Shown here: positions 1-64,000 of the stretch, one piece after another
Layout of the letters: the number at the start of each line of letters is the position of its first letter
Numbering within the stretch: position 1 is the stretch's first letter
Assembly (NCBI RefSeq): GCF_036507355.1
Contig: NZ_AP027877.1
Length of the DNA stretch: 64,000 nucleotides
Reading direction: 5' to 3' (one strand)
Origin: Escherichia coli
GTDB lineage: Bacteria > Pseudomonadota > Gammaproteobacteria > Enterobacterales > Enterobacteriaceae
Made by a program: the position numbers and the translations under genes
The notes under the pieces: model-generated
Databases searched by the model: none
What the model was told of the DNA's origin: nothing
Seen by the model: the letters and a program-made list of their open reading frames with translations, nothing else

Positions 1-459
1 GTACTGACCGCTGAACAAGCCCTGAAATTAGTGGGTGAGATGTTTGTTTATCACATGCCATTTAACCGCGCATTGGGGATGGAACTGGAGCGTTACGAAA
101 AAGAGTTCGCACAGCTGGCCTTTAAAAATCAGCCAATGATGGTGGGCAACTGGGCGCAAAGCATTTTGCACGGCGGGGTCATTGCGTCGGCGCTGGATGT
201 CGCCGCCGGTCTGGTGTGCGTGGGAAGTACCTTAACCCGCCACGAAACCATCAGTGAAGATGAACTACGCCAGCGGCTATCGCGGATGGGGACCATTGAT
301 CTTCGCGTTGATTATCTGCGCCCAGGCAGGGGCGAGCGTTTTACTGCAACCAGTAGCCTGTTGCGTGCAGGCAATAAAGTCGCCGTCGCCCGCGTTGAAT
401 TACACAATGAAGAACAGCTTTATATTGCCAGTGCCACCGCCACCTATATGGTAGGTTGA
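1..459 (+). CDS. yigI: PaaI-type acyl-CoA thioesterase YigI; 5' end cut by window start (frame open back to nt 1)
   Basis: ORF 31..459 translation matches remembered YigI; no stop in frame between nt 1 and 31; synteny with rarD. Confidence 0.8.
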
Positions 460-510
460 AGACATAAAAGCAGGTAAACTGCTGTTACCAATTAAAAATG
501 AGTATTCCCG

Positions 511-1401
511 ATGGATGCAAAACAAACGCGGCAGGGCGTATTACTCGCTCTTGCCGCTTATTTTATTTGGGGTATAGCCCCAGCGTACTTCAAGTTGATT
601 TACTACGTGCCCGCCGATGAAATCCTGACGCATCGCGTGATCTGGTCGTTTTTCTTTATGGTGGTGCTGATGAGCATTTGCCGCCAGTGGTCCTATTTAA
701 AAACGCTGATTCAGACGCCACAGAAAATTTTTATGCTTGCAGTCTCTGCCGTGCTGATTGGTGGCAACTGGCTACTGTTTATCTGGGCGGTGAACAATCA
801 CCATATGCTGGAAGCGAGCCTTGGTTACTTTATTAACCCGCTGGTGAACATTGTGCTGGGGATGATTTTCCTCGGCGAGCGATTCCGCCGGATGCAATGG
901 CTGGCGGTGATTCTGGCGATATGTGGCGTGTTGGTTCAGCTGTGGACTTTTGGTTCACTGCCGATCATCGCGCTGGGACTGGCATTTAGTTTTGCCTTCT
1001 ACGGTCTGGTACGCAAGAAGATTGCCGTTGAAGCGCAAACCGGCATGTTAATCGAAACTATGTGGCTGCTGCCCGTGGCGGCAATTTACCTGTTTGCTAT
1101 TGCCGATAGCTCAACCAGCCATATGGGGCAAAACCCGATATCGCTGAATTTACTGCTGATCGCTGCCGGTATTGTCACTACCGTACCGCTGTTGTGTTTT
1201 ACTGCAGCTGCGACACGCCTGCGTCTCTCAACGTTAGGCTTTTTCCAGTACATTGGCCCGACGCTGATGTTCCTGCTGGCTGTGACGTTTTATGGTGAAA
1301 AACCGGGTGCCGATAAAATGGTGACTTTCGCCTTTATTTGGGTGGCGCTGGCAATTTTTGTGATGGATGCAATTTATACTCAACGTAGAACGTCCAAATA
1401 A
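511..1401 (+). CDS. rarD: RarD, EamA/DMT-family transporter
   Basis: 296-aa polytopic membrane ORF, expected length and synteny. Confidence 0.9.
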   Translation: MDAKQTRQGVLLALAAYFIWGIAPAYFKLIYYVPADEILTHRVIWSFFFMVVLMSICRQWSYLKTLIQTPQKIFMLAVSAVLIGGNWLLFIWAVNNHHMLEASLGYFINPLVNIVLGMIFLGERFRRMQWLAVILAICGVLVQLWTFGSLPIIALGLAFSFAFYGLVRKKIAVEAQTGMLIETMWLLPVAAIYLFAIADSSTSHMGQNPISLNLLLIAAGIVTTVPLLCFTAAATRLRLSTLGFFQYIGPTLMFLLAVTFYGEKPGADKMVTFAFIWVALAIFVMDAIYTQRRTSK

Positions 1402-1435
1402 AAAATAAATATATTCTGAAAAAATATGCCGACTC

Positions 1436-1813
1436 TTGCATGAGAGTGGGCATATTGCCATGCTGACAGGAGACTCACACAAGGATGTAAAATTTATGTT
1501 ACGTATGTTTATCCCAACATCTAACGGTAAGATTTCCAGACGCCGTTATATATTTTCATTTATTTTAATAAACTTCATTTTTGCCTTTCTTATTATCTTT
1601 TTTAACGATGGAGAAGCAGGTTTTCTTGTTATAGTCTCTACCATCTTACTCCATTATCTCGTCATCAATCTGAATTGCCAACGACTCCGTGATAGTGGTT
1701 TCGTCTATATAAAAACTTATGTTTTTGGTACATTAGCAGTATATATCATCTCTATCATCACAATGATAGCCGAAGATTTTGCCTGTTCAGGCAATGGTTC
1801 GATGATTTTTTAA
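1436..1813 (+). CDS. yigG: small inner-membrane protein, YigG-like
   Basis: 125-aa hydrophobic ORF in the expected position between rarD and yigF; start codon uncertain. Confidence 0.55.
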
Positions 1814-1888
1814 TTTGTTATTTTTCCACTTTCAGTATGCTAATGCTTGCACCTACTGATTCATCAAAACAATAGTTATGGAGTATTT

Positions 1889-2269
1889 ATGAGTAAGGAA
1901 TATATGAACGATGGTTCATTAAGTGAAAAATGGAAATACCGATTTAATTTTTATGATCAACATGGTTTTCCTGGATTCTGGGGGGCAACACCAGAATATA
2001 AAGCAGCATTTAAAGCATTAAAAGTAAGACAACGCTTAACTATTCAAATGAATTTCATTGCTTTCTTCTGTTCCTAGATATATTTATTTGTCCTGGGGTT
2101 ATGGAAAAAAGCAATTATAGTTCTATTACTTGGTATTCTATCTCTATTTGTTGGTGCACTAATTGGCGTTAACATTCTGGGTATTGCCGTAGCAGCCTAT
2201 GTTGCTGTTAACACGAACAAATGGTTCTATGAGAAAGAAGTAAAAGGGTTAAATACCTGGAGCCTTTGA
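1889..2269 (+). pseudogene. yigF: yigF (DUF2628 membrane protein) interrupted by in-frame TAG at 2075-2077
   Basis: Frame from MSKEY (1889) stops at TAG 2075-2077, then stays open in the same frame for 63 more codons to TGA 2267-2269; 62+1+63 = 126 codons, the length I recall for intact YigF. Confidence 0.6.
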
Positions 2270-2275
2270 ATAAGA

Positions 2276-2310
2276 GGTGGCTTAGCCAGGCTAAGCCACC
2301 GCCTTCTTTT
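2276..2310. terminator. hairpin (GGTGGCTTAGCC/GGCTAAGCCACC) plus T-run between convergent yigF and corA 3' remnant
   Basis: perfect inverted repeat followed by CTTCTTTTT on the + strand. Confidence 0.5.
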
Positions 2311-2446
2311 TACAACCAGTTCTTGCGCTTAAAGTACAGATACGGTGCCAGGCCCGCGAGGATCATAAAGATAATCGCGCCTGGGTAGCCGAAACTCCAC
2401 TTCAGTTCTGGCATAAACTCAAAGTTCATGCCATAGCTGGAGGCAA
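2310..2446 (-). pseudogene. detached corA 3'-terminal remnant (last 44 codons incl. GMN motif); left copy of a 137-bp imperfect direct repeat
   Basis: ORF 2310..2513 ends ...[44 protein letters not shown], identical in amino acids to the C-terminus of full corA at 4017..; upstream part of the ORF is unrelated or decayed. Confidence 0.7.
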
Positions 2447-2637
2447 TCCGCGTAGGAAAAAGTTTCCTAATCGGTAAATTCAACATATTGTTATTAACAA
2501 TGGGCAAAACCAATCAATAACGAGATTCCCTTCGGAATGTAATAAAAATGTGAAGTGTACTTCTTTTTTAAAATTTTTTATCCTAGCATTTGTTCTCAAA
2601 TTGATATTGAGCTTAAATATAACCAAGGAAAATGTAA

Positions 2638-3345
2638 ATGAATAACACATTACTTCCATCAATTAATATTCCCTGTACACTTTTCGAAACTATTAGTTTA
2701 TTTGATGATTATTCTGCTGATGATATGCAATATGGTGATATGGTAGAACAAGATTTTCTCTCACTCGGCCTAAGCGATATCTCAGCAAAAGTTGATCCTT
2801 ACAGACTTATTAAATACCATTTCCCTGGCCCAGGTTCTGTTAATGTTGTTTTTAGTGCCTCAAGTTCCGGAACAAAAATATCACAACGTGAATGCACTGA
2901 TATTTTATTTGCAGAAATGAAAGAACTAGCAAAAAATTTTTCCTTTTTTGGACAATATAAAACACTTATCGAAGATCTGATTGAACATTTTAGATATGGA
3001 AATGGCAGCAATTTTCATAGCCAACAATTAAATTTATCTTTTCATGAAAAGATAAATAAATATGGTTATAATAGTCCAATACGAATAATCAAAGAATGTA
3101 TCGAAAATGGCATTAATTCAACTCCCTCGACAGGATACCAACCTCTTATCCTGCAAAGCATTAAAACCAAATTACTTTCATCAAGACTAAATAAATTTAA
3201 TGACTTCGAGGACAGTTTTAATGGCTTAGGAATCAGTATTCATGATATTTCAGCTCAAAAAAATATCTCTTTTAAGCTTTCAAAAATACGCTATAGGGTG
3301 GAGTGCGACAATTCATTTTGTAGCACAGGACCACTTCGGTCTTGA
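2638..3345 (+). CDS. hypothetical protein, AT-rich cassette gene A; probably frameshifted, C-terminus may continue in +1 frame to 3487
   Basis: 235-aa ORF with AAGGA RBS ~8 nt upstream; ~30% GC; overlapping +1-frame ORF 3242..3487 ends in an ATGA overlap with gene B. Confidence 0.5.
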   Translation: MNNTLLPSINIPCTLFETISLFDDYSADDMQYGDMVEQDFLSLGLSDISAKVDPYRLIKYHFPGPGSVNVVFSASSSGTKISQRECTDILFAEMKELAKNFSFFGQYKTLIEDLIEHFRYGNGSNFHSQQLNLSFHEKINKYGYNSPIRIIKECIENGINSTPSTGYQPLILQSIKTKLLSSRLNKFNDFEDSFNGLGISIHDISAQKNISFKLSKIRYRVECDNSFCSTGPLRS

Positions 3346-3483
3346 TGTAACTGATATCAAAAACAAGACTTACAGCAAATATAGATTTTTTCGCATATGG
3401 TTCTTTTTACAACGGCATAAAGGCTTTGCTTTCAAACCTTTTTTCACCAATTTTAACACTATCGAAAGAATCGAAAATTATCT

Positions 3484-3975
3484 ATGAAAAGCAAACGCCA
3501 GAAAATTATATTATGTTTATTTCTTCTATGCTGTATCTATAATTTATGGACATTGCGTCCTGTACAGATTTTGTATACATACTCTGATGCTGGCAATTCA
3601 GTCTTTCTGGTCGTTGATCATCTGCCATGGACTGACAGCGATAAAATAAATTGGTATCTGAAGCATCAGAATGAAATTAAAAATCAACATCCCCTACCAG
3701 AAGGTAGTTGGCATACCTGGTATGTCATTGATATCGGTAATGGCTTCACTGACTATAAAAAATATATCGAAGGGCCGTATGAAGATCTCTACTGTTTCCC
3801 GACAATTAAGAGCAATGATAATTGCATCGTGAAAAATTACTTAATGGTTATTAATGAATACCCTTATCGTAACACTCATATTGGTATTAACGATTTTACT
3901 GAGTATCAATTAACACAAGAAAATAAAATAGAGCGAGTTTTCAATCCGCATGACTTTAAAAAAGACAATTTTTAG
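3484..3975 (+). CDS. small protein with N-terminal hydrophobic anchor/signal, cassette gene B
   Basis: 163-aa ORF, N-terminus KIILCLFLLCCIYNLW is hydrophobic; start overlaps upstream frame by ATGA; AT-rich. Confidence 0.55.
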   Translation: MKSKRQKIILCLFLLCCIYNLWTLRPVQILYTYSDAGNSVFLVVDHLPWTDSDKINWYLKHQNEIKNQHPLPEGSWHTWYVIDIGNGFTDYKKYIEGPYEDLYCFPTIKSNDNCIVKNYLMVINEYPYRNTHIGINDFTEYQLTQENKIERVFNPHDFKKDNF

Positions 3976-3980
3976 AAATA

Positions 3981-4010
3981 AGCCGGATAAAAAAATAGCT
4001 TTATCCGGCA
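3981..4010. repeat. REP-like palindromic hairpin (GCCGGATAAA...TTTATCCGGC) between cassette gene B and corA stop
   Basis: 10-bp inverted repeat seen directly; motif resembles E. coli REP units. Confidence 0.4.
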
Positions 4011-4016
4011 CTCATA

Positions 4017-4967
4017 TTACAACCAGTTCTTCCGCTTAAAGTACAGATACGGTGCCAGGCCCGCGAGGATCATAAAGATAATCGCGCCTGGGTAGCCGAA
4101 ACTCCACTTCAGTTCTGGCATAAACTCAAAGTTCATCCCGTAGCTGGAAGCAACCAGCGTTGGCGGCAGGAACACGACGGATACCACCGAGAAAATTTTG
4201 ATGATGCGGTTCTGCTCGATGTTGATAAAACCCATTGCCGCCTGCATCAGGAAGTTCACCTTCTGGAACAGGGATTCGTTATGCGGCAGCAGGGATTCGA
4301 TATCTCGCAGGATTTCACGCGCCTGCTCCAGTTGCCCACCCGGTAAGCGTGCTTTACGTACCAGGAAGTTGAGAGCGCGCTGGGTATCCATCAGACACAG
4401 GCGAACTTTCCAGCCGATATCTTCCAGTTCCGCCAGAGTGGAGAGCGCCTCGTCGTACTCATCGCCCTGATGCCCTTCCATAATCACCCGGCTCAATTGC
4501 TCCAGGTCGCTATAGATATTTTCAATTTCATCTGCCAACTGTTCGATTTTGGTTTCGAACAAATCCAGCAGCAACTCGTAGGCGTTACCGTCTACCATCG
4601 ACTGGCTACGGGCACGCATACGATATAGACGAAAAGCGGGCAGTTCACGCTCACGCAGAGTAAACAGACGACCATCACGGATGGTAAATGCCACAGTGGA
4701 GTTACCGGCGTGATCTTCCGCATCTTCAAAGAAGAAGAAGGAGTGAATATGCAGGCCGTCATCGTCTTCAAAGAAACGTGCCGATGCTTCGATGTCTTCC
4801 AGTTCCGGGCGGGTTGCCAGGCTCTGGCCAAGTTCAGATTGTACGCGCAGTCGCTCGTCGTCGTCCGGTTCGACAAGATCAATCCATACTGCATTTACAA
4901 GGGGTTGTGACTCTTCGACTTCCAGCCGGGTCAGTCGGTTATTTTCCAGTTGAAATGCGCTCAGCAT
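4017..4967 (-). CDS. corA: Mg2+/Co2+ transporter CorA
   Basis: ORF 4017..4982; native start [10 protein letters not shown] gives 316 aa; GMN motif and two C-terminal TM segments present. Confidence 0.95.
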
Positions 4968-5336
4968 GACCGGGACTCCCAATGCTTAAAATATCGGACA
5001 GTTCGGTGGGCACACAGAAACAAATTGGGTTTCAGACCATTAAACAGCCTGACTCAGCGCGACGGGAAAAATTGAGGTCGCTGACAACCGCTAAGGCTAT
5101 CAGCAAAAAGGGATAGCCTTAGGAGTTGATCCTGGATGACAGGATAGTGAGCCAGTATCTACTGGGTGTGTCCAAGGCGAATGTCCTCTTAGAGTGATCG
5201 TGCGCGCATGTTACGCCAGCAAAATTTTGCCGTCAACACGCAACAGAACACCACAGAACAATAGTTGAACTTCGCGCTTTTTGGTACTCGTCAAGGTCGC
5301 TAACAGGATAAAAAAATCCCACATCCAGGACCTATA

Positions 5337-6101
5337 ATGGCGCATCGGCTACTCATTGGTAAAGGAATGATCACCTTGAATCTCAAACGGATTTTTCTCG
5401 CCCTCACCTTACTTCCCTTGTTTGTTGTTGCCGCTGATGATTGCGCACTCTCAGATCCGACGCTGACCGTACAGGCGTATACCGTTAATCCTCAAACAGA
5501 GCGGGTGAAAATGTACTGGCAAAAAGCCAATGGCGAAGCGTGGGGAACTTTACATGCTCTGCTGGCGGATATGAATAGTCAGGGTCAGGTGCAGATGGCG
5601 ATGAACGGCGGCATCTATGATGAAAGCTATACGCCGCTCGGTTTGTACATCGAAAACGGTCAGCAGAAGGTGGCGTTAAATCTCGCTTCAGGTGAAGGGA
5701 ATTTCTTTATCCGTCCTGGCGGCGTGTTTTATGTCGCGGGAGATAAAGTCGGCATCGTTCGTCTGGATGCCTTCAAAACCAGTAAAGAGATTCAGTTTGC
5801 GGTGCAGTCAGGGCCAATGTTGATGGAAAACAGTGTAATTAATCCGCGTATTCATCCCAACGTCGCCTCACGTAAAATTCGTAACGGTGTTGGGATTAAT
5901 AAACATGGGAATGCCGTGTTTTTGTTGAGCCAGCAGGCGACAAATTTTTATGATTTTGCCTGTTATGCCAAAGCGAAACTGAACGTTGAGCAGCTGCTTT
6001 ATCTTGATGGCACGATTTCACATATGTATATGAAAGGCGGGGCAATCCCGTGGCAACGCTATCCTTTTGTCACCATGATTTCCGTCGAGCGGAAAGGTTA
6101 A
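5337..6101 (+). CDS. yigE: DUF2233-family protein YigE
   Basis: 254-aa ORF with signal-like N-terminus; expected position between corA and uvrD. Confidence 0.8.
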   Translation: MAHRLLIGKGMITLNLKRIFLALTLLPLFVVAADDCALSDPTLTVQAYTVNPQTERVKMYWQKANGEAWGTLHALLADMNSQGQVQMAMNGGIYDESYTPLGLYIENGQQKVALNLASGEGNFFIRPGGVFYVAGDKVGIVRLDAFKTSKEIQFAVQSGPMLMENSVINPRIHPNVASRKIRNGVGINKHGNAVFLLSQQATNFYDFACYAKAKLNVEQLLYLDGTISHMYMKGGAIPWQRYPFVTMISVERKG

Positions 6102-6183
6102 GCATTGTACACTCGAGGAGGCCAGACAAACTGGGGCTGGCTACACAGCTGGAAAATCATCAGATAAATGAAGGGAAACAAAA

Positions 6184-7086
6184 ATGAAAAAAACGCTCGC
6201 AACGTTATTTTTATTAACGTGTCTGGGATCATCATCCGCTTATGCGGATAACGCTTTGATTTTACAAACGGATTTTAGCCTGAAAGATGGCGCCGTCTCG
6301 GCGATGAAAGGGGTCGCATTCGGTGTTGACCATAATCTTAAAATATTTGATTTAACACACGAAATTCCACCGTATAACATCTGGGAAGGCGCATACCGCC
6401 TGTATCAGACCGCCAGCTACTGGCCGCAAGGTTCGGTGTTTGTCAGCGTGGTCGATCCGGGCGTGGGGACTGACCGTAAATCGGTGGTGCTGAAAACCAA
6501 AAACGGTCAATACTTCGTTTCACCGGATAACGGTACGCTCACTTTGGTGGCGCAATCGCTGGGTATTGAGAGCGTCCGGCAAATCGATGAAAAAACCAAC
6601 CGCCTGAACGGTTCCGAAAAGTCATATACCTTCCACGGTCGTGATGTGTATGCCTACACCGGTGCGCGTCTGGCTTCCGGGGCGATCACGTTCGAACAGG
6701 TGGGGCCAGAGCTTCCTGCAAAAGTTGTCGAACTGCCTTATCAGAAAGCCAAAGCAACAAAAGGTGAAGTAAAGGGCAATATCCCGATTCTCGATATTCA
6801 GTACGGCAACGTCTGGAGCAATATCAGCGACGAGTTGCTGAATCAGGCAGGAATCAAACTCAACGATACGTTATGTGTGACCATTTCCGAAGGTTCCGAG
6901 AAAAAATACGAAGGGAAAATGCCGTATGTCGCCAGCTTCGGCGATGTGCCGGAAGGACAGCCGATGGTGTATCTGAACAGCTTATTGAATGTTTCCGTGG
7001 CGCTGAATATGGATAATTTCGCGCAGAAACATCAGGTTGCGTCTGGTGCTGACTGGAATATTGATGTGAAGAAATGTGATAAGTAA
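6184..7086 (+). CDS. secreted S-adenosyl-L-methionine hydroxide adenosyltransferase family protein (DUF62 / fluorinase-chlorinase-like fold)
   Basis: 300-aa ORF; N-terminal signal peptide MKKTLATLFLLTCLGSSSAYA; family-typical motifs ILQTDFS..DGAVSAMKGV and DLTHEIPPYN. Confidence 0.7.
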   Translation: MKKTLATLFLLTCLGSSSAYADNALILQTDFSLKDGAVSAMKGVAFGVDHNLKIFDLTHEIPPYNIWEGAYRLYQTASYWPQGSVFVSVVDPGVGTDRKSVVLKTKNGQYFVSPDNGTLTLVAQSLGIESVRQIDEKTNRLNGSEKSYTFHGRDVYAYTGARLASGAITFEQVGPELPAKVVELPYQKAKATKGEVKGNIPILDIQYGNVWSNISDELLNQAGIKLNDTLCVTISEGSEKKYEGKMPYVASFGDVPEGQPMVYLNSLLNVSVALNMDNFAQKHQVASGADWNIDVKKCDK

Positions 7087-7130
7087 GGTGCTGATGCCGG
7101 ATGCGGTGTGGCGCACCGCATCCCGCAACG

Positions 7131-9293
7131 TTATACCGTCTCCAGCCGGGCGTATGCCGCCACCAGCCATTTAATACCCTGGCCCTGGAATGCCACCTGC
7201 AAACGGCTATGCTCGCCGCTGCCTTCCATATTGACGATAGTGCCTTCACCAAACTTAGCGTGGCGTACACGCTGGCCGAGCTTGTAGCCGCTGTCGTTCT
7301 CGACCATCGGCGTACCCATACGCTGATGGCTGACCGGGCGGCTTACCGTGGCGCGCAGGCGCACCTCTTCCACACACTCTTCCGGCAACTCACCGATAAA
7401 GCGCGACGGGCGATGGTAAACCTCTTTGCCATACAGACGGCGAGTTTCCGCGTAGGTCAGCGTCAGTTTCTGCATCGCGCGGGTTACGCCAACGTAGGCC
7501 AGACGGCGTTCTTCTTCCAGACGACCGCCTTCATCCAGCGACATCTGGCTTGGGAACATGCCCTCTTCCATACCGACGATAAACACCTGCGGGAACTCCA
7601 GCCCTTTCGCCGAGTGTAGCGTCATCAACTGCACCGCGTCCTGCCAGGTATCCGCCTGCCCCTCGCCCGCTTCCAGCGCCGCATGGGAGAGGAATGCCTG
7701 CAGCGGCATTAAATCTTCGTCTTCTTCGTTGTAGCTGAACTGGCGCGTTGCCGTCACCAGTTCCTCCAGGTTTTCGATACGCGTCTGACCTTTTTCGCCC
7801 TTCTCCTGCTCGTACATGGTGCGCAGGCCGGAGTCTTTAATTACCCGGTCAGTCTGTACATGCAGCGGCATATCGGCAGTTTCCTGCGCTAAGGCGTCGA
7901 TCAGTTCCATAAACCGCTGTAAGGCGCTGGCAGCACGTCCGGCGAGGGCTTTTTCCTGCAACAGTTCACGACATGCCTGCCAGAGTGTTAACTGGCGATC
8001 GCGCGATGTCTGACGTACCACGTCCAGCGTCCGGTCACCAATACCCCGCGTTGGCGTATTCACCACACGCTCAAAGGCCGCGTCGTCGTTGCGGTTGGCA
8101 ATCAGGCGCAGATACGAGAGCGCATCTTTGATTTCCTGGCGTTCGAAGAAGCGCATCCCGCCGTAAATACGGTACGGCATACTGGCCTGCAATAACGCCT
8201 CTTCGAGCACCCGCGACTGGGCGTTGCTGCGGTAGAGAATGGCGCACTCGGCAAGCGCTCCGCCGTTGTCCTGCCAGGTTTTGATGCGGTTAACCACAAA
8301 ACGCGCTTCATCGAGTTCGTTAAAAGCGCAATAGAGGGAAATAGGCTCACCGTCCGCGCCATCGGTCCACAGTTTTTTACCCAGACGCCCGTTATTGTTT
8401 TCAATCAGGGCGTTAGCGGCGCTCAGAATATTGCTGGTAGAGCGGTAGTTTTGCTCCAGACGAATAGTTTCAGCACCGGGGAAATCATTGAGGAAACGCT
8501 GAATATTCTCTACCTGCGCCCCGCGCCAGCCGTAGATTGACTGGTCGTCATCACCGACGATCATCACTTTGCCGGTGTCGCCCGCCAGCAGGCGGATCCA
8601 CGCGTACTGAATGTTGTTGGTATCCTGGAATTCGTCCACCAGGATATTGGTAAAACGTTCGCGGTAGTGTTGCAGGATATGCGGCTTGTTAAGCCACAGT
8701 TCGTGGGCGCGCAGCAGCAGCTCGGCGAAATCCACCAGACCCGCGCGGTCACACGCTTCCTGATACGCCTGATACACCTTCTGCCAGGTCTGCTCCACCG
8801 GATTACCGTAGCTTTGAATATGATGCGGACGTAAGCCTTCATCTTTCTGGCTGTTGATGTACCACATTGCCTGGCGCGGCGGCCACTGCTTCTCGTCGAG
8901 GTTCATCGCCTTGATCAAACGCTTAAGCAGGCGCAGCTGGTCTTCACTGTCGAGGATCTGGAAATCCTGCGGCAGATTGGCGTCCATATGGTGCGCACGC
9001 AGCAGGCGGTGCGCCAGCCCGTGGAAGGTGCCTACCCACATGCCGCCCTGGCTGGTGCCCATCAGTTGCCCGATACGATGACGCATTTCCGCCGCCGCTT
9101 TGTTGGTAAACGTCATCGCCATAATCGAGTATGGCGAGCAGTTTTCCACGCTCATCAGCCAGGCGATACGATGCACCAGTACGCGCGTCTTACCACTGCC
9201 CGCGCCCGCCAGCACCAGAAGGTTGCTGCGTGGCGCGGCCACCGCTTCGCGCTGTTTGTCATTAAGGCTGTCGAGCAGGTAAGAAACGTCCAT
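7131..9293 (-). CDS. uvrD: DNA helicase II UvrD
   Basis: ORF 7131..9482 contains MDVSYLLDSLNDKQREAV start (ATG at 9293) and Walker A GAGSGKT; 720 aa. Confidence 0.95.
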   Translation of the reverse strand: MDVSYLLDSLNDKQREAVAAPRSNLLVLAGAGSGKTRVLVHRIAWLMSVENCSPYSIMAMTFTNKAAAEMRHRIGQLMGTSQGGMWVGTFHGLAHRLLRAHHMDANLPQDFQILDSEDQLRLLKRLIKAMNLDEKQWPPRQAMWYINSQKDEGLRPHHIQSYGNPVEQTWQKVYQAYQEACDRAGLVDFAELLLRAHELWLNKPHILQHYRERFTNILVDEFQDTNNIQYAWIRLLAGDTGKVMIVGDDDQSIYGWRGAQVENIQRFLNDFPGAETIRLEQNYRSTSNILSAANALIENNNGRLGKKLWTDGADGEPISLYCAFNELDEARFVVNRIKTWQDNGGALAECAILYRSNAQSRVLEEALLQASMPYRIYGGMRFFERQEIKDALSYLRLIANRNDDAAFERVVNTPTRGIGDRTLDVVRQTSRDRQLTLWQACRELLQEKALAGRAASALQRFMELIDALAQETADMPLHVQTDRVIKDSGLRTMYEQEKGEKGQTRIENLEELVTATRQFSYNEEDEDLMPLQAFLSHAALEAGEGQADTWQDAVQLMTLHSAKGLEFPQVFIVGMEEGMFPSQMSLDEGGRLEEERRLAYVGVTRAMQKLTLTYAETRRLYGKEVYHRPSRFIGELPEECVEEVRLRATVSRPVSHQRMGTPMVENDSGYKLGQRVRHAKFGEGTIVNMEGSGEHSRLQVAFQGQGIKWLVAAYARLETV

Positions 9294-9351
9294 TGGCACC
9301 GCCGCGTAAAAATAGGTTGGGCGGAGAAGCGCAACGCCCTCCGCCAAAAAG

Positions 9352-9367
9352 CTGGGTATATATACAG
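9352..9367 (-). promoter_or_regulatory. LexA (SOS) box upstream of uvrD
   Basis: minus strand reads CTGTATATATACCCAG, fitting CTGT-N8-ACAG with one mismatch; ~60 nt upstream of uvrD start. Confidence 0.6.
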
Positions 9368-9376
9368 ATTTGCTGA

Positions 9377-10093
9377 TTATATCAGCGAGGTCAGAGATGC
9401 CAACCGGGAAATTTCCAGATGCGGCAGTAAACGGCTGTCCCAGGTTTGCATCAGATCGCCATTTTCCGGTCTGATCCAACAAGCCTGCATTCCGCTGCGA
9501 ATTGCCCCACCCACGTCAGTGGTGAGATCGTCCCCGACATGTAAGATCTCGCCGATCGGCACGTTGAGTTTTTCCGCAGCCAGAAAGTACATATCGCTGA
9601 ACGGTTTTGAGCGCCCGTGCGGGCCAGCGCGCAGCACAAACTCAAAATAATCCCCCAAACCAAACAGTTCCGGCTGGGCGTTACCGTTGGTGATCGCCAC
9701 CAGCGGCCATTTCTTCGCCAACTGTTTTAAGGTGTCGTGAGTTTGCTGCGGGACGTCGATTCGGCTGCGCCATTTGGCAAAGTTAATCATTGCTGCGTGT
9801 GCGCCTGCACTGGCTTCTTCGGCACTCAGCCCGGCGTCGAGCATCGCTTGTTCAATCGAACGAAAACGCCAACGCGTCACGTCGTGATAAATCTCGGGTT
9901 CCGCTTCCCGTACCGCCTGGCGCAGGCGTTGCAGATCTTCATTCTGGAAGCTGCGCAGCGCCGGATGATAATTTTGCACAAAGGTAAGCGCCTCTCGCTC
10001 GGTGCGCAAAATCACCGGACGGTTATCGTAAAGGGTATCATCCAGGTCAAAGGTGAGCGCCGAGATGCGCCCCAAAGGCCGGTAAAAACGCAT
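9377..10093 (-). CDS. yigB: HAD-family phosphatase YigB
   Basis: 238-aa ORF with HAD motif FDLDDTLYD near N-terminus. Confidence 0.85.
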
Positions 10094-10989
10094 TATTTCC
10101 CCCGTTTGGCGCGTGGATGCGCCGCATCGTACACCGAGGCAAGGTGTTGAAAATCAAGATGAGTATAGATTTGCGTGGTGGAGAGGTTGGCATGACCCAG
10201 CAGCTCCTGCACACCACGAAGATCGCCGCTCGACTCCAGCATATGCGTAGCGAACGAGTGACGTAATTTATGCGGGTGAACGTGATTATTCAGCCCTTGT
10301 TTTATGCCCCATTCGGCAAAGCGTTTCTGCACATTACGCGCGGAGATACGCTTGCCCAGTTTCGACAGAAAAAGCGCGTCGTCTTCGCTACCAAACAGGT
10401 CGCGCAAATCAAGCCAGTGCTCAATCCACGCCACAGCGTTGCGACCAATCGGCAGGCGGCGCTCTTTGCTGCCTTTCCCCATTACCCACACTTCACCAGA
10501 CTCCAGGTCGAGGTGTTTGATATCCAGCCCCACCAGCTCGGAAAGACGCAGACCCGCGCCGTACATCACTTCCAGCATTGCACGGTCGCGTACAGCGAGG
10601 GGATCGTTGATATCAATATCCAGCAGCCGATTCATATCGTCGACGTCGATGTTTTTCGGCAGATGACGCGGCGCTTTCGGTGCCGAAACACCTTTCGCCG
10701 GGTTAGCTTTGAGTTCGTTCTGGCTGACCAGCCAGTCAAAAAAGCTACGTAGCGCAGAAAGCCGTAACGCGAGGCTTGCTGCTCCCAGCCCTTTACGGCG
10801 ACTGCGTACAGCAAAATTGCGTACCATCGCTGCATCGCATTGTTGCCAGCTTTGCAGGCCGTTTTCGCTGGCAAAATTGATGATCGCCTCAAGCTGACGC
10901 TGGTAGTTAAGTAGGGTTATCGGGCTAAGCTGACGCTCCACGCTCAGATAACGTAGGTAGCGTTCTACATCGGTGTGTAAATCGGTCAT
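10093..10989 (-). CDS. xerC: tyrosine recombinase XerC
   Basis: 298-aa ORF; C-terminal R..HxxR..Y catalytic region ([11 protein letters not shown]...TQIYTH). Confidence 0.95.
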
Positions 10990-11693
10990 ACGCGTTCAAT
11001 CCAACGCTCCAGAAGCTCCGGCAACATCAGCGCAATTTCATGAAGTAACTGCGTTCCCTGCCCTTGTTGATAGTGACTGGCATCGCGACTGGTAAACAGC
11101 ACGACACCCAAATCAGCATCGCTTCCCAGCATCGACATCGCCACCGATCCCACCGCTTTCGCTTCCGGTAGCACCACCAGCAGCTCCGGTCCGTTAAGCG
11201 GCCCAAGATAGTGCTGTTCCTGCCCCAAACGCTGAATACGCAGCGGTTCGAAAGACTGACGGCTTAATGCCAGATGAGTGTGGTTCGACGGCGCACCTAA
11301 GCGCCAGCGATCTGGAAACAGGCGCAGACTCGCACCAGCCAGGCCGAGATCGCGCGCCCAGCGGTGAAAGCGCATCAGCATATCGTCGAGACTGCTGGCG
11401 GCGGTGAGACTGCGCTGCAGGTAGAGTAGGCGATAAAACAGGCCTTCGTTGGCGATAGCCTGTTCCATCAACAGCGCCATGTTCTCTTCCAGAACATGAA
11501 TATGATTACGTGCGCGGGCCATGTGCCACTCGACCAACGAAACGGTGCCGCGTACCGGATGCGGCACACGTATCGCTTCTACTGCGCGCGCATTGCGGAT
11601 AAAAAACTCAGGATTTTTAATCAGATAATCGACAACCGCCCGGTCATCAAGCTCCGTGAGTGTTTCCTGCAGTTCTTCCCCTGGTTGCTTCAT
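10986..11693 (-). CDS. yigA: DUF484-family protein YigA
   Basis: 235-aa ORF overlapping xerC start and dapF stop, operon-like. Confidence 0.8.
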
Positions 11694-12514
11694 AGATGAA
11701 TAAATCCGTCGTAGACATGTACCGCCGGGCCAGTCATATATAACGGGTGACCCGGACCTTTCCAGGCGATATCAAGACGACCGCCGGGGAGTTCCACGCG
11801 TACTTCTTCGGCCAGCAAACCTTGCTGAATCCCTACTGCAACCGCCGCACACGCGCCGCTGCCGCAGGCCTGGGTTTCTCCTGCCCCACGCTCATAAACG
11901 CGTAAACGAATATGCTCGCGCTTAACCACTTGCATAAAACCGATATTGGCTCGCTCCGGAAAACGCTCGTGGCTTTCCAGAACAGGACCAAGCGTTTCTA
12001 CCGCCGCGGTATCGACATCATCGACCTGAATCACGCAATGCGGATTTCCCATCGACACCACGCCGCATAAGATTGTCTGCTCGGCGGCGCGCATAATATA
12101 GGTCTTTTCCGCTTTGTTAGCGCGAAACGGCACAGCGGAAGGTTCGAAGTTGGGTTCGCCCATATTTACGCGGACCAGATCATCATCGGTGACGGTCAGA
12201 ACCATCCGCCCGTTGGCGGTGCTGACGCGGATATCGCGCTTATTGGTCAGCCCTTTCAGGCGCACAAAACGGGCAAAGCAGCGCGCACCGTTGCCGCACT
12301 GCGCCACTTCACTGCCATCAGCATTGAAAATGCGATAGTGAAAATCCAGTTCAGGATCATACGGCGGCTCAACCACCAGCAGCTGGTCAAACCCTACCCC
12401 CAGGTGCCGATCCGCCAGGCGACGAATCAGCTCCGGTGAAAAAAAGACATTCTGCGTTACCGCGTCGACGACCATAAAATCGTTGCCAAGGCCATGCATT
12501 TTCGAGAACTGCAT
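11690..12514 (-). CDS. dapF: diaminopimelate epimerase DapF
   Basis: ORF 11690..12517; native start [17 protein letters not shown]; 274 aa. Confidence 0.95.
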
Positions 12515-12550
12515 CATTTACTCCAATCACGCGGGTACAGAAACTGACTT

Positions 12551-12754
12551 TTAGTAATTCACCTGGGATGGACCATCGCCAGTGGCGCGATCGTTTTTAT
12601 CCGGCACCGTGGATTGCGTTTGCGTCTCTACCGGTTTGGTCGGCGGCGGTGCGTTTTTATCTGCAGGCGGGAAATAGAGCGGACCTTTCAGACCGCAGCC
12701 CGTCAGGCTGAAGAGAGTAAGTAATACAGTGAGTGCCTTAAACACGTTTTTCAT
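12551..12754 (-). CDS. lptM: small lipoprotein LptM (YifL)
   Basis: 67-aa ORF with lipobox LTGC and proline-rich tail. Confidence 0.85.
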   Translation of the reverse strand: MKNVFKALTVLLTLFSLTGCGLKGPLYFPPADKNAPPPTKPVETQTQSTVPDKNDRATGDGPSQVNY

Positions 12755-12942
12755 TATGGATTGCCTGTAAAGTTCATCGCTTTCTGCTTTCTATCATCGC
12801 AGGAGAAGGCGTAAAAGCAAGCGTTTAGCGACTCTTTATGAAGTCTGAAAAGTGAGGAAATGCTGCGAGTATAACGCTTACTCGTGGGGATTTATGTTTT
12901 GCTGGTAGTTTCGTGATCGGCACCTCGCGCCAGGATGGCTTT

Positions 12943-14421
12943 ATGCACTATCGCAATGTGGTTTGTTTGTTGGCTTGTTCGTTGTTTTTATCGTCGGCAT
13001 GGGGATGTCGGCTTTCCGCACCTGAACATAATATTTACCAGAAACAGGGAAAAGGCGTGGTGTACCTGCGCCCTTATAAAGAAACAAATCTTTCTCTACC
13101 TGACGTGAATTACAAGAGTTTGCGTCGGTTACCCAATTTATTAATAGACCCGACAACACTAGACGAATGGGATAAAGAACCGCCTCAGACTGATTTGACA
13201 ACCGACTACCTCTATGAGGGCGCACAGGCCTGGTATCCTCATTATTCCTGGTATAGCGATGGTCGCAATATCCTCTACGCGGGTGAAGTTGTGCAAAACC
13301 CTCCCGGCACACCTCCCGTCGATGTCGCCTCGTTCAAGGCATGGGGTGATTTTGCTGCAGATAAACACAGTCTCTATTTTGAAGGCAAGCGCACCGATGA
13401 CAATGGTGGGAGAAATAGCTTAGATATCAAAACGCTGCATCAGGTGGAATTCCGGCCTCCCTGGGCTCCTGACTTACTGGGGCTGATATTACGTGACGCT
13501 AATTTCTTGTATATCAATGGGCATCGCCTCGCTGACCCCGAGAGTTTCCGTGTGCTGGCGCAGAAGTCCTGGGATCAGCGAGGAAAGTTTTCCACCACGT
13601 TTAACCCCTGCGTTGCCGTACCATTCGGCCCCTGGGATACCCTGGCTCGTACACGGACCAAAATCCTGATCAACGGCGAACAGCTTGATGCCGACCCGGA
13701 CACCTTTTCCGTCGTGCGCTGGATGCCCGGCTCACTCTTGACCTGGCGTGATAAAAACGGGCTACAGCGTAAAGTCCTCGACAAGGAAAATCTGGCGTGG
13801 GATGAGGATTTAACAAAGCACTGTCTGGATTTTTCTCTGCTGGAAAAGAAAGTGTTCTGGCGTCAGGGGCCTGACTGTAAACAGGAAGAATTACCGGGAC
13901 TCGATCCGGAACAGTTTCACCCCATCAGTGATGCTGTCGCACAGTATCAGGACTCGCTTTATACCATCATCGAAACAGAGTCTGGTGACCGCAAGCTGGA
14001 GATCGTGAAACTTGATGATCCCAATCTTATTATCAACAAACGTTTCAACGCCGGGAAACGCCACGGCTATTTACTTACGCGTGCCGAAGGGTGGCCATAC
14101 CATTCCGGTTTACACGTGTTTGAATCTGACGGACCGCTGATCTTACTGGATAACCGCTCTCCGGATGAACGCGAAGCCCATCTTAATGACCATCCCTTTT
14201 TGCGCAGATGGTATGCCCGCGATAACCGCTACGTTTACAGCTTTGATGGCGCGCAGCTCTGGCGATACCGCACCGCGGATCCGAAACAAGTTCGCTTAAT
14301 CTGGAAGGAACAACATTCGGGATATGGCTACGGGGTAAATTACAAAACGGGATATCTGGACGGAAAAATTACCGATGACGGCGAATTTATTCCTGCCCCG
14401 CGCAATGAGGCGACAAAATGA
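12943..14421 (+). CDS. secreted repeat protein, paralog A (DKNYY-like repeats); accessory
   Basis: ORF 12913..14421; ATG at 12943 with AGGA upstream; hydrophobic N-terminus; motifs DKHSLYF, DANFLYI, DNRYVYSF; strong similarity to downstream paralog. Confidence 0.6.
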   Translation: MHYRNVVCLLACSLFLSSAWGCRLSAPEHNIYQKQGKGVVYLRPYKETNLSLPDVNYKSLRRLPNLLIDPTTLDEWDKEPPQTDLTTDYLYEGAQAWYPHYSWYSDGRNILYAGEVVQNPPGTPPVDVASFKAWGDFAADKHSLYFEGKRTDDNGGRNSLDIKTLHQVEFRPPWAPDLLGLILRDANFLYINGHRLADPESFRVLAQKSWDQRGKFSTTFNPCVAVPFGPWDTLARTRTKILINGEQLDADPDTFSVVRWMPGSLLTWRDKNGLQRKVLDKENLAWDEDLTKHCLDFSLLEKKVFWRQGPDCKQEELPGLDPEQFHPISDAVAQYQDSLYTIIETESGDRKLEIVKLDDPNLIINKRFNAGKRHGYLLTRAEGWPYHSGLHVFESDGPLILLDNRSPDEREAHLNDHPFLRRWYARDNRYVYSFDGAQLWRYRTADPKQVRLIWKEQHSGYGYGVNYKTGYLDGKITDDGEFIPAPRNEATK

Positions 14422-15743
14422 ATGGTCAAATAATCACTGTTGCACTCATCCTGTTGGGGCACATATTTCTGACGCCTGCTGTACAGGCCATAGGGTTCGA
14501 CTATTACAATGATCACGGTGTTATGTCTTACGGTAAAGGTTATGGGGAGGATGAGAAAATCATTGCCCAATTTCCGAAGATGAACAGAGCCGATTTGCGC
14601 CTTGTGACAAATATATCCGGGGAGCGGGAGTTAGTGGAAGGCTATATACCCACCGATGAAATAAGCATAAAAAATGAGGAATACCACTGGGTGACAGACG
14701 GCCGCGTTATTCTCTGGCGTGGCAAAATCGTTAGCAATCCACCGGGAACACCCACTGTCGATATTGCCAGCTTTCAGGCTATGGGCCGCTTCGCGGTCGA
14801 TAAATATAGCCTCTATTTTGATGGACAGCGCACCGAAAGTAATAGCGGCGCGTCACGTGTTGATCTGGCGACACTAAAAGCTATCGAAGGTAACTCTACC
14901 ACGCTGGTGGATAGTAAAAATCTCTATTTGTCCGGTCGACGTCAGGGGAGCAGCAGTAATGTTACTGTATTAGAAAAAAGATGGTGGGGTATTAATCCAC
15001 GTCTTATGAGTGTAAACAGAAATTTGTATTCCAATGATCTGCTTATCCGCAGTGGGCAGAATATTTATTTAAATGCCGTTCACCTTACAGCGAATGCAGA
15101 CTCATTTGAGATAATTCGCTGGATATCTCATTCACTGCTGGTTTTTCGCGACAATAAGGGTCTGCATCGTTATCCCTTTGGGCAATTGTCTGGCAAAGCG
15201 ATACCCGTAGATGATGACGTCTCTTTTGAAGTAGGGGAAAGTCGCGTTCGCTGGCGTAAACAGCTCACGCCCGACCGTCAGTGGAGCAAGTGGATAGACC
15301 TACCAGGTATTGAACCTGAACAATTTCATCTGATTACTGGCAATATTGCGCAATATAAAGATCGGTTGTATGTAACAAAATTATCGACATTTGGTGAAGA
15401 CCAGCTTGAGATAATCCCGCTGGATACGCCAGACCTGGTCATTGATCACTCATTTAATAGCGGCAAACAGCATGCTTATTTTATCCGCCAATTACGGTCA
15501 AAGAGCGTGCAAATTATTCCAGTTAACGGTCCGCTAACTAAAAACGATCGCTTCGCTTATGACGATCGCAATGTTTATACATGGACCGATACAGAGGTAA
15601 GGATTACACCCTCCCCCTGCCCGGCGAAAACACGCGTCAGAGAAGAGAATGTGCGCGAACTTCACAACAGAGACATTATTATTCCGTTGACGGATGAATC
15701 ATGCCGTAACGCAGCCGCAGAGGTGCAAACTTTGAAGCCCTGA
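14418..15743 (+). CDS. secreted repeat protein, paralog B (DKNYY-like repeats); accessory
   Basis: 441-aa ORF; signal peptide ending AVQA; ATGA overlap with paralog A; shared blocks NPPGTP.VD.ASF and EPEQFH..IAQY.D.LY. Confidence 0.6.
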   Translation: MNGQIITVALILLGHIFLTPAVQAIGFDYYNDHGVMSYGKGYGEDEKIIAQFPKMNRADLRLVTNISGERELVEGYIPTDEISIKNEEYHWVTDGRVILWRGKIVSNPPGTPTVDIASFQAMGRFAVDKYSLYFDGQRTESNSGASRVDLATLKAIEGNSTTLVDSKNLYLSGRRQGSSSNVTVLEKRWWGINPRLMSVNRNLYSNDLLIRSGQNIYLNAVHLTANADSFEIIRWISHSLLVFRDNKGLHRYPFGQLSGKAIPVDDDVSFEVGESRVRWRKQLTPDRQWSKWIDLPGIEPEQFHLITGNIAQYKDRLYVTKLSTFGEDQLEIIPLDTPDLVIDHSFNSGKQHAYFIRQLRSKSVQIIPVNGPLTKNDRFAYDDRNVYTWTDTEVRITPSPCPAKTRVREENVRELHNRDIIIPLTDESCRNAAAEVQTLKP

Positions 15744-15790
15744 CCCCATGCCGCTATACTGCCGCCATCACTTAAAAACAGGATACAACA

Positions 15791-16111
15791 ATGAACGACA
15801 GTGAATTTCATCGCCTGGCTGATCAACTGTGGCTGACCATTGAAGAGCGTCTGGACGACTGGGATGGCGACAGCGATATCGACTGCGAAATCAACGGCGG
15901 CGTGCTGACCATTACCTTTGAGAATGGCAGCAAAATCATTATCAACCGCCAGGAACCGCTGCACCAGGTATGGCTGGCAACCAAACAAGGCGGCTACCAT
16001 TTTGATCTGAAAGGCGATGAGTGGATTTGCGATCGCAGCGGCGAAACCTTCTGGGATTTGCTGGAACAGGCGGCGACGCAGCAGGCGGGTGAAACAGTCA
16101 GTTTCCGCTAA
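15791..16111 (+). CDS. cyaY: frataxin-like iron-binding protein CyaY
   Basis: 106-aa ORF matching remembered CyaY ([14 protein letters not shown]...). Confidence 0.95.
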
Positions 16112-16150
16112 GATTGCATGCCGGATAAGCCTCGCTTTCCGGCACGTTCA

Positions 16151-18697
16151 TCACGAAAAATACTGCTGTAATAGCGGCGTATCGTGATCCTGATTGGCAG
16201 GCGGCATGTTACCGATAGATTTTGTGCGGAACGGAATCACCTGTTCACGACCATCAACCTTCACAATCTGATAGAACTGCGGCAGGTTGAAGTTGATGAA
16301 GCTTGAGCCGTAGGTAAAACGGTCATGCGATGACGAGTAGAAGCGACTGACGTCACGTACCAGCTCCTCTTTGCTGCCTTCGCAGTGGTGATACACCTCA
16401 ACCCGGTTGCTTTCGTCGAGAATGTAGATATTAAAGCCATTCTCGTCTTGCGTTTCTTCGAAAAAGAACTGGATGATCCCTTCGCTGGCAAAGCCGTCCA
16501 CCACCGCCGGTAATTTGACGTGATTGGTTTCAACCTGCACTGACAGGCCGTGCAGTTTGTTATGCGAAATCGCGCCATAAAACTCGATGGCGTTTTCCAG
16601 TTTCTGTACCGATACATTCAGGCGTTCGAAGAACAACCCCCAGGTTTGACCAGAAACGCGCAGCGCCTTGAAACGCCCGGTTTCCTGGCGGGTGCTGGAA
16701 AGGCGCAGTTCAATACACTCAGAAACCAGTTGCTGCACGCGAGTACGGATTAACCCGCGCAGATGCTGGCTATAACAGAAGACTTCCACGCTATCTGGCG
16801 GTGCGGCGTCCTGATGCATTTTGCCGAGAATAGTTTTCAGGGCTTCGATCATCGATTGCTCGCCGTTGAAGTGCAGCGTACGCACTTCGTTCCACGAGTT
16901 GCGGTACAGCAGGTCAACGCTACCTACCAGGCAATTTTGATTCTCGCCAAAGCTGAAGACATCCAGCTTACGGAAATCGAAATGCACCACCTGATTGCGG
17001 AACGCAGCTGTCGGGTCATATTCCAGGTTAACGATAATCGCCAGATGGCGGATCTCACACGGACTGTAGAGCGCCTTCGGTGTCGGTGCAGGTAAGCGCA
17101 GCGGGAAATGGTGCGACACGTCGGCGACCATCTCCTGCAACTTAGGCAAATCGACAATGCCGTTACCTTTAATATACAAGCGGGTGCGCGAGGTCAGCAG
17201 GCCGTTAAACCATGCCCACGCCACCAGTTTATTCAGGTAACGGTTATATTCCAGCGGCTGATGGCTGATGATCGACTCAATATTTGGCGCGCGGTTATAC
17301 AGATACCAACCTGAACGGTTAGCACGGCCCGGCGGCACATAAATAAAGGTCAGATTCGGTTCCGAGAGATCGGGCGAAATCTGCGGGTTTACCAGCGTCA
17401 CTTTACCTGGCAATGCTTCAAACGCGGCATACAGTTTACGCGTCAGTACGCCGATATCCTGCGGACTGGCGGAGACGCTAAGGTTATTGCGACGCGCAAA
17501 GCGGATCAGATTACGGTAGCTCTGCATCATCGCGTCGAGCAGCTCGTTGTGCGCCTCACGCACCTGATCAATCTTCCAGTTAGCACGGTTATCGAGCATT
17601 GCCAGACGAGCTTCGTCCCAACCCCACTCGCTCACTAACTGGCTCAACACTGCGCGACGCCAGCCTACGCAGGCGCGTTCACGGCTGAGCTTTTCGCACA
17701 CTTTTAAATAGAAGCAGCGACGTACTAAATCCAGACGGGTAAAATCTTCAATCGCCGTCAGGTATTCAGTAACACGCTCCAGCATCATGCAGTATGGATC
17801 GAGGCCAAACGATACAATCTCGCCATCGTGCAAACGCTGTTTGATATCTTTCGCCAGCAGACGTGGGTTCGGGTATTCCCAGGAATAGGCTTCCAGCAGC
17901 AGTGTTTTCAGCACCGCTTTGTATGGGGAATCGATACTCTTGTAGAGCTGCCAAAGGCTGGCACCAAAGTACTCTTCAGCAGAAAGCGAGCTTAAGCCAC
18001 CGAGATCCAGCCATTCATTTGGCGTCAGCACGCCCTGCGCGTAAAGCGTCATCACATAGTCGTCGTAATGCTCTTCTTCGTCGCACGGCACCATATTCCA
18101 CAGAATACGCTTACCGGCGAGACGCACGGCGGTACGATAAAATTCGTCAAGCAACAGTATATGCTGGGTGGAGCCACAATCTTCGCCCCCCAGACTGCCA
18201 CTTTCATTATGACGGAAACGGTTTTCATCAATCAGGAAGAAGCTGACTTCCACACCCAGCGAGGCGGCCCAGCTTTCCAGCAGACTACATTTACGTTGTA
18301 GCAACTGGCGCTCTTCGCTATCGAGCCAGGATTGATGACAGACCCAGATATCCAGGTCAGAGGAACAACTTTGCCCTACGGACGAGGTGCTGCCCATGGT
18401 GTATACACCAGTAATTGGAAGCTCACCTTTCGGCGGGTCCTGTACTGACATTCCACGATACAGTTCAAGCTCGTTCAGGTAGTGGCGTTGAGTTTCATCA
18501 GGCGTGTAAAGGCAAATGCCTTTGGGAACGTTACCATCAAGGTAACCCGGCATTAGCGGATGGTGATAGTGCAACAATGTCGGCAGTAGACTGTAGACCT
18601 GTTGGAATGCAGGCCCCATAGCAGCAAGCGCGCGATCCACTCGCAATTGATTTATGGCATCCAGTCTCTGTTTCAGAGTCTCAATATAGAGGTACAA
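16151..18697 (-). CDS. cyaA: adenylate cyclase CyaA (TTG start)
   Basis: 848-aa ORF beginning [17 protein letters not shown]; initiation codon reads TTG, as known for cyaA. Confidence 0.95.
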
Positions 18698-19083
18698 GAC
18701 GTATCGCCTGATTTGCTACCCGTCATGACTGTGATTCCGCCAACATCAACGGTAACACGCGGCATTCGGGATATTTCGTATGTCAAAGGTAACCGTTACC
18801 ACTTTTCGCGCCTGGTTTTTTTAGTTTCACGACGAAAAAATGGTCTAAAACGTGATCAATTTAACACCTTGCTGATTGACCGTAAAGAAAGATGCGCTAC
18901 ATACAAGTGTAGCACCGTTTATTCTCTGTAAATTCCTTATTACGACGGCGTGAAACGCCTGTCAGGATCCACTGCCAGACCTCATTTTACGGTTTGCGCA
19001 GGCGTCTACGTTTCACCACAACACTGACATCACTCTGGCAAGGATGTTAGGATGGACCACGGATGATAATGACGGTAACAAGC

Positions 19084-20025
19084 ATGTTAGACAATGTTTT
19101 AAGAATTGCCACACGCCAAAGCCCACTTGCACTCTGGCAGGCACACTATGTCAAAGACAAGTTGATGGCGAGCCATCCGGGCCTGGTCGTTGAACTGGTA
19201 CCGATGGTGACGCGCGGCGATGTGATTCTTGATACGCCGCTGGCGAAAGTAGGCGGAAAAGGCTTATTTGTAAAAGAGCTGGAAGTCGCGCTCCTCGAAA
19301 ATCGCGCCGATATCGCCGTACACTCAATGAAAGATGTGCCGGTTGAATTCCCACAAGGTCTGGGACTGGTCACTATTTGTGAGCGTGAAGATCCTCGCGA
19401 TGCCTTTGTGTCCAATAACTATGACAGTCTGGATGCGTTACCGGCAGGCAGTATCGTCGGGACGTCCAGTTTACGTCGCCAGTGCCAACTGGCTGAACGC
19501 CGCCCGGATCTGATTATCCGCTCCCTGCGCGGCAACGTCGGCACTCGCCTGAGCAAACTGGATAACGGCGAATACGATGCCATCATTCTTGCCGTAGCCG
19601 GACTAAAACGTTTAGGTCTGGAGTCCCGCATTCGCGCCGCGTTGCCACCCGAGATTTCTCTTCCGGCGGTAGGGCAAGGTGCGGTGGGCATTGAATGCCG
19701 CCTTGATGATGCACACACTCGCGAGCTGCTCGCCGCGCTGAATCACCACGAAACTGCACTGCGCGTTACCGCCGAACGCGCCATGAATACCCGTCTCGAA
19801 GGCGGATGTCAGGTGCCAATTGGTAGCTACGCCGAGCTTATTGATGGCGAAATCTGGCTGCGTGCGCTGGTCGGCGCGCCGGACGGCTCGCAGATTATTC
19901 GCGGTGAACGCCGCGGTGCGCCGCAAGATGCCGAACAAATGGGGATTTCGCTGGCAGAAGAGCTACTGAATAACGGCGCGCGCGAGATTCTCGCTGAAGT
20001 CTATAACGGAGACGCCCCGGCATGA
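19084..20025 (+). CDS. hemC: porphobilinogen deaminase HemC
   Basis: ORF 19063..20025; native start [19 protein letters not shown]. Confidence 0.95.
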
Positions 20026-20762
20026 GTATCCTGGTCACCCGCCCGTCTCCCGCTGGAGAAGAGTTAGTGAGCCGTCTGCGCACACTGGGGCAGGTGGCCT
20101 GGCATTTTCCGCTGATTGAGTTTTCTCCGGGTCAACAATTACCGCAACTTGCTGATCAACTGGCAGCGCTGGGGGAGAGCGATCTGTTGTTTGCCCTCTC
20201 GCAACACGCGGTTGCTTTTGCCCAATCACAGCTACATCAGCAAGATCGTAAATGGCCCCGACTACCTAATTATTTCGCCATTGGACGCACCACCGCACTG
20301 GCACTACATACCGTAAGCGGACAGAAGATTCTCTACCCGCAGGATCGGGAAATCAGCGAAGTCTTGCTACAATTACCTGAATTACAAAATATTGCGGGCA
20401 AACGTGCGCTGATATTACGTGGCAATGGCGGTCGTGAGCTAATTGGGGATACCCTGACGGCGCGCGGTGCTGAGGTCACTTTTTGTGAATGTTATCAACG
20501 ATGCGCAATCCATTACGATGGTGCAGAAGAAGCGATGCGCTGGCAATCCCGCGAGGTGACGACGGTCGTTGTTACCAGCGGTGAAATGTTGCAGCAACTC
20601 TGGTCGCTGATCCCACAATGGTATCGTGAGCACTGGTTACTACACTGTCGACTATTGGTCGTCAGTGAGCGTTTGGCGAAACTCGCCCGGGAACTGGGCT
20701 GGCAAGACATTAAGGTCGCCGATAACGCTGACAACGATGCGCTTTTACGGGCATTACAATAA
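20022..20762 (+). CDS. hemD: uroporphyrinogen-III synthase HemD
   Basis: 246-aa ORF overlapping hemC stop. Confidence 0.9.
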
Positions 20763-20783
20763 CTCTCATAACAGGAAGCCATA

Positions 20784-21977
20784 ATGACGGAACAAGAAAA
20801 AACCTCCGCCGTGGTTGAAGAGACCAGGGAGGCCGTGGACACCACGTCACAACCTGTCGCAACAGAAAAAAAGAGTAAGAACAATACCGCATTGATTCTC
20901 AGCGCGGTGGCTATCGCTATTGCTCTGGCGGCGGGCGTCGGTTTGTATGGCTGGGGTAAACAACAGGCCGTCAATCAGACCGCCACCAGCGATGCCCTGG
21001 CTAACCAACTGACGGCATTGCAAAAAGCCCAGGAGAGCCAAAAAGCCGAGCTGGAAGGCATTATTAAGCAACAAGCTGCACAGCTTAAGCAGGCGAATCG
21101 TCAGCAAGAAACGCTGGCAAAACAGTTGGATGAAGTCCAACAAAAGGTCGCCACCATTTCCGGCAGCGATGCTAAAACCTGGCTGCTGGCTCAGGCCGAT
21201 TTTCTGGTGAAACTCGCCGGACGGAAGCTGTGGAGCGATCAGGACGTCACGACCGCTGCAGCGTTGCTGAAAAGTGCAGACGCCAGCCTGGCGGATATGA
21301 ATGACCCAAGTCTGATTACCGTTCGTCGGGCAATTACCGATGATATCGCCAGCCTTTCTGCAGTATCGCAGGTGGATTATGACGGCATCATCCTTAAGCT
21401 TAATCAGCTTTCAAATCAGGTAGATAACCTGCGTCTGGCCGATAATGACAGCGATGGTTCGCCGATGGATTCCGACGGTGAAGAGCTTTCCAGTTCCATC
21501 AGCGAATGGCGTATCAATCTGCAAAAAAGCTGGCAGAACTTTATGGACAACTTCATTACGATTCGCCGTCGTGATGACACCGCCGTACCGCTGTTAGCGC
21601 CAAATCAGGATATCTATCTGCGCGAAAATATTCGCTCTCGCCTGCTGGTCGCAGCACAAGCTGTACCGCGTCACCAGCAAGAGACTTATCGCCAGGCGCT
21701 GGAGAACGTCTCCACCTGGGTACGTGCTTACTACGATACTGATGATGCCACCACCAAAGCGTTCCTCGACGAGGTGGACCAGTTAAGCCAGCAAAATATC
21801 TCGATGGATCTTCCGGAAACCCTGCAAAGCCAGGCGATGCTGGAAAAACTGATGCAGACTCGCGTGCGTAACCTGCTGGCACAACCGGCAGCGGGGACAA
21901 CGGAAGCTAAACCTGCACCTGCACCGCAAGCTGCACCGCAAGCTGATACTCCGGCAGCCGCGCCGCAAGGAGAATAA
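20784..21977 (+). CDS. hemX: HemX (membrane protein with coiled-coil and Pro/Ala-rich tail)
   Basis: 397-aa ORF; TM segment, Q/A-rich region, C-terminal [10 protein letters not shown]. Confidence 0.9.
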
Positions 21978-21979
21978 CC

Positions 21980-23176
21980 ATGCTAAAAGTGTTATTGCTC
22001 TTTGTGTTGCTGATTGCGGGGATCGTGGTTGGCCCGATGATTGCCGGTCATCAGGGTTATGTGCTGATCCAGACCGACAACTACAATATCGAAACCAGCG
22101 TCACGGGCCTGGCGATCATATTGATTCTGGCGATGGTAGTGCTGTTTGCCATTGAGTGGCTACTGCGGCGGATCTTCCGCACTGGCGCGCACACCCGTGG
22201 GTGGTTTGTCGGGCGTAAGCGTCGCCGTGCACGTAAGCAGACCGAACAGGCGCTGCTGAAACTGGCGGAAGGCGATTATCAGCAAGTTGAAAAGCTGATG
22301 GCGAAAAATGCCGATCACGCTGAACAACCGGTGGTGAACTATCTACTGGCTGCCGAAGCCGCGCAACAACGTGGTGATGAAGCGCGCGCCAACCAACATC
22401 TGGAACGCGCAGCGGAGCTGGCCGGCAATGACACCATTCCGGTAGAAATCACCCGTGTACGTCTGCAACTGGCCCGTAATGAAAACCATGCTGCACGCCA
22501 CGGCGTGGATAAGCTGCTGGAAGTTACGCCACGCCATCCGGAAGTATTACGTCTGGCGGAACAGGCGTATATCCGCACAGGTGCATGGAGTTCGCTGCTG
22601 GATATTATCCCATCAATGGCGAAAGCCCATGTTGGTGATGAAGAACATCGTGCAATGCTGGAACAACAGGCATGGATTGGCCTGATGGATCAGGCGCGTG
22701 CCGATAACGGTAGCGAAGGTTTGCGTAACTGGTGGAAAAACCAAAGCCGGAAAACGCGTCATCAGGTAGCGTTGCAGGTGGCAATGGCGGAACATCTTAT
22801 TGAATGTGACGATCATGATACTGCCCAGCAAATTATCATCGATGGCCTGAAACGCCAGTACGACGATCGCCTACTGCTGCCGATTCCTCGACTGAAAACA
22901 AACAATCCGGAACAGCTGGAAAAAGTGCTGCGCCAGCAAATCAAAAACGTCGGCGATCGCCCGCTGTTGTGGAGCACACTGGGCCAGTCACTGATGAAGC
23001 ACGGAGAATGGCAGGAAGCATCGCTCGCCTTCCGCGCAGCGCTGAAACAACGTCCGGACGCCTACGATTACGCATGGCTTGCCGACGCGCTGGACAGACT
23101 GCACAAGCCGGAAGAAGCTGCAGCGATGCGTCGCGACGGTTTGATGTTAACGTTGCAGAACAACCCACCACAGTAG
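21980..23176 (+). CDS. hemY: HemY (TPR-containing membrane protein)
   Basis: 398-aa ORF directly after hemX. Confidence 0.9.
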   Translation: MLKVLLLFVLLIAGIVVGPMIAGHQGYVLIQTDNYNIETSVTGLAIILILAMVVLFAIEWLLRRIFRTGAHTRGWFVGRKRRRARKQTEQALLKLAEGDYQQVEKLMAKNADHAEQPVVNYLLAAEAAQQRGDEARANQHLERAAELAGNDTIPVEITRVRLQLARNENHAARHGVDKLLEVTPRHPEVLRLAEQAYIRTGAWSSLLDIIPSMAKAHVGDEEHRAMLEQQAWIGLMDQARADNGSEGLRNWWKNQSRKTRHQVALQVAMAEHLIECDDHDTAQQIIIDGLKRQYDDRLLLPIPRLKTNNPEQLEKVLRQQIKNVGDRPLLWSTLGQSLMKHGEWQEASLAFRAALKQRPDAYDYAWLADALDRLHKPEEAAAMRRDGLMLTLQNNPPQ

Positions 23177-23228
23177 TTCCTTCTCACCCGGAGGCAAGCA
23201 CCTCCGGGGCCTTCCTGACACATAAAAA

Positions 23229-23258
23229 AACGCCTGCTCTTATTACGGAGCAGGCGTT
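23229..23258. terminator. hairpin (AACGCCTGCTC...GAGCAGGCGTT) downstream of hemY
   Basis: 11-bp inverted repeat flanked by A-run on + strand (T-run on - strand). Confidence 0.4.
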
Positions 23259-23854
23259 AAAACAGGTCTGTATGACAACAAGTGGGTGCTTCACTCAACG
23301 TTGTGTCCATGGTGTCTGATGAGGCATAAGCGACATCTGTCAGTGGACGATAAGCACCGTAAACGGCTCTGCGTCATTCCGGAGTTTATGAGGCACTAAG
23401 GCGAACATAAGAGATGGAATGAGCATCTACTCGTTTATTATGCCACAGAGAATCGGGAAATAACATCCCTTAACACTTGTTATGAGATAATTCTGTAATC
23501 CTCTTTGCTTCCTGAGTAATAACTTCCTGAGTGAACATTTAACCTGAGCTTGATCCTACACATACTTATTATGAATGATAAAATTCATTCAATTAATAAC
23601 ACATATATTAATTGCCGTTAAAACTAAAAACATCATTAATAATCAACGCGATATAATAAACCTGCCTTACATATCAACTGCGCCAGAGGTAGGATTGAAA
23701 ACGCTCTCCTGATTTTTAAATTCATTTCTTGGATAAATAAATAATTTATTTTTATCACTATTATTTATGTAATCATCCTGTCAGGGAGAGGGATCTCAAT
23801 TATCAATGCTTAATTACGTCATCATTTTGTTGACATGAAACCGGAGCATTTTGC

Positions 23855-25510
23855 ATGGAATTTTCGTTTTCACCCAAACGTCTTGTTGTTGCTGTCGCCG
23901 CCGCTCTTCCTCTCATGGCCAGCGCAGCAGATACCCCGTCAACTGCCACCGCACGCAAAGGCTTTGCCGGATACGATCACCCAAACCAGTATCTGGTTAA
24001 ACCGGCGACCACTATTGCCGACAATATGATGCCAGTAATGCAGCATCCGGCGCAGGATAAAGAAACCCAGCAGAAGCTGGCAGAACTTGAGAAAAAAACC
24101 GGTAAGAAACCGAATGTGGTTGTTTTCTTGCTGGACGATGTGGGCTGGATGGACGTCGGTTTTAACGGTGGCGGCGTGGCGGTGGGTAACCCTACACCAG
24201 ATATCGACGCCGTTGCCAGCCAGGGGCTGATTTTAACTTCGGCGTATTCTCAACCAAGCTCTTCCCCAACCCGCGCCACCATTCTCACCGGACAATACTC
24301 CATCCACCACGGCATTCTGATGCCGCCAATGTACGGGCAACCGGGCGGGCTGCAAGGGTTAACCACGCTGCCGCAGTTGCTGCACGATCAGGGCTACGTC
24401 ACTCAGGCCATCGGGAAATGGCATATGGGGGAAAACAAAGAGTCGCAGCCGCAGAACGTTGGCTTTGATGATTTCCGTGGCTTTAACTCGGTGTCTGATA
24501 TGTACACCGAATGGCGCGACGTTCACGTAAACCCGGAAGTGGCCCTGAGTCCGGACCGTTCTGAATACATCAAGCAATTACCATTTAGCAAAGATGACGT
24601 TCATGCGGTGCGCGGCGGCGAACAACAGGCCATTGCCGACATTACGCCGAAATATATGGAAGATCTGGATCAACGCTGGATGGAATATGGCGTTAAGTTC
24701 CTCGACAAGATGGCGAAGAGTGATAAGCCTTTCTTCCTCTATTACGGCACTCGCGGCTGTCACTTCGATAACTACCCGAACGCCAAATATGCGGGTAGCT
24801 CTCCGGCACGCACCTCGTATGGCGACTGCATGGTGGAAATGAACGATGTGTTCGCTAATCTGTATAAAGCACTGGAGAAAAACGGTCAGCTTGATAACAC
24901 GCTGATTGTCTTTACCTCCGATAACGGACCGGAAGCCGAAGTACCGCCGCACGGACGCACACCGTTCCGTGGTGCGAAAGGATCTACCTGGGAAGGCGGC
25001 GTTCGCGTTCCGACTTTCGTGTACTGGAAAGGGATGATCCAACCGCGTAAATCTGACGGTATTGTCGATCTGGCAGATCTCTTCCCTACCGCGCTGGATC
25101 TGGCAGGGCATCCTGGCGCGAAAGTGGCGAATTTAGTGCCGAAAACCACCTTTATCGATGGTGTGGACCAGACATCTTTCTTCCTGGGAACAAATGGTCA
25201 GTCTAACCGTAAGGCCGAGCACTACTTCCTCAACGGTAAACTCGCTGCTGTGCGTATGGATGAATTCAAGTATCACGTCCTGATTCAGCAACCTTACGCT
25301 TATACCCAGAGCGGATATCAGGGTGGATTCACCGGCACAGTAATGCAAACAGCCGGATCGTCGGTGTTTAACCTGTACACCGATCCGCAGGAGAGCGACT
25401 CCATCGGCGTGCGCCATATTCCGATGGGTGTACCGCTACAGACCGAAATGCACGCGTATATGGAGATCCTGAAAAAGTATCCACCACGCGCGCAGATTAA
25501 ATCTGATTAA
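23855..25510 (+). CDS. aslA: arylsulfatase AslA
   Basis: 551-aa ORF with signal peptide and sulfatase-type region ([13 protein letters not shown]: Cys to be converted to formylglycine). Confidence 0.9.
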
Positions 25511-25519
25511 GCCGGCGAT

Positions 25520-25660
25520 ATCGCTACATCGGGCCACACTGACCTTGCCGGATGCGGCGTGAACGCCTTATCCGGCCTACAAGCCTTGCAAATTCAATAA
25601 ATTGTAACGTTCTGTAGGCCGGATAAGATGCGGTCAGCATCGCATCCGGCAATCAACCGC
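25520..25660. repeat. REP/BIME palindromic units between convergent aslA and aslB
   Basis: GCCGGATGCGGCGTGAACGCCTTATCCGGCCTACA and inverted partner TGTAGGCCGGATAAG...CATCCGGC. Confidence 0.55.
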
Positions 25661-25676
25661 AGGCGGCCGCCGATTT

Positions 25677-26822
25677 CTACTTACTCACCACCAGCAAATG
25701 CGCCTGCATAATGTCGCTGGCCGGGCGACCGTGCGCCAGCAAATCAGCCATTGCTTTAAGATATGGCGGTAGATGGCGGAAATAACGCTGATACCCGGCA
25801 CACAAATAATTCAGCCCCGGTTTGCCGCTGGCATCGAGCATGAAGCGGTGTTTCGGGCAGCCTCCCCAACATGCTTTTAACACGTTACAACTGCGACACT
25901 GCGCCGGTAACTGCTTAAATTTATCTTCACCAAACACCTGCTGTTGCGGGGAATCGATCATTTCTGCAATTGTTTGCTGGTGCATATTCCCCAGTCGATA
26001 TTGCGGATAAACATAGTGATCGCAGGCGTAAACGTCGCCATTGTGCTCAACAATCACCGAGCGCCCACAGGTTGGCTGATGATGGCAAACCGCACCCGGC
26101 GCACCGACAAAATTGGCAAACGCCCATTCGATATTCATCACGAAAATCTTGCCGACGTCGCATTTGATCCAGTGGTCGAATATCGCCACCAGAAATTCAC
26201 CAAATTCATCGGGGCGCACCGACCATTCCGTCAGTTCCCCCTGAATATCACCAGGCGCATGTAGTTTCAGTCCATCGCGGGCAGCTGTTTCATCAGCCAG
26301 GCGCTCGACCACCGGAATAAACTGGATGAATTCGACTCCCGCATCGCACAAAAAATCATATACCTGCAACGGTTGCTGCGCGCTGGTGCGATTAACGCAG
26401 ACCAGCACGTTATAGTCGACATGATGTTTTTGCAGGAACGTCAGGGCACGCATCACCAGCTTATGCGTGGGTCTGCCACCTTTAGTCACGCGATATTGAT
26501 TGTGGATCTCAGCCGGACCATCCAGCGATAACCCAACAAGAAAATGATTTTCTGCCAGAAATGCACACCATTCATCATCGAGCAGCACGCCGTTAGTCTG
26601 GAAGCTGTTACTTATCTTCCTGCCAGCACCATATTTCGCCTGTAGCGCTACGGCACGGCGGTAAAACTCCAGCCCGAGTAGCGTTGGTTCGCCGCCCTGC
26701 CAGGTAAAAGCCACTTCGTTTTGCGGTTCGCTGGCAGCGATATAGTGACGGACATACGCTTCCAGCGTGTCATCGTCCATATGCGTGACTGGCTTTTCGC
26801 GGTAAAGGGATTGTTTTTCGAG
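25677..26822 (-). pseudogene. aslB: aslB (anaerobic sulfatase-maturating radical SAM enzyme), 3' portion downstream of the IS insertion
   Basis: ORF 25677..26849 matches AslB from ...LEKQSLYREKPVTHMDDD onward; its first ~9 codons are IS-derived; the CxxxCxxC triad is absent from this fragment. Confidence 0.8.
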
Positions 26823-27891
26823 GCTGAATTTACAATCCAAGTGCAACAAAAAAAGAAGTACTCATCAACTAGAATATAATTTTGTTTCCACACAAAAACC
26901 ACTTCCAAATGATGAGTACTTCCTACCGACATCTTACAATAAACGAGCGAGAAAAGATAATGATTTTACTCGCACAGGGCAAAAAACAAGCAGAAATTGC
27001 CAAAGCACTGGGACGTAGCTCCAGCACCATTTCTCGCGAGCTGAAACGACACGCTCTAGAAAGCTACAGTGCAACGAACGCACAAAACAGCTATTTGAAG
27101 CATCGTCAAAATAGCAAAGCACAGCGCAAATTAGAGCAGCCTGAATATTTCAATTTGGTGCAAGAAAAGTTTCTGACAGAAAACTGGTCGCCCGAACAAA
27201 TCAGCGCACGATTAAAATTGGAAAAATCTGAATTATCCATTAGTTATTCAACCATTTATCGTGGTATTTATTCAGGGTTGTTTGATATAGGCGAACGCAA
27301 AGCCAGTCGCAAACTGCGCCACAAAGGCAAAACACGGCATACAAAAAATCATCATGAAAAACGTGGCAAAATTCAGATATCCAACCATTTGAACGACCGT
27401 CCCATTTCGGCGCAAAATCGCAGTCGCTTTGGACATTGGGAAGCCGATACCGTACTGGGTAAAGCGGGTGGAGCTTGTTTGCTGACGCTGACGGAACGCA
27501 AAAGTCGTTTTGAGTTGGTGAAGAAAATTCCTGCCAAAAAAGCCGAAGCAGTCCAAAAAGCCATGATTGAATTGCTGGATTCACATATATTGCGGTCAAT
27601 TACGCCAGACCGTGGTAAAGAATTTGCCCAACATCGTTTGGTAACAGAAGCACTGGGTGTAGAATTTTACTTCCCCGAGCCGCATCAACCGTGGACACGG
27701 GGAACGAATGAAAATACAAATGGGTTACTTCGTGAATACTTTCCGAAGCACCAAGACATCAATCAGTGGAGCGAAGTTGATATTCAACAGGTGATCAATA
27801 AACTGAATTTACGACCACGTAAATGTTTAGGTTGGAAAACACCTTATGAAGTTTACTTCAAAAAATCGTTGCACTTGGTTTGACAATTCAA
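26823..27891 (+). mobile_element. IS30-family insertion sequence (ISApl1-like), ~1.07 kb, imperfect ~24-bp terminal inverted repeats, 2-3 bp target duplication (GAG/AG)
   Basis: Left end GCTGAATTTACAATCCAAGTGCAAC; right end (reverse complement) TTGAATTGTCAAACCAAGTGCAAC; GAG flanks both ends; flanks rejoin into continuous aslB; ends +/-2 bp. Confidence 0.8.
26882..27883 (+). CDS. IS30-family DDE transposase
   Basis: 333-aa ORF with N-terminal HTH (LAQGKKQAEIAKALGRSSSTISRELKRH) and C-terminal DDE region (HWEADTV...TPDRGKEF...TRGTNENTNGLLREYFPK); 307 aa if started at the internal Met. Confidence 0.85.
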   Translation: MFPHKNHFQMMSTSYRHLTINEREKIMILLAQGKKQAEIAKALGRSSSTISRELKRHALESYSATNAQNSYLKHRQNSKAQRKLEQPEYFNLVQEKFLTENWSPEQISARLKLEKSELSISYSTIYRGIYSGLFDIGERKASRKLRHKGKTRHTKNHHEKRGKIQISNHLNDRPISAQNRSRFGHWEADTVLGKAGGACLLTLTERKSRFELVKKIPAKKAEAVQKAMIELLDSHILRSITPDRGKEFAQHRLVTEALGVEFYFPEPHQPWTRGTNENTNGLLREYFPKHQDINQWSEVDIQQVINKLNLRPRKCLGWKTPYEVYFKKSLHLV

Positions 27892-27894
27892 GAG

Positions 27895-27984
27895 ATAAAA
27901 ACAGTAGTCACAGTTCAGATTACAATCGGAACCGCTCGGTTTCGCCATCACATGAAAAGCACGCGTTGGAACCTGTTGCAGCAT
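27895..27984 (-). pseudogene. aslB: aslB 5' fragment (N-terminal ~30 codons with radical-SAM Cys triad) separated by the IS
   Basis: minus strand encodes MLQQVPTRAFHVMAKPSGSDCNLNCDYCFYL, then the IS end. Confidence 0.75.
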
Positions 27985-28094
27985 GGTCGCTCCTTGCCTG
28001 AAGTCATCCTTCAATACGTTAAGGGCGAAATCATACCGTGGGGCAATGAGTTATTACGGGCGTTTATTGCGAAGGGAGGGTGACGAAATGCACA

Positions 28095-28128
28095 GAAAAC
28101 AAAAAACCCCGCCGAAGCGGGGTTCAAA
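28095..28128 (-). terminator. rho-independent terminator of the argX-hisR-leuT-proM tRNA operon
   Basis: minus strand CCCCGCTTCGGCGGGG hairpin followed by TTTTTTGTTTT. Confidence 0.6.
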
Positions 28129-28130
28129 AT

Positions 28131-28207
28131 TGGTCGGCGAGAGAGGATTCGAACCTCCGACCCACTGGTCCCAAACCAGTTGCGCTACCAAGCTGCGCTA
28201 CTCGCCG
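28131..28207 (-). tRNA. proM: tRNA-Pro (anticodon UGG)
   Basis: cloverleaf read on minus strand: CGGCGAGTAGCGCAGC...anticodon loop TTTGGGA...CCA end. Confidence 0.9.
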
Positions 28208-28249
28208 AAATACTGCTTTTTGAATTTTTAGTTCAATTCTTTAAAGTCG

Positions 28250-28336
28250 TGGTGCGAGGGGGGGGACTTGAACCCCCACGTCCGTAAGGACACTAACACC
28301 TGAAGCTAGCGCGTCTACCAATTCCGCCACCTTCGC
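28250..28336 (-). tRNA. leuT: tRNA-Leu (anticodon CAG), long variable arm
   Basis: minus strand GCGAAGGTGGCGGAATTGGTAGAC...anticodon CAG...CACCA. Confidence 0.9.
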
Positions 28337-28355
28337 ATTGTCACAACTTCTAATA

Positions 28356-28433
28356 ATGGGGTGGCTAATGGGATTCGAACCCACGACAACTGGAATCACA
28401 ATCCAGGGCTCTACCAACTGAGCTATAGCCACC
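28356..28433 (-). tRNA. hisR: tRNA-His (anticodon GUG)
   Basis: minus strand GGTGGCTATAGCTCAGTTGGTAGAGC...anticodon GTG...CCA. Confidence 0.9.
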
Positions 28434-28490
28434 ACTACAAATCTTGTTACGCGGTATTACTACCACCGCAGCTCAAGCGCCGGGACTAAA

Positions 28491-28567
<77 letters not shown>

Positions 28568-28669
28568 TTAGCGCCGTTGCGGGGGTGGATAATACGGACT
28601 TCCCACCCCTCTGTCTAGTCCCTTTTTAAATAAATTGCGCGTTTGGTTACGGTTTGTGCGTTTTGTTGC

Positions 28670-30055
28670 TTATTCCTCCAGTTTATGCGCTTTCCCGTGG
28701 CGATTAAGGCCAAAAACTTTATAAATCGCCGTCACCGCCAGCATAAAGATGATGCCAACAAACAGCGACATACGCGTATCTTCATTAAAGTACATGCCGA
28801 TCAAAACGCAAATCAGGAATGCCATTGTTACGTAGTTGGCCCACGGGAACAGGATTGAGCGGAACGGATGGCTGGCAATCGCCGCTTTATGTGCACGCCG
28901 AAAACGCAGCTGGCTTATCAATATCACAAACCATGGCACCATCCCCGGAAGCACGCTGGCACTGTAGACGTAGACAAACACACGCTGCGGATTGGGAATG
29001 ATGTAGTTCAGGCATGAGCCAATTAGCAGAATAGCAATAGATACTGCCACACCCGCAACTGGTACGCCGTGACGGGAAACTTTCGCCATCGCCGCCGGTA
29101 ACTGACGGTTTTTCGCCAGTGCGTAGAGCATACGTCCGCAACTGTACATGCCGCTGTTACAGCCAGAGAGCGCAGCCGTCAGCACCACAAAGTTGATAAT
29201 GCCCGCCGCTGCGGTAATACCGATTTTGGCAAAAGTCAGTACGAACGGGCTGCCGTTGCTGCCTATTTCATTCCACGGGAAGATGGTGACGATAACGAAA
29301 ATCGCGCCTACGTAGAAAATCAGGATCCGCCACAGCACCTTGCCTACGGCACTGCGCAGCGTCACCTGCGGATTCTTCGCTTCACCGGCAGTAATGCCAA
29401 TCAGCTCCACGCCCTGGTAGGACGCCACCACAATACACAGCGCGGTCAGGAACCCTTTCCAGCCACCCGCAAAGAAACCGCCATGCTCTGTGAGATTGCT
29501 AAAACCAATCGACTGCCCGCCATTGCCAAAGCCAAAGAAAATCACGCCCAGGCCAATGACAATCATCACGATAATCGTGGTGACTTTGATCATCGCGAAC
29601 CAGAACTCGATTTCGCCGTACAACCGCACCGCCGCCAGATTCGCCAACGCCACCAGCGCCACTGCGATCAATGCGGGTATCCACTGCGCCATCTCCGGGA
29701 ACCAGAACTGGACATAAACGCCAATGGCGGTGATTTCAGAGATCCCCACCGCCATCCACATAAACCAGTAAGACCAGGCGGTGAGATAGCCAAAGAACGG
29801 GCTCATATAACGATGCGCATAAACGGCGAACGAACCGGTAACCGGTTCGAGGAACAACATTTCGCCCATTGAACGCATGATGAAAAAGACGAACAGCCCG
29901 GCGATGATATAGGCCAACAATACGGATGGCCCGGCCCATTTCAGGGTACTGGCGGCCCCCATAAACAGGCCGACGCCAATGGTGCCCCCCAGGGCGATGA
30001 GTTCGATATGTCGAGCTTCCAGCCCACGCTGTAGCTCTGGTTTGTTATCTGCCAT
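28670..30055 (-). CDS. yifK: APC-family amino acid permease YifK
   Basis: 461-aa polytopic ORF; expected position upstream of the tRNA operon. Confidence 0.9.
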
Positions 30056-30245
30056 AAATCCTCGTGTTGTGTTTGCATGCTTTCCGGTGTTACCGGTTAT
30101 CGTTATGGGTACATCGAGTGTTGCGAATGTTTTCGTAATTCAGGAGAAATGGCAAATAAAGCATTAAAAATTTGAATGCTTTGTGTAATAAAAAAGCAGA
30201 CAGGCGACGGAGTGACCACTCCGTCGCTTTACAAAGAGAGGAAAA

Positions 30246-30986
30246 TCAGAGGTTGCCGGTGTAGTGCCAGCGTAAATAACGCAGCAAACGAAGCTGACGC
30301 TTAATGCGGCTCGGCTGCGAAAGCAGGCGGTAGAGCCACTCCAGTCCCAGCGTTTGCCAGATTTTCGGTGCGCGTTTTACGTGACCGGTGAAAACATCGT
30401 AAGTCCCGCCAACGCCCATATACAGCGCATCTGGATGCACCAGACGGCAGTCGCGCATGAAGATCTCCTGCTTTGGCGATCCCATCGCAACGGTGACGAT
30501 TTGCGCTCCGCTGGCATGAATGCGTTCAAACAGCGCCTGACGCTGCTCGGGTTTAAAATAACCATCCTGACTGCCAACGATATTCACATTCCATTGGTTG
30601 CGCAGTTTAGCTTCAGTTTGCGCCAGCACTTCAGGTTTACCGCCCACAAGAAATACCGGCGTCCCTTCTTTGCCTGCGCGCGCCATCAGCTCTTCCCAGA
30701 GATCGGCACCGGCAACGCGGGAAACCTGCGCCTGCGGGTACTTTTTACGTACTGAACGTACAACGCTGATGCCATCCGCATATTTAAATTCGGCAGCGTT
30801 AATTAACTCCCTGACCTCGGCGTTATCTTCAATGGTCAGCATTTTTTCAGCATTAATGGCAACCAGCGTTCCCTGCTTAAGCTGCCCGTCAGCAAACAGA
30901 TAATCGAGGGCGTGCTGCATATCACGCCAACCAATCAACTGTAAGCCACGCAGCGTATAGGTCGGTGCCGTGGTGTTGTTATTCAT
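30246..30986 (-). CDS. wecG: UDP-N-acetyl-D-mannosaminuronic acid transferase WecG (RffM)
   Basis: 246-aa ORF at the distal end of the ECA cluster. Confidence 0.9.
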
Positions 30987-30988
30987 TG

Positions 30989-32341
30989 TTATCCTTCAAC
31001 CTGCGTCCGGAGCGATGATTTTGTACGTTTATGAATGAGTCCGGCGCTTTCAAAAAGCCAGTACAACAGTTTTGCGATCATCAGACATGCGCCGAAGACC
31101 ACGATAAAAAAGACTACGCGTGAGACAAACGAATCCAGCCCTTCACGTGCCAGCACGATCATATTGAAGATCGCCCCAAAGCAGAAACTGTGCAATATCG
31201 CAGCCTTATAGCGATTAGTCTCGCGGTTGCCCAGCTCATACAGCCAGTCGAACCATTTGATGATCAGTCCAACCACAATCGCCCCGAGCGGGATGAACAA
31301 CGCGCCGCCCATCACCACCAGTGAGCCTATAAGCGTAGGCGAGATCGCCAGTCCGGAGTGGTTATTCAGCACTTCCCAGGTAAAGTAGTTGGCTGAGTTC
31401 AGCACCATACTCGGGCGACCCGGCCACAGCCAGGAAGGGATAAAGACATAGAAATCGCGGACAATTGGAGCCAGGCCCTGGAAGTCGATGTTGTCGTAGT
31501 TCTGCAACAGCAACGCCAGATTCTCCCACGGCGAGAAGGTGTCGCGAGTGAGATAGAGAAACGTATAGAACGCTTCATCGCCGCTCACATTCATTCCATA
31601 GCGTTTTAGCGCCAGCCAGAACATGCCAACAATCCCCAGCACGCCCGCCGCCGCCAGCATCCACAACGAAATCCAGCCGCGAATAATGCCAATAAACAGG
31701 AAGATAGCGAATGCGATGATGATATTGGCGCGAGTGCCGCCGACAATCATATAAGTCAGCAAGCCAAAGGCGACCGTGCTGACGAGGAAAAACAGCCACG
31801 CTTTGCTGTCCTGGCGCAGAAAATAGACCACCAGCATCGCCGGGATGAAAAAGTAAAAGAAGCGTTTTAACGCCACGCCGGAGACTTCACTGGAAAAGAT
31901 CTGACTGTAGGAGTTAAGCCGGAACAGCAAAAAGCCGTTGTGCATGAAGAAGATGCCGACGCTTACCAGCGCGATACCCATCAGGATCACCCACATAAGA
32001 TTGGTCTCCACGCGGTTCATGGTAAACAGCGGACGGCGCGGTACATCAGCAACGCGTTTGCGTAGGCGGGTTTTGTAGGTGACATAGTAAACCGCGTAGA
32101 AGCAGCCCGCAGAAAGCAACGCCTGCAACAAGATTTCTGGCGGCGCGACACCAACATCAAAGCGAAATACCAGCACGCTGGTCAGCGGGAAGCCGAAGAA
32201 AAAGGTGAGCAAAAACAGCAATGAAAAGAAGACATTGAAGTTAAAGCGCACACGGCGAAACTCAAACCAGGTCAGCGTGGCAATAAACAGCGTGCAGAGC
32301 AGCCAGACCACAAACAGGCCACTGAATTGCAGCAGACTCAT
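30989..32341 (-). CDS. wzyE: ECA polymerase WzyE
   Basis: 450-aa polytopic membrane ORF. Confidence 0.9.
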
Positions 32342-33417
32342 GCGACCTCCCCGGCGGCAATCGCCAACGCCCGCTGCCAGCCTTGTAGATAGTTAGGGCT
32401 AAAGAAGGCAATGGTGTTTTTATCCACCGACGCCAACTGGCGCTGCGCTTCACGCACAATATCCTCGTTGAGATCGTCGGTAGTAAACAGCACCGGCAAA
32501 TGCTGTTCCGTCATATCCTGCCAGAACGGATTTTCCCGGTTAAGCACACAAGGAATGCCCGCCTGAATCAGTAAGCACAGCGTACCAATGCCCTGCTGGC
32601 GGGCAAAAATAAAGTAACCGAGATCGCACTGACGAAGTAGCGCCAGATAGGCGTCAAATTCCAGTTTTTCGCTCAGAACTTGCAGATTTTCTTCGCTGAA
32701 TAACTCCAGCCCCGCCTGACGAACTTCCTCAATGTACGCTTCGTTATTAGTCGGATATCCCATCGGCACCACCACTTTTACCGTATCGCCAAATTGCTGA
32801 TGAACGGCACGTAAGGCGGCGACATGCTCATTGCTGCGGTCGCCGGAGTTCCCCACCAGAATGGTCATTTTCCCTTCACGTTGCCGATCGTTCGCCATCG
32901 TATTGAGAGAAGGGTCCATCCGCGTCGGGAAGTACAGCAGTTCGCCCCGCACCTTTGGATGCGTTTTGGCAAAAAAGCTCAAATCACCGCGGGTGGCAAA
33001 TACACAGCCGACTCGCTTTTGCGCCAGGCGACGTAGCGGGTAAAAAAGCTTATATCTCAAGCCACTGGAAAGCTCATACAGATCTGCCCCCCAGATATGC
33101 CAGAAAAACTGGCGGGACTTAATGCCACCACTCAGCAAAGCCAGCCACAGTTTGGGATTGAACTGACCGTGGAGGAAAAAACGCTGCTGACGGTTAGCTT
33201 TTGCTTTCGCGATGACCGCTTCCGCCAGCGATTTTTTCCCAGGGAAAAATTGCACAGAAAGCGCCGGACAGCTATCACTTAAGCCGTCGTCCTTGCCAAC
33301 AACCATAAACTCGCGCGCGTGCTCGCTCGTCGCGGCCAGCACGTCATTGAAAAACCGCAAAACGGTTCGGTTATGGTGAGGGATATCCGATCCCAGTACG
33401 TGAATCAGTACAGTCAT
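32338..33417 (-). CDS. wecF: TDP-Fuc4NAc:lipid II Fuc4NAc transferase WecF
   Basis: 359-aa ORF, overlapping stop/start with neighbours. Confidence 0.9.
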
Positions 33418-34664
33418 GCCCGCCTACGCCAGAGTAAAAACACGCCACAACAAAGAGAAAAATAGACGATATAGGTTGCCATATAGGCCTGCGCCGCGCC
33501 CAGTGCACCATGCGCAGGGATTAGCCAGTGGGCAAATACCATCAATAAAGTGAACTGGCTGACTTCCGCCAGAATATAAAACCGCAATGACGCTTTGGCG
33601 ATCACCAGATAACCAAAGACATAAGCGCCCACTTTTAACACATCCCCCACTAACTGCCAGGCAAAGAGATCGCGCATAGCGGTAAATTTATTCGACAACA
33701 GCAGCCAGATAGCAAAATCACGCAGCAACCAGACGGTAAAACTCGCCGCCGCCACTGCCGGTAAGACGAATTTCAGCGATTTAACCACTTCCCGGGTGAT
33801 ATCGCGCTTTTCCGTTAGCCGCGACAACGTGGGCAGCAAATATACGCTGAACGATGCCGTAATAAATTGCAGGTAGGCATCGGAAATACTGCTCACCCCT
33901 TGCCAGATCCCCACTTCATCCCAGCTATACTGCGCCGCCAGCAGTTTACGCATCATGATGTAAGCAACAGGCAAGGTCACCGACGTAATCAACGCCATGA
34001 GCGTAAATTTGCTCAACTGCCCTGCCAGACCGTTATCCCAGCTGGGTTTCAGATAGCTTAACGGGATGACACCACGCTTGATCAACATGATGGCGGCAGG
34101 GATTACCACCAGCGCGGGAATCAGCGCCAGACCCAGCAACGCCCCTTCATAACCGCCCAAACGGTAACTGACGTAGTACGCGAGAACGCCAATCAAGCTG
34201 CCGACAATCAGCGATAACGCATTACCTGCGGCATCGCGAAAGCCTTTCATCAGCGCCAGTAACAGGTTGCCCCAGGCGATCCCCATTTGCACCAGCGCCA
34301 CTAAACGCACCAGCCCCTGATAGTCGGTATTACCAAACAATCCCTGGCTGATTGGCGCAGCTGCCAGCACAAAAACCAGCGCCATCAGCGTAGAGAAGCC
34401 AAGTACCATCGCTGATGAAGTGCCGACCACGCGGCGCAGCTGTTGGGGATTATCATGGTACTGGGCAACGTATTTGGTTACACCGTTAAAGATGCCAGCC
34501 CCGGCAAGCACGCCGAGCACGGTAATCAACTGGCGGAAATTTGCCGCCAGCCCAAGCCCCGCCGGACCAAATGACACCGCCAGCAACTTACCGACCAGTA
34601 ACCCGGCACCAATCTTGACCAGTGTACTGGCCGCCGTCCACAAGGACGCTTTTGCCAACGACAT
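33414..34664 (-). CDS. wzxE: ECA lipid III flippase WzxE
   Basis: 416-aa polytopic ORF. Confidence 0.9.
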
Positions 34665-34665
34665 A

Positions 34666-35796
34666 TCAGGAGAAGTAGTTCAACAAAGTCGCAATTACCG
34701 TACGCTGATTGACGGGCGACAGGTTGTAGAACAGCGGCAGGCGCAGCAGGCGCTCGCTCTCTTTGGTGGTGTAGCGATCTTCACCGTGGAACTCACCAAA
34801 GCGTTCCCCCGCAGGGCAACCGTGCAGCGGAATGTAATGAAACACCGCCATGATTTCCGCTTCTTTCAGAAAGTTAATCAACGCGCTCCGGTCATCAATA
34901 TCCCGCAGTTTAATGTAAAACATATGCGCGTTCTGCAAGCAGCCATCGGGAATCGACGGCAGCTCGATACGCCCGGCTTTCGCCAGAGGTGCTAACGCAT
35001 CGTAGTAGTTTTGCCACAGCGCCAGACGTTGCTGGTTGATACGATCCGCTGCTTCCAGTTGCGCCCACAGGTACGCAGCTTGCAGATCGGACATCAAATA
35101 GCTGGAGCCGATATCGCGCCAGGTATATTTATCGACCTGACCACGGAAGAACTGGCTGCGGTTAGTGCCCTTTTCACGGATGATCTCGGCTCGTTCGATT
35201 AACGCTTTATCGTTAATCAGCGTCGCGCCGCCTTCACCACCCGCCGTGTAGTTTTTGGTTTCATGGAAGCTAAAGCAGCCAATATGACCAATGGTTCCCA
35301 GTGCACGCCCTTTGTAAGTGGACATCACGCCCTGAGCGGCATCTTCTACCACAAACAGATTATGCTTTTTCGCCAACGCCATAATGGTCTCCATTTCGCA
35401 GGCCACACCCGCGTAATGGACCGGCACGATAACGCGCGTTTTGTCGGTGATCGCCGCTTCAATCAGCGTTTCGTCGATGTTCATGGTGTCCGGGCGAACA
35501 TCCACAAAGACGATTTTCGCGCCACGCAGCACAAAGGCATTGGCGGTGGAGACAAAGGTGTAGCTCGGCATGATCACTTCATCGCCAGGCTGGATATCGA
35601 GCAGCAGCGCCGCCATCTCCAGCGAAGCGGTGCAGGACGGCGTCAGTAACACTTTGGCGCTGCCAAAACGTTGCTCCAGCCACTGCTGGCAGCGACGGGT
35701 AAAACCGCCATCGCCACACAGTTTGCCGCTACCCATTGCCGACTGCATATAGTCGAGTTCGGTTCCCACCACCGGCGGTGCGTTAAATGGAATCAT
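34666..35796 (-). CDS. wecE: dTDP-4-oxo-6-deoxy-D-glucose transaminase WecE (RffA)
   Basis: 376-aa DegT/aminotransferase-like ORF. Confidence 0.9.
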   Translation of the reverse strand: MIPFNAPPVVGTELDYMQSAMGSGKLCGDGGFTRRCQQWLEQRFGSAKVLLTPSCTASLEMAALLLDIQPGDEVIMPSYTFVSTANAFVLRGAKIVFVDVRPDTMNIDETLIEAAITDKTRVIVPVHYAGVACEMETIMALAKKHNLFVVEDAAQGVMSTYKGRALGTIGHIGCFSFHETKNYTAGGEGGATLINDKALIERAEIIREKGTNRSQFFRGQVDKYTWRDIGSSYLMSDLQAAYLWAQLEAADRINQQRLALWQNYYDALAPLAKAGRIELPSIPDGCLQNAHMFYIKLRDIDDRSALINFLKEAEIMAVFHYIPLHGCPAGERFGEFHGEDRYTTKESERLLRLPLFYNLSPVNQRTVIATLLNYFS

Positions 35797-35800
35797 GTGA

Positions 35801-36475
35801 TCACCTGTATAACCAGTACGCGGTGCTTTCTACATTCGCACCACTTTGTATGTATCGTTTAAGCGCGGCGGTGTTGCCCATTTGGGTCGCCACCCGCAAA
35901 GTTGTTTTACCGCGAGCATACGCCCAGTTTAGCGCCGTTTGCATCAGCTCAGCACCTGCACCGCGTCCAGCCAGCAGGCCAATTCGCGCATCTGTCGCAT
36001 TGAGTTCCCGTAAAGAGACATAACCGCGAATATCGCCGGACGCCGCACGTAAAATCAGACATTGATGATCAAAGGTGCCGCGCACGGCATTTTCAATCCA
36101 CTGTGCATAAAAGCGACTGCTGGCGTCAGGCGCATACCACGGCGCACGAAAACGGCTTTGCGCAAATGCGGCGCTGGCTAACTGACGTAATGCGGGAATA
36201 TCGGTCTCTTGTGCCACTACAGCACCGCTATCACTGACATTGTTCACGGGTAGCGCCAAATCAATTTCACCTTCTACCAGGGAGAATCCCAGCTGTTGCA
36301 GGGCATCCAGTTCACCCGTATTTGATGCCGCAATTTTGGCCTGCACCCGTGACCACGGCGCTAACGCGTCTGGCGTCAGGAGCGGTGCTTCAGACGTAAT
36401 GCGCACGATGGCGCTGTTAACACCAAAGAAGGCGTTTTCCCAGGTTAGTGGCTCAATACTGGCGCGGACGGGCAC
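35801..36475 (-). CDS. wecD: dTDP-fucosamine acetyltransferase WecD (RffC)
   Basis: 224-aa ORF; 5' end overlaps rffH so true start may be internal. Confidence 0.85.
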
Positions 36476-37334
36476 GAAGTAACTCCAGCAGATATTGGCC
36501 GTAGCCAGTTTTCGCTAATGAACTGGCAGCACGCTTCACACCCTCGTCATCGAGCCAGCCGTTACGCCAGGCGATCTCTTCCAGGCAGGCAATCTTAAAG
36601 CCCTGGCGTTTTTCCACCGTCTGTACAAAGGTGCTGGCTTCAATCAGGCTGTCGTGAGTGCCAGTGTCCAGCCAGGCAAATCCGCGCCCGAGCAGTTCAA
36701 CGGTCAGGTTGCCCGCCTCGAGGTACATCTGGTTGATGGAGGTAATCTCCAGTTCACCACGCTCCGACGGCTTCACCTGCTTTGCGTACTCCACGACTTT
36801 ACTGTCGTAGAAATAAAGCCCGGTCACCGCCCAGTTTGACTTCGGCTGTTTTGGCTTTTCTTCCAGCGAGATAGCGCGGAAATTGTCGTCAAACTCCACC
36901 ACGCCAAAGCGTTCCGGGTCCATCACCTGATAGCCAAAAACCGTCGCCCCTTCCGTGCGCGCCGCAACATGACGCAGCTTCGGACTGAAGCCCTGACCGA
37001 AGAAGATGTTATCGCCCAGCACCAGACAAGAAGGTTCACCATTAAGGAAGGTTTCACCGATGATAAAGGCCTGCGCCAGACCGTCCGGGCTGGGCTGTTC
37101 GGCATATTCCAGCTGGATACCGAACTCACTACCATCGCCCAGCAGGCGCTGGAAATAACCTTTATCTTCCGGCGTAGTGATGATGAGAATTTCGCGGATA
37201 CCGGCCAGCATCAGCACCGACAGCGGATAGTAAATCATTGGCTTATCGTAAATCGGCAATAGTTGCTTCGATACGCCGCGCGTAATCGGATGCAATCGGG
37301 TACCGGAACCGCCCGCCAGGATAATACCTTTCAT
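36453..37334 (-). CDS. rffH: glucose-1-phosphate thymidylyltransferase RffH
   Basis: 293-aa ORF with N-terminal GGSGTRL motif. Confidence 0.9.
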
Positions 37335-37352
37335 GTTTGCCTCCGCTGAAAA

Positions 37353-38420
37353 TTAGCCTTTCAGACCTAAACGCTCGCCCTGATAGCTGCCGTCCTGCAC
37401 CTGCTTCCACCAGCTTTCATTAGCCAGATACCACTGCACCGTTTTACGCATTCCACTTTCAAAGGTTTCCTGCGGCAGCCAGCCAAGTTCATGGGCAATT
37501 TTCGAAGCATCAATGGCATAACGCAGATCATGCCCCGGACGGTCAGCGACAAAGGTGATCAGGTCATGATAGTGCGCCACGCCGTGCGGCTTGTTCGGAG
37601 CCAGTTCTTCCAGCAGCTCGCAAATAGTTTCCACAACATCGAGATTCTTACGCTCGTTGTGACCACCAATATTATAGGTTTCACCGACTTTCCCGGTGGT
37701 CGCCACGCAATACAGCGCGCGGGCATGATCTTCCACATACAGCCAGTCACGGATTTGCTGCCCGTTGCCATATACCGGCAGCGATTTACCCGCCAGCGCG
37801 TTGAGGATCATCAGCGGGATCAGTTTTTCCGGAAAGTGGTAAGGGCCGTAGTTATTCGAGCAGTTGGTGATAAGCGTCGGCAGACCATAGGTCCGCAGCC
37901 AGGCGCGCACCAGATGGTCGCTGCTGGCTTTTGACGCGGAATAAGGGCTGCTCGGCGCATACGGCGTGGTTTCGGTGAAGAAATCATCCGTCGAGTGCAG
38001 GTCACCATATACTTCGTCAGTGGAGATATGATGAAAACGGAACGCTGATTTTTTATCTTCCGTTAGCGCATTCCAGTAAGCCCGCGCCGCTTCAAGCAAT
38101 GTATAAGTCCCGACAATGTTGGTTTCAATAAACGCTGCCGGGCCGTCAATAGAACGGTCAACATGGCTTTCGGCTGCCAGATGCATGACACAGTCTGGCT
38201 GATGCTCAGTGAATACGCGTGCCAGTTCTGCCCGATCGCAGATATCAACTTTCTCAAAGGCAAAGCGCTCGCTTTGCGCGACCGGTGCCAGCGACATCAG
38301 GTTTCCGGCGTAGGTCAGTTTATCGACCACTACCACCGCGTCGCTCGTTTCGTTGATGATATAACGCACCAGCGCCGAGCCAATAAACCCGGCACCACCT
38401 GTTATCAGAATTTTTCTCAT
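37353..38420 (-). CDS. rffG: dTDP-glucose 4,6-dehydratase RffG
   Basis: 355-aa ORF with Rossmann GGAGFIGS motif. Confidence 0.9.
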
Positions 38421-39682
38421 CAGCGCCAGACTCCTTTGGCATCGACGACATACTGCTGATGGACATTGTCGCCATTGATAACTTTGAACTGACTATGATC
38501 GACCAGCATCACCAGCACGTCTGCCGTTGCCAGCGCCTCGTCAAGCTGCGCCAGAGTACAAAGCCCGGTCAGTTTTTTCGGCAACTGGTGGATGTTAGGC
38601 TCAACAACCAGAGTTTCGCCGCTATGCCACTGGGCGATCAGTTCAGCGATTTCCATCGCCGGGCTTTCGCGCAGGTCATCAATATTCGGTTTAAACGCCA
38701 GACCAAAGCAGGCGATTTTCAGTTCACTGGCGCGTTTATCGGTAGCCGCCAGGCAATCAGCCACCGCCGCTTTCACCTGATCGATAACCCAGAACGGTTT
38801 GTGATCGTTCACTTCGCGCGCGGTACGGATAAGCCGCGCCTGCTGGGGGTTCTGTGCCACGATAAACCACGGATCAACAGCAATGCAGTGACCGCCCACG
38901 CCAGGGCCAGGCTGAAGAATATTAACGCGAGGGTGACGATTCGCCAGGCGAATCAGTTCCCAGACGTTAATCCCCTGATCGGCACAAATCAGCGACAATT
39001 CATTAGCAAAAGCGATATTCACATCGCGGAAGCTGTTTTCGGTGAGCTTACACATTTCCGCCGTCCGCGAGTTAGTGACGACACACTCACCTTCGAGGAA
39101 AATTTTGTACAGTTCGCTGGCGCGGGCCGAACAAACCGGCGTCATACCACCAATCACGCGATCGTTTTTAATCAGCTCGACCATAACCTGGCCCGGTAAC
39201 ACGCGTTCCGGGCAGTAAGCAATGTTGACGTCCGCCTGCTCGCCCACCTGCTGTGGGAAAGTGAGATCCGGACGCATCTCTGCTAACCATTCTGCCATCT
39301 TCTCGGTTGACCCCACCGGCGAGGTGGATTCAAGGATCACCAGCGCGCCTTTTTTCAGCACTGGCGCAATGGAGCGAGCAGCCGATTCAACGTAGGTCAT
39401 ATCTGGCTCATGATCGCCTTTAAACGGCGTGGGTACAGCAATCAGCCAGGCATCCGCTTCAACTGGCGTCGTGCTCGCTCGTAAAAAACCGCCTTCTACG
39501 GCAGTTTTTACTACGCTCGCCAAATCAGGCTCGACGATATGGATTTCGCCACGATTGATGGTATCAACCGCGTGTTGGTTGATATCGACACCAATCACCT
39601 GTTTTTGCCGTGAGGCAAACGCTGCTGCTGTAGGCAGCCCGATGTAACCCAGTCCGATAACAGAAATGGTCGCAAAACTCAT
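38420..39682 (-). CDS. wecC: UDP-N-acetyl-D-mannosamine dehydrogenase WecC
   Basis: 420-aa ORF with N-terminal GLGYIGLP dinucleotide-binding motif. Confidence 0.9.
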
Positions 39683-40809
39683 AGTGATATCCGATTATTT
39701 TTTAACGCTTCCAGAATGCGAGAGCATGCCTGACCATCACCATACGGGTTATGGGCGCGGCTCATAGTTTGATATTCGTTTTCGTCTTTTAAAAGACGTG
39801 TCACTTCCTCGACAATTCGCTGCTTATCCGTGCCTACCAGACGCACCGTACCCGCCGTCACCGCTTCCGGACGCTCAGTGGTATCGCGCATCACCAGCAC
39901 CGGTTTCCCCAGCGAAGGCGCTTCTTCCTGAATGCCGCCTGAGTCGGTCAAAATCAGCCAGGCGTGGTTCATCAGCCAGACAAACGGTAAATACTCCTGG
40001 GGATCGATCAGAATGACATTTTTCACATGCCCCAGAATGCGATTGACCGGCTCTCTGACGTTCGGGTTGAGATGCACCGGATAGACAATCTGGATATCCT
40101 GGTGCGTGGTGGCGATGTCTGCCAGCGCGTGGCAGATTTCTTCAAAGCCACGACCGAAACTCTCACGCCTATGACCGGTCACCAGAATTATCTTTTTATC
40201 GGGGTCGATAAACGGGTAATTTGCCGCCAGTTCTGAACGCAGCGTGTCGCTGCTCATCACCTGGTCACGCACCCATAACAATGCATCAATGACTGTATTA
40301 CCGGTAATGAAGATTCGGCTATCCGCAACGTTTTCACGCAGCAAGTTTTGCCGGGAAGTTTCGGTTGGAGAGAAATGATACATCGCCAGATGCCCGGTCA
40401 ATGTACGGTTAGCCTCTTCCGGCCACGGCGAATAGAGATCGCCCGTGCGTAAACCAGCCTCAACGTGACCAACAGGAATACGCTGATAAAACGCCGCCAG
40501 GCTGGTTGCCAGCGTCGTCGTTGTGTCGCCGTGAACCAGCACGACGTCTGGTTTGAACTCGGCAAGAATAGGTTTTAGCCCTTCCAGAATCCGACAGGTT
40601 ATCTCTGTCAGGCCCTGTCCTGGCTGCATTATGTTGAGATCGTAGTCAGGTACAATGGAAAAGAGTTTCAGCACCTGATCGAGCATCTCCCGATGCTGCG
40701 CAGTGACGCAAACTTTAGCCTCAAAAAAAGGATCTTTTGCCAACGCATGCACCAACGGAGCCATCTTGATGGCTTCCGGGCGCGTACCAAATACAGTCAG
40801 TACTTTCAC
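39679..40809 (-). CDS. wecB: UDP-N-acetylglucosamine 2-epimerase WecB
   Basis: ORF 39679..40851; native start (GTG) at [20 protein letters not shown] gives 376 aa. Confidence 0.9.
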
Positions 40810-40864
40810 ATCGATTCTCTTCGAATAAGCGGCGAGCGCCTTTGCGCTCACCGCAGCAGTGTAG

Positions 40865-41911
40865 CTATTTCGAGCAACGGCGGGTTAATGCGACACCAGC
40901 CCCGATCAGCCCCCCGACAATGCCCCACATAATCATCAGGAAGGCACGACGTGGGCTATCGCGTTTTACCGGTTCTTCCGGCGTACGCAAATAGCGATAG
41001 GTCTGAAAACGCGGATCCAGGGTTGGACCAACATTCAGGGTGTTTAACATGGCCCGATTCTGATCATAGTCGAGATCAAAGGCCGGACCGACGGCCTGTA
41101 AATTTTCCAGTCGAGCCTGGAGCATTGGACGCCCAAGCAGGAACATTTCTGAATCAGGTAATTCCTCGGCAGGCACATCTGTCGCACTGCGCGAAATATT
41201 ATGCTGCTCAGCAATTTTCAGCGCCTGCTCAATGCTGTTCATCCGGCGGTCGTAGATGGCTTTCGCCACCTCTTCCTGACGCTTCACCTGAGCTTTCATC
41301 TGGATGGTGCGTGCCGCCCATGCGCCTTTCAGCTCATCATTCAGATGGCTGGCTGCACGCTGGCTGGCAAAAGCAACATACTGACGTAACAGGTTATTAG
41401 CGTCAGGCGCGGTTTCGGCAATAAGCTTCACGCTGTCATTGACCGCGCGGGTAAAGTCTCCGGGGATAAACTGGATGTTATTAATCATTTCATCCAGCAA
41501 CGCCGCATCGGCTTTGCTGTTGCCCACCATCCGCTGCTTGTAATAGTCGGTTTGCAGCCAGAACTCTCTGCGGGTATCCCACGAGGCCAGTTGCATAACA
41601 AACTCTTTATAGGCTTCGTCCATGACCGATGGTTGGTCGGCAGAAGCCATGTTTGAACGGACATCCAGGTTACGCAAAAATTGCTGCTGCGAGTAATATC
41701 CCCCCAGCATATTCACCGTTGGACGATCGGTAATCGCCGTCGAGCTCCACTCCTGACGAGCAAAAAACGTATACGCCAGCGCGATTAACGCAAACGCCAG
41801 CCCCATGCCAATAATCCATAGCTTCCCAGCCCACAAGGTACGAAACAACCCACGAATATCCAGTTCATTTTCAGCGTCTTCGGCCGGTTTCCCAGGCATT
41901 GGTTGTGTCAT
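40865..41911 (-). CDS. wzzE: ECA chain-length determinant WzzE
   Basis: ORF 40865..41914, 348 aa from second Met; N- and C-terminal TM segments. Confidence 0.9.
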
Positions 41912-41922
41912 CACATCCTCAT

Positions 41923-43026
41923 TTATTTGGTTAAATTGGGGCTGCCACCACGATTTCTACGCAGTCTGCGTTTTACGCGCTTAATAAAGCGAGCAACTTT
42001 CCAGGCACGCTTAATGCAATATCCATAGAGGAAGAATGCTAGCAAAAAGAGCACCAGCATGACCCACTCCGGGACAAAATGAGAATATTCTGCCAGCACG
42101 CCAATGGAAGCGAGCAGTGCTGCGGCAAGGGTAATCAGCACAAACGCCTGGCGGGAAGTAAACCCGGCACGCATGATCAAATGGTGAATATGCTGACGGT
42201 CAGGAGAGAATGGGCTCATGCCTTTACGCAGGCGACGGTACATAATCGCCACCATATCCATTAGCGGAATGGCGATTATCCACAAAGCGGTAACCGGGCT
42301 GATGGGATGGGTTTTGCCCTGGGTCGTTTCGAGCAGGATCCAGATCACGGTAAAACCAATCAGCGTACTGCCCGCATCACCCATAAAGACTTTGTAGCGG
42401 CGACCCAGGATACCAAGGTTAAGCATGATATATGGCAGGATGGCGGCGATCATCGCAAAGCACCAGATTGCGAGGCTGGTTTGCCCGTCGAACCACAAAA
42501 TCATACCGATTGCTGCAAACGAGACGCAGGACAACCCGCCCAGCAAGCCATCAATGCCATCAACCATGTTGAACGCATTAATGGCCGCCCAGACGGCAAA
42601 TAGCGTCAGGAAGTAACCAAACGGTCCGAGCACCATCTCCCAGGAGCCAAAGATATAACCCAGGCTACTGAGATAAAGGTTGCCAAACACCATCATAACA
42701 ATGCCAACAGCGGCCTGTATGGTGGCACGGATTTTTACGCTGATATCAAAACGGTCATCTAGCGCGCCAATGAAAACAAGCACACCGGCACAAGCGAGAT
42801 AGAGAGATGCATGCGGAATATAGTAATCGACAATTCCGAACGTGAAGCAAATCCCTGCGTAAACCGAAATACCCCCAACGAGTGGTATCAACCCCTGGTG
42901 ACGTTTGCGGAAGTTTGGTTTATCCACTAAACCGACTTTTTTTGCCACCTTACGGGCAAAAAACAGAAACAGTGTCGTGAATAAAAAAATACTGATGAGA
43001 TCAGTACTCACTGTCAGTAAATTCAC
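41923..43026 (-). CDS. wecA: UDP-GlcNAc:undecaprenyl-phosphate GlcNAc-1-phosphate transferase WecA (Rfe)
   Basis: 367-aa polytopic ORF, first gene of the ECA cluster. Confidence 0.9.
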   Translation of the reverse strand: MNLLTVSTDLISIFLFTTLFLFFARKVAKKVGLVDKPNFRKRHQGLIPLVGGISVYAGICFTFGIVDYYIPHASLYLACAGVLVFIGALDDRFDISVKIRATIQAAVGIVMMVFGNLYLSSLGYIFGSWEMVLGPFGYFLTLFAVWAAINAFNMVDGIDGLLGGLSCVSFAAIGMILWFDGQTSLAIWCFAMIAAILPYIMLNLGILGRRYKVFMGDAGSTLIGFTVIWILLETTQGKTHPISPVTALWIIAIPLMDMVAIMYRRLRKGMSPFSPDRQHIHHLIMRAGFTSRQAFVLITLAAALLASIGVLAEYSHFVPEWVMLVLFLLAFFLYGYCIKRAWKVARFIKRVKRRLRRNRGGSPNLTK

Positions 43027-43211
43027 AATGCATGCTCTCAGAGAAAATTATTAGCAGAAGTATAACCACGAAGACCTTTATTCAGAAGGGAAAGTCCGTT
43101 CCGAACCCACCAGCCCTGTGCAAAAATTAACCATTTGATATGCAAATTGCATAACATGCCAGCAAATTCCAGGAATTTTCCTAACATCGCCAGCGCGGCA
43201 TTAAGATTACA

Positions 43212-43250
43212 GATATAAAAGCAAAACGCCACGTAAACACGTGGCGTTTT
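43212..43250 (-). terminator. rho-independent terminator downstream of rho
   Basis: minus strand ACGCCACGT-GTTT-ACGTGGCGT hairpin followed by TTTGCTTTT. Confidence 0.6.
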
Positions 43251-43265
43251 TGGCATAAGACAAAT

Positions 43266-44525
43266 TTATGAGCGTTTCATCATTTCGAAGAAATCGTCAT
43301 TGGTCTTGGTCATTGCCAGTTTATTAATGAGGAATTCCATTGCATCGATTTCGCCCATCGGGTGAATGATTTTGCGCAGGATCCACATTTTCTGCAGTTC
43401 TTCCTGAGTCGTGAGCAGCTCTTCTTTACGGGTACCGGAACGGTTGTAGTCGATAGCCGGGAAGACGCGTTTTTCAGCGATCTTACGAGAGAGGTGCAGT
43501 TCCATGTTGCCTGTACCTTTAAACTCTTCGTAGATAACTTCGTCCATTTTAGAACCGGTATCGATAAGCGCCGTCGCGATAATGGTCAGGCTGCCGCCCT
43601 CTTCCACGTTACGCGCCGCACCAAAGAAGCGTTTCGGACGATGAAGGGCATTGGCGTCCACACCACCGGTCAACACTTTACCTGACGCCGGAACAACGGT
43701 GTTGTAAGCGCGCGCCAGACGAGTGATGGAGTCGAGCAGAATGATAACGTCTTTCTTGTGCTCAACCAGGCGTTTCGCCTTCTCGATCACCATTTCCGCA
43801 ACCTGAACGTGGCGAGATGCGGGTTCGTCAAAGGTAGAAGCAACAACTTCACCTTTTACCAGTCGCTGCATCTCGGTTACTTCTTCCGGACGTTCGTCGA
43901 TCAGCAGAACCATCAGCACACAATCCGGGTGGTTGTAAGCAATGCTCTGAGCAATGTTCTGCAGCAGCATGGTTTTACCGGCTTTCGGCGGTGCCACAAT
44001 CAGACCACGCTGACCACGACCGATAGGTGATGCCAGATCCAGTACGCGAGCGGTTAAATCTTCAGTAGAACCGTTACCACGTTCCATACGCAGACGAGAG
44101 TTTGCGTGCAGCGGGGTTAAGTTCTCAAAGAGGATTTTGTTGCGGGCGTTTTCAGGTTTGTCGAAGTTAACTTCGTTAACTTTCAGCAGCGCAAAATAGC
44201 GTTCACCTTCTTTCGGCGGGCGAATCTTACCAGAGATGGTATCACCAGTGCGGAGGTTGAAACGGCGGATTTGGCTAGGGGAAACGTAGATGTCATCAGG
44301 ACCGGCGAGGTAGGAGCTGTCTGCGGAACGGAGGAAACCAAATCCATCCTGCAATATCTCCAGTACGCCATCACCAAAGATATCTTCGCCACTCTTTGCG
44401 TGCTGCTTCAGGATGGCAAAAATAATGTCCTGCTTACGCATACGAGCCAGGTTTTCCAGCCCCATATTTTCGCCGAGAGTGATCAGCTCAGAAACCGGCG
44501 TATTCTTTAATTCGGTAAGATTCAT
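43266..44525 (-). CDS. rho: transcription termination factor Rho
   Basis: ORF 43266..44597; native start [15 protein letters not shown] gives 419 aa; Walker A GKT present. Confidence 0.95.
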
Positions 44526-44609
44526 AGTGGTGTGAGTTCTTAAACTTGGGGTAAATCTCGAACTTAATGTTGTGAATGGTATGGCAGGATCATCCATGCC
44601 TGTTTACGG

Positions 44610-44711
44610 TCATCGACTCATGTCTTTTCGCTGCCTGGTCACAGGAGAGTACGCAGAACTGAAACGACAAGACGGATTGAGTGACGAGCCAGAAATCTGT
44701 TCACTTCGCAT
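44610..44711 (-). CDS. rhoL: rho operon leader peptide RhoL
   Basis: minus strand encodes MRSEQISGSSLNPSCRFSSAYSPVTRQRKDMSR, read directly from the DNA upstream of rho. Confidence 0.7.
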   Translation of the reverse strand: MRSEQISGSSLNPSCRFSSAYSPVTRQRKDMSR

Positions 44712-44851
44712 TTAAGATAAAACGGGAAGCGTTGGAAATTACAAGATTCAAACTTAATAAGGTATGTTTAATACGAAGTCAACACTAAGTTAGCATGACT
44801 CACGCCGGGCGTCCAGTTTTTAGCGACGGGGCACCCGAACATGAAATTCCC

Positions 44852-45181
44852 TTACGCCAGGTTAGCGTCGAGGAACTCTTTCAACTGACCTTTAGACAGT
44901 GCGCCCACTTTGGTTGCCGCCACTTCACCGTTTTTGAACAGCAGCAGAGTCGGGATACCACGGATGCCATATTTCGGCGCAGTGCCAGGGTTTTGATCGA
45001 TGTTCAGTTTTGCAACGGTCAGTTTGCCCTGATATTCGTCAGCGATTTCATCCAGAATCGGGGCGATCATTTTGCACGGACCGCACCACTCTGCCCAGAA
45101 ATCGACGAGGATCGCCCCGTCCGCTTTGAGTACATCCGTGTCAAAACTGTCGTCAGTCAGGTGAATAATTTTATCGCTCAT
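44852..45181 (-). CDS. trxA: thioredoxin 1
   Basis: ORF 44852..45286; native start [16 protein letters not shown]; active site WCGPC; 109 aa. Confidence 0.95.
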
Positions 45182-45311
45182 ATATAACTCCACAGGAATA
45201 AGCCTGGCGTGTTGGTTTCGTTGTTGGTGTAACATTAACCAACTAAAGGTTGACTTTATTTCACCGGATACGCTTTCGTAAAGCAATAGTAAGCTGATAT
45301 TCTACCACACT

Positions 45312-57865: not shown

Positions 57866-59508
57866 GATAATTTCTCCAACATTTCTGAATTACTGGCACC
57901 AGGCGGCACCAGCGGCCAGACGTTCTCAAGTTCGTCGATTGAGACATGAAGCAGGTATGGCCCATCACTGTTCAGCATGGTGTCGAGTGCCGCTTCAACC
58001 TGGTCTTTACGGGTGATGTGTTGGCCAGGGATGCCGAAGGCGCTGGCTAACATGAGGAAATCGGGGTTATCGGTAAGGGTGGTTTCGCTGTATCGTTCCT
58101 GGAAAAACAGTTGCTGCCATTGTCGAACCATCCCTAACCGTTGGTTATCGAGTAAGACGATTTTCAACGGTAACTGCTTGCGTTTTACGGTGCCCAGCTC
58201 TTGTACATTCATCATGAAAGAGCCGTCACCGGAGATACAGACGATGGTATCGTTCGGCCTCGCGACTTGCGCGCCAACCGCCGCCGGTAAACCGAAACCC
58301 ATGGTGCCTAAGCCGCTGGAGGTGATGAAATTTTCCGGGCGAGTGTGGGCGATGTGCTGGGCAGCCCACATCTGGTGCTGCCCCACATCAGTGGTCACGA
58401 CGCAATCCGCAGGTTTACGATCCGACAGTTGCTTTAACAACAACGGCGCGTAGATAGCGTCACCGGGATGATCGTAACGCCAGGCATGTTCATCACGCAG
58501 CTGTGCGCAGTATTGCTGCCAGTCATTGATATTTAATGGCTGCTGTAATGCTGGTAACAGAGCATTTAAATCACCCTGTAATGCCACATGTACCTGACGC
58601 AGCTTGTTCATTTCTGCCGGATCGATATCCATATGGATAACGCTGGCGAGTGGCGCGAAAGTGTTCAGTTTGCCGGTCACCCGGTCATCAAAACGTGCGC
58701 CCACAGCGATCAGCAAGTCGCACTCCTGCACCGCGAAGTTCGCCGCTTTGGTGCCATGCATTCCCAGCATTCCCAGATAGTACGGATAATCTGCTTCAAC
58801 TGCGCCCAGCCCTTTCAGCGTGCAGGTGGCAGGCATTTTTGTGGTAGAGAGAAATTCTCGTAAAGCAGGAACTGCCTGCGCCATACCCACGCCACCGCCA
58901 ACGTACAGCATCGGTTTTTGCGCTTTTGCCAGCATCTGGCGCGCTTGCTCGACTTCGGCATGGGGGAAAGTCACTTCGTTTTCAACGGTGGTGAACCACG
59001 GTTCCAGGTCGCCGCTGGCTAACTGGATATCTTTTGGGATATCGACCAGAACCGGACCAGGACGACCTGAGCTGGCAACGTCGAATGCTTCAGCCATGAT
59101 GCGCGGCAACTCTTCCAGCGACTGCACCAGGAAGCTGTGCTTAGTACAGGCTAACGACAATCCCAGGACATCCACTTCCTGAAATGCGTCAGTGCCGATA
59201 AACGGTGCGGACACTTGACCGGTGATGGCAACAACAGGGATAGAATCTAACAGTGCGTCCGCAAGCCCGGTTATCAGGTTGGTTGCGCCCGGACCAGACG
59301 TGGCGATACATACGCCAGTTTTGCCGGTAGCACGGGCATAACCGATAGCCGCCATTGCCGCGCCCTGTTCATGTCGGCACAGCAAGTGCTCCACGCCGCC
59401 GTCATACAATGCATCGTAAACCGGCATAATTGCGCCACCCGGATAACCGAAAACGGTGTTCACACCCTGTGCCCGCAACGCATGTACCACCCACTGTGCG
59501 CCATTCAT
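57862..59508 (-). CDS. ilvG: acetolactate synthase II large subunit IlvG, intact
   Basis: single uninterrupted 548-aa ORF; K-12 carries a frameshift here, so this is a non-K-12 background. Confidence 0.9.
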
Positions 59509-59590
59509 AGTTAGTTCCCCGTCCTGAATCTTGAGAAACAGAATTTTGTGCTGTTATTCATTGTCTGCTCCTCGGTTATGTTTTTAAGGT

Positions 59591-59625
59591 CAAAAAAAAC
59601 CCCCGGACCTTTCGGTGCGGGGGTC
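59591..59625 (-). terminator. ilv attenuator terminator
   Basis: minus strand GACCCCCGCACCGAAAGGTCCGGGGG hairpin followed by TTTTTTTTG, between ilvL and ilvG. Confidence 0.7.
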
Positions 59626-59647
59626 TTAGTTCGTTAAGGCTTGATCT

Positions 59648-59746
59648 CTAAGCCTTTCCTCGTCCAAGTGCAGCCCCGCACGGTGGGGTAATAATCACCA
59701 CCACGCTAATCACGACCAGGCTAATCACTCGTAGAAGGGCTGTCAT
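59648..59746 (-). CDS. ilvL: ilv operon leader peptide IlvL
   Basis: minus strand encodes MTALLRVISLVVISVVVIIIPPCGAALGRGKA, rich in Ile/Val/Leu. Confidence 0.8.
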   Translation of the reverse strand: MTALLRVISLVVISVVVIITPPCGAALGRGKA

Positions 59747-60098
59747 TTTGTCTTTTCTTGCATCTTGTTCGAAGGAATGCCTAAAGAGTTACCATAGATT
59801 TTGCGAATAGCACAAGATATTTTTTGGCCGTTTTTTATGATGGCTTTAATAATTTCAATAGAAATTGTTGTTTTTTAAAAAGAAAATAGTGAGTGAAAAA
59901 AATTCAATTTCAGTACGAATGTTGTTCCCTCCCTCGTAGTTCATCCTTTGTCCGCTGCATTTTTGCGAGCATCATTCCACCGCCAGAACAACTCAACTTC
60001 ACTTGCACAAATAAACAGGAATCAGCCACTAAAATTCACGAATTAGCGGGCTACAGCAGCGATATCTTATGCACATAATGGTGACTCAAGGAGGGCTT

Positions 60099-61619
60099 AT
60101 GTCACTGTCAATTGTTCATACCCGCGCAGCCCTGGGAGTAAATGCGCCCCCAATCACTGTTGAGGTACATATCAGTAAAGGTTTGCCCGGCTTAACGATG
60201 GTGGGCTTACCAGAAACAACGGTAAAAGAAGCTCGCGATCGCGTGCGCAGCGCCATTATCAATAGCGGATATGAATATCCGGCCAAAAAAATCACCATCA
60301 ACCTGGCTCCAGCCGATCTGCCAAAAGAAGGGGGACGATATGATTTACCTATCGCCATTGCGTTGCTGGCGGCCTCAGAACAACTTACAGCCAATAAGTT
60401 AGATGAATATGAATTAGTCGGAGAACTGGCGCTTACAGGCGCTCTGCGTGGCGTTCCCGGCGCAATCTCCAGTGCAACTGAAGCTATTAAGTCGGGCAGA
60501 AAAATTATCGTCGCGAAAGATAACGAAGATGAAGTGGGGCTAATTAACGGTGAAGGATGCCTGATAGCCGATCATCTGCAGGCTGTCTGTGCGTTTCTGG
60601 AAGGTAAGCACACTCTCGAACGCCCGAAACCAACTGATGCAGTATCCCGGGCGCTACAACATGATCTCAGTGATGTTGTCGGTCAGGAGCAAGGAAAGCG
60701 AGGACTGGAAATTACCGCCGCTGGTGGGCACAACCTTTTACTGATTGGACCGCCGGGAACAGGTAAAACAATGCTCGCCAGCCGTATTAATGGTCTTTTG
60801 CCAGATTTAAGCAATGAAGAGGCACTGGAGAGCGCTGCGATATTAAGTCTGGTAAATGCTGAATCAGTACAAAAACAATGGCGGCAGCGCCCGTTCCGCT
60901 CACCGCATCACAGTGCGTCGTTAACTGCGATGGTGGGCGGTGGTGCAATTCCAGGGCCTGGTGAAATTTCGTTGGCGCATAACGGCGTGCTTTTTCTTGA
61001 TGAGCTACCTGAATTTGAACGGCGTACACTGGATGCTTTGCGAGAGCCGATTGAATCCGGGCAGATCCATCTTTCACGCACACGAGCAAAAATAACCTAT
61101 CCAGCCCGTTTCCAGCTTGTTGCGGCGATGAATCCCAGCCCTACCGGACATTATCAGGGAAACCATAACCGCTGCACGCCAGAACAGACATTACGTTATC
61201 TCAACCGGCTCTCGGGGCCCTTTCTCGACCGCTTCGATCTCTCACTGGAGATCCCATTACCACCCCCCGGCATTTTGAGTAAAACGGTAGTGCCGGGAGA
61301 AAGCAGCGCCACCGTTAAACAACGTGTAATGGCCGCCAGAGAGCGCCAATTTAAGCGGCAGAATAAACTGAATGCCTGGCTGGATAGTCCGGAAATACGC
61401 CAATTCTGCAAACTTGAGAGCGAAGATGCGATGTGGTTGGAAGGAACGCTGATCCATCTGGGGTTATCGATTCGTGCCTAGCAGCGGTTATTGAAAGTTG
61501 CACGAACCATTGCTGATATTGATCAGTCTGACATTATCACACGTCAGCATTTGCAGGAGGCAGTTAGCTATCGTGCCATTGACCGTTTGCTCATCCATCT
61601 GCAAAAACTACTGACATAA
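60099..61619 (+). pseudogene. comM: comM (yifB; Mg-chelatase-like AAA+ ATPase) interrupted by in-frame TAG at 61479-61481
   Basis: ORF 60069..61481 stops at TAG; same frame continues QRLLKVARTIADIDQSDIITRQHLQEAVSYRAIDRLLIHLQKLLT to TAA 61617-61619; 460+1+45 = 506 codons, the length I recall for intact ComM. Confidence 0.65.
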
Positions 61620-61641
61620 AAAAAGGGCATTTCGCCCTTTT
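61620..61641. terminator. bidirectional hairpin terminator between comM and maoP
   Basis: AAAAAGGGC-ATTTC-GCCCTTTTT palindrome with flanking A/T runs. Confidence 0.6.
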
Positions 61642-61643
61642 TA

Positions 61644-61982
61644 TTAATCGTCAGAATCGGTGTAGTCTTCAGCACCTTCAACCTGCGGTTTACCGCCGGA
61701 AAGGGTGTGAAAACGTTTTGGACGCTTAATACGCGTCATATACTTAGACCACACGCGTTCTGCTTCTGTCACTGGCTCACGTTCGCCACGGCATACTGCT
61801 ACGAAGAGTTTCTCTTCCTCGGTAACCGGCTCGCGTTTGCCAAGATCCAACTCATTGAAGGCATAACCATGACGCTCAAGCAGTTGTGCCTCTTTGATGG
61901 TGAAATCACCATGACGAGAGAATCCACGTGGATAATGTTTATTGTCGAAATATCGATTAGTCGTCGTAAAGCTTTCCGCCAT
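61644..61982 (-). CDS. maoP: MaoP (YifE)
   Basis: 112-aa ORF at the expected position. Confidence 0.85.
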
Positions 61983-62100
61983 CCTGCACGCTCCTAATTC
62001 TTTGACCGAGCTAGTTATGGCGCGGAGTATTAGTTACGCTTGACAGAGTGTAAAACAAAACATTTAAATCATAACGACAAATAATTTTGCGGAGAGCACT

Positions 62101-62940
62101 GTGGATACGGAATTGTTAAAAACTTTCCTGGAAGTTAGCCGAACGCGTCACTTTGGTCGAGCGGCTGAATCGCTCTATCTGACCCAGTCAGCAGTGAGCT
62201 TTCGAATCAGACAACTGGAAAATCAACTGGGTGTGAACCTTTTCACCCGCCACAGAAACAATATCCGTTTAACCGCTGCCGGTGAAAAACTACTGCCTTA
62301 TGCAGAAACGCTCATGAGCACCTGGCAGGCCGCCCGTAAGGAGGTGGCGCATACCTCACGACATAACGAGTTTTCTATCGGTGCCAGCGCCTCATTGTGG
62401 GAATGTATGCTTAATCAGTGGCTGGGACGTTTGTATCAAAATCAGGATGCCCATACAGGCTTACAGTTCGAAGCGCGAATTGCCCAACGGCAGTCTCTGG
62501 TAAAACAGCTGCATGAACGCCAGCTTGATCTTCTTATTACCACTGAAGCGCCCAAAATGGACGAATTTAGTAGTCAGTTGCTGGGGTATTTCACTTTAGC
62601 GCTTTATACCAGTGCCCCTTCTAAACTAAAGGGAGATCTTAACTATCTGCGACTGGAGTGGGGGCCAGATTTTCAACAGCATGAGGCAGGTTTGATCGGT
62701 GCTGACGAAGTTCCCATTCTGACAACCAGTTCTGCTGAACTGGCACAGCAACAGATTGCGATGCTTAATGGTTGCACCTGGCTACCCGTCAGCTGGGCGC
62801 GTAAAAAAGGCGGCCTACACACCGTTGTCGATAGCACAACACTTTCGCGGCCGCTTTATGCCATATGGCTGCAAAATAGCGATAAAAATACGCTGATTCG
62901 CGATCTATTGAAAATTAACGTGCTGGATGAAGTGTATTAA
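62101..62940 (+). CDS. hdfR: LysR-family regulator HdfR (GTG start)
   Basis: 279-aa ORF with N-terminal HTH; first codon reads GTG. Confidence 0.85.
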
Positions 62941-62999
62941 TCTGAATGGCTGGCAAGGATGCCGGTAGAAGGATTTACTTCAGAGAGGGTTATTTCAGA

Positions 63000-63029
63000 T
63001 AAAAAAAATCCTTAGCTTTCGCTAAGGAT
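63000..63029 (-). terminator. rho-independent terminator of the rrn operon (after trpT)
   Basis: minus strand ATCCTTAGC-GAAA-GCTAAGGAT hairpin followed by TTTTTTTT. Confidence 0.6.
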
Positions 63030-63035
63030 GATTTC

Positions 63036-63111
63036 TGGCAGGGGCGGAGAGACTCGAACTCCCAACACCCGGTTTTGGAGACCGGTGCTCTACCAATTGA
63101 ACTACGCCCCT
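63036..63111 (-). tRNA. trpT: tRNA-Trp (anticodon CCA, wild type)
   Basis: minus strand AGGGGCGTAGTTCAATTGGTAGAGC...anticodon loop CTCCAAA...CCA. Confidence 0.9.
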
Positions 63112-63119
63112 AATTAGGG

Positions 63120-63196
63120 TGGCGGAACGGACGGGACTCGAACCCGCGACCCCCTGCGTGACAGGCAGGTATTCTAACCGACTGAACTACCGCTCC
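63120..63196 (-). tRNA. aspT: tRNA-Asp (anticodon GUC)
   Basis: minus strand GGAGCGGTAGTTCAGTCGGTTAGAATACC...anticodon GTC...CCA. Confidence 0.9.
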
Positions 63197-63248
63197 ACCG
63201 AATTCTTTTACAACCACCGGTTTTATGACCGGCTTACTGCTTAATTTG

Positions 63249-63368
63249 ATGCCTGGCAGTTCCCTACTCTCGCATGGGGAGACCCCACACTACCATCGGC
63301 GCTACGGCGTTTCACTTCTGAGTTCGGCATGGGGTCAGGTGGGACCACCGCGCTACGGCCGCCAGGCA
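63249..63368 (-). rRNA. rrf: 5S ribosomal RNA
   Basis: minus strand reads TGCCTGGCGGCCGTAGCGCGGTGGTCCCACCTGACCCCATGCCGAACTCAGAAGTGAAACGCCG...GCCAGGCAT, 120 nt. Confidence 0.95.
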
Positions 63369-63460
63369 AATTCTGTTTTATCAGACCGCTTCTGCGTTCT
63401 GATTTAATCTGTATCAGGCTGAAAATCTTCTCTCATCCGCCAAAACAGCTTCGGCGTTGT

Positions 63461-64000
<540 letters not shown>

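What the first reader, a model, noticed from the sequence alone, without database searches (positions are those of the whole stretch)
2075..2077. In-frame TAG at a conserved Trp position in yigF
The yigF frame is open for 62 codons, hits TAG, then stays open in the same frame for 63 more codons encoding a hydrophobic membrane segment. Total length equals the 126 aa I recall for intact YigF, which has Trp (TGG) at this position. A single G-to-A transition would explain it.
Basis: partly seen in the sequence, partly recalled or inferred. Interest (0 to 1): 0.45.

Follow-up and report, generated by a model that had tools for sequence, protein, structure and literature searches.

The report
Recurrent amber stop breaking yigF
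A small E. coli membrane-protein gene of unknown function (yigF) is cut in half by one G-to-A change at a DNA-methylation site that mutates unusually often; this is an ordinary, already catalogued pseudogene.

Summary
yigF lies at window 1889-2269 (+) and codon 63 (2075-2077) is TAG where E. coli K-12, XJ34, D8, ATCC 8739 and C have TGG. The frame is otherwise intact: 62 codons, the TAG, 63 codons, then TGA.

It is a real allele. Two independent public assemblies of the same rare lineage carry it.

The mutated G is the fourth base of CCTGG, a Dcm site (CCWGG). It pairs with the methylated inner C of the other strand, so G-to-A is what 5-methylcytosine deamination would produce.

The same G188A occurs on five different yigF haplotypes. 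Three of them differ from a TGG reference (K-12, ATCC 8739, E. coli C) by that one base over 1.8-2.5 kb, so the mutation has recurred.

RefSeq already marks this allele as a "yigF pseudogene, internal stop" in three complete genomes.

The 62-residue product loses the family's most conserved block (YLFVLGLWKK) and both hydrophobic segments. There is no in-frame restart codon. All six tRNA genes in the window, including trpT, have wild-type anticodons.

The upstream gene yigG is also frameshifted in this lineage. yigG-yigF is a 33% GC accessory islet that is decaying piecemeal. Low interest; already known.

The parts
1889..2269 (+). yigF (DUF2628 inner-membrane protein gene), now a pseudogene: 126 codons with an internal amber stop at codon 63
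   Evidence: The W-restored product matches Pfam PF10947 DUF2628 (40.6 bits, cut-off 23); the 62-aa product matches nothing.
2075..2077 (+). TAG at codon 63 (TGG in the references); the changed base is window 2076 = gene position 188
2073..2077 (.). Former Dcm site CCTGG (gene positions 185-189), now CCTAG. The mutated G pairs with the inner, methylated C of CCAGG on the other strand
   Evidence: The motif scan of K-12 yigF finds Dcm sites at 82, 185, 204 and 368; TGG codons 63 and 124 are the only ones inside a Dcm site. Methylation itself was not tested.
2078..2266 (+). Untranslated remnant of yigF (codons 64-126): the invariant YLFVLGLWKK block and the hydrophobic segments. It contains no in-frame ATG, GTG or TTG
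   Evidence: conservation; no restart codon; hydropathy above 1.6 for 19-residue windows centred on residues 59-63 and 69-100.
1496..1875 (+). yigG, the upstream gene of the same AT-rich islet, also a pseudogene here. A T7-to-T6 deletion in the run at 1806-1811 shifts the frame to a TAA at 1811-1813 (105 aa instead of 126)
   Evidence: The exact 105-aa product is on only 3 public contigs, and both contigs shown (L030, L031) also carry the 62-aa yigF product.
2276..2300 (.). 11-bp-stem hairpin between yigF and the corA fragment, scored as terminator-like on both strands. yigF is the last gene of its unit, so the stop has no downstream gene to affect

Best explanation
This is a spontaneous loss-of-function (amber nonsense) allele of the accessory gene yigF. 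The ancestral sequence TCC TGG ATA contains a Dcm methylation site, CCTGG. Deamination of the 5-methylcytosine on the complementary strand (CCAGG to CTAGG), if it escapes very-short-patch repair, fixes as G-to-A on the coding strand and turns Trp63 into TAG. Translation then ends after 62 residues, inside the first hydrophobic segment and just before the family's most conserved motif. No functional membrane protein is expected. Because the site is a mutational hotspot and yigF is dispensable, the same mutation has arisen several times in E. coli. Shown here: the base change, its motif context, its recurrence on different backgrounds, the loss of the domain, and the lack of a restart codon. Inferred: that methylation and deamination caused it, and that the truncated product is inactive.
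For: - Base change and motif: G188A lies at G4 of CCTGG.
- Recurrence: W63* TAG is found on 5 haplotypes. L004-6 differ from K-12 by 1 nt in 1,760-2,300 bp. L009 differs from ATCC 8739 by 1 nt in 1,760 bp. L008 differs from E. coli C by 1 nt in 2,461 bp. A fourth (h3) lineage and the window's own divergent lineage (44-48 differences from the others) also carry it.
- Pre-existing background: synonymous variants 183C and 207T, 5 and 19 bp either side of the site, occur with TGG in about 125 complete genomes and with TAG in 3.
- Direction: all 15 W63* loci are TAG and none is TGA. At the second Dcm-embedded Trp codon (W124), three of four loci are G371A (TAG) and one is an indel. Non-Dcm Trp codons show TAG and/or TGA: W72 shows both, W112 only TGA.
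- Abundance of the exact truncated products, in contigs: W63* 156 and W124* 109, against 0-57 for nine other nonsense positions.
- Literature: the inner C of CCWGG mutates C-to-T about 8-fold faster in natural E. coli (Cherry 2018, as summarised in PMC9520237). 5-methylcytosine hotspots and Vsr repair are described in PMC5306230 and PMC13250602.
- Loss of function: no Pfam match for the 62-aa product, the invariant block 65-74 lies after the stop, and there is no in-frame start.
- Existing annotation: PGAP labels the same allele a pseudogene with an 'internal stop'.
- Dispensability: yigF is found in only 2,457 of 5,426 complete genomes, the islet is 33% GC, and yigG is independently broken here and in E. 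coli C.
Against: - Methylation of this site and the presence of dcm and vsr in the source genome could not be examined, because they lie outside the window.
- Contig counts are not counts of independent events. Clonal expansion and contig-end 'partial' proteins distort them, so the 3- to 5-fold excess at Dcm-site codons is supportive only.
- Non-Dcm nonsense changes (W72*, W112*) are also seen on more than one background. With this many sequenced genomes, recurrence alone does not prove a hotspot.
- All 14 non-stop polymorphisms in yigF are synonymous. The intact gene is therefore under purifying selection elsewhere, and its loss may not be strictly neutral.
Confidence: 0.8

Rival explanations
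1. Loss of yigF is favoured by selection in some niches. The TAG recurs because knock-outs are advantageous, and the hotspot merely supplies the easiest route.
For: Many different disruptions of the islet are seen. These include nonsense alleles at every codon looked up except E115 (9 of 10 looked-up truncated products in the collection, plus W63*), a yigG frameshift, yigG S21* in 125 complete genomes, contig breaks inside yigG and yigF, and IS1 next to yigG in L015.
Against: The pattern is equally expected for a weakly selected accessory gene sampled in hundreds of thousands of genomes. W63* is rare: 3 of about 2,450 complete genomes with yigF. E. coli C and B keep an intact yigF despite a dead yigG. 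Polymorphism in intact alleles is purely synonymous.
Confidence: 0.12
2. The TAG arose once and spread between lineages by homologous recombination.
For: The four-gamete pattern between sites 183/207 and 294/339 shows that recombination does occur inside yigF.
Against: Three TAG haplotypes are identical to three different TGG references except for the one base, over 1.8-2.5 kb. To move the TAG onto the 183C/207T background, an imported tract would have to be shorter than 24 bp.
Confidence: 0.04
3. The TAG is decoded, by an amber-suppressor tRNA or by efficient readthrough, so full-length YigF is still made.
For: No direct evidence. The downstream 63 codons are still open with only synonymous differences, but that is expected for a recent mutation.
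Against: trpT and aspT are wild type. All six tRNAs in the window have normal anticodons. The partner gene yigG is frameshifted in the same lineage. PGAP treats the allele as a pseudogene. A strong suppressor would also affect the many normal TAG terminators (general knowledge).
Confidence: 0.03
4. It is a sequencing or assembly error.
For: The window does contain one homopolymer difference (A8 against A7 at 3251-3258) that is absent from its nearest relative and could be such an error.
Against: The TAG is a substitution, not a homopolymer indel. It is present in two independent assemblies of the same lineage and in many others.
Confidence: 0.01

Closest known systems
yigF pseudogene alleles annotated 'internal stop' in RefSeq (E. 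coli MLI023K1, MLI023K2, PRO_A-1412-6M-A_ESBL)
   Same: They carry the identical G188A, W63* TAG in yigF, with the same gene order rarD-yigG-yigF-corA.
   Different: They sit on a different synonymous haplotype (183C/207T). yigG is intact and there is no corA-duplication islet. They represent an independent origin.
5-methylcytosine (Dcm, CCWGG) deamination hotspots: the lacI amber hotspots of Coulondre et al. 1978 and the genome-wide excess of Cherry 2018
   Same: The change is a C:G to T:A transition at the inner C of CCWGG that creates an amber codon, and it recurs independently.
   Different: Here it is a natural population variant in a gene of unknown function. The methylated C is on the non-coding strand (TGG to TAG, where lacI shows CAG to TAG). 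Methylation was not measured.
YigF / DUF2628 (PF10947) small membrane proteins
   Same: The restored sequence is 100% identical to WP_000032581.1 and passes the Pfam cut-off.
   Different: The encoded product stops at residue 62 and no longer matches the family.

Membership tests
YigF / DUF2628 (PF10947) | Sequence match to the family profile above the curated cut-off | tested here: met
   With W restored: 40.6 bits against a cut-off of 23, residues 17-117. The DNA is one base from alleles encoding WP_000032581.1.
YigF / DUF2628 (PF10947) | The encoded product contains the conserved core (Y65, L69-G70-L71-W72-K73-K74) and the hydrophobic segments | tested here: not met
   The stop at codon 63 precedes the invariant block. 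The 62-aa product has no Pfam hit. There is no restart codon.
Pseudogene by internal stop | An in-frame stop inside a region that is collinear with intact orthologues | tested here: met
   The same allele is flagged 'internal stop' by PGAP.
Dcm / 5-methylcytosine deamination hotspot mutation | The ancestral sequence is CCWGG and the change is C-to-T at the inner C (G-to-A on the opposite strand) | tested here: met
   CCTGG at gene positions 185-189, with G188A giving CCTAG.
Dcm / 5-methylcytosine deamination hotspot mutation | Independent recurrence of the same change | tested here: met
   Five haplotypes carry it, and three of them are one base from K-12, ATCC 8739 and E. coli C.
Dcm / 5-methylcytosine deamination hotspot mutation | Excess over comparable non-Dcm sites | tested here: inconclusive
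   156 and 109 contigs for the Dcm-site codons against 0-57 for other nonsense positions, and TAG only at the Dcm codons. The counts are not independent events.
Dcm / 5-methylcytosine deamination hotspot mutation | The site is actually methylated and the host has dcm | not testable with these tools
   dcm and vsr are outside the window, and no methylome data are available.
Amber suppression / programmed readthrough | A suppressor tRNA (CUA anticodon) is present | tested here: not met
   The six tRNAs in the window are Pro-UGG, Leu-CAG, His-GUG, Arg-CCG, Trp-CCA and Asp-GUC. The trpT region is 100% wild type. The rest of the genome was not available.

The most novel reading that the evidence does not exclude
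The Dcm-embedded Trp codons of yigF (W63 and W124) act as a recurrent, mutation-biased off-switch, and loss of the YigG/YigF membrane pair is positively selected in some E. coli habitats. That would give a first phenotypic handle on two genes of unknown function.
Probability: 0.08. Interest if true: 0.35.

Novelty: already known. Interest (0 to 1): 0.12.

Why it matters
It matters little in itself. The window's strain lacks a functional copy of a dispensable membrane protein of unknown function, and annotation pipelines already recognise this. It is a clean natural example of a methylation-driven hotspot producing the same amber pseudogene allele repeatedly. It is also a reminder that shared nonsense alleles in E. 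coli are not safe phylogenetic markers when they sit in CCWGG.

Tried and rejected
- **Wrong frame.** My first translation (1890-2270) was off by one. Corrected to 1889-2269.
- **Close complete-genome relative.** I looked for a relative of the window with TGG, to date the mutation. None exists in RefSeq complete E. coli. The best matches were 98.9% over 20 kb and 99.3% over yigF, and strain D8 matches only the 3' half of rarD.
- **Non-random co-inactivation of yigG and yigF.** Rejected as unproven. yigG S21* is common (125 complete genomes, including E. coli C and B derivatives) and occurs with an intact yigF.
- **Translational restart.** There is no in-frame ATG, GTG or TTG after codon 63.
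- **Known RNA element at the site.** Rfam finds nothing near yigF.
- **trpT-derived suppressor.** The sequence is wild type.
- **Cherry 2018 full text.** Not held, so it is cited through a review.
- **yigF literature.** Nothing functional. It is mentioned only as part of an AT-rich 'promoter island' and as a database-listed 'virulence factor' without evidence.

Full report
**Observation.**
The start of the window has the E. coli order yigI (31-459), rarD (511-1401), yigG, yigF, corA. yigF runs from ATG 1889 to TGA 2267-2269. Its translation is 62 residues, a stop, then 63 residues. Codon 63 is TAG at 2075-2077.

Against yigF of K-12 J53 (L002) and XJ34 (L001), the only non-synonymous difference is gene position 188, which is A here and G (TGG) there. 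Positions 294 and 351 are synonymous. In this 34% GC DNA a 63-codon open run has a chance probability of about 0.01, so this is a recently interrupted gene.

**Is it real?**
The exact 62-aa product is on record on 156 contigs under E. coli names, in 295 blocks of the collection. L007 (GCA_905398585.1) matches the window with 1 mismatch and 1 indel in 7,078 bp and has the TAG. A Logan assembly (SRR31122001, L031) of the same rare lineage has it too. An assembly error is excluded.

**What caused it.**
The ancestral sequence is TCC TGG ATA. CCTGG at gene positions 185-189 is a Dcm site (CCWGG), and the mutated base is its G4, which pairs with the methylated inner C of the other strand. G-to-A here is therefore the signature of 5-methylcytosine deamination that escaped Vsr repair. 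That is the classical source of amber hotspots in E. coli (Coulondre et al. 1978, cited through PMC5306230; PMC13250602). In natural E. coli genomes it gives an approximately 8-fold excess of C-to-T at this position (Cherry 2018, as summarised in PMC9520237). Methylation itself was not tested.

**Recurrence.**
All ten fetched loci with the 62-aa product have TAG and none has TGA. They fall on five synonymous haplotypes and in two genomic contexts, with and without the islet next to corA.

| TAG loci | Nearest TGG reference | Differences |
|---|---|---|
| L004-L006 | K-12 | position 188 only, over 1,760 bp (and over 2,300 bp in a separate comparison) |
| L009 | ATCC 8739 | position 188 only, over 1,760 bp |
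| L008 | E. coli C | position 188 only, over 2,461 bp |
| L003, L010, MLI023K1, PRO_A-1412 | a further rarD haplotype | no one-step TGG reference found |
| window, L007 | none close | 44-48 differences from the other TAG loci |

The variants 183C and 207T flank the site by 5 and 19 bp. They occur with TGG in about 125 complete genomes and with TAG in 3. Transfer by recombination would therefore need a tract shorter than 24 bp. Several independent origins are the parsimonious reading.

**Controls.**
yigF has six TGG codons. Only W63 and W124 lie in Dcm sites.

| Truncated product | Contigs | Dcm site |
|---|---|---|
| W63* | 156 | yes |
| W124* | 109 | yes |
| W31* | 57 | no |
| W72* | 44 | no |
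| Q48* | 37 | no |
| W112* | 32 | no |
| K73* | 23 | no |
| Y65* | 21 | no |
| Q53* | 19 | no |
| L66* | 16 | no |
| E115* | 0 | no |

At the Dcm codons the point mutants are all TAG. At W72 both TAG and TGA occur, and at W112 only TGA. This fits a hotspot. However, the counts mix clonal copies and contig-end fragments, so I treat it as supportive only.

**Consequence.**
- The restored protein matches DUF2628 (PF10947, 40.6 bits). The 62-aa product matches nothing.
- In an alignment of 15 homologues, the invariant block Y65...L69-G70-L71-W72-K73-K74 starts two residues after the stop.
- W63 itself is Trp only in Escherichia-like sequences and is Phe, Val or Pro further away.
- Hydropathy places the stop inside the first hydrophobic stretch, and everything after it is lost.
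- There is no in-frame ATG, GTG or TTG downstream.
- A terminator-like hairpin follows the gene, so there is no polar effect.
- PGAP annotates the identical allele as 'yigF pseudogene, internal stop' in MLI023K1 and PRO_A-1412.

**Suppression.**
The window contains trpT, and the trpT-aspT region is 100% identical to the sequence in more than 5,400 genomes. The six tRNAs in the window have normal anticodons. The other candidate suppressor loci are outside the window.

**Context.**
- yigG-yigF is a 33% GC islet between flanks of 50-54% GC.
- It is present in 2,457 of 5,426 complete E. coli genomes and replaced by unrelated DNA in others, for example EC20017429.
- It has been described as an AT-rich 'promoter island' (PMC3661553).
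- All 14 non-stop polymorphisms seen in yigF are synonymous, so intact copies are under purifying selection.
- In the window's lineage yigG is also dead, through a T7-to-T6 frameshift that gives a 105-aa product.
- In L008, yigG carries S21*. That allele is shared by 125 complete genomes, including E. coli C and B derivatives, which keep yigF intact.
- The islet therefore decays gene by gene. I found no evidence that the two losses are coupled.

**Verdict.**
This is a genuine, recent amber pseudogene allele of a dispensable gene, most probably produced by 5-methylcytosine deamination at a Dcm site, and recurrent in E. coli. It is an already known kind and an already annotated allele, so interest is low.

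Noticed in passing
window 1496-1875 (T run at 1806-1811): yigG is frameshifted (T6 instead of T7), giving a 105-aa product ending at TAA 1811-1813. L007 and L031 share this, and only 3 public contigs carry the allele.
   Followed up: yes
window 3251-3258 (within ORF 2638-3345): The YPO3983/DUF3289 family gene has A8 where L007 and strain D8 have A7. This splits the 282-aa gene into 235-aa and 81-aa ORFs. It is the only indel between the window and L007, so it is either a strain-specific frameshift or a homopolymer sequencing error.
   Followed up: partly
window 2310-2453 and 4017-4160: The last 144 bp of corA are duplicated (about 96% identical) on either side of a 1.56-kb, 30-35% GC islet carrying the DUF3289 and DUF943 genes. 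The islet is present in 2,635 of 5,426 complete E. coli genomes and absent from K-12.
   Followed up: partly
window 2256-2260 (yigF codon 124, ACC TGG AGC): A second Trp codon sits in a Dcm site. Its TAG variant (123-aa product) is the second most common truncated YigF in public data (109 contigs), on at least two backgrounds. It is intact in the window.
   Followed up: yes
L008 and L032 (E. coli C), yigG codon 21: yigG S21* (TCA to TAA) is present in 125 complete genomes, including E. coli C and B/BL21 derivatives, with yigF intact.
   Followed up: yes
L011 and L012 (contig starts), L015 1-511: Two assemblies with the yigF TAG begin inside yigG, at positions 160 and 170. Many 'partial' YigF proteins sit at the ends of contigs of about 32-33 kb. 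CP091022.1 has IS1 directly upstream of yigG. Together these suggest IS insertions in this islet in some lineages.
   Followed up: no
window 900-1420 (3' half of rarD): This segment is only 96.4% identical to K-12. A single complete genome (strain D8, river water, Panama) reaches 99% or more, while neighbouring segments are 98-99% identical to many genomes. It is probably a recombinant patch.
   Followed up: partly
window 6184-7086 and 12913-15743: These are accessory genes absent from K-12: a SAM hydrolase/halogenase family gene between yigE and uvrD, and two DKNYY family genes near cyaA. The names come from the matching RefSeq records.
   Followed up: no
L031 516-1406: In the Logan assembly of the window's lineage, rarD is called as two pieces (91 and 198 aa). 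This is either a further disruption or an assembly error.
   Followed up: no
protein collection, cluster 2: YigG and YigF, which show no evident sequence similarity (pair not aligned), are listed in the same 90% identity cluster. This looks like a clustering artefact, perhaps through a fused or mis-called ORF.
   Followed up: no
window 57862-59508 (-): There is a 548-aa ORF at the position of ilvG, apparently intact, whereas from memory K-12 carries a frameshift there. Not checked.
   Followed up: no

Follow-up and report, generated by a model that had tools for sequence, protein, structure and literature searches.

The AT-rich cassette at the 3′ end of corA in the 64,000-nt stretch of Escherichia coli DNA analysed here (the window) is an orphan antibacterial effector–immunity module of the DUF3289/DUF943 type, a kind of system already known. 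It was probably inserted by ordinary recombination that used the corA end as a homology arm, with no site-specific integrase.

The terminal ~147 nt of corA are present twice in direct orientation, at 2310–2456 and 4017–4163, a repeat length far above chance expectation. A repeat search aligned 2305–2456 with 4012–4163 (152 nt, 94% identity, spacing 1707). The 137-nt direct repeat of the corA end and its stop that the earlier note had described aligned as stated, with four differing sites (2325/4032, 2430/4137, 2433/4140, and 2442/4149), and the final 45 codons plus stop are translated identically from both copies. Beyond these 137 nt, the similarity weakens up to 2456/4163 (positions 2447, 2449, and 2454 are mismatched) and is gone from 2457. 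The claim that the differences are all synonymous held inside the window but not in general, as among the distinct substitutions in 27 remnant copies, 13 were synonymous and 18 non-synonymous, with stops both gained and lost.

The right copy (4017–4163) is the end of the functional corA (4017–4967, − strand), whose 316-aa product is identical to that of WP_000947159-type loci. Its 3′ haplotype is that of XJ34, an empty-site strain; the cassette-attached end is therefore ordinary E. coli sequence, and no distinct “element-supplied” replacement end, as had been proposed, is recognisable. The left copy (2310–2456, − strand) is a detached corA′ remnant comprising the stop codon and the last ~147 nt, which PGAP labels as a partial CorA pseudogene in relatives. 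As noticed earlier, it adjoins the native bidirectional yigF/corA terminator, a hairpin at 2276–2300 that has an 11-bp stem, a T-tract on each strand, and a folding energy of −21 to −22 kcal/mol (z about −4). In empty-site genomes, e.g., K-12, this hairpin lies directly next to the full corA. A second hairpin at 3982–4009, REP-like (GCCGGATAA...TTATCCGGC) and common to the DUF943 gene and corA, is terminator-like on the − strand, serving corA (−15.5 kcal/mol, z −4.3 to −5.2).

The DNA bracketed by the two copies measured 1.56 kb at ~31% GC, in line with the AT-rich insert of ~1.6 kb first noted; its GC content is 0.25–0.40 in 200-nt windows vs. ~0.50 in corA and rarD. It begins at a putative illegitimate joint between the corA′ end and the cassette start (2447–2464), a microhomology patch that possibly contains the tip of a donor rarD. 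An upstream non-coding region follows (2457–2637, + strand), a putative promoter/operator that from 2474 onward has homology in the deletion derivatives described below (type III E. coli). No strong sigma-70 consensus was found in this region, while the motif TTTATCCTAGCATTTGTT (2577–2594) recurs 5′ of the effector gene in the distant contig L027. The two co-oriented + strand genes opposite corA, and their ATGA overlap at 3484–3487, were found as described before.

The first of these genes (2638–3487) belongs to the DUF3289/YPO3983 (TIGR03034) family, and the window copy is a pseudogene member, because a frameshift truncates it at 235 aa and removes the invariant Q230–F272 block. In detail, a 235-aa ORF (2638–3345) is carried on in another frame by the ORF 3242–3487, whose TGA and the ATG that starts the second gene overlap. 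At 3257–3263, the window has A7 in place of the A6 of intact 282-aa alleles, resulting in a +1 frameshift and a stop at 3343–3345. This explains the length of 235–283 aa given in the earlier note, which had overlooked the frameshift. In other respects the assembly looked sound, as ~40 core CDS were free of frameshifts. The window ORF matched Pfam PF11692 (DUF3289, E 2e-52) over model positions 2–200 of 272 only, while the intact O145 allele, with 98–99% identical DNA, matched TIGR03034 over profile positions 1–274 of 274, with 438 bits against a cutoff of 156. The invariant family motifs, QDHFGxD...D...RIW..LQ(RH), sit in the lost C-terminus. This segment is also the part matching the solved DUF3289 domains, as 9jdi and 9jg8 (“DUF3289 family protein”) matched query residues ~185–272 in a profile search of PDB sequences (E 2e-12). 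The toxin gene is dead in this genome, having lost its conserved and putatively catalytic C-terminal region. [quoted passage not shown] The effector has no hydrophobic segment above 1.2 on the Kyte–Doolittle scale.

The second gene (3484–3975, + strand) is an intact DUF943 immunity gene encoding 163 aa, which matched Pfam PF06092 with E 4e-27 over model positions 1–150 of 151. The N-terminal membrane anchor seen at first reading corresponds to a single hydrophobic segment at residues ~8–26 (Kyte–Doolittle 1.79, an N-terminal TM helix), and the AF2 model (pLDDT 87) has a helix at 2–24 and then a beta-rich domain. In a Foldseek search, this model resembled no solved structure, and no solved immunity protein was among its PDB matches. 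The exact 163-aa protein was found on 17 contigs in public data, and the effector plus DUF943 pairing was kept in 17/17 loci from other genomes. The profile searches and structure predictions proposed earlier as a check thus identified both proteins and a fold shared with a solved T6SS effector domain, and the DUF3289/DUF943 pairing, loosely suggested in the earlier note, proved exactly right by the Pfam and TIGR03034 matches.

The distribution of the cassette was surveyed in 5,426 complete E. coli genomes. About half of them (2,757) carry it. The empty site (yigF-terminator-corA), reconstructed from the window as had been suggested, was found in 2,717 genomes, the K-12 lineage included; the arrangement is not fixed in all genomes, and the cassette is accessory, being polymorphic for presence and absence. 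The remnant-plus-cassette junction is present in 1,709 genomes, and 931 have the junction of a deletion derivative (type III, 1583|2474; a ~890-bp deletion with 1-nt microhomology). The inner junction was identical in 27/27 remnant copies read, 23 of which are on metagenome contigs. In BAP1 and L004, the repeat copies have visibly undergone gene conversion with each other, and cassette alleles diverge by up to 12–17% in parts, above their flanks. No tandem or excised/circle joint occurred in the 5,426 genomes. One E. coli-like contig showing such a joint was dismissed as chimeric. In the plasmid collection, no plasmid-borne or phage-like whole cassette was found: the two full-length matches were chromosomal-looking records of 1.0 Mb and 4.8 Mb, and the other 51 were 98-nt fragments.

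On the left of the cassette lies the resident cargo of the rarD–corA slot, yigG and yigF, both on the + strand. Compared with K-12 and L025, yigG (1496–1813; NCBIfam NF008474, E 2.5e-61) has lost 1 nt from a T-run at ~1806, and its ORF ends at 105 aa instead of 126. In yigF (DUF2628, 1889–2269), TGG is changed to TAG at 2075–2077 (G>A at 2076) compared with K-12, and the 126-aa product otherwise agrees fully with K-12. Both genes are pseudogenes in the window, which the earlier note had overlooked.

Related loci outside the E. coli arrangement carry the pair in other contexts. In Salmonella enterica subsp. arizonae and diarizonae, it directly abuts rarD on one side and an intact corA on the other, and contig L027, from a more distant enterobacterium, has the order rarD-E-I-corA (E, effector; I, immunity gene), in both cases with no duplication. 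Contig L028 has an independent corA′ (267 nt)|′rarD (213 nt) joint. In the fadH–lsrK slot of Enterobacter and Trabulsiella, lsrK′ remnants of 133 nt (L009) and 58 nt (L015) lie beside E-I modules, and orphan immunity gene arrays occur in Lelliottia (L008) and Trabulsiella (L015).

We consider it likely that the E. coli arrangement arose long ago in one homology-anchored illegitimate (or Campbell/tandem-duplication-type) event, which brought in the orphan module. The route that recombination took and the direction of this event are both inferred, as follows. rarD and corA, core genes in convergent orientation, enclose a slot for variable cargo, in which the module sits, and the order rarD-yigG-yigF-corA′|E-I-corA would have originated once, by recombination between a segment “(rarD tip)-E-I-corA...” and the rarD-yigG-yigF-corA allele already in place. 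One side may have been resolved by homologous exchange within corA, and the other by joining at microhomology, 147 nt inside the corA already present. Homology-facilitated illegitimate recombination, unequal exchange yielding a heterologous tandem duplication, or Campbell-type insertion of a corA-fragment circle are possible routes. Any of them would leave corA intact, strand the old corA end beside the old cargo and stack two alternative cargo alleles, with an integrase unneeded. The ~890-bp deletion (type III), repeat gene conversion, exchange of divergent E-I alleles, and pseudogenisation would be later steps.

Each of the two parental types is found, as E. coli has rarD-yigGF-corA, and Salmonella and L027 have rarD-E-I-corA. 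Exactly at the joint, GCGTAGGAAAAAGTT (2450–2464) matches the O145/O157-type rarD 3′ end GCGTA-GAAAAAGTT, and rarD (GCAGCGT) and corA (CCAGCGT) have CAGCGT in common there. The rarD-tip match is only 15 nt long and was noticed post hoc, and its local alignment score of 23 was reached in 24/500 shuffles. The predicted donor, with rarD fused directly to the cassette tip, was absent from the 5,426 E. coli genomes and the metagenome contigs. The identical junction everywhere is also expected from recurrent site-specific insertion and counts against the single-event explanation. As to direction, the repeat SNPs are uninformative on whether E-I was added to yigGF or yigGF-corA′ to E-I.

A reverse history, in which the remnant arrangement is ancestral and the empty sites are precise RecA deletions between the 147-nt repeats, with no insertion within the species, is doubtful but the best placed of the alternatives. 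The repeats do recombine, as the gene conversion in BAP1 and L004 demonstrates, and the allele divergence above the flanks suggests age. Besides sharing the corA 3′ haplotype of the functional copy in the window, the XJ34 empty site is 98.8% identical over the yigF-corA region to the empty-site query built from the window sequence. However, K-12-type empty sites are without the remnant-specific substitutions at +16 and +133, and yigG-yigF without the cassette is presumably also the arrangement of Salmonella enterica subsp. enterica. Moreover, such a history merely moves the joint-forming event to an earlier ancestor, and one making of the joint is still required.

Site-specific integration with att duplication, as the earlier note had read the locus, appears improbable. 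The cassette would then be a miniature element (an islet or CIME-like remnant) targeting the corA 3′ end, with the replacement end as attP and its integrase acting in trans or lost. Such an element would be consistent with the direct repeats around the insert and the intact corA, features that together with empty sites are shared by tyrosine-integrase islands at gene 3′ ends, and also with the roughly 50:50 presence/absence at precise empty sites, the junction identical in every copy read, and a single short contig (L028) in which a related unit is circular or in tandem. Against it, no integrase or recombinase ORF was found in 2457–4016 or the flanks, nor in the PGAP annotations of five relatives, which agrees with the earlier remark that no integrase is present, and no recombinase lies in or near the cassette at any locus examined. 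Furthermore, the Salmonella and L027 pairs abut a complete corA without duplication, the breakpoints vary among independent cases (corA′ 147 vs. 267 nt; lsrK′ 133 vs. 58 nt), and the 147-nt repeat fades through a microhomology patch with no sharp core, all unlike tyrosine-integrase islands. The lack of tandem or excised forms in the 5,426 genomes and of a plasmid-borne or phage-like whole cassette also speaks against this reading.

The homology-anchored event preferred here has a likeness in the sequential displacement of T6SS effector–immunity modules. In Vibrio cholerae auxiliary clusters and orphan rhs/cdi tips, a new module is acquired by recombination at a conserved homology region, and the older cargo is pushed outward with a truncated homology region, resulting in orphan immunity arrays. 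Similarly, the module here would be installed beside a homology arm with the old cargo displaced, and immunity arrays are seen in L008 and L015. In contrast, the homology region in those systems is part of the effector or of a T6SS gene, while here the duplicated arm comes from a housekeeping gene's 3′ end (corA; lsrK elsewhere), unrelated to the module, and the displaced cargo in E. coli is yigG-yigF instead of an older E-I pair.

The toxin/immunity character suggested at first reading of the pair is borne out by the two profile matches together with published toxicity and neutralisation. DUF3289 is toxic in the periplasm, where it causes cell rounding, and is neutralised by DUF943; it is described as a colicin M homologue, and a colicin-M-like attack on lipid II was proposed (PMC11148199). 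An orphan DUF3289 effector is delivered and kills in a T6SS-dependent manner, and its own immunity gene rescues (PMC12135965). By analogy with these homologues, the intact 282-aa E. coli protein would be a signal-less soluble toxin that is delivered by T6SS and acts on the cell wall of the target cell in the periplasm, while the DUF943 protein would be anchored in the inner membrane by its one N-terminal helix and neutralise the cognate toxin in the periplasm.

Comparison with the characterised systems showed both likenesses and differences. T6EC1/T6IC1 of Yersinia pseudotuberculosis are of the same Pfam families, with the immunity gene directly downstream and a DUF943 protein of N-terminal TM anchor plus periplasmic body, but T6EC1 is a PAAR fusion encoded within a T6SS operon (PMC11148199), and the E. 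coli protein consists of the bare 282-aa domain. The Aeromonas jandaei orphan effector is standalone and away from T6SS genes, like the E. coli module, but its immunity protein has 95 aa and three TM segments and is not DUF943 (PMC12135965). BtpeA-CTD/BtpiA of Bacteroides fragilis (9jdi, 9jg8) is the top structural and the sole sequence-detectable solved relative, but the two effector domains are 18% identical, BtpeA-CTD is the C-terminus of a much larger spike-associated effector, and BtpiA was not among the Foldseek matches of the DUF943 model. Unlike the published effectors, the effector copy in the window is frameshifted.

A T6SS-independent bacteriocin of the colicin M type, in which a ~280-aa protein is released and imported by a receptor/TonB route with DUF943 in the role of Cmi, has a slim chance of being the right description. 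The Cmi immunity protein has an N-terminal anchor and a periplasmic domain, and the DUF943 protein parallels it in both; the module was also always orphan and distant from T6SS genes in the enterobacterial loci seen. The ColM catalytic motif, DxYDx5HR, is not evident in the effector, whose family invariant is QDHFGxD...D...RIW..LQ(RH). The likeness to colicin M/PaeM extends to the effector size and the proposed periplasmic attack on a peptidoglycan precursor, and agrees with the description as a colicin M homologue (PMC11148199), but the fold similarity to PaeM is below significance, and Cmi was absent from the PDB matches of the DUF943 model. The analysis found neither evidence of receptor binding or a TonB box nor a colicin plasmid, an SOS box, an SOS-type colicin operon organisation, or a lysis gene. 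The best structural match is rather the T6SS effector domain 9jdi, and homologues occur fused to PAAR within T6SS operons (PMC11148199), and an orphan one is T6SS-secreted with T6SS-dependent killing (PMC12135965).

An intracellular toxin–antitoxin or abortive-infection (anti-phage) module kept as an addiction or defence cassette, which the compact, AT-rich, ATGA-coupled two-gene unit and its patchy distribution might suggest, is very improbable, as neither protein matched a PADLOC defence model, the homologous toxin is harmful only in the periplasm and its antidote is membrane-anchored and periplasmic (PMC11148199), and the window has lost the toxin yet keeps the antidote, the opposite of what addiction predicts.

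For the antibacterial effector–immunity module favoured here, no T6SS genes were found near the cassette or near any orphan locus examined. Its neighbours are rarD, yigG, yigF, corA, and yigE, and the protein carries no delivery fusion; in other genera, orphan homologues are flanked by fadH and lsrK, by an MCP gene and fbp, or by an autotransporter gene and rluF, or lie beside argS. The BL21 derivative BAP1, one of the strains commonly regarded as T6SS-less, keeps an intact effector–immunity pair; delivery by T6SS in E. coli is therefore unproven. In the window, the frameshift ends the translational coupling of the two genes, so that DUF943 expression may drop and an immunity role here is uncertain. 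Since the toxin gene is dead and the immunity gene alone remains, the most that the locus may offer in this genome is protection against relatives that still make the toxin.

A repeat search of the window, an E. coli chromosome segment with the gene order yigI-rarD-yigG-yigF-...-corA-yigE-uvrD, found a single long direct repeat, 2305–2456 vs. 4012–4163, of 152 nt with 94% identity and a spacing of 1707 nt. The right copy forms the end of the complete 316-codon corA, and the left copy, a corA remnant, is placed after the hairpin at 2276–2300 that is the common terminator of yigF and corA in K-12-type genomes. Base by base, the two copies differ at 2325, 2430, 2433, and 2442, with three more mismatches at 2447, 2449, and 2454 and unrelated sequence from 2457 on, and the last 45 corA codons plus the stop have an identical translation in both. 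The interval 2457–4016 has a GC content of 25–40% vs. ~50% in the flanks and encodes two plus-strand genes, the stop and start of which overlap as ATGA at 3484–3487. Repeat search, base-by-base comparison, GC content and ORFs therefore bear out the earlier note, which had described a duplicated corA end flanking an AT-rich two-gene insert.

The upstream gene matched Pfam DUF3289 (E 2e-52) over model positions 2–200 of 272 only, and the downstream gene matched DUF943 end to end (E 4e-27), so the previously proposed pairing of these two families was correct. In an alignment with two relatives, the DUF3289 gene carries A7 at 3257–3263 vs. A6 in intact alleles, and the resulting +1 frameshift shortens the product from 282 to 235 aa. 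Intact alleles include O157 WP_001066403 and O145 WP_001066389. Without the frameshift, the protein belongs over its full length to the NCBIfam TIGR03034 ‘YPO3983 family’ (438 bits vs. a cutoff of 156). The C-terminus lost by the frameshift holds the invariant block of the family, Q230-D231-H232-F233-G234-x-D236...D239...R252-I253-W254...L257-Q258, and two solved ‘DUF3289 family protein’ chains, 9jdi and 9jg8, match this same segment. The toxin gene of the window strain is therefore dead, and its immunity gene is intact. The exact 235-aa product occurs once in public data (BED24473.1, on a 4.64-Mb E. coli chromosome), and the exact DUF943 protein on 17 contigs.

Two neighboring genes (1496–2269) are also inactivated, yigG by the loss of 1 nt from a T-run at ~1806 and yigF by a TGG>TAG change at 2076, giving three lesions within 2 kb of accessory DNA vs. 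~40 intact core CDS. As these ~40 core CDS, spanning ~50 kb, show zero frameshifts against a collinear reference, assembly errors are unlikely and the lesions in the effector, yigG, and yigF look real. Further decayed effector alleles exist in E. coli (P0034/P0035 and P0039); one decayed form has an internal ~35-aa deletion (247–249 aa), and another, with 1,301 cluster members, is 234 aa long and stops inside the QDHF motif, so that effector erosion appears recurrent in the species. The window represents the expected end state of such modules, in which the toxin is lost and the immunity gene is kept.

The AlphaFold model of the intact effector allele (pLDDT 77) matched BtpeA-CTD (9jdi; Foldseek E 4.8e-11), a Bacteroides fragilis T6SS effector domain solved with its immunity protein; the next match, the colicin-M-like bacteriocin PaeM, was not significant (E 0.057, TM 0.27). 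The DUF943 protein has a single N-terminal hydrophobic helix (residues 8–26) followed by a beta-rich domain (model pLDDT 87), and sequence and fold searches found no significant relative of it among solved structures. Neither cassette protein matched a PADLOC defence (anti-phage) model. A PAAR-DUF3289 protein encoded in a T6SS operon of Yersinia pseudotuberculosis was toxic to E. coli only when targeted to the periplasm, caused cell rounding, and was neutralised by the adjoining DUF943 protein, and a colicin-M-like action was proposed for it by the authors (PMC11148199). An orphan DUF3289 protein of Aeromonas jandaei was found in the T6SS-dependent secretome, and prey deleted for the effector-immunity pair was killed in a T6SS-dependent, immunity-reversible manner (PMC12135965); the window locus resembles this example in being an orphan with respect to T6SS genes. 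The DUF3289-DUF943 linkage is also found in Klebsiella (PMC12469244). The structure match and the published homologues thus confirm the effector/immunity reading made earlier from the gene architecture: the cassette genes belong to a published, already characterised effector-immunity family, of which the window effector is a pseudogene member and DUF943 an orphan immunity gene. The host of the Yersinia toxicity assay was BL21 (PMC11148199), and that DUF3289 is toxic there, although the BL21 lineage (derivative BAP1) has its own DUF943, suggests that the immunity is allele-specific or poorly expressed.

The distribution of the cassette was then counted in 5,426 complete RefSeq E. coli genomes. 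Some form of it is carried by 2,757 genomes (near full length in 2,631), while 2,717, including the K-12 lineage, have the empty site yigF-terminator-corA (type I). The remnant-cassette junction of the window (type II) is present in 1,709, among them O157:H7, O145, O111, and BAP1, and a cassette without remnant (type III) in 931. The type III junction links rarD plus the initial ~88 nt of yigG to window position 2474 with 1-nt microhomology. Because this piece of yigG is retained and window 2457–2473 is absent, the type III order, rarD-effector-immunity-corA, was rejected as the ancestral E. coli state, and it looks like either a derivative of type II that lost ~890 bp or the product of an illegitimate event of its own. 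Compared with each other, the cassettes of the window and of type III are mosaics, with ~83% identity over most of the effector, 96–98% over its 3′ end and the initial two-thirds of the immunity gene, ~85% at the 3′ end of the latter, and 97% or more in corA.

The inner junction was the same in 27/27 remnant copies read, from six genome or MAG loci and 21 of 23 metagenome contigs (two did not extend far enough to the left). These copies hold 13 synonymous and 18 non-synonymous distinct substitutions, including stop-gain and stop-loss changes, indicating that the remnant is a decaying scar and not a selected peptide; a conserved peptide was accordingly rejected. The remnant variants +6 G and +16 G of BAP1 and a further locus (L004) recur in the functional corA copy, showing gene conversion between the repeats.

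To the left of the remnant, some strains (O157, O145) have an unrelated ~1 kb replacing yigG-yigF. In O145 RM9872 (L001 2884–3863; the same in an O157 locus), this segment between rarD and the remnant carries a 91-aa minus-strand ORF and a 128-aa plus-strand ORF, weakly YigG-like, both small membrane proteins, and the rarD 3′ end differs as well (…QRRKS* vs. …QRRTSK*). Window 1–8000 has a best identity of only 98.3% among the 5,426 genomes, and the cassette is closest (99.4%) to O145 strains, the left cargo of which differs; the window strain thus has an O145-like cassette allele alongside yigG-yigF. A gene of the SAM hydrolase/halogenase family (300 aa; 6184–7086), located between yigE and uvrD, is absent from K-12 and present in all cassette-bearing loci sampled as well as in the empty-site strain AREA_487. 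Further along the window, lptM and cyaY are separated by two intact ORFs of the DKNYY family, of 502 and 441 aa (12913–15743), where the closest complete E. coli reference has only a 180-nt pseudogene stub, a 2.5-kb presence/absence difference, and an IS30-like transposase (333 aa; 26882–27883) inserted at the aslB 5′ end is absent from the same reference.

In Salmonella enterica subsp. arizonae and diarizonae, the effector-immunity pair (amino-acid identity 65% for the effector and 63% for the immunity protein) is flanked by rarD and a full-length corA, and the locus has neither a duplication nor yigG/yigF. Subsp. houtenae and salamae also have named homologues. A distant enterobacterial contig (L027; rarD 77% nt identity) has the same duplication-free layout. 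These loci indicate that the cassette adjoining corA is a normal chromosomal allele of the rarD-corA slot. A related 2.2-kb metagenome contig with overlapping ends (L028, 1–2194) reads effector, immunity, and 267 nt of corA′ joined to 213 nt of ′rarD, followed again by effector and immunity; it is a circular or tandemly duplicated rarD-corA cargo unit from a relative of the L027 organism, and its joint is independent, of the tandem-duplication or circle type, with breakpoints unlike those of the window. The same scar architecture as E. coli corA′ occurs in the fadH-lsrK slot, where lsrK 3′ remnants of 133 nt (88%; Enterobacter asburiae, L009 7400–7591) and 58 nt (86%; Trabulsiella guamensis, L015 9003–9060) separate DUF3289-DUF943 modules from the core gene or the next module. 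In Lelliottia, three DUF943 genes stand in tandem, with a 41-nt remnant of an effector end ahead of each.

The earlier note had attributed the duplication to site-specific integration at the corA 3′ end. The invariant inner junction is also compatible with that mechanism, but it is not supported, as no recombinase gene was found in any locus examined (window and relatives), the pair sits beside an undamaged corA in the Salmonella subspecies and L027, and independent joints fall at other breakpoints (corA′ 267 nt in L028; lsrK′ 133 and 58 nt). Moreover, the window joint fades through a patch of microhomology between corA (CCAGCGT) and the rarD 3′ end (GCAGCGT), and the 15 nt past this patch, GCGTAGGAAAAAGTT, match the O157/O145-type rarD terminus GCGTA-GAAAAAGTT(AA). 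Shuffling gave p about 0.05 for the score of this match alone, but the match is precisely placed, with the joint at one side and the rarD stop at the other. The absence of a recombinase, the duplication-free loci, the variable independent joints, and the rarD-like microhomology joint together favour a single old homology-anchored event, in either direction. In such an event, a ‘(rarD tip)-effector-immunity-corA’ segment would have recombined with a resident rarD-yigG-yigF-corA allele, on one side through homologous exchange in corA and on the other through an illegitimate joint located 147 nt inside the resident corA. Equivalent outcomes would follow from unequal exchange or from a circle with a corA fragment that inserted by the Campbell route, and by any of these routes the duplication would be a by-product of the homology arm.

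The predicted donor, rarD fused directly to the cassette tip, was found in 0/5,426 E. coli genomes with a chimeric query, and its degenerate pattern CARCGTAGRAAAAAGTTTCCTAA had no match in metagenome contigs; the cassette left-end 21-mer occurs in 23 such contigs, all with the usual corA′ joint. Similarity in the Salmonella rarD-effector intergenic alignment was too low to define the original left end of the cassette. The four differences within the repeated corA end were rejected as the mark of a foreign, element-supplied end, because the haplotype of the functional copy is ordinary E. coli, being identical in the empty-site strain XJ34, and K-12 carries a minority allele. No tandem or excised cassette form was found in the E. 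coli genomes searched; one candidate contig (L050) was rejected as chimeric, its first 823 nt looking LINE-like and having no E. coli match, and its joint probably reflects assembly through the repeat. Among plasmid records, only two matched the cassette at full length, both of megabase size and chromosomal-looking; the other 51 matches were a 98-nt fragment attached to a captured corA on IncHI1 plasmids. These plasmids (R27, pHCM1, and ~50 others, from Salmonella and E. coli) carry E. coli corA, ysgD, and the last 98 nt of the DUF943 cassette (window 3919–4016; R27 87328–88584) at 99% identity, indicating a chromosomal fragment captured from a cassette-bearing strain.

A tentative extension, which we consider rather doubtful, is a general, integrase-free route by which Enterobacteriaceae would acquire and stack DUF3289-DUF943 modules, and possibly orphan effector-immunity pairs of other kinds. 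The portable homology arm would be the 3′ end of the convergent housekeeping gene next to the module, corA for Escherichia and lsrK for Enterobacter and Trabulsiella, and would travel with it. With every new arrival, older cargo would be displaced outward behind a truncated gene-end ‘scar’, and through the direct repeats the newest module could be excised or amplified, as hinted by the circular or tandem unit of L028. Under this scheme, the slot between rarD and corA would have held cargo for a long time and across species, and yigG/yigF and the O157-type small membrane proteins may be alternative, possibly immunity-like, cargo. Sequential displacement of T6SS modules is known in Vibrio, and also for orphan rhs/cdi tips. 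Their stacking-with-scar architecture resembles that of the E. coli locus, in which, unlike those systems, the duplicated arm is a housekeeping gene 3′ end.

The locus is an ordinary, very widespread accessory module of already known function, and its installation without an integrase is probably of a general kind. No published description of the corA-linked E. coli locus was found in the DUF3289/DUF943/YPO3983 literature. About half of E. coli genomes, including O157:H7, O145, O111, and the B/BL21 lineage, have the pair, which places it among the commonest orphan effector-immunity loci in the species. For annotation pipelines, it warns against taking a directly repeated gene 3′ end to prove that an island was driven by an integrase, and it illustrates cleanly, in nature, how modules can be gained and stacked in a cargo slot between convergent core genes without a dedicated recombinase.

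Follow-up and report, generated by a model that had tools for sequence, protein, structure and literature searches.

The stretch of Escherichia coli DNA analysed here (the window; 64,000 nucleotides of contig NZ_AP027877.1, assembly GCF_036507355.1) carries, in order, yigI, rarD, yigG, yigF, a terminator, a short open reading frame (ORF) containing a remnant of corA, an AT-rich spacer, a DUF3289 gene, a DUF943 gene, a further terminator, and corA itself. The segment from the spacer through the second terminator forms a 1.56-kb island bracketed by a 147-bp repeat, such that the insert together with one repeat copy spans 1707 bp from start to start. The features of the locus are as follows:

2276-2300: bidirectional terminator hairpin of the native flank, lying downstream of the remnant and with the sequence found after intact corA in K-12-like genomes
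2310-2513, minus strand: 67-codon ORF (67 aa) with a TTG start right after a TGA, comprising the remnant plus 19 read-through codons
2310-2456, minus strand: corA' remnant, the left copy of the 147-bp direct repeat, with a Pfam CorA match and a RefSeq annotation
2430-2456, minus strand: inner edge of the remnant, diverged to 21/27 identity with the intact copy and common to all remnants examined
2457-2474: junction filler of 18 nt, neither corA-like nor present in remnant-less loci of type D (defined below)
2475-2637, plus strand: island spacer upstream of the DUF3289 gene, aligning to type D locus L003 from 2474 on
2638-3487, plus strand: DUF3289/YPO3983-family gene (colicin-M-like toxin), a pseudogene with Pfam matches on both halves
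3484-3975, plus strand: DUF943 gene (cognate immunity protein), intact (Pfam E = 3.4e-27)
3982-4009, minus strand: island-type terminator hairpin, directly after the stop of intact corA
4017-4163, minus strand: right-hand repeat copy, formed by the 3' end of intact corA (sequence comparison)
4017-4967, minus strand: intact corA, 316 aa (ORF listing), corresponding to WP_000947159.1 in E. coli loci

The ORF lies exactly where a first-pass annotation of the window had described it (2310-2513, minus strand, 67 aa, by the ORF listing), with intact corA 1.7 kb to its right, and the description of it as carrying a detached copy of the corA 3' end is borne out by the direct repeat. The two copies, 2310-2456 and 4017-4163, stand in direct orientation and are identical at 140 of 147 positions (95%), the right one being continuous with the intact gene, and the C-terminal 44 residues of the ORF are those of intact CorA without a single difference. 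Pfam CorA (PF01544) aligns residues 20-63 of the ORF with profile positions 246-292, the last stretch of its 292 (E = 8.6e-13); from this match and the extent of the homology, the corA-derived part amounts to the last 48 codons plus the stop—the end of TM1, the YGMN loop, TM2, and the basic C-terminus. The GMN motif and the last transmembrane helix are indeed retained in the fragment, with TM1 cut to about seven residues (PTRIASS). Homology is confined to 147 bp, and the fragment has neither the length of a CorA protein (about 316 aa) nor the N-terminal cytoplasmic domain and stalk helix.

The annotation had further set apart 23 upstream codons as faintly resembling, and diverged from, the CorA sequence that precedes the GMN loop. 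The last four of these (PTRI) do correspond to corA, matching PTLV with two substitutions, so that the corA-derived part begins at codon 20 (window position 2456) rather than codon 24, four codons further upstream in the ORF, and only 19 codons are foreign. Those 19 are mostly not CorA-like at all: the island spacer, present in the remnant-less locus L003, is the source of codons 1-13 (2475-2513), and codons 14-19 are junction sequence with a source not traced to corA. Compared with corA in register, codons 1-19 match at 20 of 57 nt against a shuffled mean of 14.5, and their best ungapped match anywhere in corA (28/57) was equalled by 14 of 500 shuffles. Homology of these codons to corA, which is marginal by this measure, was overruled because 2475-2513 is island spacer found in loci that have no remnant; the read-through of 19 codons into the AT-rich spacer is a frame left open by chance. 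For the junction filler, an origin in yigG found no support, as the yigG segment abutting the same point in type D loci matches at 10 of 17 positions, a resemblance that is not significant because the sequence is AT-rich. A search for a donor with the exact left-end sequence CCGATTAGGAAACTTTTT (2457-2474) found none.

The DUF3289 and DUF943 ORFs are the island's only cargo, and the profile scores identify them as an adjacent pair of this kind—179.1 and 91 bits to PF11692 for the two frameshifted halves of the first and 95.3 bits to PF06092 for the second, all above the gathering score. DUF3289 is reported to be a colicin-M-like toxin with DUF943 as its immunity partner, and a member of the family has been found toxic in the periplasm and rescued by DUF943 (PMC11148199). 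The window's DUF3289 frame is broken by one additional A in an A-run at about 3257-3264. Searching with CorA by tblastn recovered no further corA homology inside the island, and no Rfam match above noise was found in 1400-5400. Intact corA in the window now ends in flanking sequence supplied by the island; island-type flank also lies 3' of corA in type D loci and in plasmid R27, and the flank in Salmonella arizonae is similar.

Two observations concern the condition of the window more generally. Three adjacent accessory genes are inactivated, namely DUF3289, yigG (1496-1876; frameshifted by loss of one T near 1806), and yigF (1889-2269; W63 TGG to TAG at 2075-2077), with DUF943 and corA intact, and the best match among complete E. 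coli genomes over 1400-5100 is only 98.6% identical; together these suggest a pseudogene-rich lineage, possibly Shigella-like. Separately, the window contains a 116-nt direct repeat (7529-7644 and 48507-48622, 72% identity, 41 kb apart), the left copy of which lies inside a gene syntenic with uvrD, and which is probably conserved helicase-motif coding sequence common to UvrD and a paralogue such as Rep.

Across complete E. coli genomes, the junction between remnant and island was present in 1706 of 5426. The rarD-corA interval (window 1402-4016) takes at least six structural forms, as judged from loci L001-L004, L014-L017, and L019-L021:

Type A: yigG-yigF-corA, K-12-like (L004)
Type B: yigG-yigF-corA'-island-corA, the form in the window (301 genomes)
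Type C: a different flank of small membrane proteins, then corA'-island-corA, in O157:H7 and many others
Type D: a 30-codon yigG stub joined to the island at 2474/2475, with no remnant (about 929 genomes, a count inferred from an island identity of 80-90% together with five example rows)
Type E: type C minus the island (24 genomes)
Type F: nothing between rarD and corA (L017)

Uninterrupted counterparts exist for both flanks of remnant-bearing loci, with type A (L004) matching the flank of the window and type E matching the O157-type flank. Aligned to L004, window positions 1-2456 form one block and 4017-6000 another; locus alignments of this kind uphold the proposal that the corA copy marks the left boundary of an inserted segment. 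The remnant sits at the original downstream junction of corA, since the sequence next to it is the terminator found after intact corA in K-12-like genomes.

The toxin and immunity pair also occurs at this position without any repeat. Salmonella enterica subsp. arizonae and diarizonae have the order rarD-DUF3289-DUF943-corA with no remnant, the two pairs sharing about 65% protein identity with those of E. coli and a similar hairpin following corA; searching genome contigs with the DUF3289 protein gave nine loci, of which only these have a remnant-less pair next to corA. Because Salmonella arizonae and diarizonae share the position without the remnant, residence of the cassette behind corA is either old or repeatedly exchanged. 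The corA repeat is instead confined to one cassette lineage (types B and C), and the fact that the six remnants examined share the junction and the inner-edge differences points to a single origin. From 2475 on, the spacer is about 95% conserved in remnant-less loci.

Several further features of individual loci were noted. The yigG/yigF allele of L016 is about 89% identical to the common one. In the O157-type locus L002, an unannotated ORF of 128 aa (5590-5976, plus strand) lies just left of the remnant and is a distant relative of YigG (30% identity over 74 aa, pairwise E = 7e-5); neither of the two flank ORFs of O157-type loci gave a Pfam match. Two contigs labelled as other organisms, L005 (CASFSC010000051.1, "uncultured Alistipes sp.") and L006 (USQA01000181.1, "uncultured Clostridium sp."), contain the rarD-corA'-island-corA arrangement of E. 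coli (protein identity about 98%) and are almost certainly mis-binned Escherichia contigs in metagenome-assembled genomes.

The first-pass annotation had also reported a gradient of decay along the remnant, and this is real: identity to intact corA falls step-wise from 119/120 over 2310-2429 to 21/27 over 2430-2456, and to chance level further in. The annotation had left two sources for the copy to be told apart by alignment, a decayed native copy and a foreign corA allele, and the alignments favour an old Escherichia-type allele that has since drifted, and not a Salmonella-like one. The differences of the inner 27 bp from ordinary E. coli corA, a clustering based on six differences only, are CCT, C[G/C][G/T], ATT, GCC/GCT, TAT, and GGC. 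The GCC/GCT site reflects ordinary polymorphism. The TAT and GGC states are both silent and are found together in the complete corA carried by plasmid R27; TAT additionally appears in the type E strain 2014C-3011, again in a full-length corA, and in Salmonella. The other inner-edge differences are private to remnants, and one of these codons varies among the remnants themselves (CGG, CGT, or CCG, versus CTG in corA). Since TAT and GGC are natural in full-length corA and the rest are private, our reading of the alignments is that the remnant probably represents an old Escherichia-type corA allele with some pseudogene drift. Salmonella was rejected as the source, the corA 3' ends of arizonae and diarizonae differing from the remnant at many positions.

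The outer part of the remnant may have a different history. In the L005 and L006 remnants, which appear less homogenised, 7 of the 120 outer positions differ from E. coli corA, mostly synonymously and in several cases matching states of other Escherichia alleles, compared with one or two in the remnants of the window and of O157. In many strains, the window's included, these outer 120 bp would accordingly have been replaced with ordinary E. coli corA sequence through recombination or gene conversion; the inner edge would not be convertible because homology stops there. For the innermost 15 bp, an alternative is imperfect microhomology used by an illegitimate join. Capture of chromosomal sequence from this region was also seen on IncHI-type plasmids (R27, pHCM1 of S. 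Typhi CT18, and others among the 61 plasmid records matched). The captured block holds corA and ysgD along with roughly the last 98 bp of the island, which cover its terminator and the 3' end of DUF943; in R27, window positions 3919-5617 correspond to 2501-4199 of NC_002305 (L018) at 98.6% identity, and the plasmid corA has the TAT and GGC states of the remnant inner edge together with the island-type downstream flank.

How might such a structure arise? The 1.56-kb segment—spacer, DUF3289, DUF943, and its own terminator—now separates corA from its old flank (native terminator, yigF, and yigG), where the last 147 bp of a corA copy are stranded; it is because this 3' end was left at the old flank that the island is bracketed by a direct repeat. 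Two routes to this outcome can be inferred. A circular or looped molecule bearing the cassette and a corA 3' fragment could have integrated by one homologous crossover (Campbell-type); alternatively, the island could have been imported along with corA from an island-bearing donor through one homologous crossover and one illegitimate join, the latter falling around codon 269 of the recipient corA. The 27-bp inner edge would then stem either from the old corA allele or from imperfect microhomology where the illegitimate join took place.

The geometry of the locus invites a more specialised explanation, namely that the remnant is half of an att-like site of an integrase-driven element that targets the corA 3' end and brings a replacement for it, with the island as its residue. 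The arrangement is exactly of the form B-O-P' ... P-O-B': the repeats are direct, the intact gene ends in the flank and terminator of the island, the displaced 3' end lies on the far side, and intact sites are found in island-free genomes. The island, however, encodes no integrase, excisionase, or other recombinase and has no room for one, and both E. coli type D and Salmonella arizonae and diarizonae carry the pair between rarD and corA with no repeat; for these two reasons, we regard an integrase-driven event as unlikely. Among the matches listed, moreover, there was no phage-like or plasmid copy of the island, the two full-length island matches in the plasmid search falling on replicon-sized records of 1.0 Mb and 4.8 Mb, and a 147-bp repeat with a ragged, diverged inner edge fits homologous or illegitimate recombination better than it fits a core site. 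Less probable still, to the point that we give it almost no weight, is that the remnant is the end of a formerly complete tandem duplicate of corA, the rest of which has eroded past recognition. The fall in identity toward the inner edge would be expected of such a duplicate, as would the slight excess of codons 1-19 over the shuffled mean when read in register. Yet the drop is abrupt, from 78% to chance within a few bases, sequence from 2475 onward is a DUF3289 spacer conserved in loci in which no remnant is ever seen, and the tblastn search found nothing more of CorA in the island. Homologous or illegitimate recombination with an incoming cassette remains the reading that we prefer.

A third possibility concerns function rather than origin. 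The first-pass annotation had raised the prospect that the fragment, if expressed, might interfere with CorA pentamers, and a fuller version of this idea holds that the ORF, or a product starting from the GMN methionine, is expressed as a small protein that inserts into the membrane beside CorA and perturbs or regulates its pentamer. None of the six remnants examined has a break in the frame, which retains the periplasmic loop, TM2, the basic C-terminus, and, in five of the six, YGMN, and the Pfam CorA match is significant. Against this, no promoter-like site was found upstream of the ORF (minus strand, in the spacer), the region as a whole containing five promoter-like matches versus 7.9 expected from shuffles. 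The TTG start directly follows a stop and is not preceded by a well-spaced Shine-Dalgarno sequence, the nearest purine-rich stretch (AAGGGA) being about 14-19 nt upstream, and codon 10, the sole ATG ahead of the GMN methionine, reads ATA in O157. Across the 48 corA codons, the six remnants carry three different amino-acid changes—R22P, Y27D (YGMN to DGMN, in L015), and an Ala-to-Thr change in TM2—whereas full-length CorA is represented by a single accession, WP_000947159.1, in every chromosomal E. coli locus examined; in this small sample of six, purifying selection on the remnant was not evident. The CorA pentamer is held together by the stalk and cytoplasmic domain. A fragment with some seven residues of TM1 and neither of those parts would lack what holds the pentamer together. 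Interference with CorA is left without support by the combination of no promoter-like site, a poor start, loss of the ATG in O157, and mutation of YGMN, and as an account of the ORF we consider it very improbable. We are correspondingly confident, on the strength of these comparisons, that the ORF at 2310-2513 is most probably a non-functional scar and not a gene; that it should instead yield, at a low level, a single-TM microprotein with the CorA selectivity loop that modulates CorA in about 31% of E. coli would be a considerable surprise.

The remnant has one likely activity, which is to provide a substrate for homologous recombination. Deletion between the two repeat copies would remove the island and regenerate an intact, chimeric corA, and 24 genomes have the O157-type flank directly behind intact corA with no island. 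Seven of these, from the O157:H7 lineage, match the junction of strain NZRM3614 at 100% (four labelled O157:H7 and three unlabelled, NZRM3614 among them), and the remaining type E genomes fall into three other sequence classes. When NZRM3614 is compared with an O157 genome, the two are near-identical on both sides of the missing island (2 and 8 mismatches in 3.6 kb), with the mismatches mostly within the repeat. Its corA 3' end is chimeric: the inner stretch has the states of the full copy (GCT, TAC GGG), and the distal stretch and the flank are those of the remnant (CGC, CTG). As read from these diagnostic sites, it appears to be the very product expected of repeat-by-repeat deletion. Parsimony favours repeated loss of the island as the path from type C to type E, given the numbers of genomes (24 versus 1706) and the clonality of O157:H7. 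We give about even odds to the broader proposal that the corA 3' end is a recurrent site of cassette exchange at which the repeat makes carriage of the toxin and immunity genes reversible without damage to corA; that proposal is in any case more likely than a CorA-modulating microprotein.

In E. coli K-12, e14 and phage 21 insert at the 3' end of icd and leave icdC-type pseudogene fragments. The corA locus resembles that system in that the target gene receives a new 3' end and terminator from the insert, its original 3' end survives beyond the insert as a short pseudogene still in frame, and the two direct-repeat copies permit clean removal. Unlike e14, however, the corA island is a two-gene cassette of 1.56 kb with no integrase or other mobility gene, the same cassette occurs here free of repeats (E. 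coli type D, Salmonella arizonae), and the repeat has a ragged inner edge rather than a defined core. A second parallel is with polymorphic-toxin loci, in which DNA arriving from outside recombines at a conserved anchor upstream, so that the former 3' end is displaced downstream and persists there as a fragment, with the distinction that the anchor and the displaced fragment in the window belong to a housekeeping transporter gene and not to a toxin gene. The cargo itself resembles the orphan DUF3289/DUF943 cassettes described as candidate T6SS effector and immunity pairs (PMC11148199), sharing their toxin-then-immunity order and overlapping stop and start, but no T6SS genes adjoin it in the stretch examined, its toxin gene is frameshifted with the immunity gene intact, and the corA junction is not described in that work. 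In Trabulsiella guamensis (L011 6001-10451) and in locus L009 (7365-7918), DUF3289/DUF943 genes form tandem arrays that include DUF3289 3' fragments followed by further DUF943 genes, the pattern of orphan toxin tips and immunity genes known from polymorphic-toxin loci.

The remnant is in itself ordinary: it is already annotated as a pseudogene in RefSeq, and the cargo is already in the literature, though a literature search on this corA junction found nothing relevant. In each of the three remnant-bearing loci examined that carry annotation (L001, L002, and L015), the RefSeq/PGAP pipeline labels the same 147 bp [quoted passage not shown]. These entries (e.g., IMQ59_RS23220, F4V39_RS15935, and AC9VUB_RS14985) have the same junction and neighbourhood as the window, from which they differ by a few bases and in that the accessory genes flanking the window's copy are inactivated. 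Counts of genes and of CorA paralogues should accordingly leave the fragment out. It has instead a modest value as a marker that dates and delimits the arrival of a toxin and immunity cassette behind a transporter gene of essential function, within a rarD-corA interval that is a hypervariable cassette site in both E. coli and Salmonella. The repeat supplies the homology for clean loss of the cassette, and such loss could bear on strain-to-strain competition phenotypes and on typing within O157:H7.

Follow-up and report, generated by a model that had tools for sequence, protein, structure and literature searches.

A one-base insertion splits a DUF3289/YPO3983 gene beside an intact DUF943 gene at the corA locus of Escherichia coli

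In the Escherichia coli genome analysed here (GCF_036507355.1, contig NZ_AP027877.1) an open reading frame downstream of yigF, gene A, is overlapped at its 3′ end by a second frame shifted by +1. The window, the whole 64,000-nucleotide stretch of this contig that was analysed, raises the question whether these are two genes or one, and, if one, whether the split is a mutation, an error in the record or a device for switching or recoding. Gene A runs from an ATG at 2638 to a TGA at 3343–3345 and encodes 235 amino acids. The +1 frame is open from 3230, directly after a TAG (3227–3229); its first ATG is at 3242, it shares 104 nt (3242–3345) with gene A, and it ends with the TGA at 3485–3487. This last stop overlaps the start codon of the next gene, gene B, in the sequence ATGA (3484–3487). 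Between the stop of gene A and the start of gene B there are 138 nt (3346–3483). The recorded products of gene A, the +1 ORF and gene B are BED24473.1, BED24474.1 and BED24475.1, respectively (locus tags VEE46_42410 to 42430).

An initial annotation, made from the letters of the DNA, had described gene A overlapped by a +1 ORF ending at 3487 and an ATGA overlap coupling this ORF to gene B, and both are present in the sequence as described. Its other features were also real, but three values had to be corrected: the gap of about 140 nt is 138 nt, the homopolymer placed at about 3255–3262 is an A7 run at 3257–3263 (the string CAAAAAAAT occupies 3256–3264), and the fused product, estimated at about 283 aa, has 282 residues. 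The features of the locus are collected in Table 1.

Table 1. Features of the corA-linked cassette in the window
Feature	Coordinates	Strand	Evidence or remark
Left repeat copy, duplicated 3′ fragment of corA	2305–2456	−	Left edge of cassette; RefSeq annotates a partial CorA pseudogene at the equivalent place
Whole DUF3289/YPO3983 gene (putative toxin), frameshifted pseudogene	2638–3487	+	850 nt here, 849 nt when intact
Translated ORF	2638–3345	+	235 aa: 208 native residues and a 27-residue out-of-frame tail, NISFKLSKIRYRVECDNSFCSTGPLRS
A7 homopolymer, site of the +1 insertion	3257–3263	+	Alignments; ancestral A6 read CAA AAA ATA (Gln-Lys-Ile)
Premature TGA stop in the shifted frame	3343–3345	+	Read from the sequence
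Out-of-frame remnant, +1 frame including stop	3264–3487	+	Native residues 209–282; Pfam profile positions 199–270
Gene B, intact DUF943 gene (putative immunity), 163 aa	3484–3975	+	Pfam DUF943; ATG overlaps the ancestral stop of the DUF3289 gene
Right repeat copy, 3′ end of functional corA (4017–4982)	4012–4163	−	Repeat search

One gene in two reading frames

The Pfam profile DUF3289 (PF11692, cut-off 25 bits) matched gene A over positions 2–200 of 272 (E = 1.7e-52, 179 bits) and the +1 ORF over positions 199–270 (E = 8.8e-26, 91 bits). The complete domain is not found in one frame here; it is split at about profile position 200, and since the two matches meet at this point the junction falls at the A-tract. 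Such a split of one profile over two frames is far beyond chance. With the NCBIfam model TIGR03034 (YPO3983 family, cut-off 156 bits) the truncated product covered positions 1–215 of 274 and scored 298 bits, and removal of one A extended the match to positions 1–274 and raised the score to 433 bits. The sequence matches thus exceed the curated cut-offs of both collections, and the frameshifted gene is a pseudogene member of the DUF3289/YPO3983 family.

The frames were then compared with orthologues. In O145 RM9872, BL21, EDL933 and 18AR0366, RefSeq annotates a single CDS of 849 nt and 282 aa, whose stop codon overlaps the DUF943 gene. When the four intact genes were aligned base by base with the window, the extra A in the tract was the sole indel of the gene (A7 in the window, A6 in the orthologues). 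The tract is A6 (CAA AAA ATA) also in the allele of SF-173, which is 88% identical, and because it was kept even there A6 must be the ancestral length. When one A was deleted from the window sequence, the predicted product became identical to a protein of four other E. coli contigs, annotated there as an intact member of the YPO3983/DUF3289 family. We also looked for orthologues that end at the position of the 3343–3345 stop and are followed by a separate conserved small ORF; the orthologues continue through this position in a single frame. The proposals that the frameshift lies at or near the A-tract, where the orthologue alignment shows the frames to fuse, and that the +1 frame is the original C-terminus are borne out by these comparisons. 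A single DUF3289/YPO3983 gene is divided between gene A and the +1 ORF that overlaps it.

The cassette at corA and the predicted effect of the frameshift

The gene order in the window is yigI, rarD, yigG, yigF, a 3′ fragment of corA, gene A, gene B, corA, yigE, uvrD. Genes A and B make up a putative toxin-immunity cassette of 1.7 kb at the 3′ end of corA, with a GC content of 32% against 51.5% for the window. Two copies of a 152-nt direct repeat, 94% identical to each other and corresponding to the corA 3′ end, flank the cassette (2457–4011). ZF8-1 has the empty site, without the cassette, whereas about half of the complete E. coli genomes (2,757 of 5,426) carry it. Predicted promoters and terminators were no more numerous in the cassette than in shuffled sequence. 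In SF-173 the divergent (88%) cassette directly follows rarD, and the annotation shows neither yigG nor yigF nor a corA fragment in between. Breaks inside the DUF3289 gene at recurring positions are seen in many draft E. coli assemblies, perhaps because of a repeated segment or a paralogue, and hundreds of ‘partial’ DUF3289 fragments of 38–153 aa lie at the ends of contigs of about 33 kb or 58 kb.

The DUF3289 gene is one of three adjacent accessory genes that are disrupted in this strain, the others being yigG and yigF. In yigG (1496–1876) a T7-to-T6 change (T-run at 1799–1804) shifts the frame, which ends at 1813 and encodes 105 aa instead of 126. Because independent drafts of the same lineage have this lesion as well, it is genuine and predates the frameshift in gene A; yigG of BL21 has a different lesion, an internal stop. 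In yigF (DUF2628, 1889–2269) Trp63 is replaced by a stop codon (2075–2077), which is shared by the near-clonal relatives described below and reduces the gene call to 62 aa. Further away, between lptM and cyaY, there is a variable two-gene insert (12913–15743) encoding a DKNYY-family protein and a 441-aa hypothetical protein. The latter was found on only seven contigs, and the DKNYY-family gene is split in a relative from Logan (SRR31122001) by a G-to-A change at window position 13250.

What the cassette encodes can be suggested by analogy. The DUF3289 domain of T6EC1, a PAAR fusion from a type VI secretion system (T6SS) operon of Yersinia pseudotuberculosis, is toxic in the periplasm of E. coli, where it rounds the cells; it is neutralised by the product of the downstream gene, a membrane-anchored periplasmic DUF943 protein, and its fold resembles the colicin M family (PMC11148199). 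In Aeromonas jandaei, a standalone DUF3289 protein encoded at an orphan locus was shown to be a genuine effector that kills in a T6SS-dependent manner, and its immunity gene lies downstream (PMC12135965). In a Klebsiella survey the DUF3289-DUF943 linkage was seen 780 times. An earlier preprint from the same line of work as the Yersinia study had assigned the reverse roles, a toxic DUF943 and a non-toxic DUF3289 adaptor (10.1101/2021.10.07.463556). This assignment, made in 2021, was overturned by the Yersinia paper of 2024 (PMC11148199) and the Aeromonas genetics, DUF3289 toxicity being dependent on periplasmic targeting; annotations following the roles of the preprint may persist.

The repaired protein was modelled with AlphaFold2 from a 36-sequence alignment of diverse DUF3289 homologues (pLDDT 90.4, pTM 0.86), and the fold of the model matches a solved DUF3289 structure. 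In a Foldseek search the top matches outside the family were to the colicin M family, and these were weak (E = 0.02–0.07). A regular-expression search did not find the colicin M catalytic signature DxYDx5HR in the repaired protein, and the conserved motif of the DUF3289 family is its own, QDHFGLDxxD. Because the signature is absent, we use ‘colicin M-like’ for a resemblance, not for membership. No PAAR, VgrG, Hcp or other T6SS gene was linked or fused to the gene, which encodes a standalone protein beside yigF, the corA fragment and corA. A literature search found no paper on PDB entries 9jdi, 9jg8 and 9jg9, and for BtpeA, the effector of 9jdi, it yielded a single mention in passing. From the characterized relatives we consider it probable that the repaired gene would encode a standalone, colicin M-like antibacterial toxin acting in the periplasm and belonging to the type VI secretion effector class. 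That the corA-linked protein would be delivered by a type VI system is an assumption made on the same analogy.

Gene B matched Pfam DUF943 over positions 1–150 of 151 (E = 3.4e-27). Its product has an N-terminal hydrophobic membrane anchor and occurs in identical form on at least 17 contigs. The gene lies directly downstream of the DUF3289 gene in the same orientation and overlaps it by the ATGA, an arrangement which, together with the Yersinia precedent, makes gene B the probable source of the cognate membrane-anchored immunity protein. The ATG of gene B has no convincing Shine-Dalgarno sequence. Because ribosomes would now terminate 138 nt upstream and the coupling through the ATGA is lost, expression of gene B may be lowered. 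BL21 carries an intact DUF3289-DUF943 pair at corA (NZ_CP170101.1, 3140–4476). The same strain was the host in which T6EC1 toxicity was demonstrated (PMC11148199), and its sensitivity to the Yersinia toxin suggests that immunity by DUF943 is allele-specific or poorly expressed.

In the window only the first 208 residues are read in the native frame; 27 codons of the shifted frame follow before the stop, so that residues 209–282 are lost. In the 36-sequence family alignment all eight invariant columns (H232, F233, G234, D239, W254, L257, Q258 and P267) and most of the near-invariant ones lie past residue 208, and the out-of-frame remnant holds the conserved core QDHFGLDxxD...FRIWFxLQ...KPF. The three long core β-strands of the model (206–216, 220–233 and 268–281) are lost with this segment, which is also the only part of the protein whose sequence could be aligned with 9jdi and 9jg8, the solved structures of DUF3289. 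The lesion removes the most conserved third of the protein. Since the lost segment carries the invariant residues and the core strands, the frameshifted toxin is very probably inactive, as judged from the alignment and the model.

Origin of the extra base

Near-clonal relatives were located through the exact gene B protein. Three independent draft assemblies (GCA_016660925.1, GCA_047852605.1 and GCA_021425525.1) are identical to the window over 3.4–14 kb save for the extra A, and a fourth (GCA_905398585.1) differs over 5.5 kb by the extra A and one SNP. All four have A6, and the 282-aa protein is intact in the three whose contigs cover the gene completely. Those with sufficient upstream sequence also have the yigG frameshift and the yigF nonsense codon, and all four carry every ‘window-specific’ SNP of gene A that falls within their contigs. 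The extra A is derived and private to this record, and because the relatives that share the other variants have A6 the insertion must be very recent. The five SNPs of gene A (four non-synonymous and one synonymous) had been considered as decay following inactivation; this was rejected, as relatives with an intact gene carry the same SNPs.

The longest comparison was made with GCA_016660925.1 and covered 42.3 kb (positions 1–26,822 and 27,892–43,417). Besides the extra A at 3257, the window differed over this length by one IS30-family insertion and by five substitutions, of which the one at 18641 is synonymous in cyaA. The inserted element has 1,069 bp (26823–27891) and an ORF for a 333-aa transposase with HTH_38 and rve domains, and it lies at the 5′ end of aslB, which encodes the anaerobic sulfatase maturase. 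It is absent from ZF8-1 and GCA_016660925.1, in which aslB is intact (411 aa), and is a second private disruption in this strain.

A one-base change in the length of a homopolymer of 6–7 nt is a classic consensus error of long-read sequencing, and the strain may truly have A6 and an intact toxin gene. Several observations fit such an artefact. The extra base is known from one assembly record only, it is the sole difference from three independent drafts over the lengths given above, and the exact 235-aa product is recorded on just one contig (BED24473.1) among about 15 billion proteins, whereas the intact allele of the lineage is on four. Moreover, the record is absent from the set of RefSeq complete genomes that we searched, in which the best identity was 99.3%. 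The quality of the rest of the assembly argues against an error. About 65 other homopolymer runs of at least 6 nt, including more than 10 of 7–8 nt, agree exactly with GCA_016660925.1 over the 42 kb, and the remaining differences from this relative, being substitutions and an IS insertion, suggest that the two have truly diverged and that the assembly is well polished. In comparison with the more distant ZF8-1, 45 of 47 homopolymer runs of this length class agree, and the two that differ do so also in the relatives and are therefore real. The yigG homopolymer frameshift had hinted at a generally error-prone assembly; this was rejected because the yigG and yigF lesions are present in independent drafts and no other homopolymer differs. 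Finally, A7 occurs at the same tract in an unrelated haplotype, XYEH3934, which indicates that the site can slip, although the XYEH3934 record may also be in error. The agreement of the homopolymers and the true divergence from the relatives favour a true mutation, and we regard a real, private, inactivating mutation as the probable origin of the extra A; an error confined to this record is the less likely alternative.

If the mutation is real, the A6 run would have gained one A by replication slippage, giving the A7 at 3257–3263; translation would leave the native frame after residue 208 and meet a stop 27 codons on, inactivating the toxin, and the DUF943 immunity would be kept while the toxin was lost. 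The strain would then appear to retain immunity as an ‘immunity-only’ genotype.

Two other disrupted alleles of the same cassette were found. XYEH3934 (NZ_CP110978.1) has the same A6-to-A7 change and, 124 nt downstream, a T6-to-T5 deletion (window equivalent 3381–3386). The two indels restore the length of 849 nt but not the frame, as a TGA stop between them comes first, and the gene is flagged as ‘frameshifted’ by the RefSeq pipeline. These indels are either successive events of decay or errors in that assembly. In XH989 (NZ_CP102679.1) an IS1 stands in place of the 5′ portion of the DUF3289 gene. Both resemble the window in having the same cassette with a disrupted toxin gene, and the DUF943 gene is intact in all three. 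As XYEH3934 and XH989 are on SNP haplotypes different from that of the window, the events are independent.

The initial annotation had left it open whether the gene is inactivated or a slip-strand, phase-variable locus. Inactivation is supported by the results above. In a phase-variable contingency locus, slipped-strand mispairing in the A-tract would toggle the toxin at a high rate, with immunity remaining on. The position of the homopolymer within the coding sequence would suit such a switch, A7 arose at least twice on different haplotypes (the window and XYEH3934), and the loss of the toxin by other routes with immunity kept suggests that an off state may be tolerated or favoured. The distribution of tract lengths speaks against it. 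Lengths were counted with synthetic queries of 97–99 nt, with which only an exact match reaches the band of at least 99%; 45-nt queries with 28-mer seeds spanning the tract were not used, because the DUST filter of BLAST would mask A7. Complete genomes with this allele group number about 1,800, and of these only one other, XYEH3934, had A7 and none had A5. On the commonest haplotype neither A7 (99-nt query) nor A5 (97-nt query) had an exact match in any of 1,801 genomes, and on the XYEH haplotype A7 was limited to XYEH3934 itself. A 201-nt query with the haplotype of the window had no match above 99.0% among the complete genomes, and only XYEH3934 spanned its full length; A7 was not found on the window/O145 haplotype in the set. 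All four near-clonal relatives have A6, as do essentially all of the roughly 1,800 genomes, so that the phase-variable part of the earlier claim was not supported. Known contingency loci with high switching rates have longer tracts, typically of at least 8 nt, than the 6–7-nt run of this gene. The phase-variable genes of Neisseria, Haemophilus and Campylobacter are similar in having a mononucleotide run in the coding sequence, whose change in length toggles the frame, but here the tract is short and essentially fixed at A6, and no on/off polymorphism was seen among the population and the close relatives. We consider phase variation highly improbable.

Programmed recoding, by which a +1 ribosomal frameshift or transcriptional slippage on A7 would regularly restore the full-length toxin, is the least credible of the readings considered. 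In its favour, an A7 run can in principle allow slippage, and the frame beyond it is open throughout and carries no damage. On the other hand, A6 keeps the gene in a single frame in the orthologues examined, which encode 282 aa, and in the near-clonal relatives, which shows that the split lacks conservation, and a −1 slip on A_AAA_AAT would meet a TAA (3273–3275) after three codons and bring no rescue. A further point against recoding is that runs of about 9 or more are required for transcriptional slippage to be efficient in E. coli. Even taken together, phase variation and recoding are very unlikely.

The A6-to-A7 change on two unrelated haplotypes and the IS1 knockout with the same outcome could also be read as signs of a recurrent slippage hotspot, in which the A6 run would serve as a selected low-frequency off-switch and lineages would become ‘immunity-only cheaters’ keeping DUF943. 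A still weaker extension of this reading is that small amounts of full-length toxin might escape through occasional transcriptional slippage on A7. We think it very doubtful that the tract has this role. The lesion is an ordinary recent knockout of an already known kind, or possibly a sequencing slip, and not a genetic switch.

Relation to known effector-immunity systems

In the annotation, the entries VEE46_42410 and VEE46_42420, two ‘hypothetical proteins’, should be joined into a single toxin pseudogene of the DUF3289/YPO3983 family, disrupted by a frameshift and lying beside an intact DUF943 immunity gene. The frameshift itself opens no new question, and the same lesion had already been flagged in XYEH3934. 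If the predicted roles hold, it offers a small, cleanly dated case of the loss of an interbacterial toxin with retention of immunity, as is expected from toxin-immunity theory, and it draws attention to a little-studied orphan effector-immunity cassette which resides at corA in about half of the complete E. coli genomes.

The closest characterized system is the T6EC1-T6IC1 pair of Y. pseudotuberculosis IP32881, which consists of the same two Pfam families in the same order (PMC11148199). T6IC1 and the product of gene B are alike in being DUF943 proteins that are anchored in the membrane at the N-terminus and have their body in the periplasm, the periplasmic location being predicted in the case of gene B. 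The Yersinia toxin differs in being a PAAR fusion encoded in a T6SS operon, whereas the gene described here is a standalone, frameshifted orphan beside corA. In organization the cassette is similar to the effector locus of A. jandaei DSM 7311 (WP_042032936.1, PMC12135965), where a standalone orphan DUF3289 gene is followed by a small immunity gene. The Aeromonas effector gene is intact, while the one in the window is truncated at residue 208, and the Aeromonas immunity protein is a 95-aa three-helix membrane protein instead of a DUF943 protein.

A more distant relative is the Bacteroides fragilis T6SS effector-immunity complex formed by the C-terminal domain of BtpeA and BtpiA (PDB 9jdi, also 9jg8/9jg9). 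Identity is only about 20–22%, and BtpeA differs in being a 608-aa multidomain, spike-associated protein of Bacteroidota. Next after the DUF3289 structures come, as weak matches, the folds of the colicin M family, with colicin M (3da4/2xtq), PaeM (4g76), pectocin M1 (8jc1) and syringacin M (4fzm), which shares with DUF3289 a proposed periplasmic activity on the cell-wall precursor lipid II.

Follow-up and report, generated by a model that had tools for sequence, protein, structure and literature searches.

The cytoplasmic DUF62 enzymes characterized to date turn over slowly, with a preference for the (R,S) epimer of S-adenosylmethionine (SAM). The physiological role of these hydrolases is disputed (PMC12120602); in the literature that we found, the role considered is always the removal of the inactive SAM epimer in the cytoplasm, where SAM epimerizes, a form of repair that makes little sense outside this compartment. 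They are set apart by an Asp-Arg-His triad, strictly conserved, whose task is the activation of water (PMC10491745, PMC4859513). The related halogenases, namely the chlorinases SalL (2q6i), ClA1, and ClA2 and the fluorinase FlA (1rqp), are without this triad and exclude water (PMC10491745). They bind halide, and they are cytoplasmic enzymes encoded in natural-product gene clusters. As for the periplasm, it is home to nutrient-scavenging hydrolases, such as UshA and CpdB in Escherichia coli, or the gamma-glutamyl transpeptidase and asparaginase in Helicobacter pylori.

The protein described here has something in common with each of these groups. Its gene lies in a window of 64,000 nucleotides of E. 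coli DNA (contig NZ_AP027877.1), the whole stretch that was analyzed. With the cytoplasmic hydrolases PH0463 (1wu8, 2wr8), MJ1651 (2f4n, 22uy), T. maritima 2zbu, and Salinispora StDUF62, it shares the two-domain fold (TM 0.85-0.91, target-normalized, at 30-34% identity), the triad, the N-terminal ribose-binding Asp, and the PDNG and D..GN motifs; however, those enzymes have no signal peptide, whereas in this one an export signal is conserved and a disulfide is predicted. The halogenases resemble it in fold (TM 0.81-0.92) and in their chemistry, an adenosyl transfer at C5' of SAM, but no natural-product cluster surrounds the ORF and the triad is present in place of halide binding, so that water is the predicted nucleophile. 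With scavengers of the UshA/CpdB type, it would share the logic of a Sec-exported hydrolase that makes importable pieces from a non-permeant compound, although the folds and the chemistry are unrelated and the analogy is functional only. We hold, with moderate confidence, that the gene encodes a periplasmic SAM scavenger of the DUF62 branch, ancestral at the yigE-uvrD junction, lost once in the lineage of K-12, and exchanged with Helicobacter. No experiment on any exported member of the family, enzyme assays included, was found in the published literature.

The locus, the family, and the active site

The initial annotation had located the ORF between yigE and uvrD, and this is where it lies (Table 1), with uvrD convergent. 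It opens at the first start codon downstream of the upstream in-frame stop that bounds it, and no convincing promoter was found in the 82-bp spacer between yigE and the ORF. The gene yigE belongs to the E. coli core genome and occurs whether or not the ORF follows it; it is given here as context rather than as an established functional partner. RefSeq names the protein "SAM hydrolase/SAM-dependent halogenase family protein".

Table 1. Features of the yigE-uvrD region (window positions; residue numbers refer to the 300-residue protein)
Feature	Position	Strand	Remarks or basis
yigE	5337-6101	+	Upstream neighbor; NAGPA/phosphodiester glycosidase family; own N-terminus hydrophobic
Leader with Shine-Dalgarno-like AAGGGA	6158-6183	+	Sequence reading; similarity to the HP0709 locus
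SAM_HAT/DUF62 ORF, complete	6184-7086	+	300 aa plus stop; both Pfam domains
Predicted Sec signal peptide MKKTLATLFLLTCLGSSSAYA, aa 1-21	6184-6246	+	Hydropathy, homologue comparison, AF2
Mature enzyme (predicted), aa 22-300	6247-7083	+	Motifs aligned to exported and cytoplasmic homologues and to PDB structures
Ribose-binding Asp30 codon	6271-6273	+	Motif alignment
Water-activating triad, Asp91 codon	6454-6456	+	Motif alignment
Water-activating triad, Arg98 codon	6475-6477	+	Motif alignment
PDNG motif	aa 114-117	+	Motif alignment
Water-activating triad, His151 codon	6634-6636	+	Motif alignment
D204...G208-N209 motif	aa 204-209	+	Motif alignment
Cys231 codon, predicted disulfide partner of Cys298	6874-6876	+	92-sequence alignment
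Cys298 codon (KKC motif), predicted disulfide partner of Cys231	7075-7077	+	92-sequence alignment
REP-like palindromic hairpin	7096-7126		Arms 7096-7108 and 7114-7126; dG -26.6 kcal/mol
uvrD	7131-9293	-	Downstream neighbor, convergent with the ORF

Membership in PF01887, proposed earlier from the letters alone, is borne out by the Pfam profile search: SAM_HAT_N (PF01887) scores 179.7 bits against a cut-off of 26.3 (E 3.5e-53, aa 26-174) and SAM_HAT_C (PF20257) 67.5 bits against 25.5 (E 1.3e-18, aa 198-291), both profiles being covered almost completely. The best homologues in the PDB start at E 1.8e-43, and the E-values are 1e-37 for SalL and 1e-22 for FlA. The AF2 monomer model has a mean pLDDT of 93.8, and Foldseek returns with it, at E <1e-18, this family only (TM 0.81-0.92, target-normalized), with 0.87-0.92 against 2zbu, SalL, ClA1, and PH0463, and also ∼0.9 against MJ1651. 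The initial annotation had spoken of a SAM hydrolase / fluorinase-chlorinase fold; fold and family stand as given, and the residues narrow the assignment to the hydrolase branch, away from that of the fluorinases and chlorinases. Indeed, the protein has D30, D91, R98, N116, H151, R153, D154, D204, and N209, residues that hardly vary among the 92 relatives aligned, and D91-R98-H151 corresponds to D68-R75-H127 of PH0463, the offset of 23 agreeing with the range of the 1wu8 alignment. With these residues, SAM hydrolysis is the predicted activity.

Two further comparisons concern the substrate. Against the NCBIfam equivalogs of (R)-SAM hydrolases, NF058624 and NF053629, the protein scores 132.5 (cut-off 350) and 114.9 (cut-off 470), below both; consequently, it should not be classed with the characterized repair enzymes as their equivalog, and its substrate may differ. 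In addition, the exported forms differ from the nearest cytoplasmic ones at clade-specific positions: Lys42 versus Tyr, Pro201 versus Asp/Ala/Thr, Asn209 versus Ser, and Asn265 versus Asp. The motifs of the cytoplasmic relatives nearest to the query (∼50% identity) are almost identical to those of the exported forms.

The surroundings of the homologues were clustered with up to four genes per side at ∼80 loci. No neighbor conserved across genera was found among them, neither a transporter nor a gene of nucleoside catabolism, and no yigE-like gene occurs among the conserved neighbors in other genera. Synteny holds at the level of the genus only (Aeromonas, Chitinophaga, Neisseriales), and thus gives an operon context without a functional clue. 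The domain fusions of the homologues (Y_phosphatase3, alpha/beta hydrolase, Peptidase_M15, Emfourin) are heterogeneous and uninformative. The one hint from the neighborhoods comes from three related Neisseriales/Burkholderiales MAGs, in which a gene of the Metalloenzyme superfamily, read from its sequence as phosphopentomutase-like, adjoins the gene.

A conserved export signal

A clear Sec signal peptide had been claimed for the ORF, and every part of one is there: a basic n-region (MKK), the hydrophobic core TLATLFLLTCLG, within the 10-15 hydrophobic residues expected of an h-region and with a best nine-residue Kyte-Doolittle mean of 2.3, and a cleavage region, SSSAYA before D, with small neutral residues at -3 and -1. 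Signal peptidase I is predicted to cut between A21 and D22 (MKKTLATLFLLTCLGSSSAYA followed by DN). The alignments of all of the solved homologues begin at query residues 23-29, so that residues 1 to ∼22 constitute an N-terminal extension, for which the AF2 confidence is low (∼60 for residues 1-20); solved and cytoplasmic homologues have just 3-9 residues before the first strand. No internal start could give a cytoplasmic form, since the next Met is residue 41, past the catalytic Asp30.

The extension is by no means a peculiarity of E. coli. It occurs in every one of ∼80 species-level homologues (at least 55% identity), with the same basic, hydrophobic, and small-residue pattern, and stops 2-4 residues ahead of the first strand; it is kept as a feature, not as a sequence, and in a few distant homologues (L049, L056) a lipobox replaces the Sec-type end. 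These species belong to about eight phyla (Proteobacteria, Bacteroidota, Verrucomicrobiota, Synergistota, Fusobacteriota, Thermotogota, Tissierellia, and Planctomycetota), and in the GTDB scan the clade is frequently met in bacteria of soil and water, for instance, Chitinophaga, Verrucomicrobia, and Aeromonas. The exported form, as read from these sequences, is therefore a large clade across many phyla rather than a single case. Export signals are present in 45 of the 90 full-length representatives of the sequence clusters nearest to the query, which suggests that a large branch of DUF62 acts where epimer removal cannot be the explanation. Export of the window protein is well supported by these comparisons, with A21/D22 as the predicted cleavage site. 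Indirect support for a location outside the cytoplasm comes from its H. pylori orthologue, which vesicle proteomics (PMC8756444) and patient serology (PMC11394471) have both picked up.

The cysteines tell a similar story. In the 92-sequence alignment, Cys231 and the C-terminal Cys are both present in 22 sequences and both absent from 68, the C-terminal one occurring alone in 2. Mature exported chains have either no cysteine or exactly two, which co-occur in 22 of 22 cases, whereas the cytoplasmic relatives have between one and seven. A Cys231-Cys298 disulfide thus probably stabilizes the mature protein. The LLTC sequence within the signal peptide was considered as a lipobox and rejected. A lipobox reads L-[AS]-[GA]-C with an invariant Cys, whereas here Thr occupies position -1, and H. 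acinonychis and H. pylori SA213A have His or Gln instead of Cys13, a lack of conservation that makes a lipoprotein unlikely.

Distribution in Escherichia and kinship with Helicobacter pylori HP0709

The gene is carried by 2413 of 5426 complete E. coli genomes, while 2990 have a K-12-type REP junction in its place; occupied and empty sites together account for 5403 genomes. Carriers include BL21 derivatives, O157:H7, ST131, and Shigella. In K-12, the gene is absent and the yigE-uvrD gap is 146 bp long and contains REP sequence. The initial annotation had given K-12 as lacking an intact homologue at this position and the gene as likely accessory; both statements are borne out. Between Escherichia lineages, as well as between E. 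coli and H. pylori, dN/dS is 0.03-0.05, and the gene is under strong purifying selection.

Was the gene gained by some lineages or lost by others? In two divergent Escherichia lineages, it occupies the same yigE-uvrD site, and its dS (0.29-0.33) matches that of the flanks (0.23-0.47); therefore, the gene looks ancestral at this site rather than a recent arrival, and the state of K-12 looks like a derived deletion. The allelic diversity agrees, since the empty allele is nearly uniform (2956 of 2990 genomes at ≥99%), whereas the occupied alleles are diverse. The opposite view, which bears on the polymorphism alone, takes the K-12 state as ancestral and has some E. coli lineages gain the gene by insertion between yigE and uvrD. 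It could draw on the GTDB scan, which returned only two Escherichia loci and none in the representatives of the other named Escherichia species, and on the GC content of the gene (48.3%), lower than that of uvrD, yigB, and xerC; but the core neighbor yigE is similarly low (47.6%), and the traces that an insertion might leave, such as genes of mobile elements, duplications of the target, or copies on plasmids or phages, were not found. Set against the matching divergence in two lineages and the almost monomorphic empty allele, insertion appears unlikely. Under the preferred reading, the lineage that includes K-12 would have lost the gene once, leaving the REP-containing junction.

Two apparent anomalies of the survey were dismissed. 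High dS values within "E. coli" come from L006 and L007, which are the divergent Escherichia lineages themselves, their flanks being equally diverged. What resembled a divergent second copy in strain HS-02 (78.9% identical) occupies the same locus and is a pseudogene with a frameshift, and other internal stops in this record indicate that assembly quality may be the cause of the frameshift.

Downstream, a REP-like hairpin had been noted ahead of uvrD, and it is readily recognized between the convergent stops of the ORF (7086) and uvrD (7131). Like the REP elements, which recur throughout a genome, it is an imperfect intergenic palindrome with an arm of the GCCGGATGCGG type, and its folding energy has z = -3.3 against shuffles. 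The window has five copies of the arm motif GCCGGATGCGGYG, three of them outside the hairpin; chance alone would give 0.4. The right arm is common to the K-12 junction, where K-12 has related REP copies. The hairpin has no T-run, and no intrinsic terminator was found at this position.

The closest relative outside Escherichia, which the initial annotation did not mention, is H. pylori HP0709 (UniProt O25413), with 89-91% amino acid identity. HP0709 and its H. acinonychis orthologue, like the window protein, are 300 residues long and are collinear with it without gaps, at 83% nucleotide identity, and they share the architecture of the signal peptide, the catalytic residues, and the Cys pair. 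With window positions 5300-7700 as the blastn query, similarity to the H. pylori loci spans 6158-7092 and so runs past the ORF by 26 bp on its upstream side and by 6 bp on its downstream side; the leader is the only upstream non-coding stretch with similarity to the HP0709 locus, both having CATCAGATAA...GGAAA. The context differs, the order in H. pylori being rsmH, HP0708, HP0709, and homA beside a prophage hotspot, and the GC content of HP0709 (42.9% versus 48.3%) is shifted toward the H. pylori genome.

In the tree, HP0709 groups with Escherichia within a mostly gamma- and betaproteobacterial clade (bootstrap 100%). This grouping, together with the ∼90% identity, points to an inter-phylum transfer, the two parties to the exchange of a close copy being an enterobacterium similar to Escherichia and the common ancestor of H. 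pylori and H. acinonychis. No other orthologue shared by E. coli and H. pylori, from which to take a baseline identity, was found among the loci compared. As for the vehicle, neither of two candidates was retained: the near-identical "plasmid" matches are only 4.9-Mb records, evidently chromosomes, and "Helicobacter phage Pt11444_1" is a prophage call that includes the host genes rsmH, uvrA, and gyrA.

Proposed role and competing explanations

If the protein is a periplasmic scavenger, its 21-residue signal peptide would be removed and the mature protein would fold in the periplasm, probably as a trimer, by analogy with its relatives, homotrimers whose active sites lie at the subunit interfaces. 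The Asp91-Arg98-His151 triad would then activate water for attack on C5' of an adenosyl-sulfonium substrate, most likely SAM entering via the porins, with release of adenosine and L-methionine. Both products would be importable and could serve as nutrients, as for other periplasmic hydrolases; E. coli is not known to import SAM itself. SAM is scarce outside cells. It is also chemically labile, and a dedicated extracellular scavenger for it is not obviously worthwhile.

An exported and active enzyme might instead use a substrate other than SAM, with a role in the detoxification or salvage of another 5'-substituted adenosine encountered in the envelope or the surroundings: decarboxylated SAM, other adenosyl-sulfonium or -onium compounds, 5'-halo-5'-deoxyadenosine, or a nucleoside antibiotic. 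The scores far under the (R)-SAM hydrolase cut-offs lend themselves to this explanation, as do the clade-specific residues Lys42, Pro201, Asn209, and Asn265, the frequency of the clade in soil and water, where free SAM seems an improbable resource, and the open debate on the role of the family (PMC12120602). We find it somewhat unlikely all the same, because all of the known adenosyl-binding and water-activating residues are unchanged, the nearest cytoplasmic relatives have almost identical motifs, and the gene context points to no alternative substrate. The abundance of the same clade in free-living bacteria bears differently on the idea that the enzyme is directed at the host, depleting extracellular SAM or producing immunosuppressive adenosine, so that in carriers living with a host (E. 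coli, H. pylori, Pasteurellaceae, Aeromonas) it is mainly a colonization or virulence factor rather than a nutritional one. Such a role seems decidedly unlikely given that abundance, even if the gene is kept in O157:H7, ST131, and Shigella, and if HP0709 has been detected in outer-membrane-vesicle proteomes (PMC8756444), is recognized by patient antibodies (PMC11394471), and, in a bacterial GWAS, shows a non-synonymous SNP linked to gastric cancer (PMC6090961); the vesicle proteome also lists ribosomal and other cytoplasmic proteins, and thus says little on location.

The two remaining explanations return the protein to the described members of the family. The characterized ones are all cytoplasmic (PMC12120602; bioRxiv 10.1101/2025.08.29.672840), and an ordinary (R,S)-SAM repair hydrolase, its start mis-called or its hydrophobic N-terminus without function, would be in keeping with them, but the absence of a start codon between the ORF start and Asp30, the persistence of the extension across the ∼80 species, sometimes with a lipobox, and a cysteine census that fits exported proteins make it very improbable. 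A SAM-dependent chlorinase or fluorinase producing 5'-halo-5'-deoxyadenosine is hardly credible. It has in its favor the common fold and family and the names in circulation, RefSeq and Prokka-style, that mention halogenase or adenosyl-chloride synthase; however, the protein scores 81.8 on the fluorinase equivalog TIGR04507 (cut-off 400), it has Asp, Arg, and His at the triad positions, where SalL has Tyr, Thr, and Tyr, none of the halide-binding residues (T80/S158 in FlA; Y70/G131 in SalL) is found there, and no genes of a halometabolite pathway are nearby.

The scavenging reading extends, tentatively, beyond E. coli. Exported DUF62 proteins could be widespread and so far unrecognized extracytoplasmic adenosyl-sulfonium hydrolases, by which SAM from the environment or a host, or a related sulfonium nucleoside, would become a joint source of methionine and purine, and H. 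pylori could have gained its gene from an Escherichia-like gut bacterium shortly before diversifying. H. pylori depends on methionine from outside and on the salvage of purines. If all of this is true, DUF62 does more than repair (R,S)-SAM in the cytoplasm, and HP0709 is a candidate nutritional or host-interaction factor. The salvage of adenosine and methionine outside the cytoplasm is a testable alternative to epimer removal. The ∼55% of E. coli without the gene, K-12 among them, are natural knock-outs for such studies, and the ∼90% identity of the E. coli and H. pylori proteins makes this gene a remarkably clear example of transfer from one phylum to another within the human gut, where both live.

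For HP0709, an antigen and cancer-GWAS hit previously mis-annotated as acetolactate synthase or, Prokka-style, as adenosyl-chloride synthase, the comparison offers a rational annotation. In the biofilm transcriptome of H. pylori SS1, salL, labeled adenosyl-chloride synthase, is up 2.87-fold, together with metI (2.18-fold) and ansA (2.11-fold) (PMC6212823). Taking this salL as the HP0709 orthologue, its joint rise with a methionine-transporter gene and an asparaginase gene is a weak hint of salvage.

Family, catalytic residues and export signal

The window comes from an E. coli chromosome; its best match is strain S51 (99.6% identity across the ORF between yigE and uvrD), where the order is corA, ysgD, yigE, ORF, uvrD, yigB, xerC. 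The initial annotation had assigned it to the DUF62 family, and profile searches bear this out, with nearly full-length matches to the Pfam SAM_HAT profiles PF01887 (179.7 bits, E 3.5e-53) and PF20257 (67.5 bits, E 1.3e-18). A PDB sequence search returned SAM_HAT family proteins only: T. maritima 2zbu (1.8e-43), the chlorinases SalL and ClA1 (~1e-37), PH0463 and MJ1651 (~1e-33) and the fluorinases (~1e-22). The AlphaFold2 model, built from a 92-sequence alignment, has a mean pLDDT of 93.8, and Foldseek finds the same PDB proteins with it (target-normalised TM 0.81-0.92).

Features of the locus and of the aligned H. pylori regions (window coordinates unless stated)
Feature	Position	Strand	Remarks
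235-aa ORF	2638-3345		in low-GC islet; RefSeq 'YPO3983 family protein'
163-aa DUF943 protein	3484-3975		in low-GC islet; hydrophobic N-terminus
yigE	5337-6101	+	82 bp upstream of ORF
ORF	6184-7086	+	uninterrupted, 300 codons; starts at first start codon past upstream stop
Predicted signal peptide	ORF aa 1-21		MKKTLATLFLLTCLGSSSAYA, then DN, then first beta-strand ALILQTDF
REP-type hairpin	7096-7126		arms GCCGGATGCGGTG / CACCGCATCCCGC; near-perfect palindrome; dG -26.6 kcal/mol, z -3.3
uvrD	7131-9293	-	convergent with ORF; stop codons 44 bp apart
H. pylori locus L003	7982-8909 (of L003)		aligned with ORF region
H. pylori locus L008	4814-5707 (of L008)		aligned with ORF region

Is the protein a hydrolase or a halogenase? 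The hydrolase branch has a strictly conserved Asp-Arg-His triad that activates water (D68-R75-H127 in PH0463), whereas halogenases are without the triad and keep water out (PMC4859513, PMC10491745). In the ORF the triad is Asp91, Arg98 and His151, and the offset of 23 from PH0463 is consistent with the alignment range of its structure, 1wu8; further motifs are Asp30, PDNG, Arg153-Asp154 and D204...G208-N209. The corresponding SalL residues, in contrast, are Tyr, Thr and Tyr, and with the NCBIfam fluorinase equivalog the ORF protein reaches 81.8, where 400 is the cut-off. Judged by these residues and scores, the protein belongs to the hydrolase type rather than to the halogenases. The (R)-SAM hydrolase equivalogs give 132.5 (cut-off 350) and 114.9 (cut-off 470), so far under their cut-offs that the protein is not to be filed among the characterised (R)-SAM hydrolases.

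The Sec-type signal peptide proposed earlier also stands as a prediction, given the MKK-type extension of the ORF and its conserved equivalents in homologues, with cleavage predicted at A21|D22. Alignments of all solved homologues begin at query residues 23-29. Among homologues from ~80 species-level genomes, every one with at least 55% identity carries an N-terminal extension of basic residues, hydrophobic core and small-residue motif that stops 2-4 residues ahead of the first strand; lipoboxes replace this pattern in two Bacteroidota homologues, from Longitalea (L049) and Niastella (L056). The surveyed species with the extension belong to Proteobacteria, Bacteroidota, Verrucomicrobiota, Synergistota, Fusobacteriota, Thermotogota, Tissierellia and Planctomycetota. 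In cytoplasmic-type relatives merely 3-9 residues precede the first strand, and of the 90 full-length representatives of 50%-identity clusters nearest the query, 45 resemble exported proteins and 31 cytoplasmic ones. No cytoplasmic form can arise from an internal start, the next Met being residue 41, past the catalytic Asp30. A lipoprotein is unlikely, since Helicobacter does not conserve Cys13, which is preceded by Thr at -1.

A protein folding in an oxidising compartment characteristically has an even number of cysteines or none. In the exported clade, the homologues with such an extension, mature chains have either no cysteines or exactly two, Cys231 and Cys298, which co-occur in 22 of the 22 sequences having them, mostly from Proteobacteria; cytoplasmic relatives have 1-7. 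This pattern is a line of evidence for export independent of the N-terminal extension, and because of it a Cys231-Cys298 disulfide is predicted in the ORF protein.

Presence and absence in E. coli

The gene had been thought accessory and absent from K-12, and the genomes agree: it is present in 2413 of 5426 complete E. coli genomes, while another 2990 have the K-12-type junction, the two together accounting for 5403. Carriers include O157:H7, O55:H7, the ST131 strain MNCRE44, a BL21-derived T7Express strain and Shigella; non-carriers include K-12 MG1655, NCM3722 and several STEC and ETEC isolates. In K-12, ~990 bp (spacer, gene and 6 bp) are swapped for REP-containing sequence, and similarity to the window picks up again within the right arm of the REP hairpin.

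Was the gene lost or gained? The empty allele is nearly monomorphic (2956 genomes at ≥99% identity) and the gene occupies the same position in two divergent Escherichia lineages (L006, L007), so that the data fit a single loss of an ancestral gene, as opposed to a recent insertion. Between these lineages and the window, dS is 0.23-0.47 for flanking genes and 0.29-0.33 for the gene, whose dN/dS of 0.03-0.05 implies strong purifying selection. The scan covered each species by a single genome and searched with exact peptide seeds, so the gene can only provisionally be called absent from other species of Escherichia or Helicobacter.

The REP-like hairpin said to close off the ORF before uvrD is likewise there, as a REP-type palindrome between convergent genes. 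Its arm motif is enriched in the window (5 matches vs 0.4 expected); no intrinsic terminator was called at 7096-7126, where a T-run is absent. The empty junction of K-12 (L002 1066-1211, the yigE-uvrD spacer) holds a full REP, GCCGGATGCGGCGTAAACGCCCTATCCGGCCTACA, and a second half-REP, and the single compact palindrome of the window resembles the outer arms of this pair joined. The deletion may have been produced by REP-mediated rearrangement. Relative to K-12, the 3' 866 nt of uvrD (window 7131-8000) have a dS of 0.168 and yigE, over its span in the table, 0.024, a contrast that hints at recombination with a breakpoint at or close to the site where the gene is present or absent.

Two other observations concern this region. 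E. coli HS-02 has at the same locus a frameshifted copy with internal stops (L086 4900-5757, 78.9% DNA identity); yigF of that record also has an internal stop, and the copy reflects either real decay or a low-quality assembly. Between yigF and corA lies a low-GC islet (window ~2450-4016, GC 0.30-0.36), which is another accessory insertion, less than 3 kb from the ORF: a match to 80% or more of window 1-4016 occurs in only 301 of 5426 complete E. coli genomes, and S51, otherwise closest at the ORF locus, is without it.

The Helicobacter relative

Outside Escherichia and Shigella, the nearest homologues come from H. pylori and H. acinonychis; they are 300 aa and gap-free, with 89-91% protein and 83% DNA identity (90%, 96% and 63.5% by codon position). 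The context of the H. pylori gene is authentic (flgR, uvrA, hopE-like OMP, rsmH, small ORF, gene, homA-like OMP, HD hydrolase), and this order identifies the gene as HP0709, UniProt O25413 (PMC8756444). Its GC is 42.9%, against 32-41% in neighbouring genes; the E. coli gene, at 48.3%, lies below uvrD, yigB, xerC and corA (52-58%). DNA similarity covers window 6158-7092, from 26 bp before the ATG to 6 bp beyond the stop, and ends exactly at the start of the E. coli REP. Between the two species dS is 0.87-1.1 and dN 0.04-0.05; two H. pylori alleles, the most divergent of those examined, already differ by a dN of 0.041.

The next relatives are much more distant: Aeromonas (70-76%), Haemophilus paracuniculus (74%), Neisseriales and Burkholderiales MAGs (72-75%) and Edwardsiella (72%). 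In a neighbour-joining, distance-based tree Escherichia and Helicobacter form a group with 100% bootstrap support (200 replicates), to which Edwardsiella is added at 94%, and the three are nested in a larger, mostly gamma/beta-proteobacterial group (72%). The relationship looks like inter-phylum horizontal transfer between two human-gut inhabitants. From this distance tree of representative genomes we infer that the ancestor of H. pylori and H. acinonychis received the gene from an Escherichia-like enterobacterium, probably shortly before H. pylori diversified.

No plasmid or phage copy was found in the plasmid and phage records searched. The deposited 'Helicobacter phage Pt11444_1' (L087, PQ159899.1) includes at 19844-32449 ~12 kb of H. 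pylori chromosome, with an HP0710-like gene, HP0709, rsmH, uvrA, flgR and part of gyrA; its actual prophage lies between the HD-hydrolase and homA-like genes, adjoining HP0709, in agreement with a reported integration hotspot there (PMC11321410).

Candidate roles and naming

The ORF encodes a DUF62-hydrolase-type protein with an intact catalytic set and a conserved export signal, under strong purifying selection, and is very probably an exported DUF62-type hydrolase. After Sec export and cleavage behind Ala21, the mature protein would be oxidised to form the Cys231-Cys298 disulfide and assemble into a trimer, as its relatives do. In the periplasm, triad-activated water would attack C5' of SAM, or of a close analogue, and expel the sulfonium leaving group, and the products, adenosine and L-methionine, would be freed for uptake.

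What would such an enzyme be for? Scavenging is an attractive role, given that E. coli is not known to import SAM and that H. pylori depends on methionine from outside and on purine salvage; SAM salvage is nevertheless a tentative assignment. Against it, free SAM is labile and, outside cells, scarce, and the DUF62 enzymes characterised so far work slowly. What these enzymes do physiologically is itself under debate (PMC12120602), the homologue loci show no transporter or catabolic neighbour conserved across genera, and the exported clade is common in free-living soil and water bacteria among the ~80 species-level genomes, all of which also weigh against salvage. A true substrate that is another 5'-substituted adenosine seems rather unlikely.

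In three related Neisseriales/Burkholderiales MAGs (L021, L023, L037) a Metalloenzyme-superfamily gene adjoins the exported homologue at +1; by its sequence it reads as phosphopentomutase (deoB)-like, and it is the only neighbourhood hint tying the family to nucleoside catabolism. Some exported members are fused to other domains (L075 5971-7887 and L077, from Fervidobacterium MAGs; P0161, P0207, P0243): the Fervidobacterium protein has two SAM_HAT_C-matching stretches and a Y_phosphatase3 domain, and others have an alpha/beta hydrolase, Peptidase_M15 (D-Ala-D-Ala dipeptidase) or Emfourin, with no common function evident among these partners.

The existence of the gene is not new, since RefSeq already annotates its family membership. 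Nothing on exported DUF62 proteins was found in the open literature, where functional discussion uniformly presumes a cytoplasmic repair enzyme (PMC12120602; bioRxiv 10.1101/2025.08.29.672840; PMC10491745); the Escherichia-Helicobacter transfer is an added point of interest.

With regard to HP0709, no functional study was found in the accessible literature. It appears in an OMV proteome, weak evidence because the same list includes ribosomal proteins (PMC8756444), among serum antibody markers for atrophic gastritis (PMC11394471), and as a hit in a gastric-cancer GWAS whose authors regard its function as uncertain (PMC6090961). In SS1 biofilm a gene labelled salL / adenosyl-chloride synthase, which we assume to be its orthologue, is up 2.87-fold, with metI and ansA in the same table (PMC6212823). 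That label is the one Prokka-style pipelines give the ORF protein, and many Shigella and H. pylori entries (P0025, P0028, P0031, P0053, P0054) are named 'acetolactate synthase'. Domain and residue evidence contradicts both names, which have already spread into published GWAS and transcriptome tables.

Follow-up and report, generated by a model that had tools for sequence, protein, structure and literature searches.

Our analysis of a stretch of Escherichia coli DNA of 64,000 nucleotides, referred to here as the window, indicates that positions 23260-23854 almost certainly hold two known things: the small RNA gene glmZ (23224-23430, minus strand) and the divergent aslA/glmZ promoter spacer (23431-23854). 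The interval is ordinary, and published knowledge already explains it. glmZ has been known since 2001 and is a textbook sRNA. The discovery value is little, since the literature already covers glmZ, its promoter and mechanism, and also the binding of H-NS to the spacer. Our study makes one modest addition, and only one, namely a proposed structural account of the loss of the glmZ enhancer in E. coli. The DNA around the interval is the E. coli hemX-hemY-aslA-aslB region, and its features are as follows.

21980 to 23176, plus strand: hemY (context), a 398-aa ORF with the stop codon TAG at 23174-23176, where K-12 hemY (b3802) maps
23187 to 23208, plus strand: G+C-rich hairpin CCCGGAGG-caagca-CCTCCGGG, read from the sequence, 10 nt past the hemY stop
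23224 to 23430, minus strand: glmZ (SraJ/RyiA) sRNA, 207-nt full-length primary transcript, Rfam RF00083, transcription start site (TSS) at 23430
23224 to 23258, minus strand: intrinsic terminator of glmZ, stem 23258..23229 followed by TTTTT (11-bp stem, 8-nt loop, U7 tail), which forms the final stem-loop in the Rfam consensus
23259 to 23284, minus strand: single-stranded linker of GlmZ, about nt 147-172, CACUUGUUGUCAUACAGACCUGUUUU, placed from the Rfam structure line and the sequence, the exact nucleotides being approximate
23431 to 23854, no strand: divergent aslA/glmZ spacer, 424 bp, GC 0.316, defined by composition and corresponding to the region of the -424..+32 fragment
23437 to 23466, minus strand: sigma70 promoter of glmZ, with the -35 ATGTTA (23466-23461) and the extended -10 TGgCATAAT (23445-23437)
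23470 to 23499, plus strand: candidate aslA-facing promoter TTAACA-18-TGTAAT, predicted, back-to-back with the glmZ -35 and within a 75-85% invariant block
23695 to 23722, plus strand: candidate aslA-facing promoter TTGAAA-16-TAAATT from a consensus scan, inside the island 23680-23719 (conservation 0.85)
23843 to 23857, plus strand: Shine-Dalgarno sequence of aslA, GGAG (23843-23846), and its ATG at 23855, from the sequence
23855 to 25510, plus strand: aslA, arylsulfatase (context), a 551-aa ORF with the Pfam Sulfatase domain PF00884 (E=1.6e-71), corresponding to K-12 aslA (b3801)

The glmZ gene between hemY and aslA

A scan against all Rfam families placed GlmZ_SraJ (RF00083) at 23430..23224 on the minus strand with 218.4 bits (E=5.8e-58; threshold 60), a match to the full model (positions 1-214 of 214). 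The ncRNA glmZ of K-12 MG1655 (b4456, NC_000913.3), which lies between aslA and hemY on the opposite strand, maps to window positions 23430-23259, and the window and K-12 have the same glmZ sequence. Compared with shuffled sequences, the 207-nt RNA has a fold z-score of -3.3, and its minimum free energy (MFE) fold reproduces SL1, SL2 and the terminator. The three-stem-loop structure of RF00083 is present, its last stem-loop being an intrinsic terminator with a U tail. The preliminary description had taken the whole interval for empty non-coding DNA; its first part, 23260-23430, is the body of this RNA gene. The same description had left room for an unannotated small RNA. An sRNA is indeed present, but it is the known glmZ, annotated in NC_000913.3 and encoded in the part that is not AT-rich, on the opposite strand, of which that description took no account.

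The hairpin at 23229-23258, previously taken for the hemY terminator, belongs to the same gene. Its plus-strand flank reads AAAAC, with no T-run; the T-run is found on the minus strand only, and the hairpin is therefore the glmZ terminator, equivalent to the 3' stem-loop of GlmZ in the Rfam structure. It is the sole intrinsic terminator that the terminator scan detected in 23100-23950. As read from the sequence, the hairpin at 23187-23208 is a possible end of the hemY transcript; it has no T-run and is absent from the output of the terminator scan. In strains such as EC32, a 591-bp ORF for a hypothetical protein of 196 aa (L002 915-1505) lies between the hemY stop and the glmZ terminator, at about window 23177-23220. 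The 47-bp hemY-glmZ gap is replaced in strains with this extra ORF, and the protein gave no Pfam match.

The hemY stop (23176) and the aslA start (23855) are separated by 678 bp. Once the 207-nt glmZ is counted, two gaps are left: a convergent hemY-glmZ gap of 47 bp and a divergent glmZ-aslA gap of 424 bp. The latter is long for a divergent promoter region, not extraordinary. The convergence of the glmZ 3' end, across those 47 bp, with the 3' end of hemY at the end of hemCDXY is expected from GlmZ synteny, and HemY is located downstream of glmZ in 84 of 96 enterobacterial glmZ loci.

The description of the interval as about 600 bp of strongly AT-rich DNA applies to 23431-23854, whose GC of 0.316 compares with a window mean of 0.515, and not to 23260-23430 (171 bp, GC 0.48). 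Across the 64 kb, just 0.86% of 424-nt windows have a GC equal to or below that of 23431-23854. The A/T tracts noted earlier are present, with W-runs of up to 23 nt (23733-23755). The reported lack of ORFs of at least 60 aa was also borne out: none lies wholly inside 23260-23854 or the hemY-aslA gap, and the longest in 23260-23854 has 45 aa (23575-23712). Elsewhere in the 64-kb window, the tract 1288-4093 is the only other one that is equally AT-rich, with 424-nt windows down to GC 0.285.

The function of GlmZ is described in the literature. The full-length primary transcript of 207 nt pairs, together with Hfq, with the 5' UTR of glmS and thereby activates the synthesis of GlcN6P synthase; RapZ brings RNase E to GlmZ, and processing to about 151 nt takes away the pairing site, while the decoy sRNA GlmY sequesters RapZ at low GlcN6P (PMC4152352). 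According to the literature, GlmZ pairs with glmS through the linker, placed here at 23259..23284 from the Rfam structure, which also contains the site of RapZ-dependent processing by RNase E (at about nt 151). The linker of the window is identical to that of K-12.

At 172 nt, the K-12 RefSeq feature for glmZ (NC_000913.3 3986432-3986603) leaves out the terminator and is shorter than the 207 nt found both in the literature and by the Rfam match. A K-12 coordinate subtracted from 4,009,862 gives the window position. Among the genomes listed for the region, those annotated by PGAP carry no feature for glmZ, and sequence-only scans can therefore be expected to go on flagging the gap as empty.

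Promoters and conservation of the spacer

Gopel 2011 (PMC3045617) gives the Escherichia glmZ promoter (group III) as ATGTTA-N15-tggCATAAT. This motif occurs exactly at 23466-23437 on the minus strand and ends 6 nt before the G at 23430. The same paper reports that -40..+32 suffices for glmZ expression, that mutations in the -35 or the -10 abolish expression, that E. coli glmZ is constitutive and expressed equally in glrR and rpoN mutants, and that an EMSA for GlrR binding to the E. coli -424..+32 fragment was negative. The -424 end of that fragment is the aslA start codon, and therefore the fragment covers the whole AT-rich spacer. Transcription of glmZ thus starts from a constitutive sigma70 promoter, with an extended -10 and a weak -35, and ends at its own terminator beside the hemY stop. 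For glmZ, only the first 40 bp or so of the spacer are needed, and the rest would constitute the promoter and leader region of aslA.

The spacer might instead still act as a long-range enhancer of glmZ with degenerate GlrR, IHF and sigma54 sites, as in Salmonella and Yersinia. Such an architecture is found 150-300 bp upstream of glmZ in most Enterobacterales, and the E. coli -10 region (TGTGGCATAAT) can be aligned with the -12/-10 of sigma54-type promoters. However, TGGCAY-N5-TTGCW had no match in the spacer of the window in the glmZ-sense orientation at up to 2 substitutions, and TGTC-N10-GACA had none on either strand of the spacer at up to 1 substitution. Moreover, the spacer has no similarity to the upstream regions of the sigma54 type, and the published experiments already refute this explanation. 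We regard it as practically negligible and favor the constitutive sigma70 promoter.

On the aslA side, two promoter positions can be predicted. The candidate TTAACA-18-TGTAAT (23470-23499) is the best-match aslA promoter predicted by Shimada 2014 (PMC3946193), and the candidate TTGAAA-16-TAAATT (23695-23722) lies further downstream; either may be the aslA promoter, as judged from the sequence. In the literature, we found no paper on the aslA promoter, and the published reports on aslA expression concern an indirect dependence on RpoE in E. coli K1. The promoter scan returned 4 sigma70-like sites, which is not significant against the 1.9 +/- 1.6 expected from shuffled sequence, and it missed the real glmZ promoter because the -35 of the latter is weak.

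Shimada 2014 (PMC3946193, Table 1) lists aslA<>glmZ as a type-A spacer with binding of the RpoD holoenzyme and marks it HNS, that is, as a genomic SELEX site of H-NS. The preliminary description considered the region typical of H-NS-silenced regulatory DNA. The AT-rich 424 bp are indeed the regulatory DNA of a divergent promoter region with RpoD and H-NS SELEX sites in vitro; the silencing of aslA by H-NS in vivo we only infer. No published report of in vivo H-NS silencing of aslA or glmZ was found, and glmZ is reported to be constitutive. The high-affinity motif of H-NS (TCGATAAATT) has one match in the spacer at up to 2 mismatches (23730), which is only about 2x the window-wide density and is therefore uninformative. 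Beyond the core promoter of glmZ, the spacer is AT-rich, H-NS-binding in vitro and fast-evolving DNA without a further gene.

Conservation was assessed by aligning E. albertii and one further Escherichia species representative (locus L026) with eight alleles of E. coli. Of 5426 complete E. coli genomes, 5425 contain the hemY-aslA gap, and 5406 contain the spacer when it is taken by itself with at least 80% coverage. Identity in glmZ is 100% for seven E. coli alleles, 99.5% for the eighth (L002), 99.0% for E. albertii and 98.6% for L026. Between species, the hemY 3' end is 88-90% and the aslA 5' end 85-88% identical. No segment of the locus evolves faster than the spacer beyond the core promoter, whose identities are 80% (E. 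albertii), 75% (L026) and 89-92% between divergent E. coli alleles; indels shorten the spacer to 409 nt in one allele (L125). Better-conserved islands within it are 23460-23499, 23680-23719 and 23800-23819, and 23840-23859, containing the ribosome-binding site and start of aslA, is 100% invariant in 6 Escherichia sequences. A lack of conservation beyond the aslA promoter was named in the preliminary description as something that would refute its view; this holds for most of the AT-rich spacer but fails for the invariant glmZ.

The block 23460-23499, corresponding to glmZ -30..-70, is 75-85% invariant across Escherichia species, though glmZ needs only -40. Since its conservation extends beyond the need of the glmZ promoter, an unrecognised element may sit there. 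The spacer also contains a 7-bp perfect inverted repeat, TGAATGA-N6-TCATTCA (23572-23591), which other Escherichia alleles do not preserve.

The aslA body is found in 3697 of 5426 complete E. coli genomes and is deleted in about 32%. Many E. coli (including loci L127, L128 and L124) have an internal aslA deletion of 1.6 kb (window 23994-25590) that leaves a 138-bp remnant. In strain Res13-Lact-PEB21-38-A (L124 3249-4016), an IS1 has taken the place of window 23425-23857, so that the entire spacer is gone together with the start codon of aslA and the 5'-most 6 nt of glmZ; glmZ of this natural allele has lost its promoter. K-12 engineering has also made use of the aslA-glmZ spacer as a neutral site for chromosomal integration (PMC9345386, PMC13069688).

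These data bear on the possibility that, beyond the two core promoters, the spacer is functionless, being drifting DNA left by the aslBA replacement whose AT-richness reflects mutational bias and not selection for H-NS silencing. The spacer is 75-80% identical between species against 85-90% for adjacent coding DNA, it has accumulated indels (the 409-nt spacer of L125), it is dispensable for glmZ and tolerates integration, the aslA gene itself is missing from nearly a third of the complete genomes (about 32%), and only a single H-NS high-affinity motif match was found at up to 2 mismatches. However, 5406 of 5426 genomes keep the spacer, even without aslA, it retains the three conserved islands, and its binding of H-NS and RpoD in vitro has been reported (PMC3946193). 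We consider purely drifting DNA unlikely. It overlaps the explanation that we favor, a divergent promoter region with an H-NS-binding aslA leader, and differs only on whether the H-NS binding matters for aslA.

Could the spacer (23431-23854) encode an additional, unannotated sRNA or a translated micro-ORF? It contains short ORFs of 45 aa (23575-23712, plus strand) and 40 aa (23636-23758, minus strand) and 4 sigma70-like sites, and the 140-nt window 23571-23710 (plus strand) folds with z=-2.4. However, of 10 other alleles, 5 have ATA where the 45-aa ORF starts with ATG and 2 have stops inside it, the 40-aa ORF is broken by stops in each of the two other Escherichia species, and the remaining spacer ORFs are frameshifted or interrupted. 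For an sRNA, there is no intrinsic terminator beyond that of glmZ, the promoter-like sites do not exceed the shuffled expectation, and Rfam at E<=1 gave nothing else but a spurious snoRNA match (E=0.23). Ten 140-nt folding windows, taken on both strands of the spacer in search of structured RNA, gave z from +0.5 to -2.4; nine of the ten had |z|<1.7, and z=-2.4 is unremarkable among 10 tests. Furthermore, conservation across the locus is lowest in the spacer, engineered insertions in it are tolerated, and IS1 has replaced it in a natural strain. A further gene in the spacer is thus very unlikely, which leaves glmZ and the divergent promoter region as the contents of the interval.

In all, eight short ORFs were compared across 11 Escherichia alleles and rejected as micro-ORFs. 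In the spacer, none of them is preserved: starts are lost, or stops or frameshifts appear, so that the micro-ORF suggested by the preliminary description did not survive the comparison. The ORFs that stay intact overlap the invariant glmZ, and therefore their intactness says nothing on coding.

Synteny and the origin of the aslBA block

A scan for the GlmZ core motif in species-representative genomes yielded 120 loci, 96 of which have a recognisable glmZ 5' end. Most of the 96 carry TGGCAY-N5-(T/G)TGCA at -27 together with two or three TGTC-N10-GACA sites near -245, -213 and -150; this pattern reproduces Gopel 2011 (PMC3045617). Both the sigma54 promoter and the GlrR sites are absent from the Escherichia glmZ loci. 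Among the glmZ loci compared, the E. coli spacer aligns only within Escherichia, at 81% identity to E. albertii and 78% to L026.

The upstream neighbor of glmZ is aslA in exactly five loci, those of E. albertii, Escherichia L026, Superficieibacter, Kluyvera genomosp. 1 and Pseudocitrobacter, and the upstream regions of all five are AT-rich (GC 0.31-0.34) and sigma54-less. In about 40 other loci with enough flank, the order is thrP, the tRNA cluster Arg-His-Leu-Pro, 220-860 bp of DNA and glmZ. This order spans Yersinia, Serratia, Proteus and Providencia to Salmonella, Citrobacter and Enterobacter. At the left junction, all genera align through the tRNA-Pro terminator and diverge directly after it. 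The right junction is at about -20, since only about 20 bp upstream of the glmZ TSS (TGTG.CATAAT) are alignable between Escherichia and the sigma54 genera. Between these two points, Escherichia, Superficieibacter, Kluyvera genomosp. 1 and Pseudocitrobacter have aslB-aslA and the spacer, which are absent from the roughly 40 other loci.

We propose that the aslB-aslA-spacer block (about 3.3-3.6 kb) would have replaced an ancestral enhancer of about 250 bp that contained three GlrR sites, IHF sites and the sigma54 -24 element. E. coli glmZ would then be outside GlrR/sigma54 control because the aslBA block replaced the enhancer. We lean towards the view that glmZ lost GlrR(QseF)/sigma54 control by this single structural event and not by gradual decay of sites: an aslB-aslA cassette with its AT-rich, H-NS-binding leader probably replaced the approximately 250 bp from the tRNA-Pro terminator to about -20, leaving the overlapping sigma70 -10 in place and supplying a new, weak -35 from the incoming DNA. 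The accessible part of Gopel 2011 (PMC3045617) describes the two promoter groups as unalignable and the upstream region as variable, and draws no link there to the aslBA block or to the tRNA junction. The replacement of the enhancer by aslBA would be a concrete structural explanation of a known rewiring of sRNA regulation between Salmonella or Yersinia and E. coli.

On the simplest reading, the arrangement without aslBA is ancestral, and the block is derived in the Escherichia lineage; both the direction and the cause of the enhancer replacement are what we infer. Alternatively, aslBA could have been present ancestrally and lost repeatedly, as its occurrence at the same site in scattered genera would allow. 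The preliminary description had suggested a horizontally acquired promoter region. Synteny supports a lineage-specific acquisition of aslB-aslA and the spacer, but the composition of aslA and aslB is ordinary for E. coli (G+C 0.50-0.59); only the spacer is AT-rich, and the block has no integrase. Composition alone therefore does not mark the block as foreign.

Several other loci, from Raoultella, Citrobacter werkmanii, C. youngae, Citrobacter sp. Cu233 and Pluralibacter (two loci), have neither a good sigma54/GlrR match nor aslA. In these loci, tRNA-Pro lies only 222-266 bp from the glmZ start, which suggests an independent loss of the sigma54/GlrR elements by deletion. Since the sigma54 match is lost there without aslA and the gap between tRNA-Pro and glmZ is short, there is more than one route to the loss of sigma54.

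The aslB gene of the window is itself interrupted. An IS30-family element, annotated elsewhere as ISApl1 (Pfam HTH_38 + rve), occupies window 26850-27930 (ORF 26882-27883, plus strand) in the 5' end of aslB. The aslB ORF left after the insertion has 390 aa and is without the N-terminal CxxxCxxC radical-SAM motif found in E. albertii. An identical insertion is present in E. coli 17MR471 (NZ_CP051158.1), and the copy is strain-specific.

Comparison with known systems

The closest contrast is with the sigma54/GlrR(QseF)-dependent glmZ and glmY promoters of Yersinia, Salmonella and most Enterobacterales (Gopel 2011). The downstream gene, the TSS and an alignable -10/-12 region are shared with these promoters. 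In contrast, the E. coli spacer is without the -24 element, the three TGTC-N10-GACA sites and the IHF sites, and it is AT-rich, unalignable with the sigma54-type regions and bordered by aslA rather than by the tRNA-Pro terminator.

The spacer resembles the H-NS-bound type-A spacers of Shimada 2014 (PMC3946193), which are likewise AT-rich, located between divergent genes and provided with RpoD and H-NS SELEX sites. GlmY, the paralogue of GlmZ, differs from it in having no glmS-pairing linker. In relation to K-12 GlmZ (b4456, RF00083), the gene of the window is the same gene, with the same sequence, the same place between aslA and hemY, the same promoter motif and the same terminator, and the two show no substantive difference.

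What the first reader, a model, noticed from the sequence alone, without database searches (positions are those of the whole stretch)
26823..27984. IS30-family (ISApl1-like) element inserted in aslB with a 3-bp target duplication, orphaning aslA
A ~1.07 kb element with imperfect 24-bp terminal inverted repeats and GAG on both flanks splits aslB after codon ~30. The N-terminal piece with the radical-SAM Cys triad (CNLNCDYC) lies right of the IS on the minus strand; the rest of aslB lies to the left and lacks any Cys cluster. Removing the IS and one GAG rejoins the reading frame exactly. Size, family, AT-rich target and a 307-aa product from the internal Met fit ISApl1, the element that mobilises mcr-1. 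AslA requires formylglycine maturation, so it may be inactive unless another maturase substitutes.
Basis: partly seen in the sequence, partly recalled or inferred. Interest (0 to 1): 0.5.

Follow-up and report, generated by a model that had tools for sequence, protein, structure and literature searches.

The report
ISApl1 insertion disrupting aslB hot spot

Summary
The core of the finding holds. Window 26823-27892 (+) is a complete 1070-bp ISApl1, 100% identical to reference copies. These include the copy on a plasmid of the Actinobacillus pleuropneumoniae strain (AP76) in which ISApl1 was first described. It lies inside codon 31 of aslB on the minus strand. Removing it gives a 411-aa anaerobic sulfatase maturase that exists uninterrupted, with exactly this sequence, in other E. 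coli genomes.

- The target duplication is 2 bp (AG), not 3 bp. The "GAG" on the right is the last IS base plus AG.
- The inverted repeats are 27 bp with 6 mismatches.
- The large aslB fragment does keep its SPASM cysteine clusters.

There is no second ISApl1 and no mcr-1/pap2 in the 64 kb. The neighbouring aslA is intact and is a Ser-type sulfatase (SSPTR). Its dependence on a radical-SAM maturase is therefore plausible but untested.

New here: ISApl1 sits in the same CGAG tetramer of aslB (TGTTTTT-CGAG-ATAAAAACA) in six other public genomes. It occurs in both orientations, with two different duplications (AG, CG), on six flank haplotypes. This looks like a natural insertion hot spot.

Verdict: a known element, an ordinary gene disruption, low interest apart from the hot spot and the implied mcr-1 ecology.

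The parts
26823..27892 (+). Complete ISApl1 insertion sequence (1070 bp, 41.7% G+C against 51.5% for the window)
   Evidence: 100% identity over 1-1070 to ISApl1 copies in E. coli. 100% over 1069 nt to 443 plasmid records, including A. pleuropneumoniae AP76. Ends fixed by comparing 9 copies and an inverted copy at the same site. G+C.
26823..26849 (+). Left inverted repeat (IRL), 27 bp: GCTGAATTTACAATCCAAGTGCAACAA
   Evidence: 6 mismatches to IRR in 27 bp. This matches the published description (PMC5404521, read).
27866..27892 (+). Right inverted repeat (IRR), 27 bp; reverse complement CTTGAATTGTCAAACCAAGTGCAACGA
26909..27883 (+). Transposase gene. 324 aa from the ATG at 26909 (the start RefSeq uses, WP_012478345.1); 307 aa from the ATG at 26960
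   Evidence: Annotation of the identical copy in 17MR471. NCBIfam NF033563 IS30 transposase, 309 bits against a cut-off of 80. Pfam HTH_38 plus rve. The HTH_38 match starts 4 residues after the 26909 start, so the 307-aa version would lack the first ~13 positions of that domain.
26855..26922 (+). Stable hairpin in the transposase leader; its 13-bp stem pairs with the AUGAUG start at 26909-26914
   Evidence: dG -22.4 kcal/mol, z = -7.6, 0 of 200 shuffles as stable. Inverted repeat I2. Function inferred, not tested.
26821..26822 (.). Left copy of the 2-bp target-site duplication (AG)
27893..27894 (.). Right copy of the 2-bp target-site duplication (AG)
26812..26822 (.). Left half of the target: TGTTTTT plus central tetramer CGAG
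   Evidence: repeat I1 extends into the flanks. Fits the published ISApl1 preference for a GC-rich tetramer inside an AT-rich imperfect palindrome (PMC9927407).
27895..27903 (.). Right half of the target: AT plus AAAAACA, the reverse complement of TGTTTTT
27893..27984 (-). aslB 5' fragment: codons 1-30 plus 2 nt of codon 31, carrying the radical-SAM C21x3C25x2C28 motif. It reads on into IRR to give a 43-aa fusion peptide ending at 27853
   Evidence: The same 43-aa peptide is called in three draft genomes.
25677..26822 (-). aslB 3' fragment: codons 31-411 plus the stop codon. It holds the rest of the radical-SAM barrel and the SPASM domain, with no native start
   Evidence: Pfam Radical_SAM and SPASM. 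RefSeq marks the equivalent piece in 17MR471 as a pseudogene 'missing N-terminus'.
23855..25510 (+). aslA, intact 551-aa arylsulfatase with an N-terminal signal-like sequence and the Ser-type motif S136-S-P-T-R. It is convergent with aslB
   Evidence: Pfam Sulfatase, 1.6e-71. Motif. The exact protein is found in many genomes next to an intact 411-aa aslB.

Best explanation
A single, intact and presumably active copy of ISApl1 (IS30 family; DDE transposase with an N-terminal helix-turn-helix) has transposed into the chromosomal gene aslB of an E. coli strain.

As established for ISApl1 and IS30, the element leaves its donor as a circle with 2 bp between the abutted ends. It then integrates with a 2-bp staggered cut. 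Here that cut duplicated AG inside the GC-rich tetramer CGAG, which sits at the centre of the AT-rich imperfect palindrome TGTTTTT-CGAG-ATAAAAACA.

The insertion separates the first 30 codons of aslB, which carry the CX3CX2C ligands of the radical-SAM [4Fe-4S] cluster, from the other 381 codons. The gene is therefore a null allele. What remains is a 43-aa fusion peptide and a 3' fragment without a start codon.

The site is a preferred landing site. The same tetramer carries ISApl1 in six other genomes, in both orientations and with two different duplications.

Shown here: the identity, ends, duplication, gene split, empty site and recurrence. Inferred: the transposition mechanism, current activity of the copy, loss of AslB function, and any effect on the Ser-type sulfatase AslA.
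For: Identity
- 100% nucleotide identity to ISApl1.
- IS30-family transposase model, 309 bits against a cut-off of 80.
- HTH_38 and rve domains.
- 27-bp inverted repeats with 6 mismatches and a 2-bp duplication, as published (PMC5404521).

Ends and duplication
- Nine copies compared.
- Inverted copy in E423 at the same site.

Gene split
- The rejoined ORF of 411 aa passes the TIGR03942 anaerobic sulfatase maturase model, 515.8 bits against 349.45.
- It aligns to the C. perfringens anSME structure 4K36 at 2.4e-64, with the Cys triad at the N-terminus.
- The empty site is colinear in 5420 of 5426 genomes.
- The exact protein occurs uninterrupted elsewhere.

Hot spot
- 17MR471: forward, AG.
- Three draft genomes: forward, AG.
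- E423: inverted, AG.
- EPSSH018: inverted, CG.
- Right flanks differ by 14-51 sites per 3 kb in all pairs but one.
- The target fits the published motif of a GC tetramer in an AT-rich palindrome (PMC9927407).
- Besides the aslB site (now split by the IS), the window holds only two TTTTT-N4-8-AAAAA sites (three overlapping matches).
Against: - Nothing contradicts the identification.
- Activity of this copy, and loss of AslB function, were not measured.
- The five forward-orientation AG alleles could in part be one event spread by homologous recombination. The 218 bp next to the IS are identical in about 40% of all E. coli, so they cannot discriminate.
- Recurrence could also reflect selection rather than target preference.
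Confidence: 0.95

Rival explanations
1. The element is one end of the composite transposon Tn6330 (ISApl1-mcr-1-pap2-ISApl1), or a decayed remnant of it, so the locus would carry colistin resistance.
For: ISApl1 is the element that mobilises mcr-1. The only complete genome with the same allele, 17MR471, has a chromosomal Tn6330 and 12 ISApl1 copies (PMC8805313, PMC10916398).
Against: The window has exactly one copy. blastn with mcr-1/pap2 and tblastn with MCR-1 from pKP2509-MCR find nothing in the 64 kb. The IS is bounded on both sides by aslB sequence with a clean 2-bp duplication.
Confidence: 0.02
2. The shared aslB::ISApl1 alleles are not independent hits on a hot spot. One ancestral insertion would have spread between lineages by homologous recombination or by descent.
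For: Five genomes share the same position, orientation and duplication. No difference lies within 96 bp to the left and 124 bp to the right of the IS between the window and 17MR471.
Against: The inverted AG copy (E423) and the inverted CG copy (EPSSH018) must be separate events. E423 and draft GCA_014892455 have identical 3-kb flanks but opposite IS orientation. The near flanks are invariant in about 40% of E. coli anyway. The wider flanks differ by 2-5%.
Confidence: 0.2
3. Recurrent disruption of aslB is driven by selection: loss of the maturase would be advantageous in ISApl1/mcr-1-bearing strains. Target preference of the transposase would not be the cause.
For: Seven genomes have the gene disrupted. 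EPSSH018 has in addition lost most of aslA.
Against: All insertions fall within one 4-bp tetramer of a 1.2-kb gene. Selection for loss of function would scatter them. The site fits the known ISApl1 target motif.
Confidence: 0.07
4. Assembly artefact: an IS copy wrongly placed in aslB when repeats were resolved.
For: IS copies are a classic source of misassembly. Short-read drafts break exactly at this IS.
Against: Both junctions are precise, with a 2-bp duplication. The same junctions occur in independent complete and draft assemblies.
Confidence: 0.02

Closest known systems
ISApl1 (IS30 family; first described in Actinobacillus pleuropneumoniae AP76, Tegetmeyer et al. 2008, as cited in PMC5404521)
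   Same: Identical sequence over 1070 bp, 27-bp inverted repeats with 6 mismatches, the same transposase (WP_012478345.1), a 2-bp duplication, and a GC tetramer in an AT-rich target.
   Different: Nothing in the element itself. Only its location (chromosomal aslB) is particular.
aslB::ISApl1 allele of E. coli 17MR471 (NZ_CP051158.1, pseudogene HF575_RS06605)
   Same: Same position, orientation and duplication. RefSeq already annotates it as an interrupted anaerobic sulfatase maturase.
   Different: Different host background: 403 differences in 14 kb, and 4-5% divergence across aslA and most of aslB, none within about 100 bp of the IS. There are also three accessory-gene differences within the window.
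Tn6330 (ISApl1-mcr-1-pap2-ISApl1)
   Same: Contains the same IS.
   Different: The window has a solitary IS with no mcr-1 or pap2.
IS30 hot-spot targeting (palindromic consensus; from my own knowledge of Olasz and colleagues' work, and as summarised in PMC9927407)
   Same: An imperfect palindrome with AT-rich arms and a GC-biased centre, hit repeatedly and in both orientations.
   Different: The aslB site has not, as far as the library search shows, been described as an ISApl1 hot spot. Preference was inferred from database recurrence, not measured.
Anaerobic sulfatase-maturating enzymes (AtsB of Klebsiella; anSME of Clostridium perfringens, PDB 4K36)
   Same: The rejoined AslB has the CX3CX2C motif and the SPASM auxiliary-cluster cysteines, and it passes TIGR03942.
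   Different: As encoded in the window, the gene is split and cannot give a full-length enzyme.

Membership tests
ISApl1 / IS30 family insertion sequence | DDE transposase matching the IS30-family model | tested here: met
   NF033563, 309 bits against a cut-off of 80, covering profile positions 1-267 of 267. The Pfam rve match is below its gathering score (29 against 32.6), but HTH_38 is clear.
ISApl1 / IS30 family insertion sequence | Near-identity of the whole element to the reference ISApl1 | tested here: met
   100% over 1070 nt to annotated ISApl1 copies. 100% over 1069 nt to the AP76 plasmid copy, whose next base is also G. ISfinder itself could not be queried.
ISApl1 / IS30 family insertion sequence | 1070 bp with 27-bp imperfect terminal inverted repeats (6 mismatches) | tested here: met
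   Published values in PMC5404521 and PMC8805313.
ISApl1 / IS30 family insertion sequence | 2-bp target-site duplication | tested here: met
   AG at 26821-22 and 27893-94. Seven of the nine other copies compared also have 2-bp repeats. The inverted copy at the same site excludes a 3-bp duplication.
ISApl1 / IS30 family insertion sequence | Transposition through a circular intermediate with a 2-bp spacer | not testable with these tools
   Known for ISApl1 from PMC9927407 and PMC10916398. It needs PCR across the abutted ends in the source strain.
Tn6330 composite transposon | Two directly repeated ISApl1 copies bracketing mcr-1 and pap2 | tested here: not met
   One copy only. No mcr-1/pap2 DNA or MCR-1 protein match in the window.
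Anaerobic sulfatase maturase (AslB / anSME, radical SAM-SPASM) | Full-length match to the equivalog model, with CX3CX2C and SPASM cysteines | tested here: met
   For the rejoined sequence only: TIGR03942, 515.8 bits against 349.45, and PDB 4K36 at 2.4e-64.
Anaerobic sulfatase maturase (AslB / anSME, radical SAM-SPASM) | Uninterrupted reading frame able to give the enzyme | tested here: not met
   Codons 1-30 and 31-411 are separated by 1072 bp: the 1070-bp IS plus the duplicated AG.
Ser-type arylsulfatase (AslA) | Sulfatase domain with an S-x-P-x-R formylglycine motif | tested here: met
   PF00884 at 1.6e-71. S136[10 protein letters not shown].
Ser-type arylsulfatase (AslA) | Formylglycine formation dependent on AslB; enzymatic activity | not testable with these tools
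   Needs a sulfatase assay and mass spectrometry of residue 136 in aslB+ and aslB::IS backgrounds.

The most novel reading that the evidence does not exclude
The 20-bp aslB site TGTTTTT-CGAG-ATAAAAACA is a natural high-affinity landing pad for the ISApl1 transposase. It has been hit independently at least three, and probably six, times in E. coli. Beyond that, convergent loss of the sulfatase maturase might be favoured in ISApl1/mcr-1-bearing gut lineages. The first half is likely (about 0.8). The probability given here is for the more novel second half, selection for aslB loss.
Probability: 0.07. Interest if true: 0.45.

Novelty: already known. Interest (0 to 1): 0.2.

Why it matters
- A chromosomal ISApl1 marks a strain that has been part of mcr-1 ecology. 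In 17MR471, the only complete genome with the same allele, there are 12 ISApl1 copies and a chromosomal Tn6330. The source genome should therefore be screened for mcr-1.
- The insertion itself inactivates a gene with no known phenotype in the laboratory, so its direct biological effect is probably small.
- The modest added value is the recurrent aslB site. It offers a defined natural target for studying how IS30-family transposases choose sites.
- The junctions would also be a simple PCR marker for ISApl1 activity in E. coli populations.

Tried and rejected
1. 3-bp GAG duplication with a 1069-bp element. Rejected from the constant ends of nine copies and the inverted E423 copy.
2. Shared origin of the window and 17MR471 alleles, inferred from the zone without differences around the IS. 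Rejected as uninformative, because the same 218 bp are identical in about 40% of E. coli genomes.
3. Tn6330 or mcr-1 in the window. Nothing found.
4. Look-up of the mechanical 390-aa TTG ORF that starts inside IRL. Not on record. The 43-aa N-terminal fusion peptide worked instead.
5. Literature on aslA/aslB. Searches gave nothing usable, and Benjdia et al. 2007 is not held. Statements about E. coli sulfatase maturation therefore rest on my own knowledge and are marked as such.
6. A sigma-70 consensus scan of the region found no more promoter-like sites than in shuffles and none upstream of the 26909 start. The transposase promoter was therefore not located.
7. The source strain could not be identified. 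The best complete E. coli genome is only 98.3% identical over the rejoined 2 kb.

Full report
**What is in the sequence**

The region 26800-28000 holds a 1.07-kb block of 41.7% G+C in a window of 51.5%. The block has imperfect terminal inverted repeats. Its one long ORF on the + strand matches Pfam HTH_38 and rve. It also scores 309 bits on the NCBIfam IS30-family transposase model, whose cut-off is 80.

On the minus strand the block is flanked by the two parts of aslB.
- The start codon is at 27984-27982. The first 30 codons (MLQQVPTRAFHVMAKPSGSDCNLNCDYCFY) run down to 27895, followed at 27894-27893 by CT, the first two bases of codon 31, which the insertion duplicated.
- The rest of the gene, from codon 31 to the stop, occupies 26822-25677.
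- Deleting the block and one repeat copy gives a 411-aa ORF.

**Identity of the element**

The block is ISApl1 itself, not merely ISApl1-like.
- A search of 72,556 plasmids finds 443 records at 99% identity or more. Many are 100% identical over the whole query, including plasmid APP7_A of Actinobacillus pleuropneumoniae AP76.
- In complete E. coli genomes the 1070-bp element is matched at 100% and annotated 'IS30-like element ISApl1 family transposase', WP_012478345.1.
- ISApl1 occurs in 234 of 5426 complete E. coli genomes, at 929 places, of which 634 are chromosomal.

**Exact ends and duplication**

I aligned the ends of nine other copies from different replicons. In all of them GC precedes TGAATT on the left and AG follows AATTCA on the right. 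Outside these bases the sequences differ.

The element is therefore GCTGAATT...CAATTCAAG. With these ends, seven of the nine other copies have 2-bp direct repeats. The two exceptions each have a mismatched flank: L003 shares its left flank (blaROB-1) with L002 but has a different right flank, and L008 has different genes (a fimbrial gene and dcuC) on its two sides.

In the window the repeat is AG (26821-22 and 27893-94). The 'GAG' on the right is the last IS base plus AG. The G at 26820 is native aslB sequence.

Strain E423 settles the point. It carries the IS inverted at the same position, with junctions ...TTTTTCGAG|CTTGAATT and TTCAGC|AGATAAAA. This fits a 2-bp AG duplication and cannot be reconciled with a 3-bp GAG one.

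With the corrected ends the inverted repeats are 27 bp with 6 mismatches. The 1070-bp length, the 27-bp repeats with six mismatches and the 2-bp duplications are exactly the published description (PMC5404521; PMC8805313).

**The interrupted gene**

- The rejoined product passes the equivalog model TIGR03942, anaerobic sulfatase maturase, at 515.8 bits against a cut-off of 349.45.
- It aligns over residues 12-392 with the Clostridium perfringens anSME structure 4K36 at E = 2.4e-64. The CX3CX2C triad aligns with that of the solved enzyme.
- The rejoined 2-kb DNA is colinear, in one piece, with 5420 of 5426 complete E. coli genomes, where it is annotated as intact aslB.
- The exact 411-aa protein is on record uninterrupted in other assemblies.

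The insertion lies inside codon 31 (Leu, CTC) and duplicates its first two bases. Two products are possible. One is a 43-aa fusion peptide of 30 AslB residues plus 13 read from codon 31 into IRR. The other is a 3' fragment with no native start.

It keeps the SPASM domain with the cysteines of the auxiliary clusters. What it lacks is the radical-SAM triad. By established knowledge of radical-SAM enzymes that triad is indispensable, so a null allele is a safe inference, though not a measurement.

**The neighbour aslA**

aslA (23855-25510, +) is intact at 551 aa with a clear Sulfatase domain. It is convergent with aslB, not co-transcribed. Its signature is S136[10 protein letters not shown], which makes it a Ser-type sulfatase. 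The identical AslA protein is widespread and sits next to an intact 411-aa aslB elsewhere.

The following is from my own knowledge; the key paper, Benjdia et al. 2007, is not held. Ser-type sulfatases are matured only by radical-SAM anSMEs of the AtsB/AslB type. The unidentified E. coli system that works without aslB and ydeM acts on Cys-type substrates. But E. coli AslA activity is not readily seen in the laboratory, and the paralogue ydeM lies outside the window. The consequence stays an inference.

**Is it part of an mcr-1 transposon?**

No. The window has one ISApl1 copy. Neither mcr-1/pap2 DNA nor MCR-1 protein, taken from pKP2509-MCR, matches anything in the 64 kb. mcr-1 elsewhere in the genome cannot be assessed.

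**The unexpected part: a recurrent site**

Only one complete genome, 17MR471, has the same allele. Its flanks differ from the window by 403 positions in 14 kb, reaching 4-5% across aslA and most of aslB, with none within about 100 bp of the IS. Three accessory-gene differences also fall inside the window.

The stretch without differences around the IS says nothing about a shared origin. Those 218 bp are identical in about 40% of all E. coli genomes.

That same search exposed strain E423, where the flanks are also split at this point. Junction-specific searches then found EPSSH018. A look-up of the 43-aa fusion peptide found three draft assemblies whose contigs end in the IS.

| Genome | Orientation (relative to the window) | Duplication |
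|---|---|---|
| window | forward | AG |
| 17MR471 | forward | AG |
| GCA_020168995 | forward | AG |
| GCA_045952475 | forward | AG |
| GCA_014892455 | forward | AG |
| E423 | inverted | AG (one SNP in the IS) |
| EPSSH018 | inverted | CG, 2 bp further left |

All seven insertions fall in the tetramer CGAG. The 3-kb right flanks differ pairwise by 14-51 positions, except E423 against GCA_014892455, which are identical although the IS has opposite orientations. At least three events are therefore certainly independent, and six flank haplotypes are involved.

The target, TGTTTTT-CGAG-ATAAAAACA, has 7-bp perfectly complementary AT-rich arms around a GC-rich centre. This is what has been reported for ISApl1 and the IS30 family: a GC-rich tetramer within AT-rich regions, and imperfect palindromes (PMC9927407; PMC5404521). 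Besides the aslB site, which the IS now splits, only two TTTTT-N4-8-AAAAA sites occur in the 64-kb window. I found no paper that mentions ISApl1 together with aslB.

Target preference explains the clustering in 4 bp of a 1.2-kb gene better than selection for loss of function would. Selection would scatter the insertions along the gene.

**Mechanism, and how sure each step is**

Shown here:
- the element's identity, ends and duplication;
- the split of aslB and the empty site in other genomes;
- recurrence at the same tetramer.

Established elsewhere and inferred here:
- copy-out through a circle with a 2-bp spacer, followed by integration with a 2-bp stagger (PMC9927407, PMC10916398);
- activity of this copy, suggested by its identity to copies shown to excise in 17MR471.

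Inferred only:
- the AslB null phenotype;
- failure to mature AslA.

**Verdict**

This is a known element making an ordinary gene disruption, and RefSeq already annotates the same allele in 17MR471. Interest is low. The points worth keeping are the corrected anatomy, the hot spot in aslB, and the hint that the source strain belongs to the mcr-1/ISApl1 pool.

Noticed in passing
window 26855-26922: A very stable hairpin in the ISApl1 leader (dG -22.4 kcal/mol, z -7.6). Its stem pairs with the AUGAUG at 26909-26914, the transposase start used by RefSeq. A TATAAT hexamer (26875-26880) lies in the loop. If transcription starts there, only read-through transcripts from outside would form the hairpin. 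That would be the classic way an IS avoids activation by host promoters. Not tested.
   Followed up: partly
L012 (E. coli EPSSH018, NZ_CP125889.1) 4710-4955: In the strain with the CG-duplication insertion, most of aslA is also deleted: window 23993-25607 has no counterpart. Both genes of the pair are therefore lost there.
   Followed up: partly
L011 (E423) versus L024 (GCA_014892455.1): The two genomes have identical 3-kb right flanks but carry ISApl1 at the same AG in opposite orientations. This suggests excision and re-insertion, or two hits, within one lineage. E423 has about 35 ISApl1 places.
   Followed up: partly
hits H26/H27 (PT62, LP5-1) and H140 (HS30-1), E. coli chromosomes: ISApl1 also interrupts acrR in at least two different strain backgrounds. 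This may be another recurrent site, or selection for AcrAB derepression.
   Followed up: no
window 2446-4017: A ~1.5-kb accessory segment, absent from 17MR471, lies between the yigG/yigF region and corA. It holds a DUF3289 ORF (2638-3345) that covers only profile positions 2-200 of 272, with the overlapping ORF 3242-3487 in another frame, so it is probably frameshifted. A DUF943 membrane-protein ORF follows (3484-3975).
   Followed up: partly
window 6184-7086: A 300-aa secreted-looking SAM hydroxide adenosyltransferase family protein (SAM_HAT_N plus SAM_HAT_C) lies between yigE and uvrD. In 17MR471 the window's ~1.0-kb interval (6101-7108) corresponds to only ~120 bp.
   Followed up: partly
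window 12913-15743: Two tandem paralogous ORFs (502 and 441 aa) with weak DKNYY-family matches lie between lptM and cyaY. 17MR471 has only a short DKNYY pseudogene remnant here, so the window has 2.57 kb more.
   Followed up: partly
window 25545-25652: An inverted-repeat, REP-like sequence (GCCGGATGCGGCG...CTTATCCGGCCTAC) in the aslA-aslB intergenic spacer. It matches itself on the opposite strand at 93% between strains.
   Followed up: no
window 28104-28567 and 63036-63196: The tRNA-Arg(ccg), His, Leu(cag) and Pro(tgg) genes lie in tandem on the minus strand, with a strong terminator hairpin (28104-28125) just upstream of aslB. tRNA-Asp and tRNA-Trp lie near the window end, probably the tail of an rRNA operon.
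   Followed up: no
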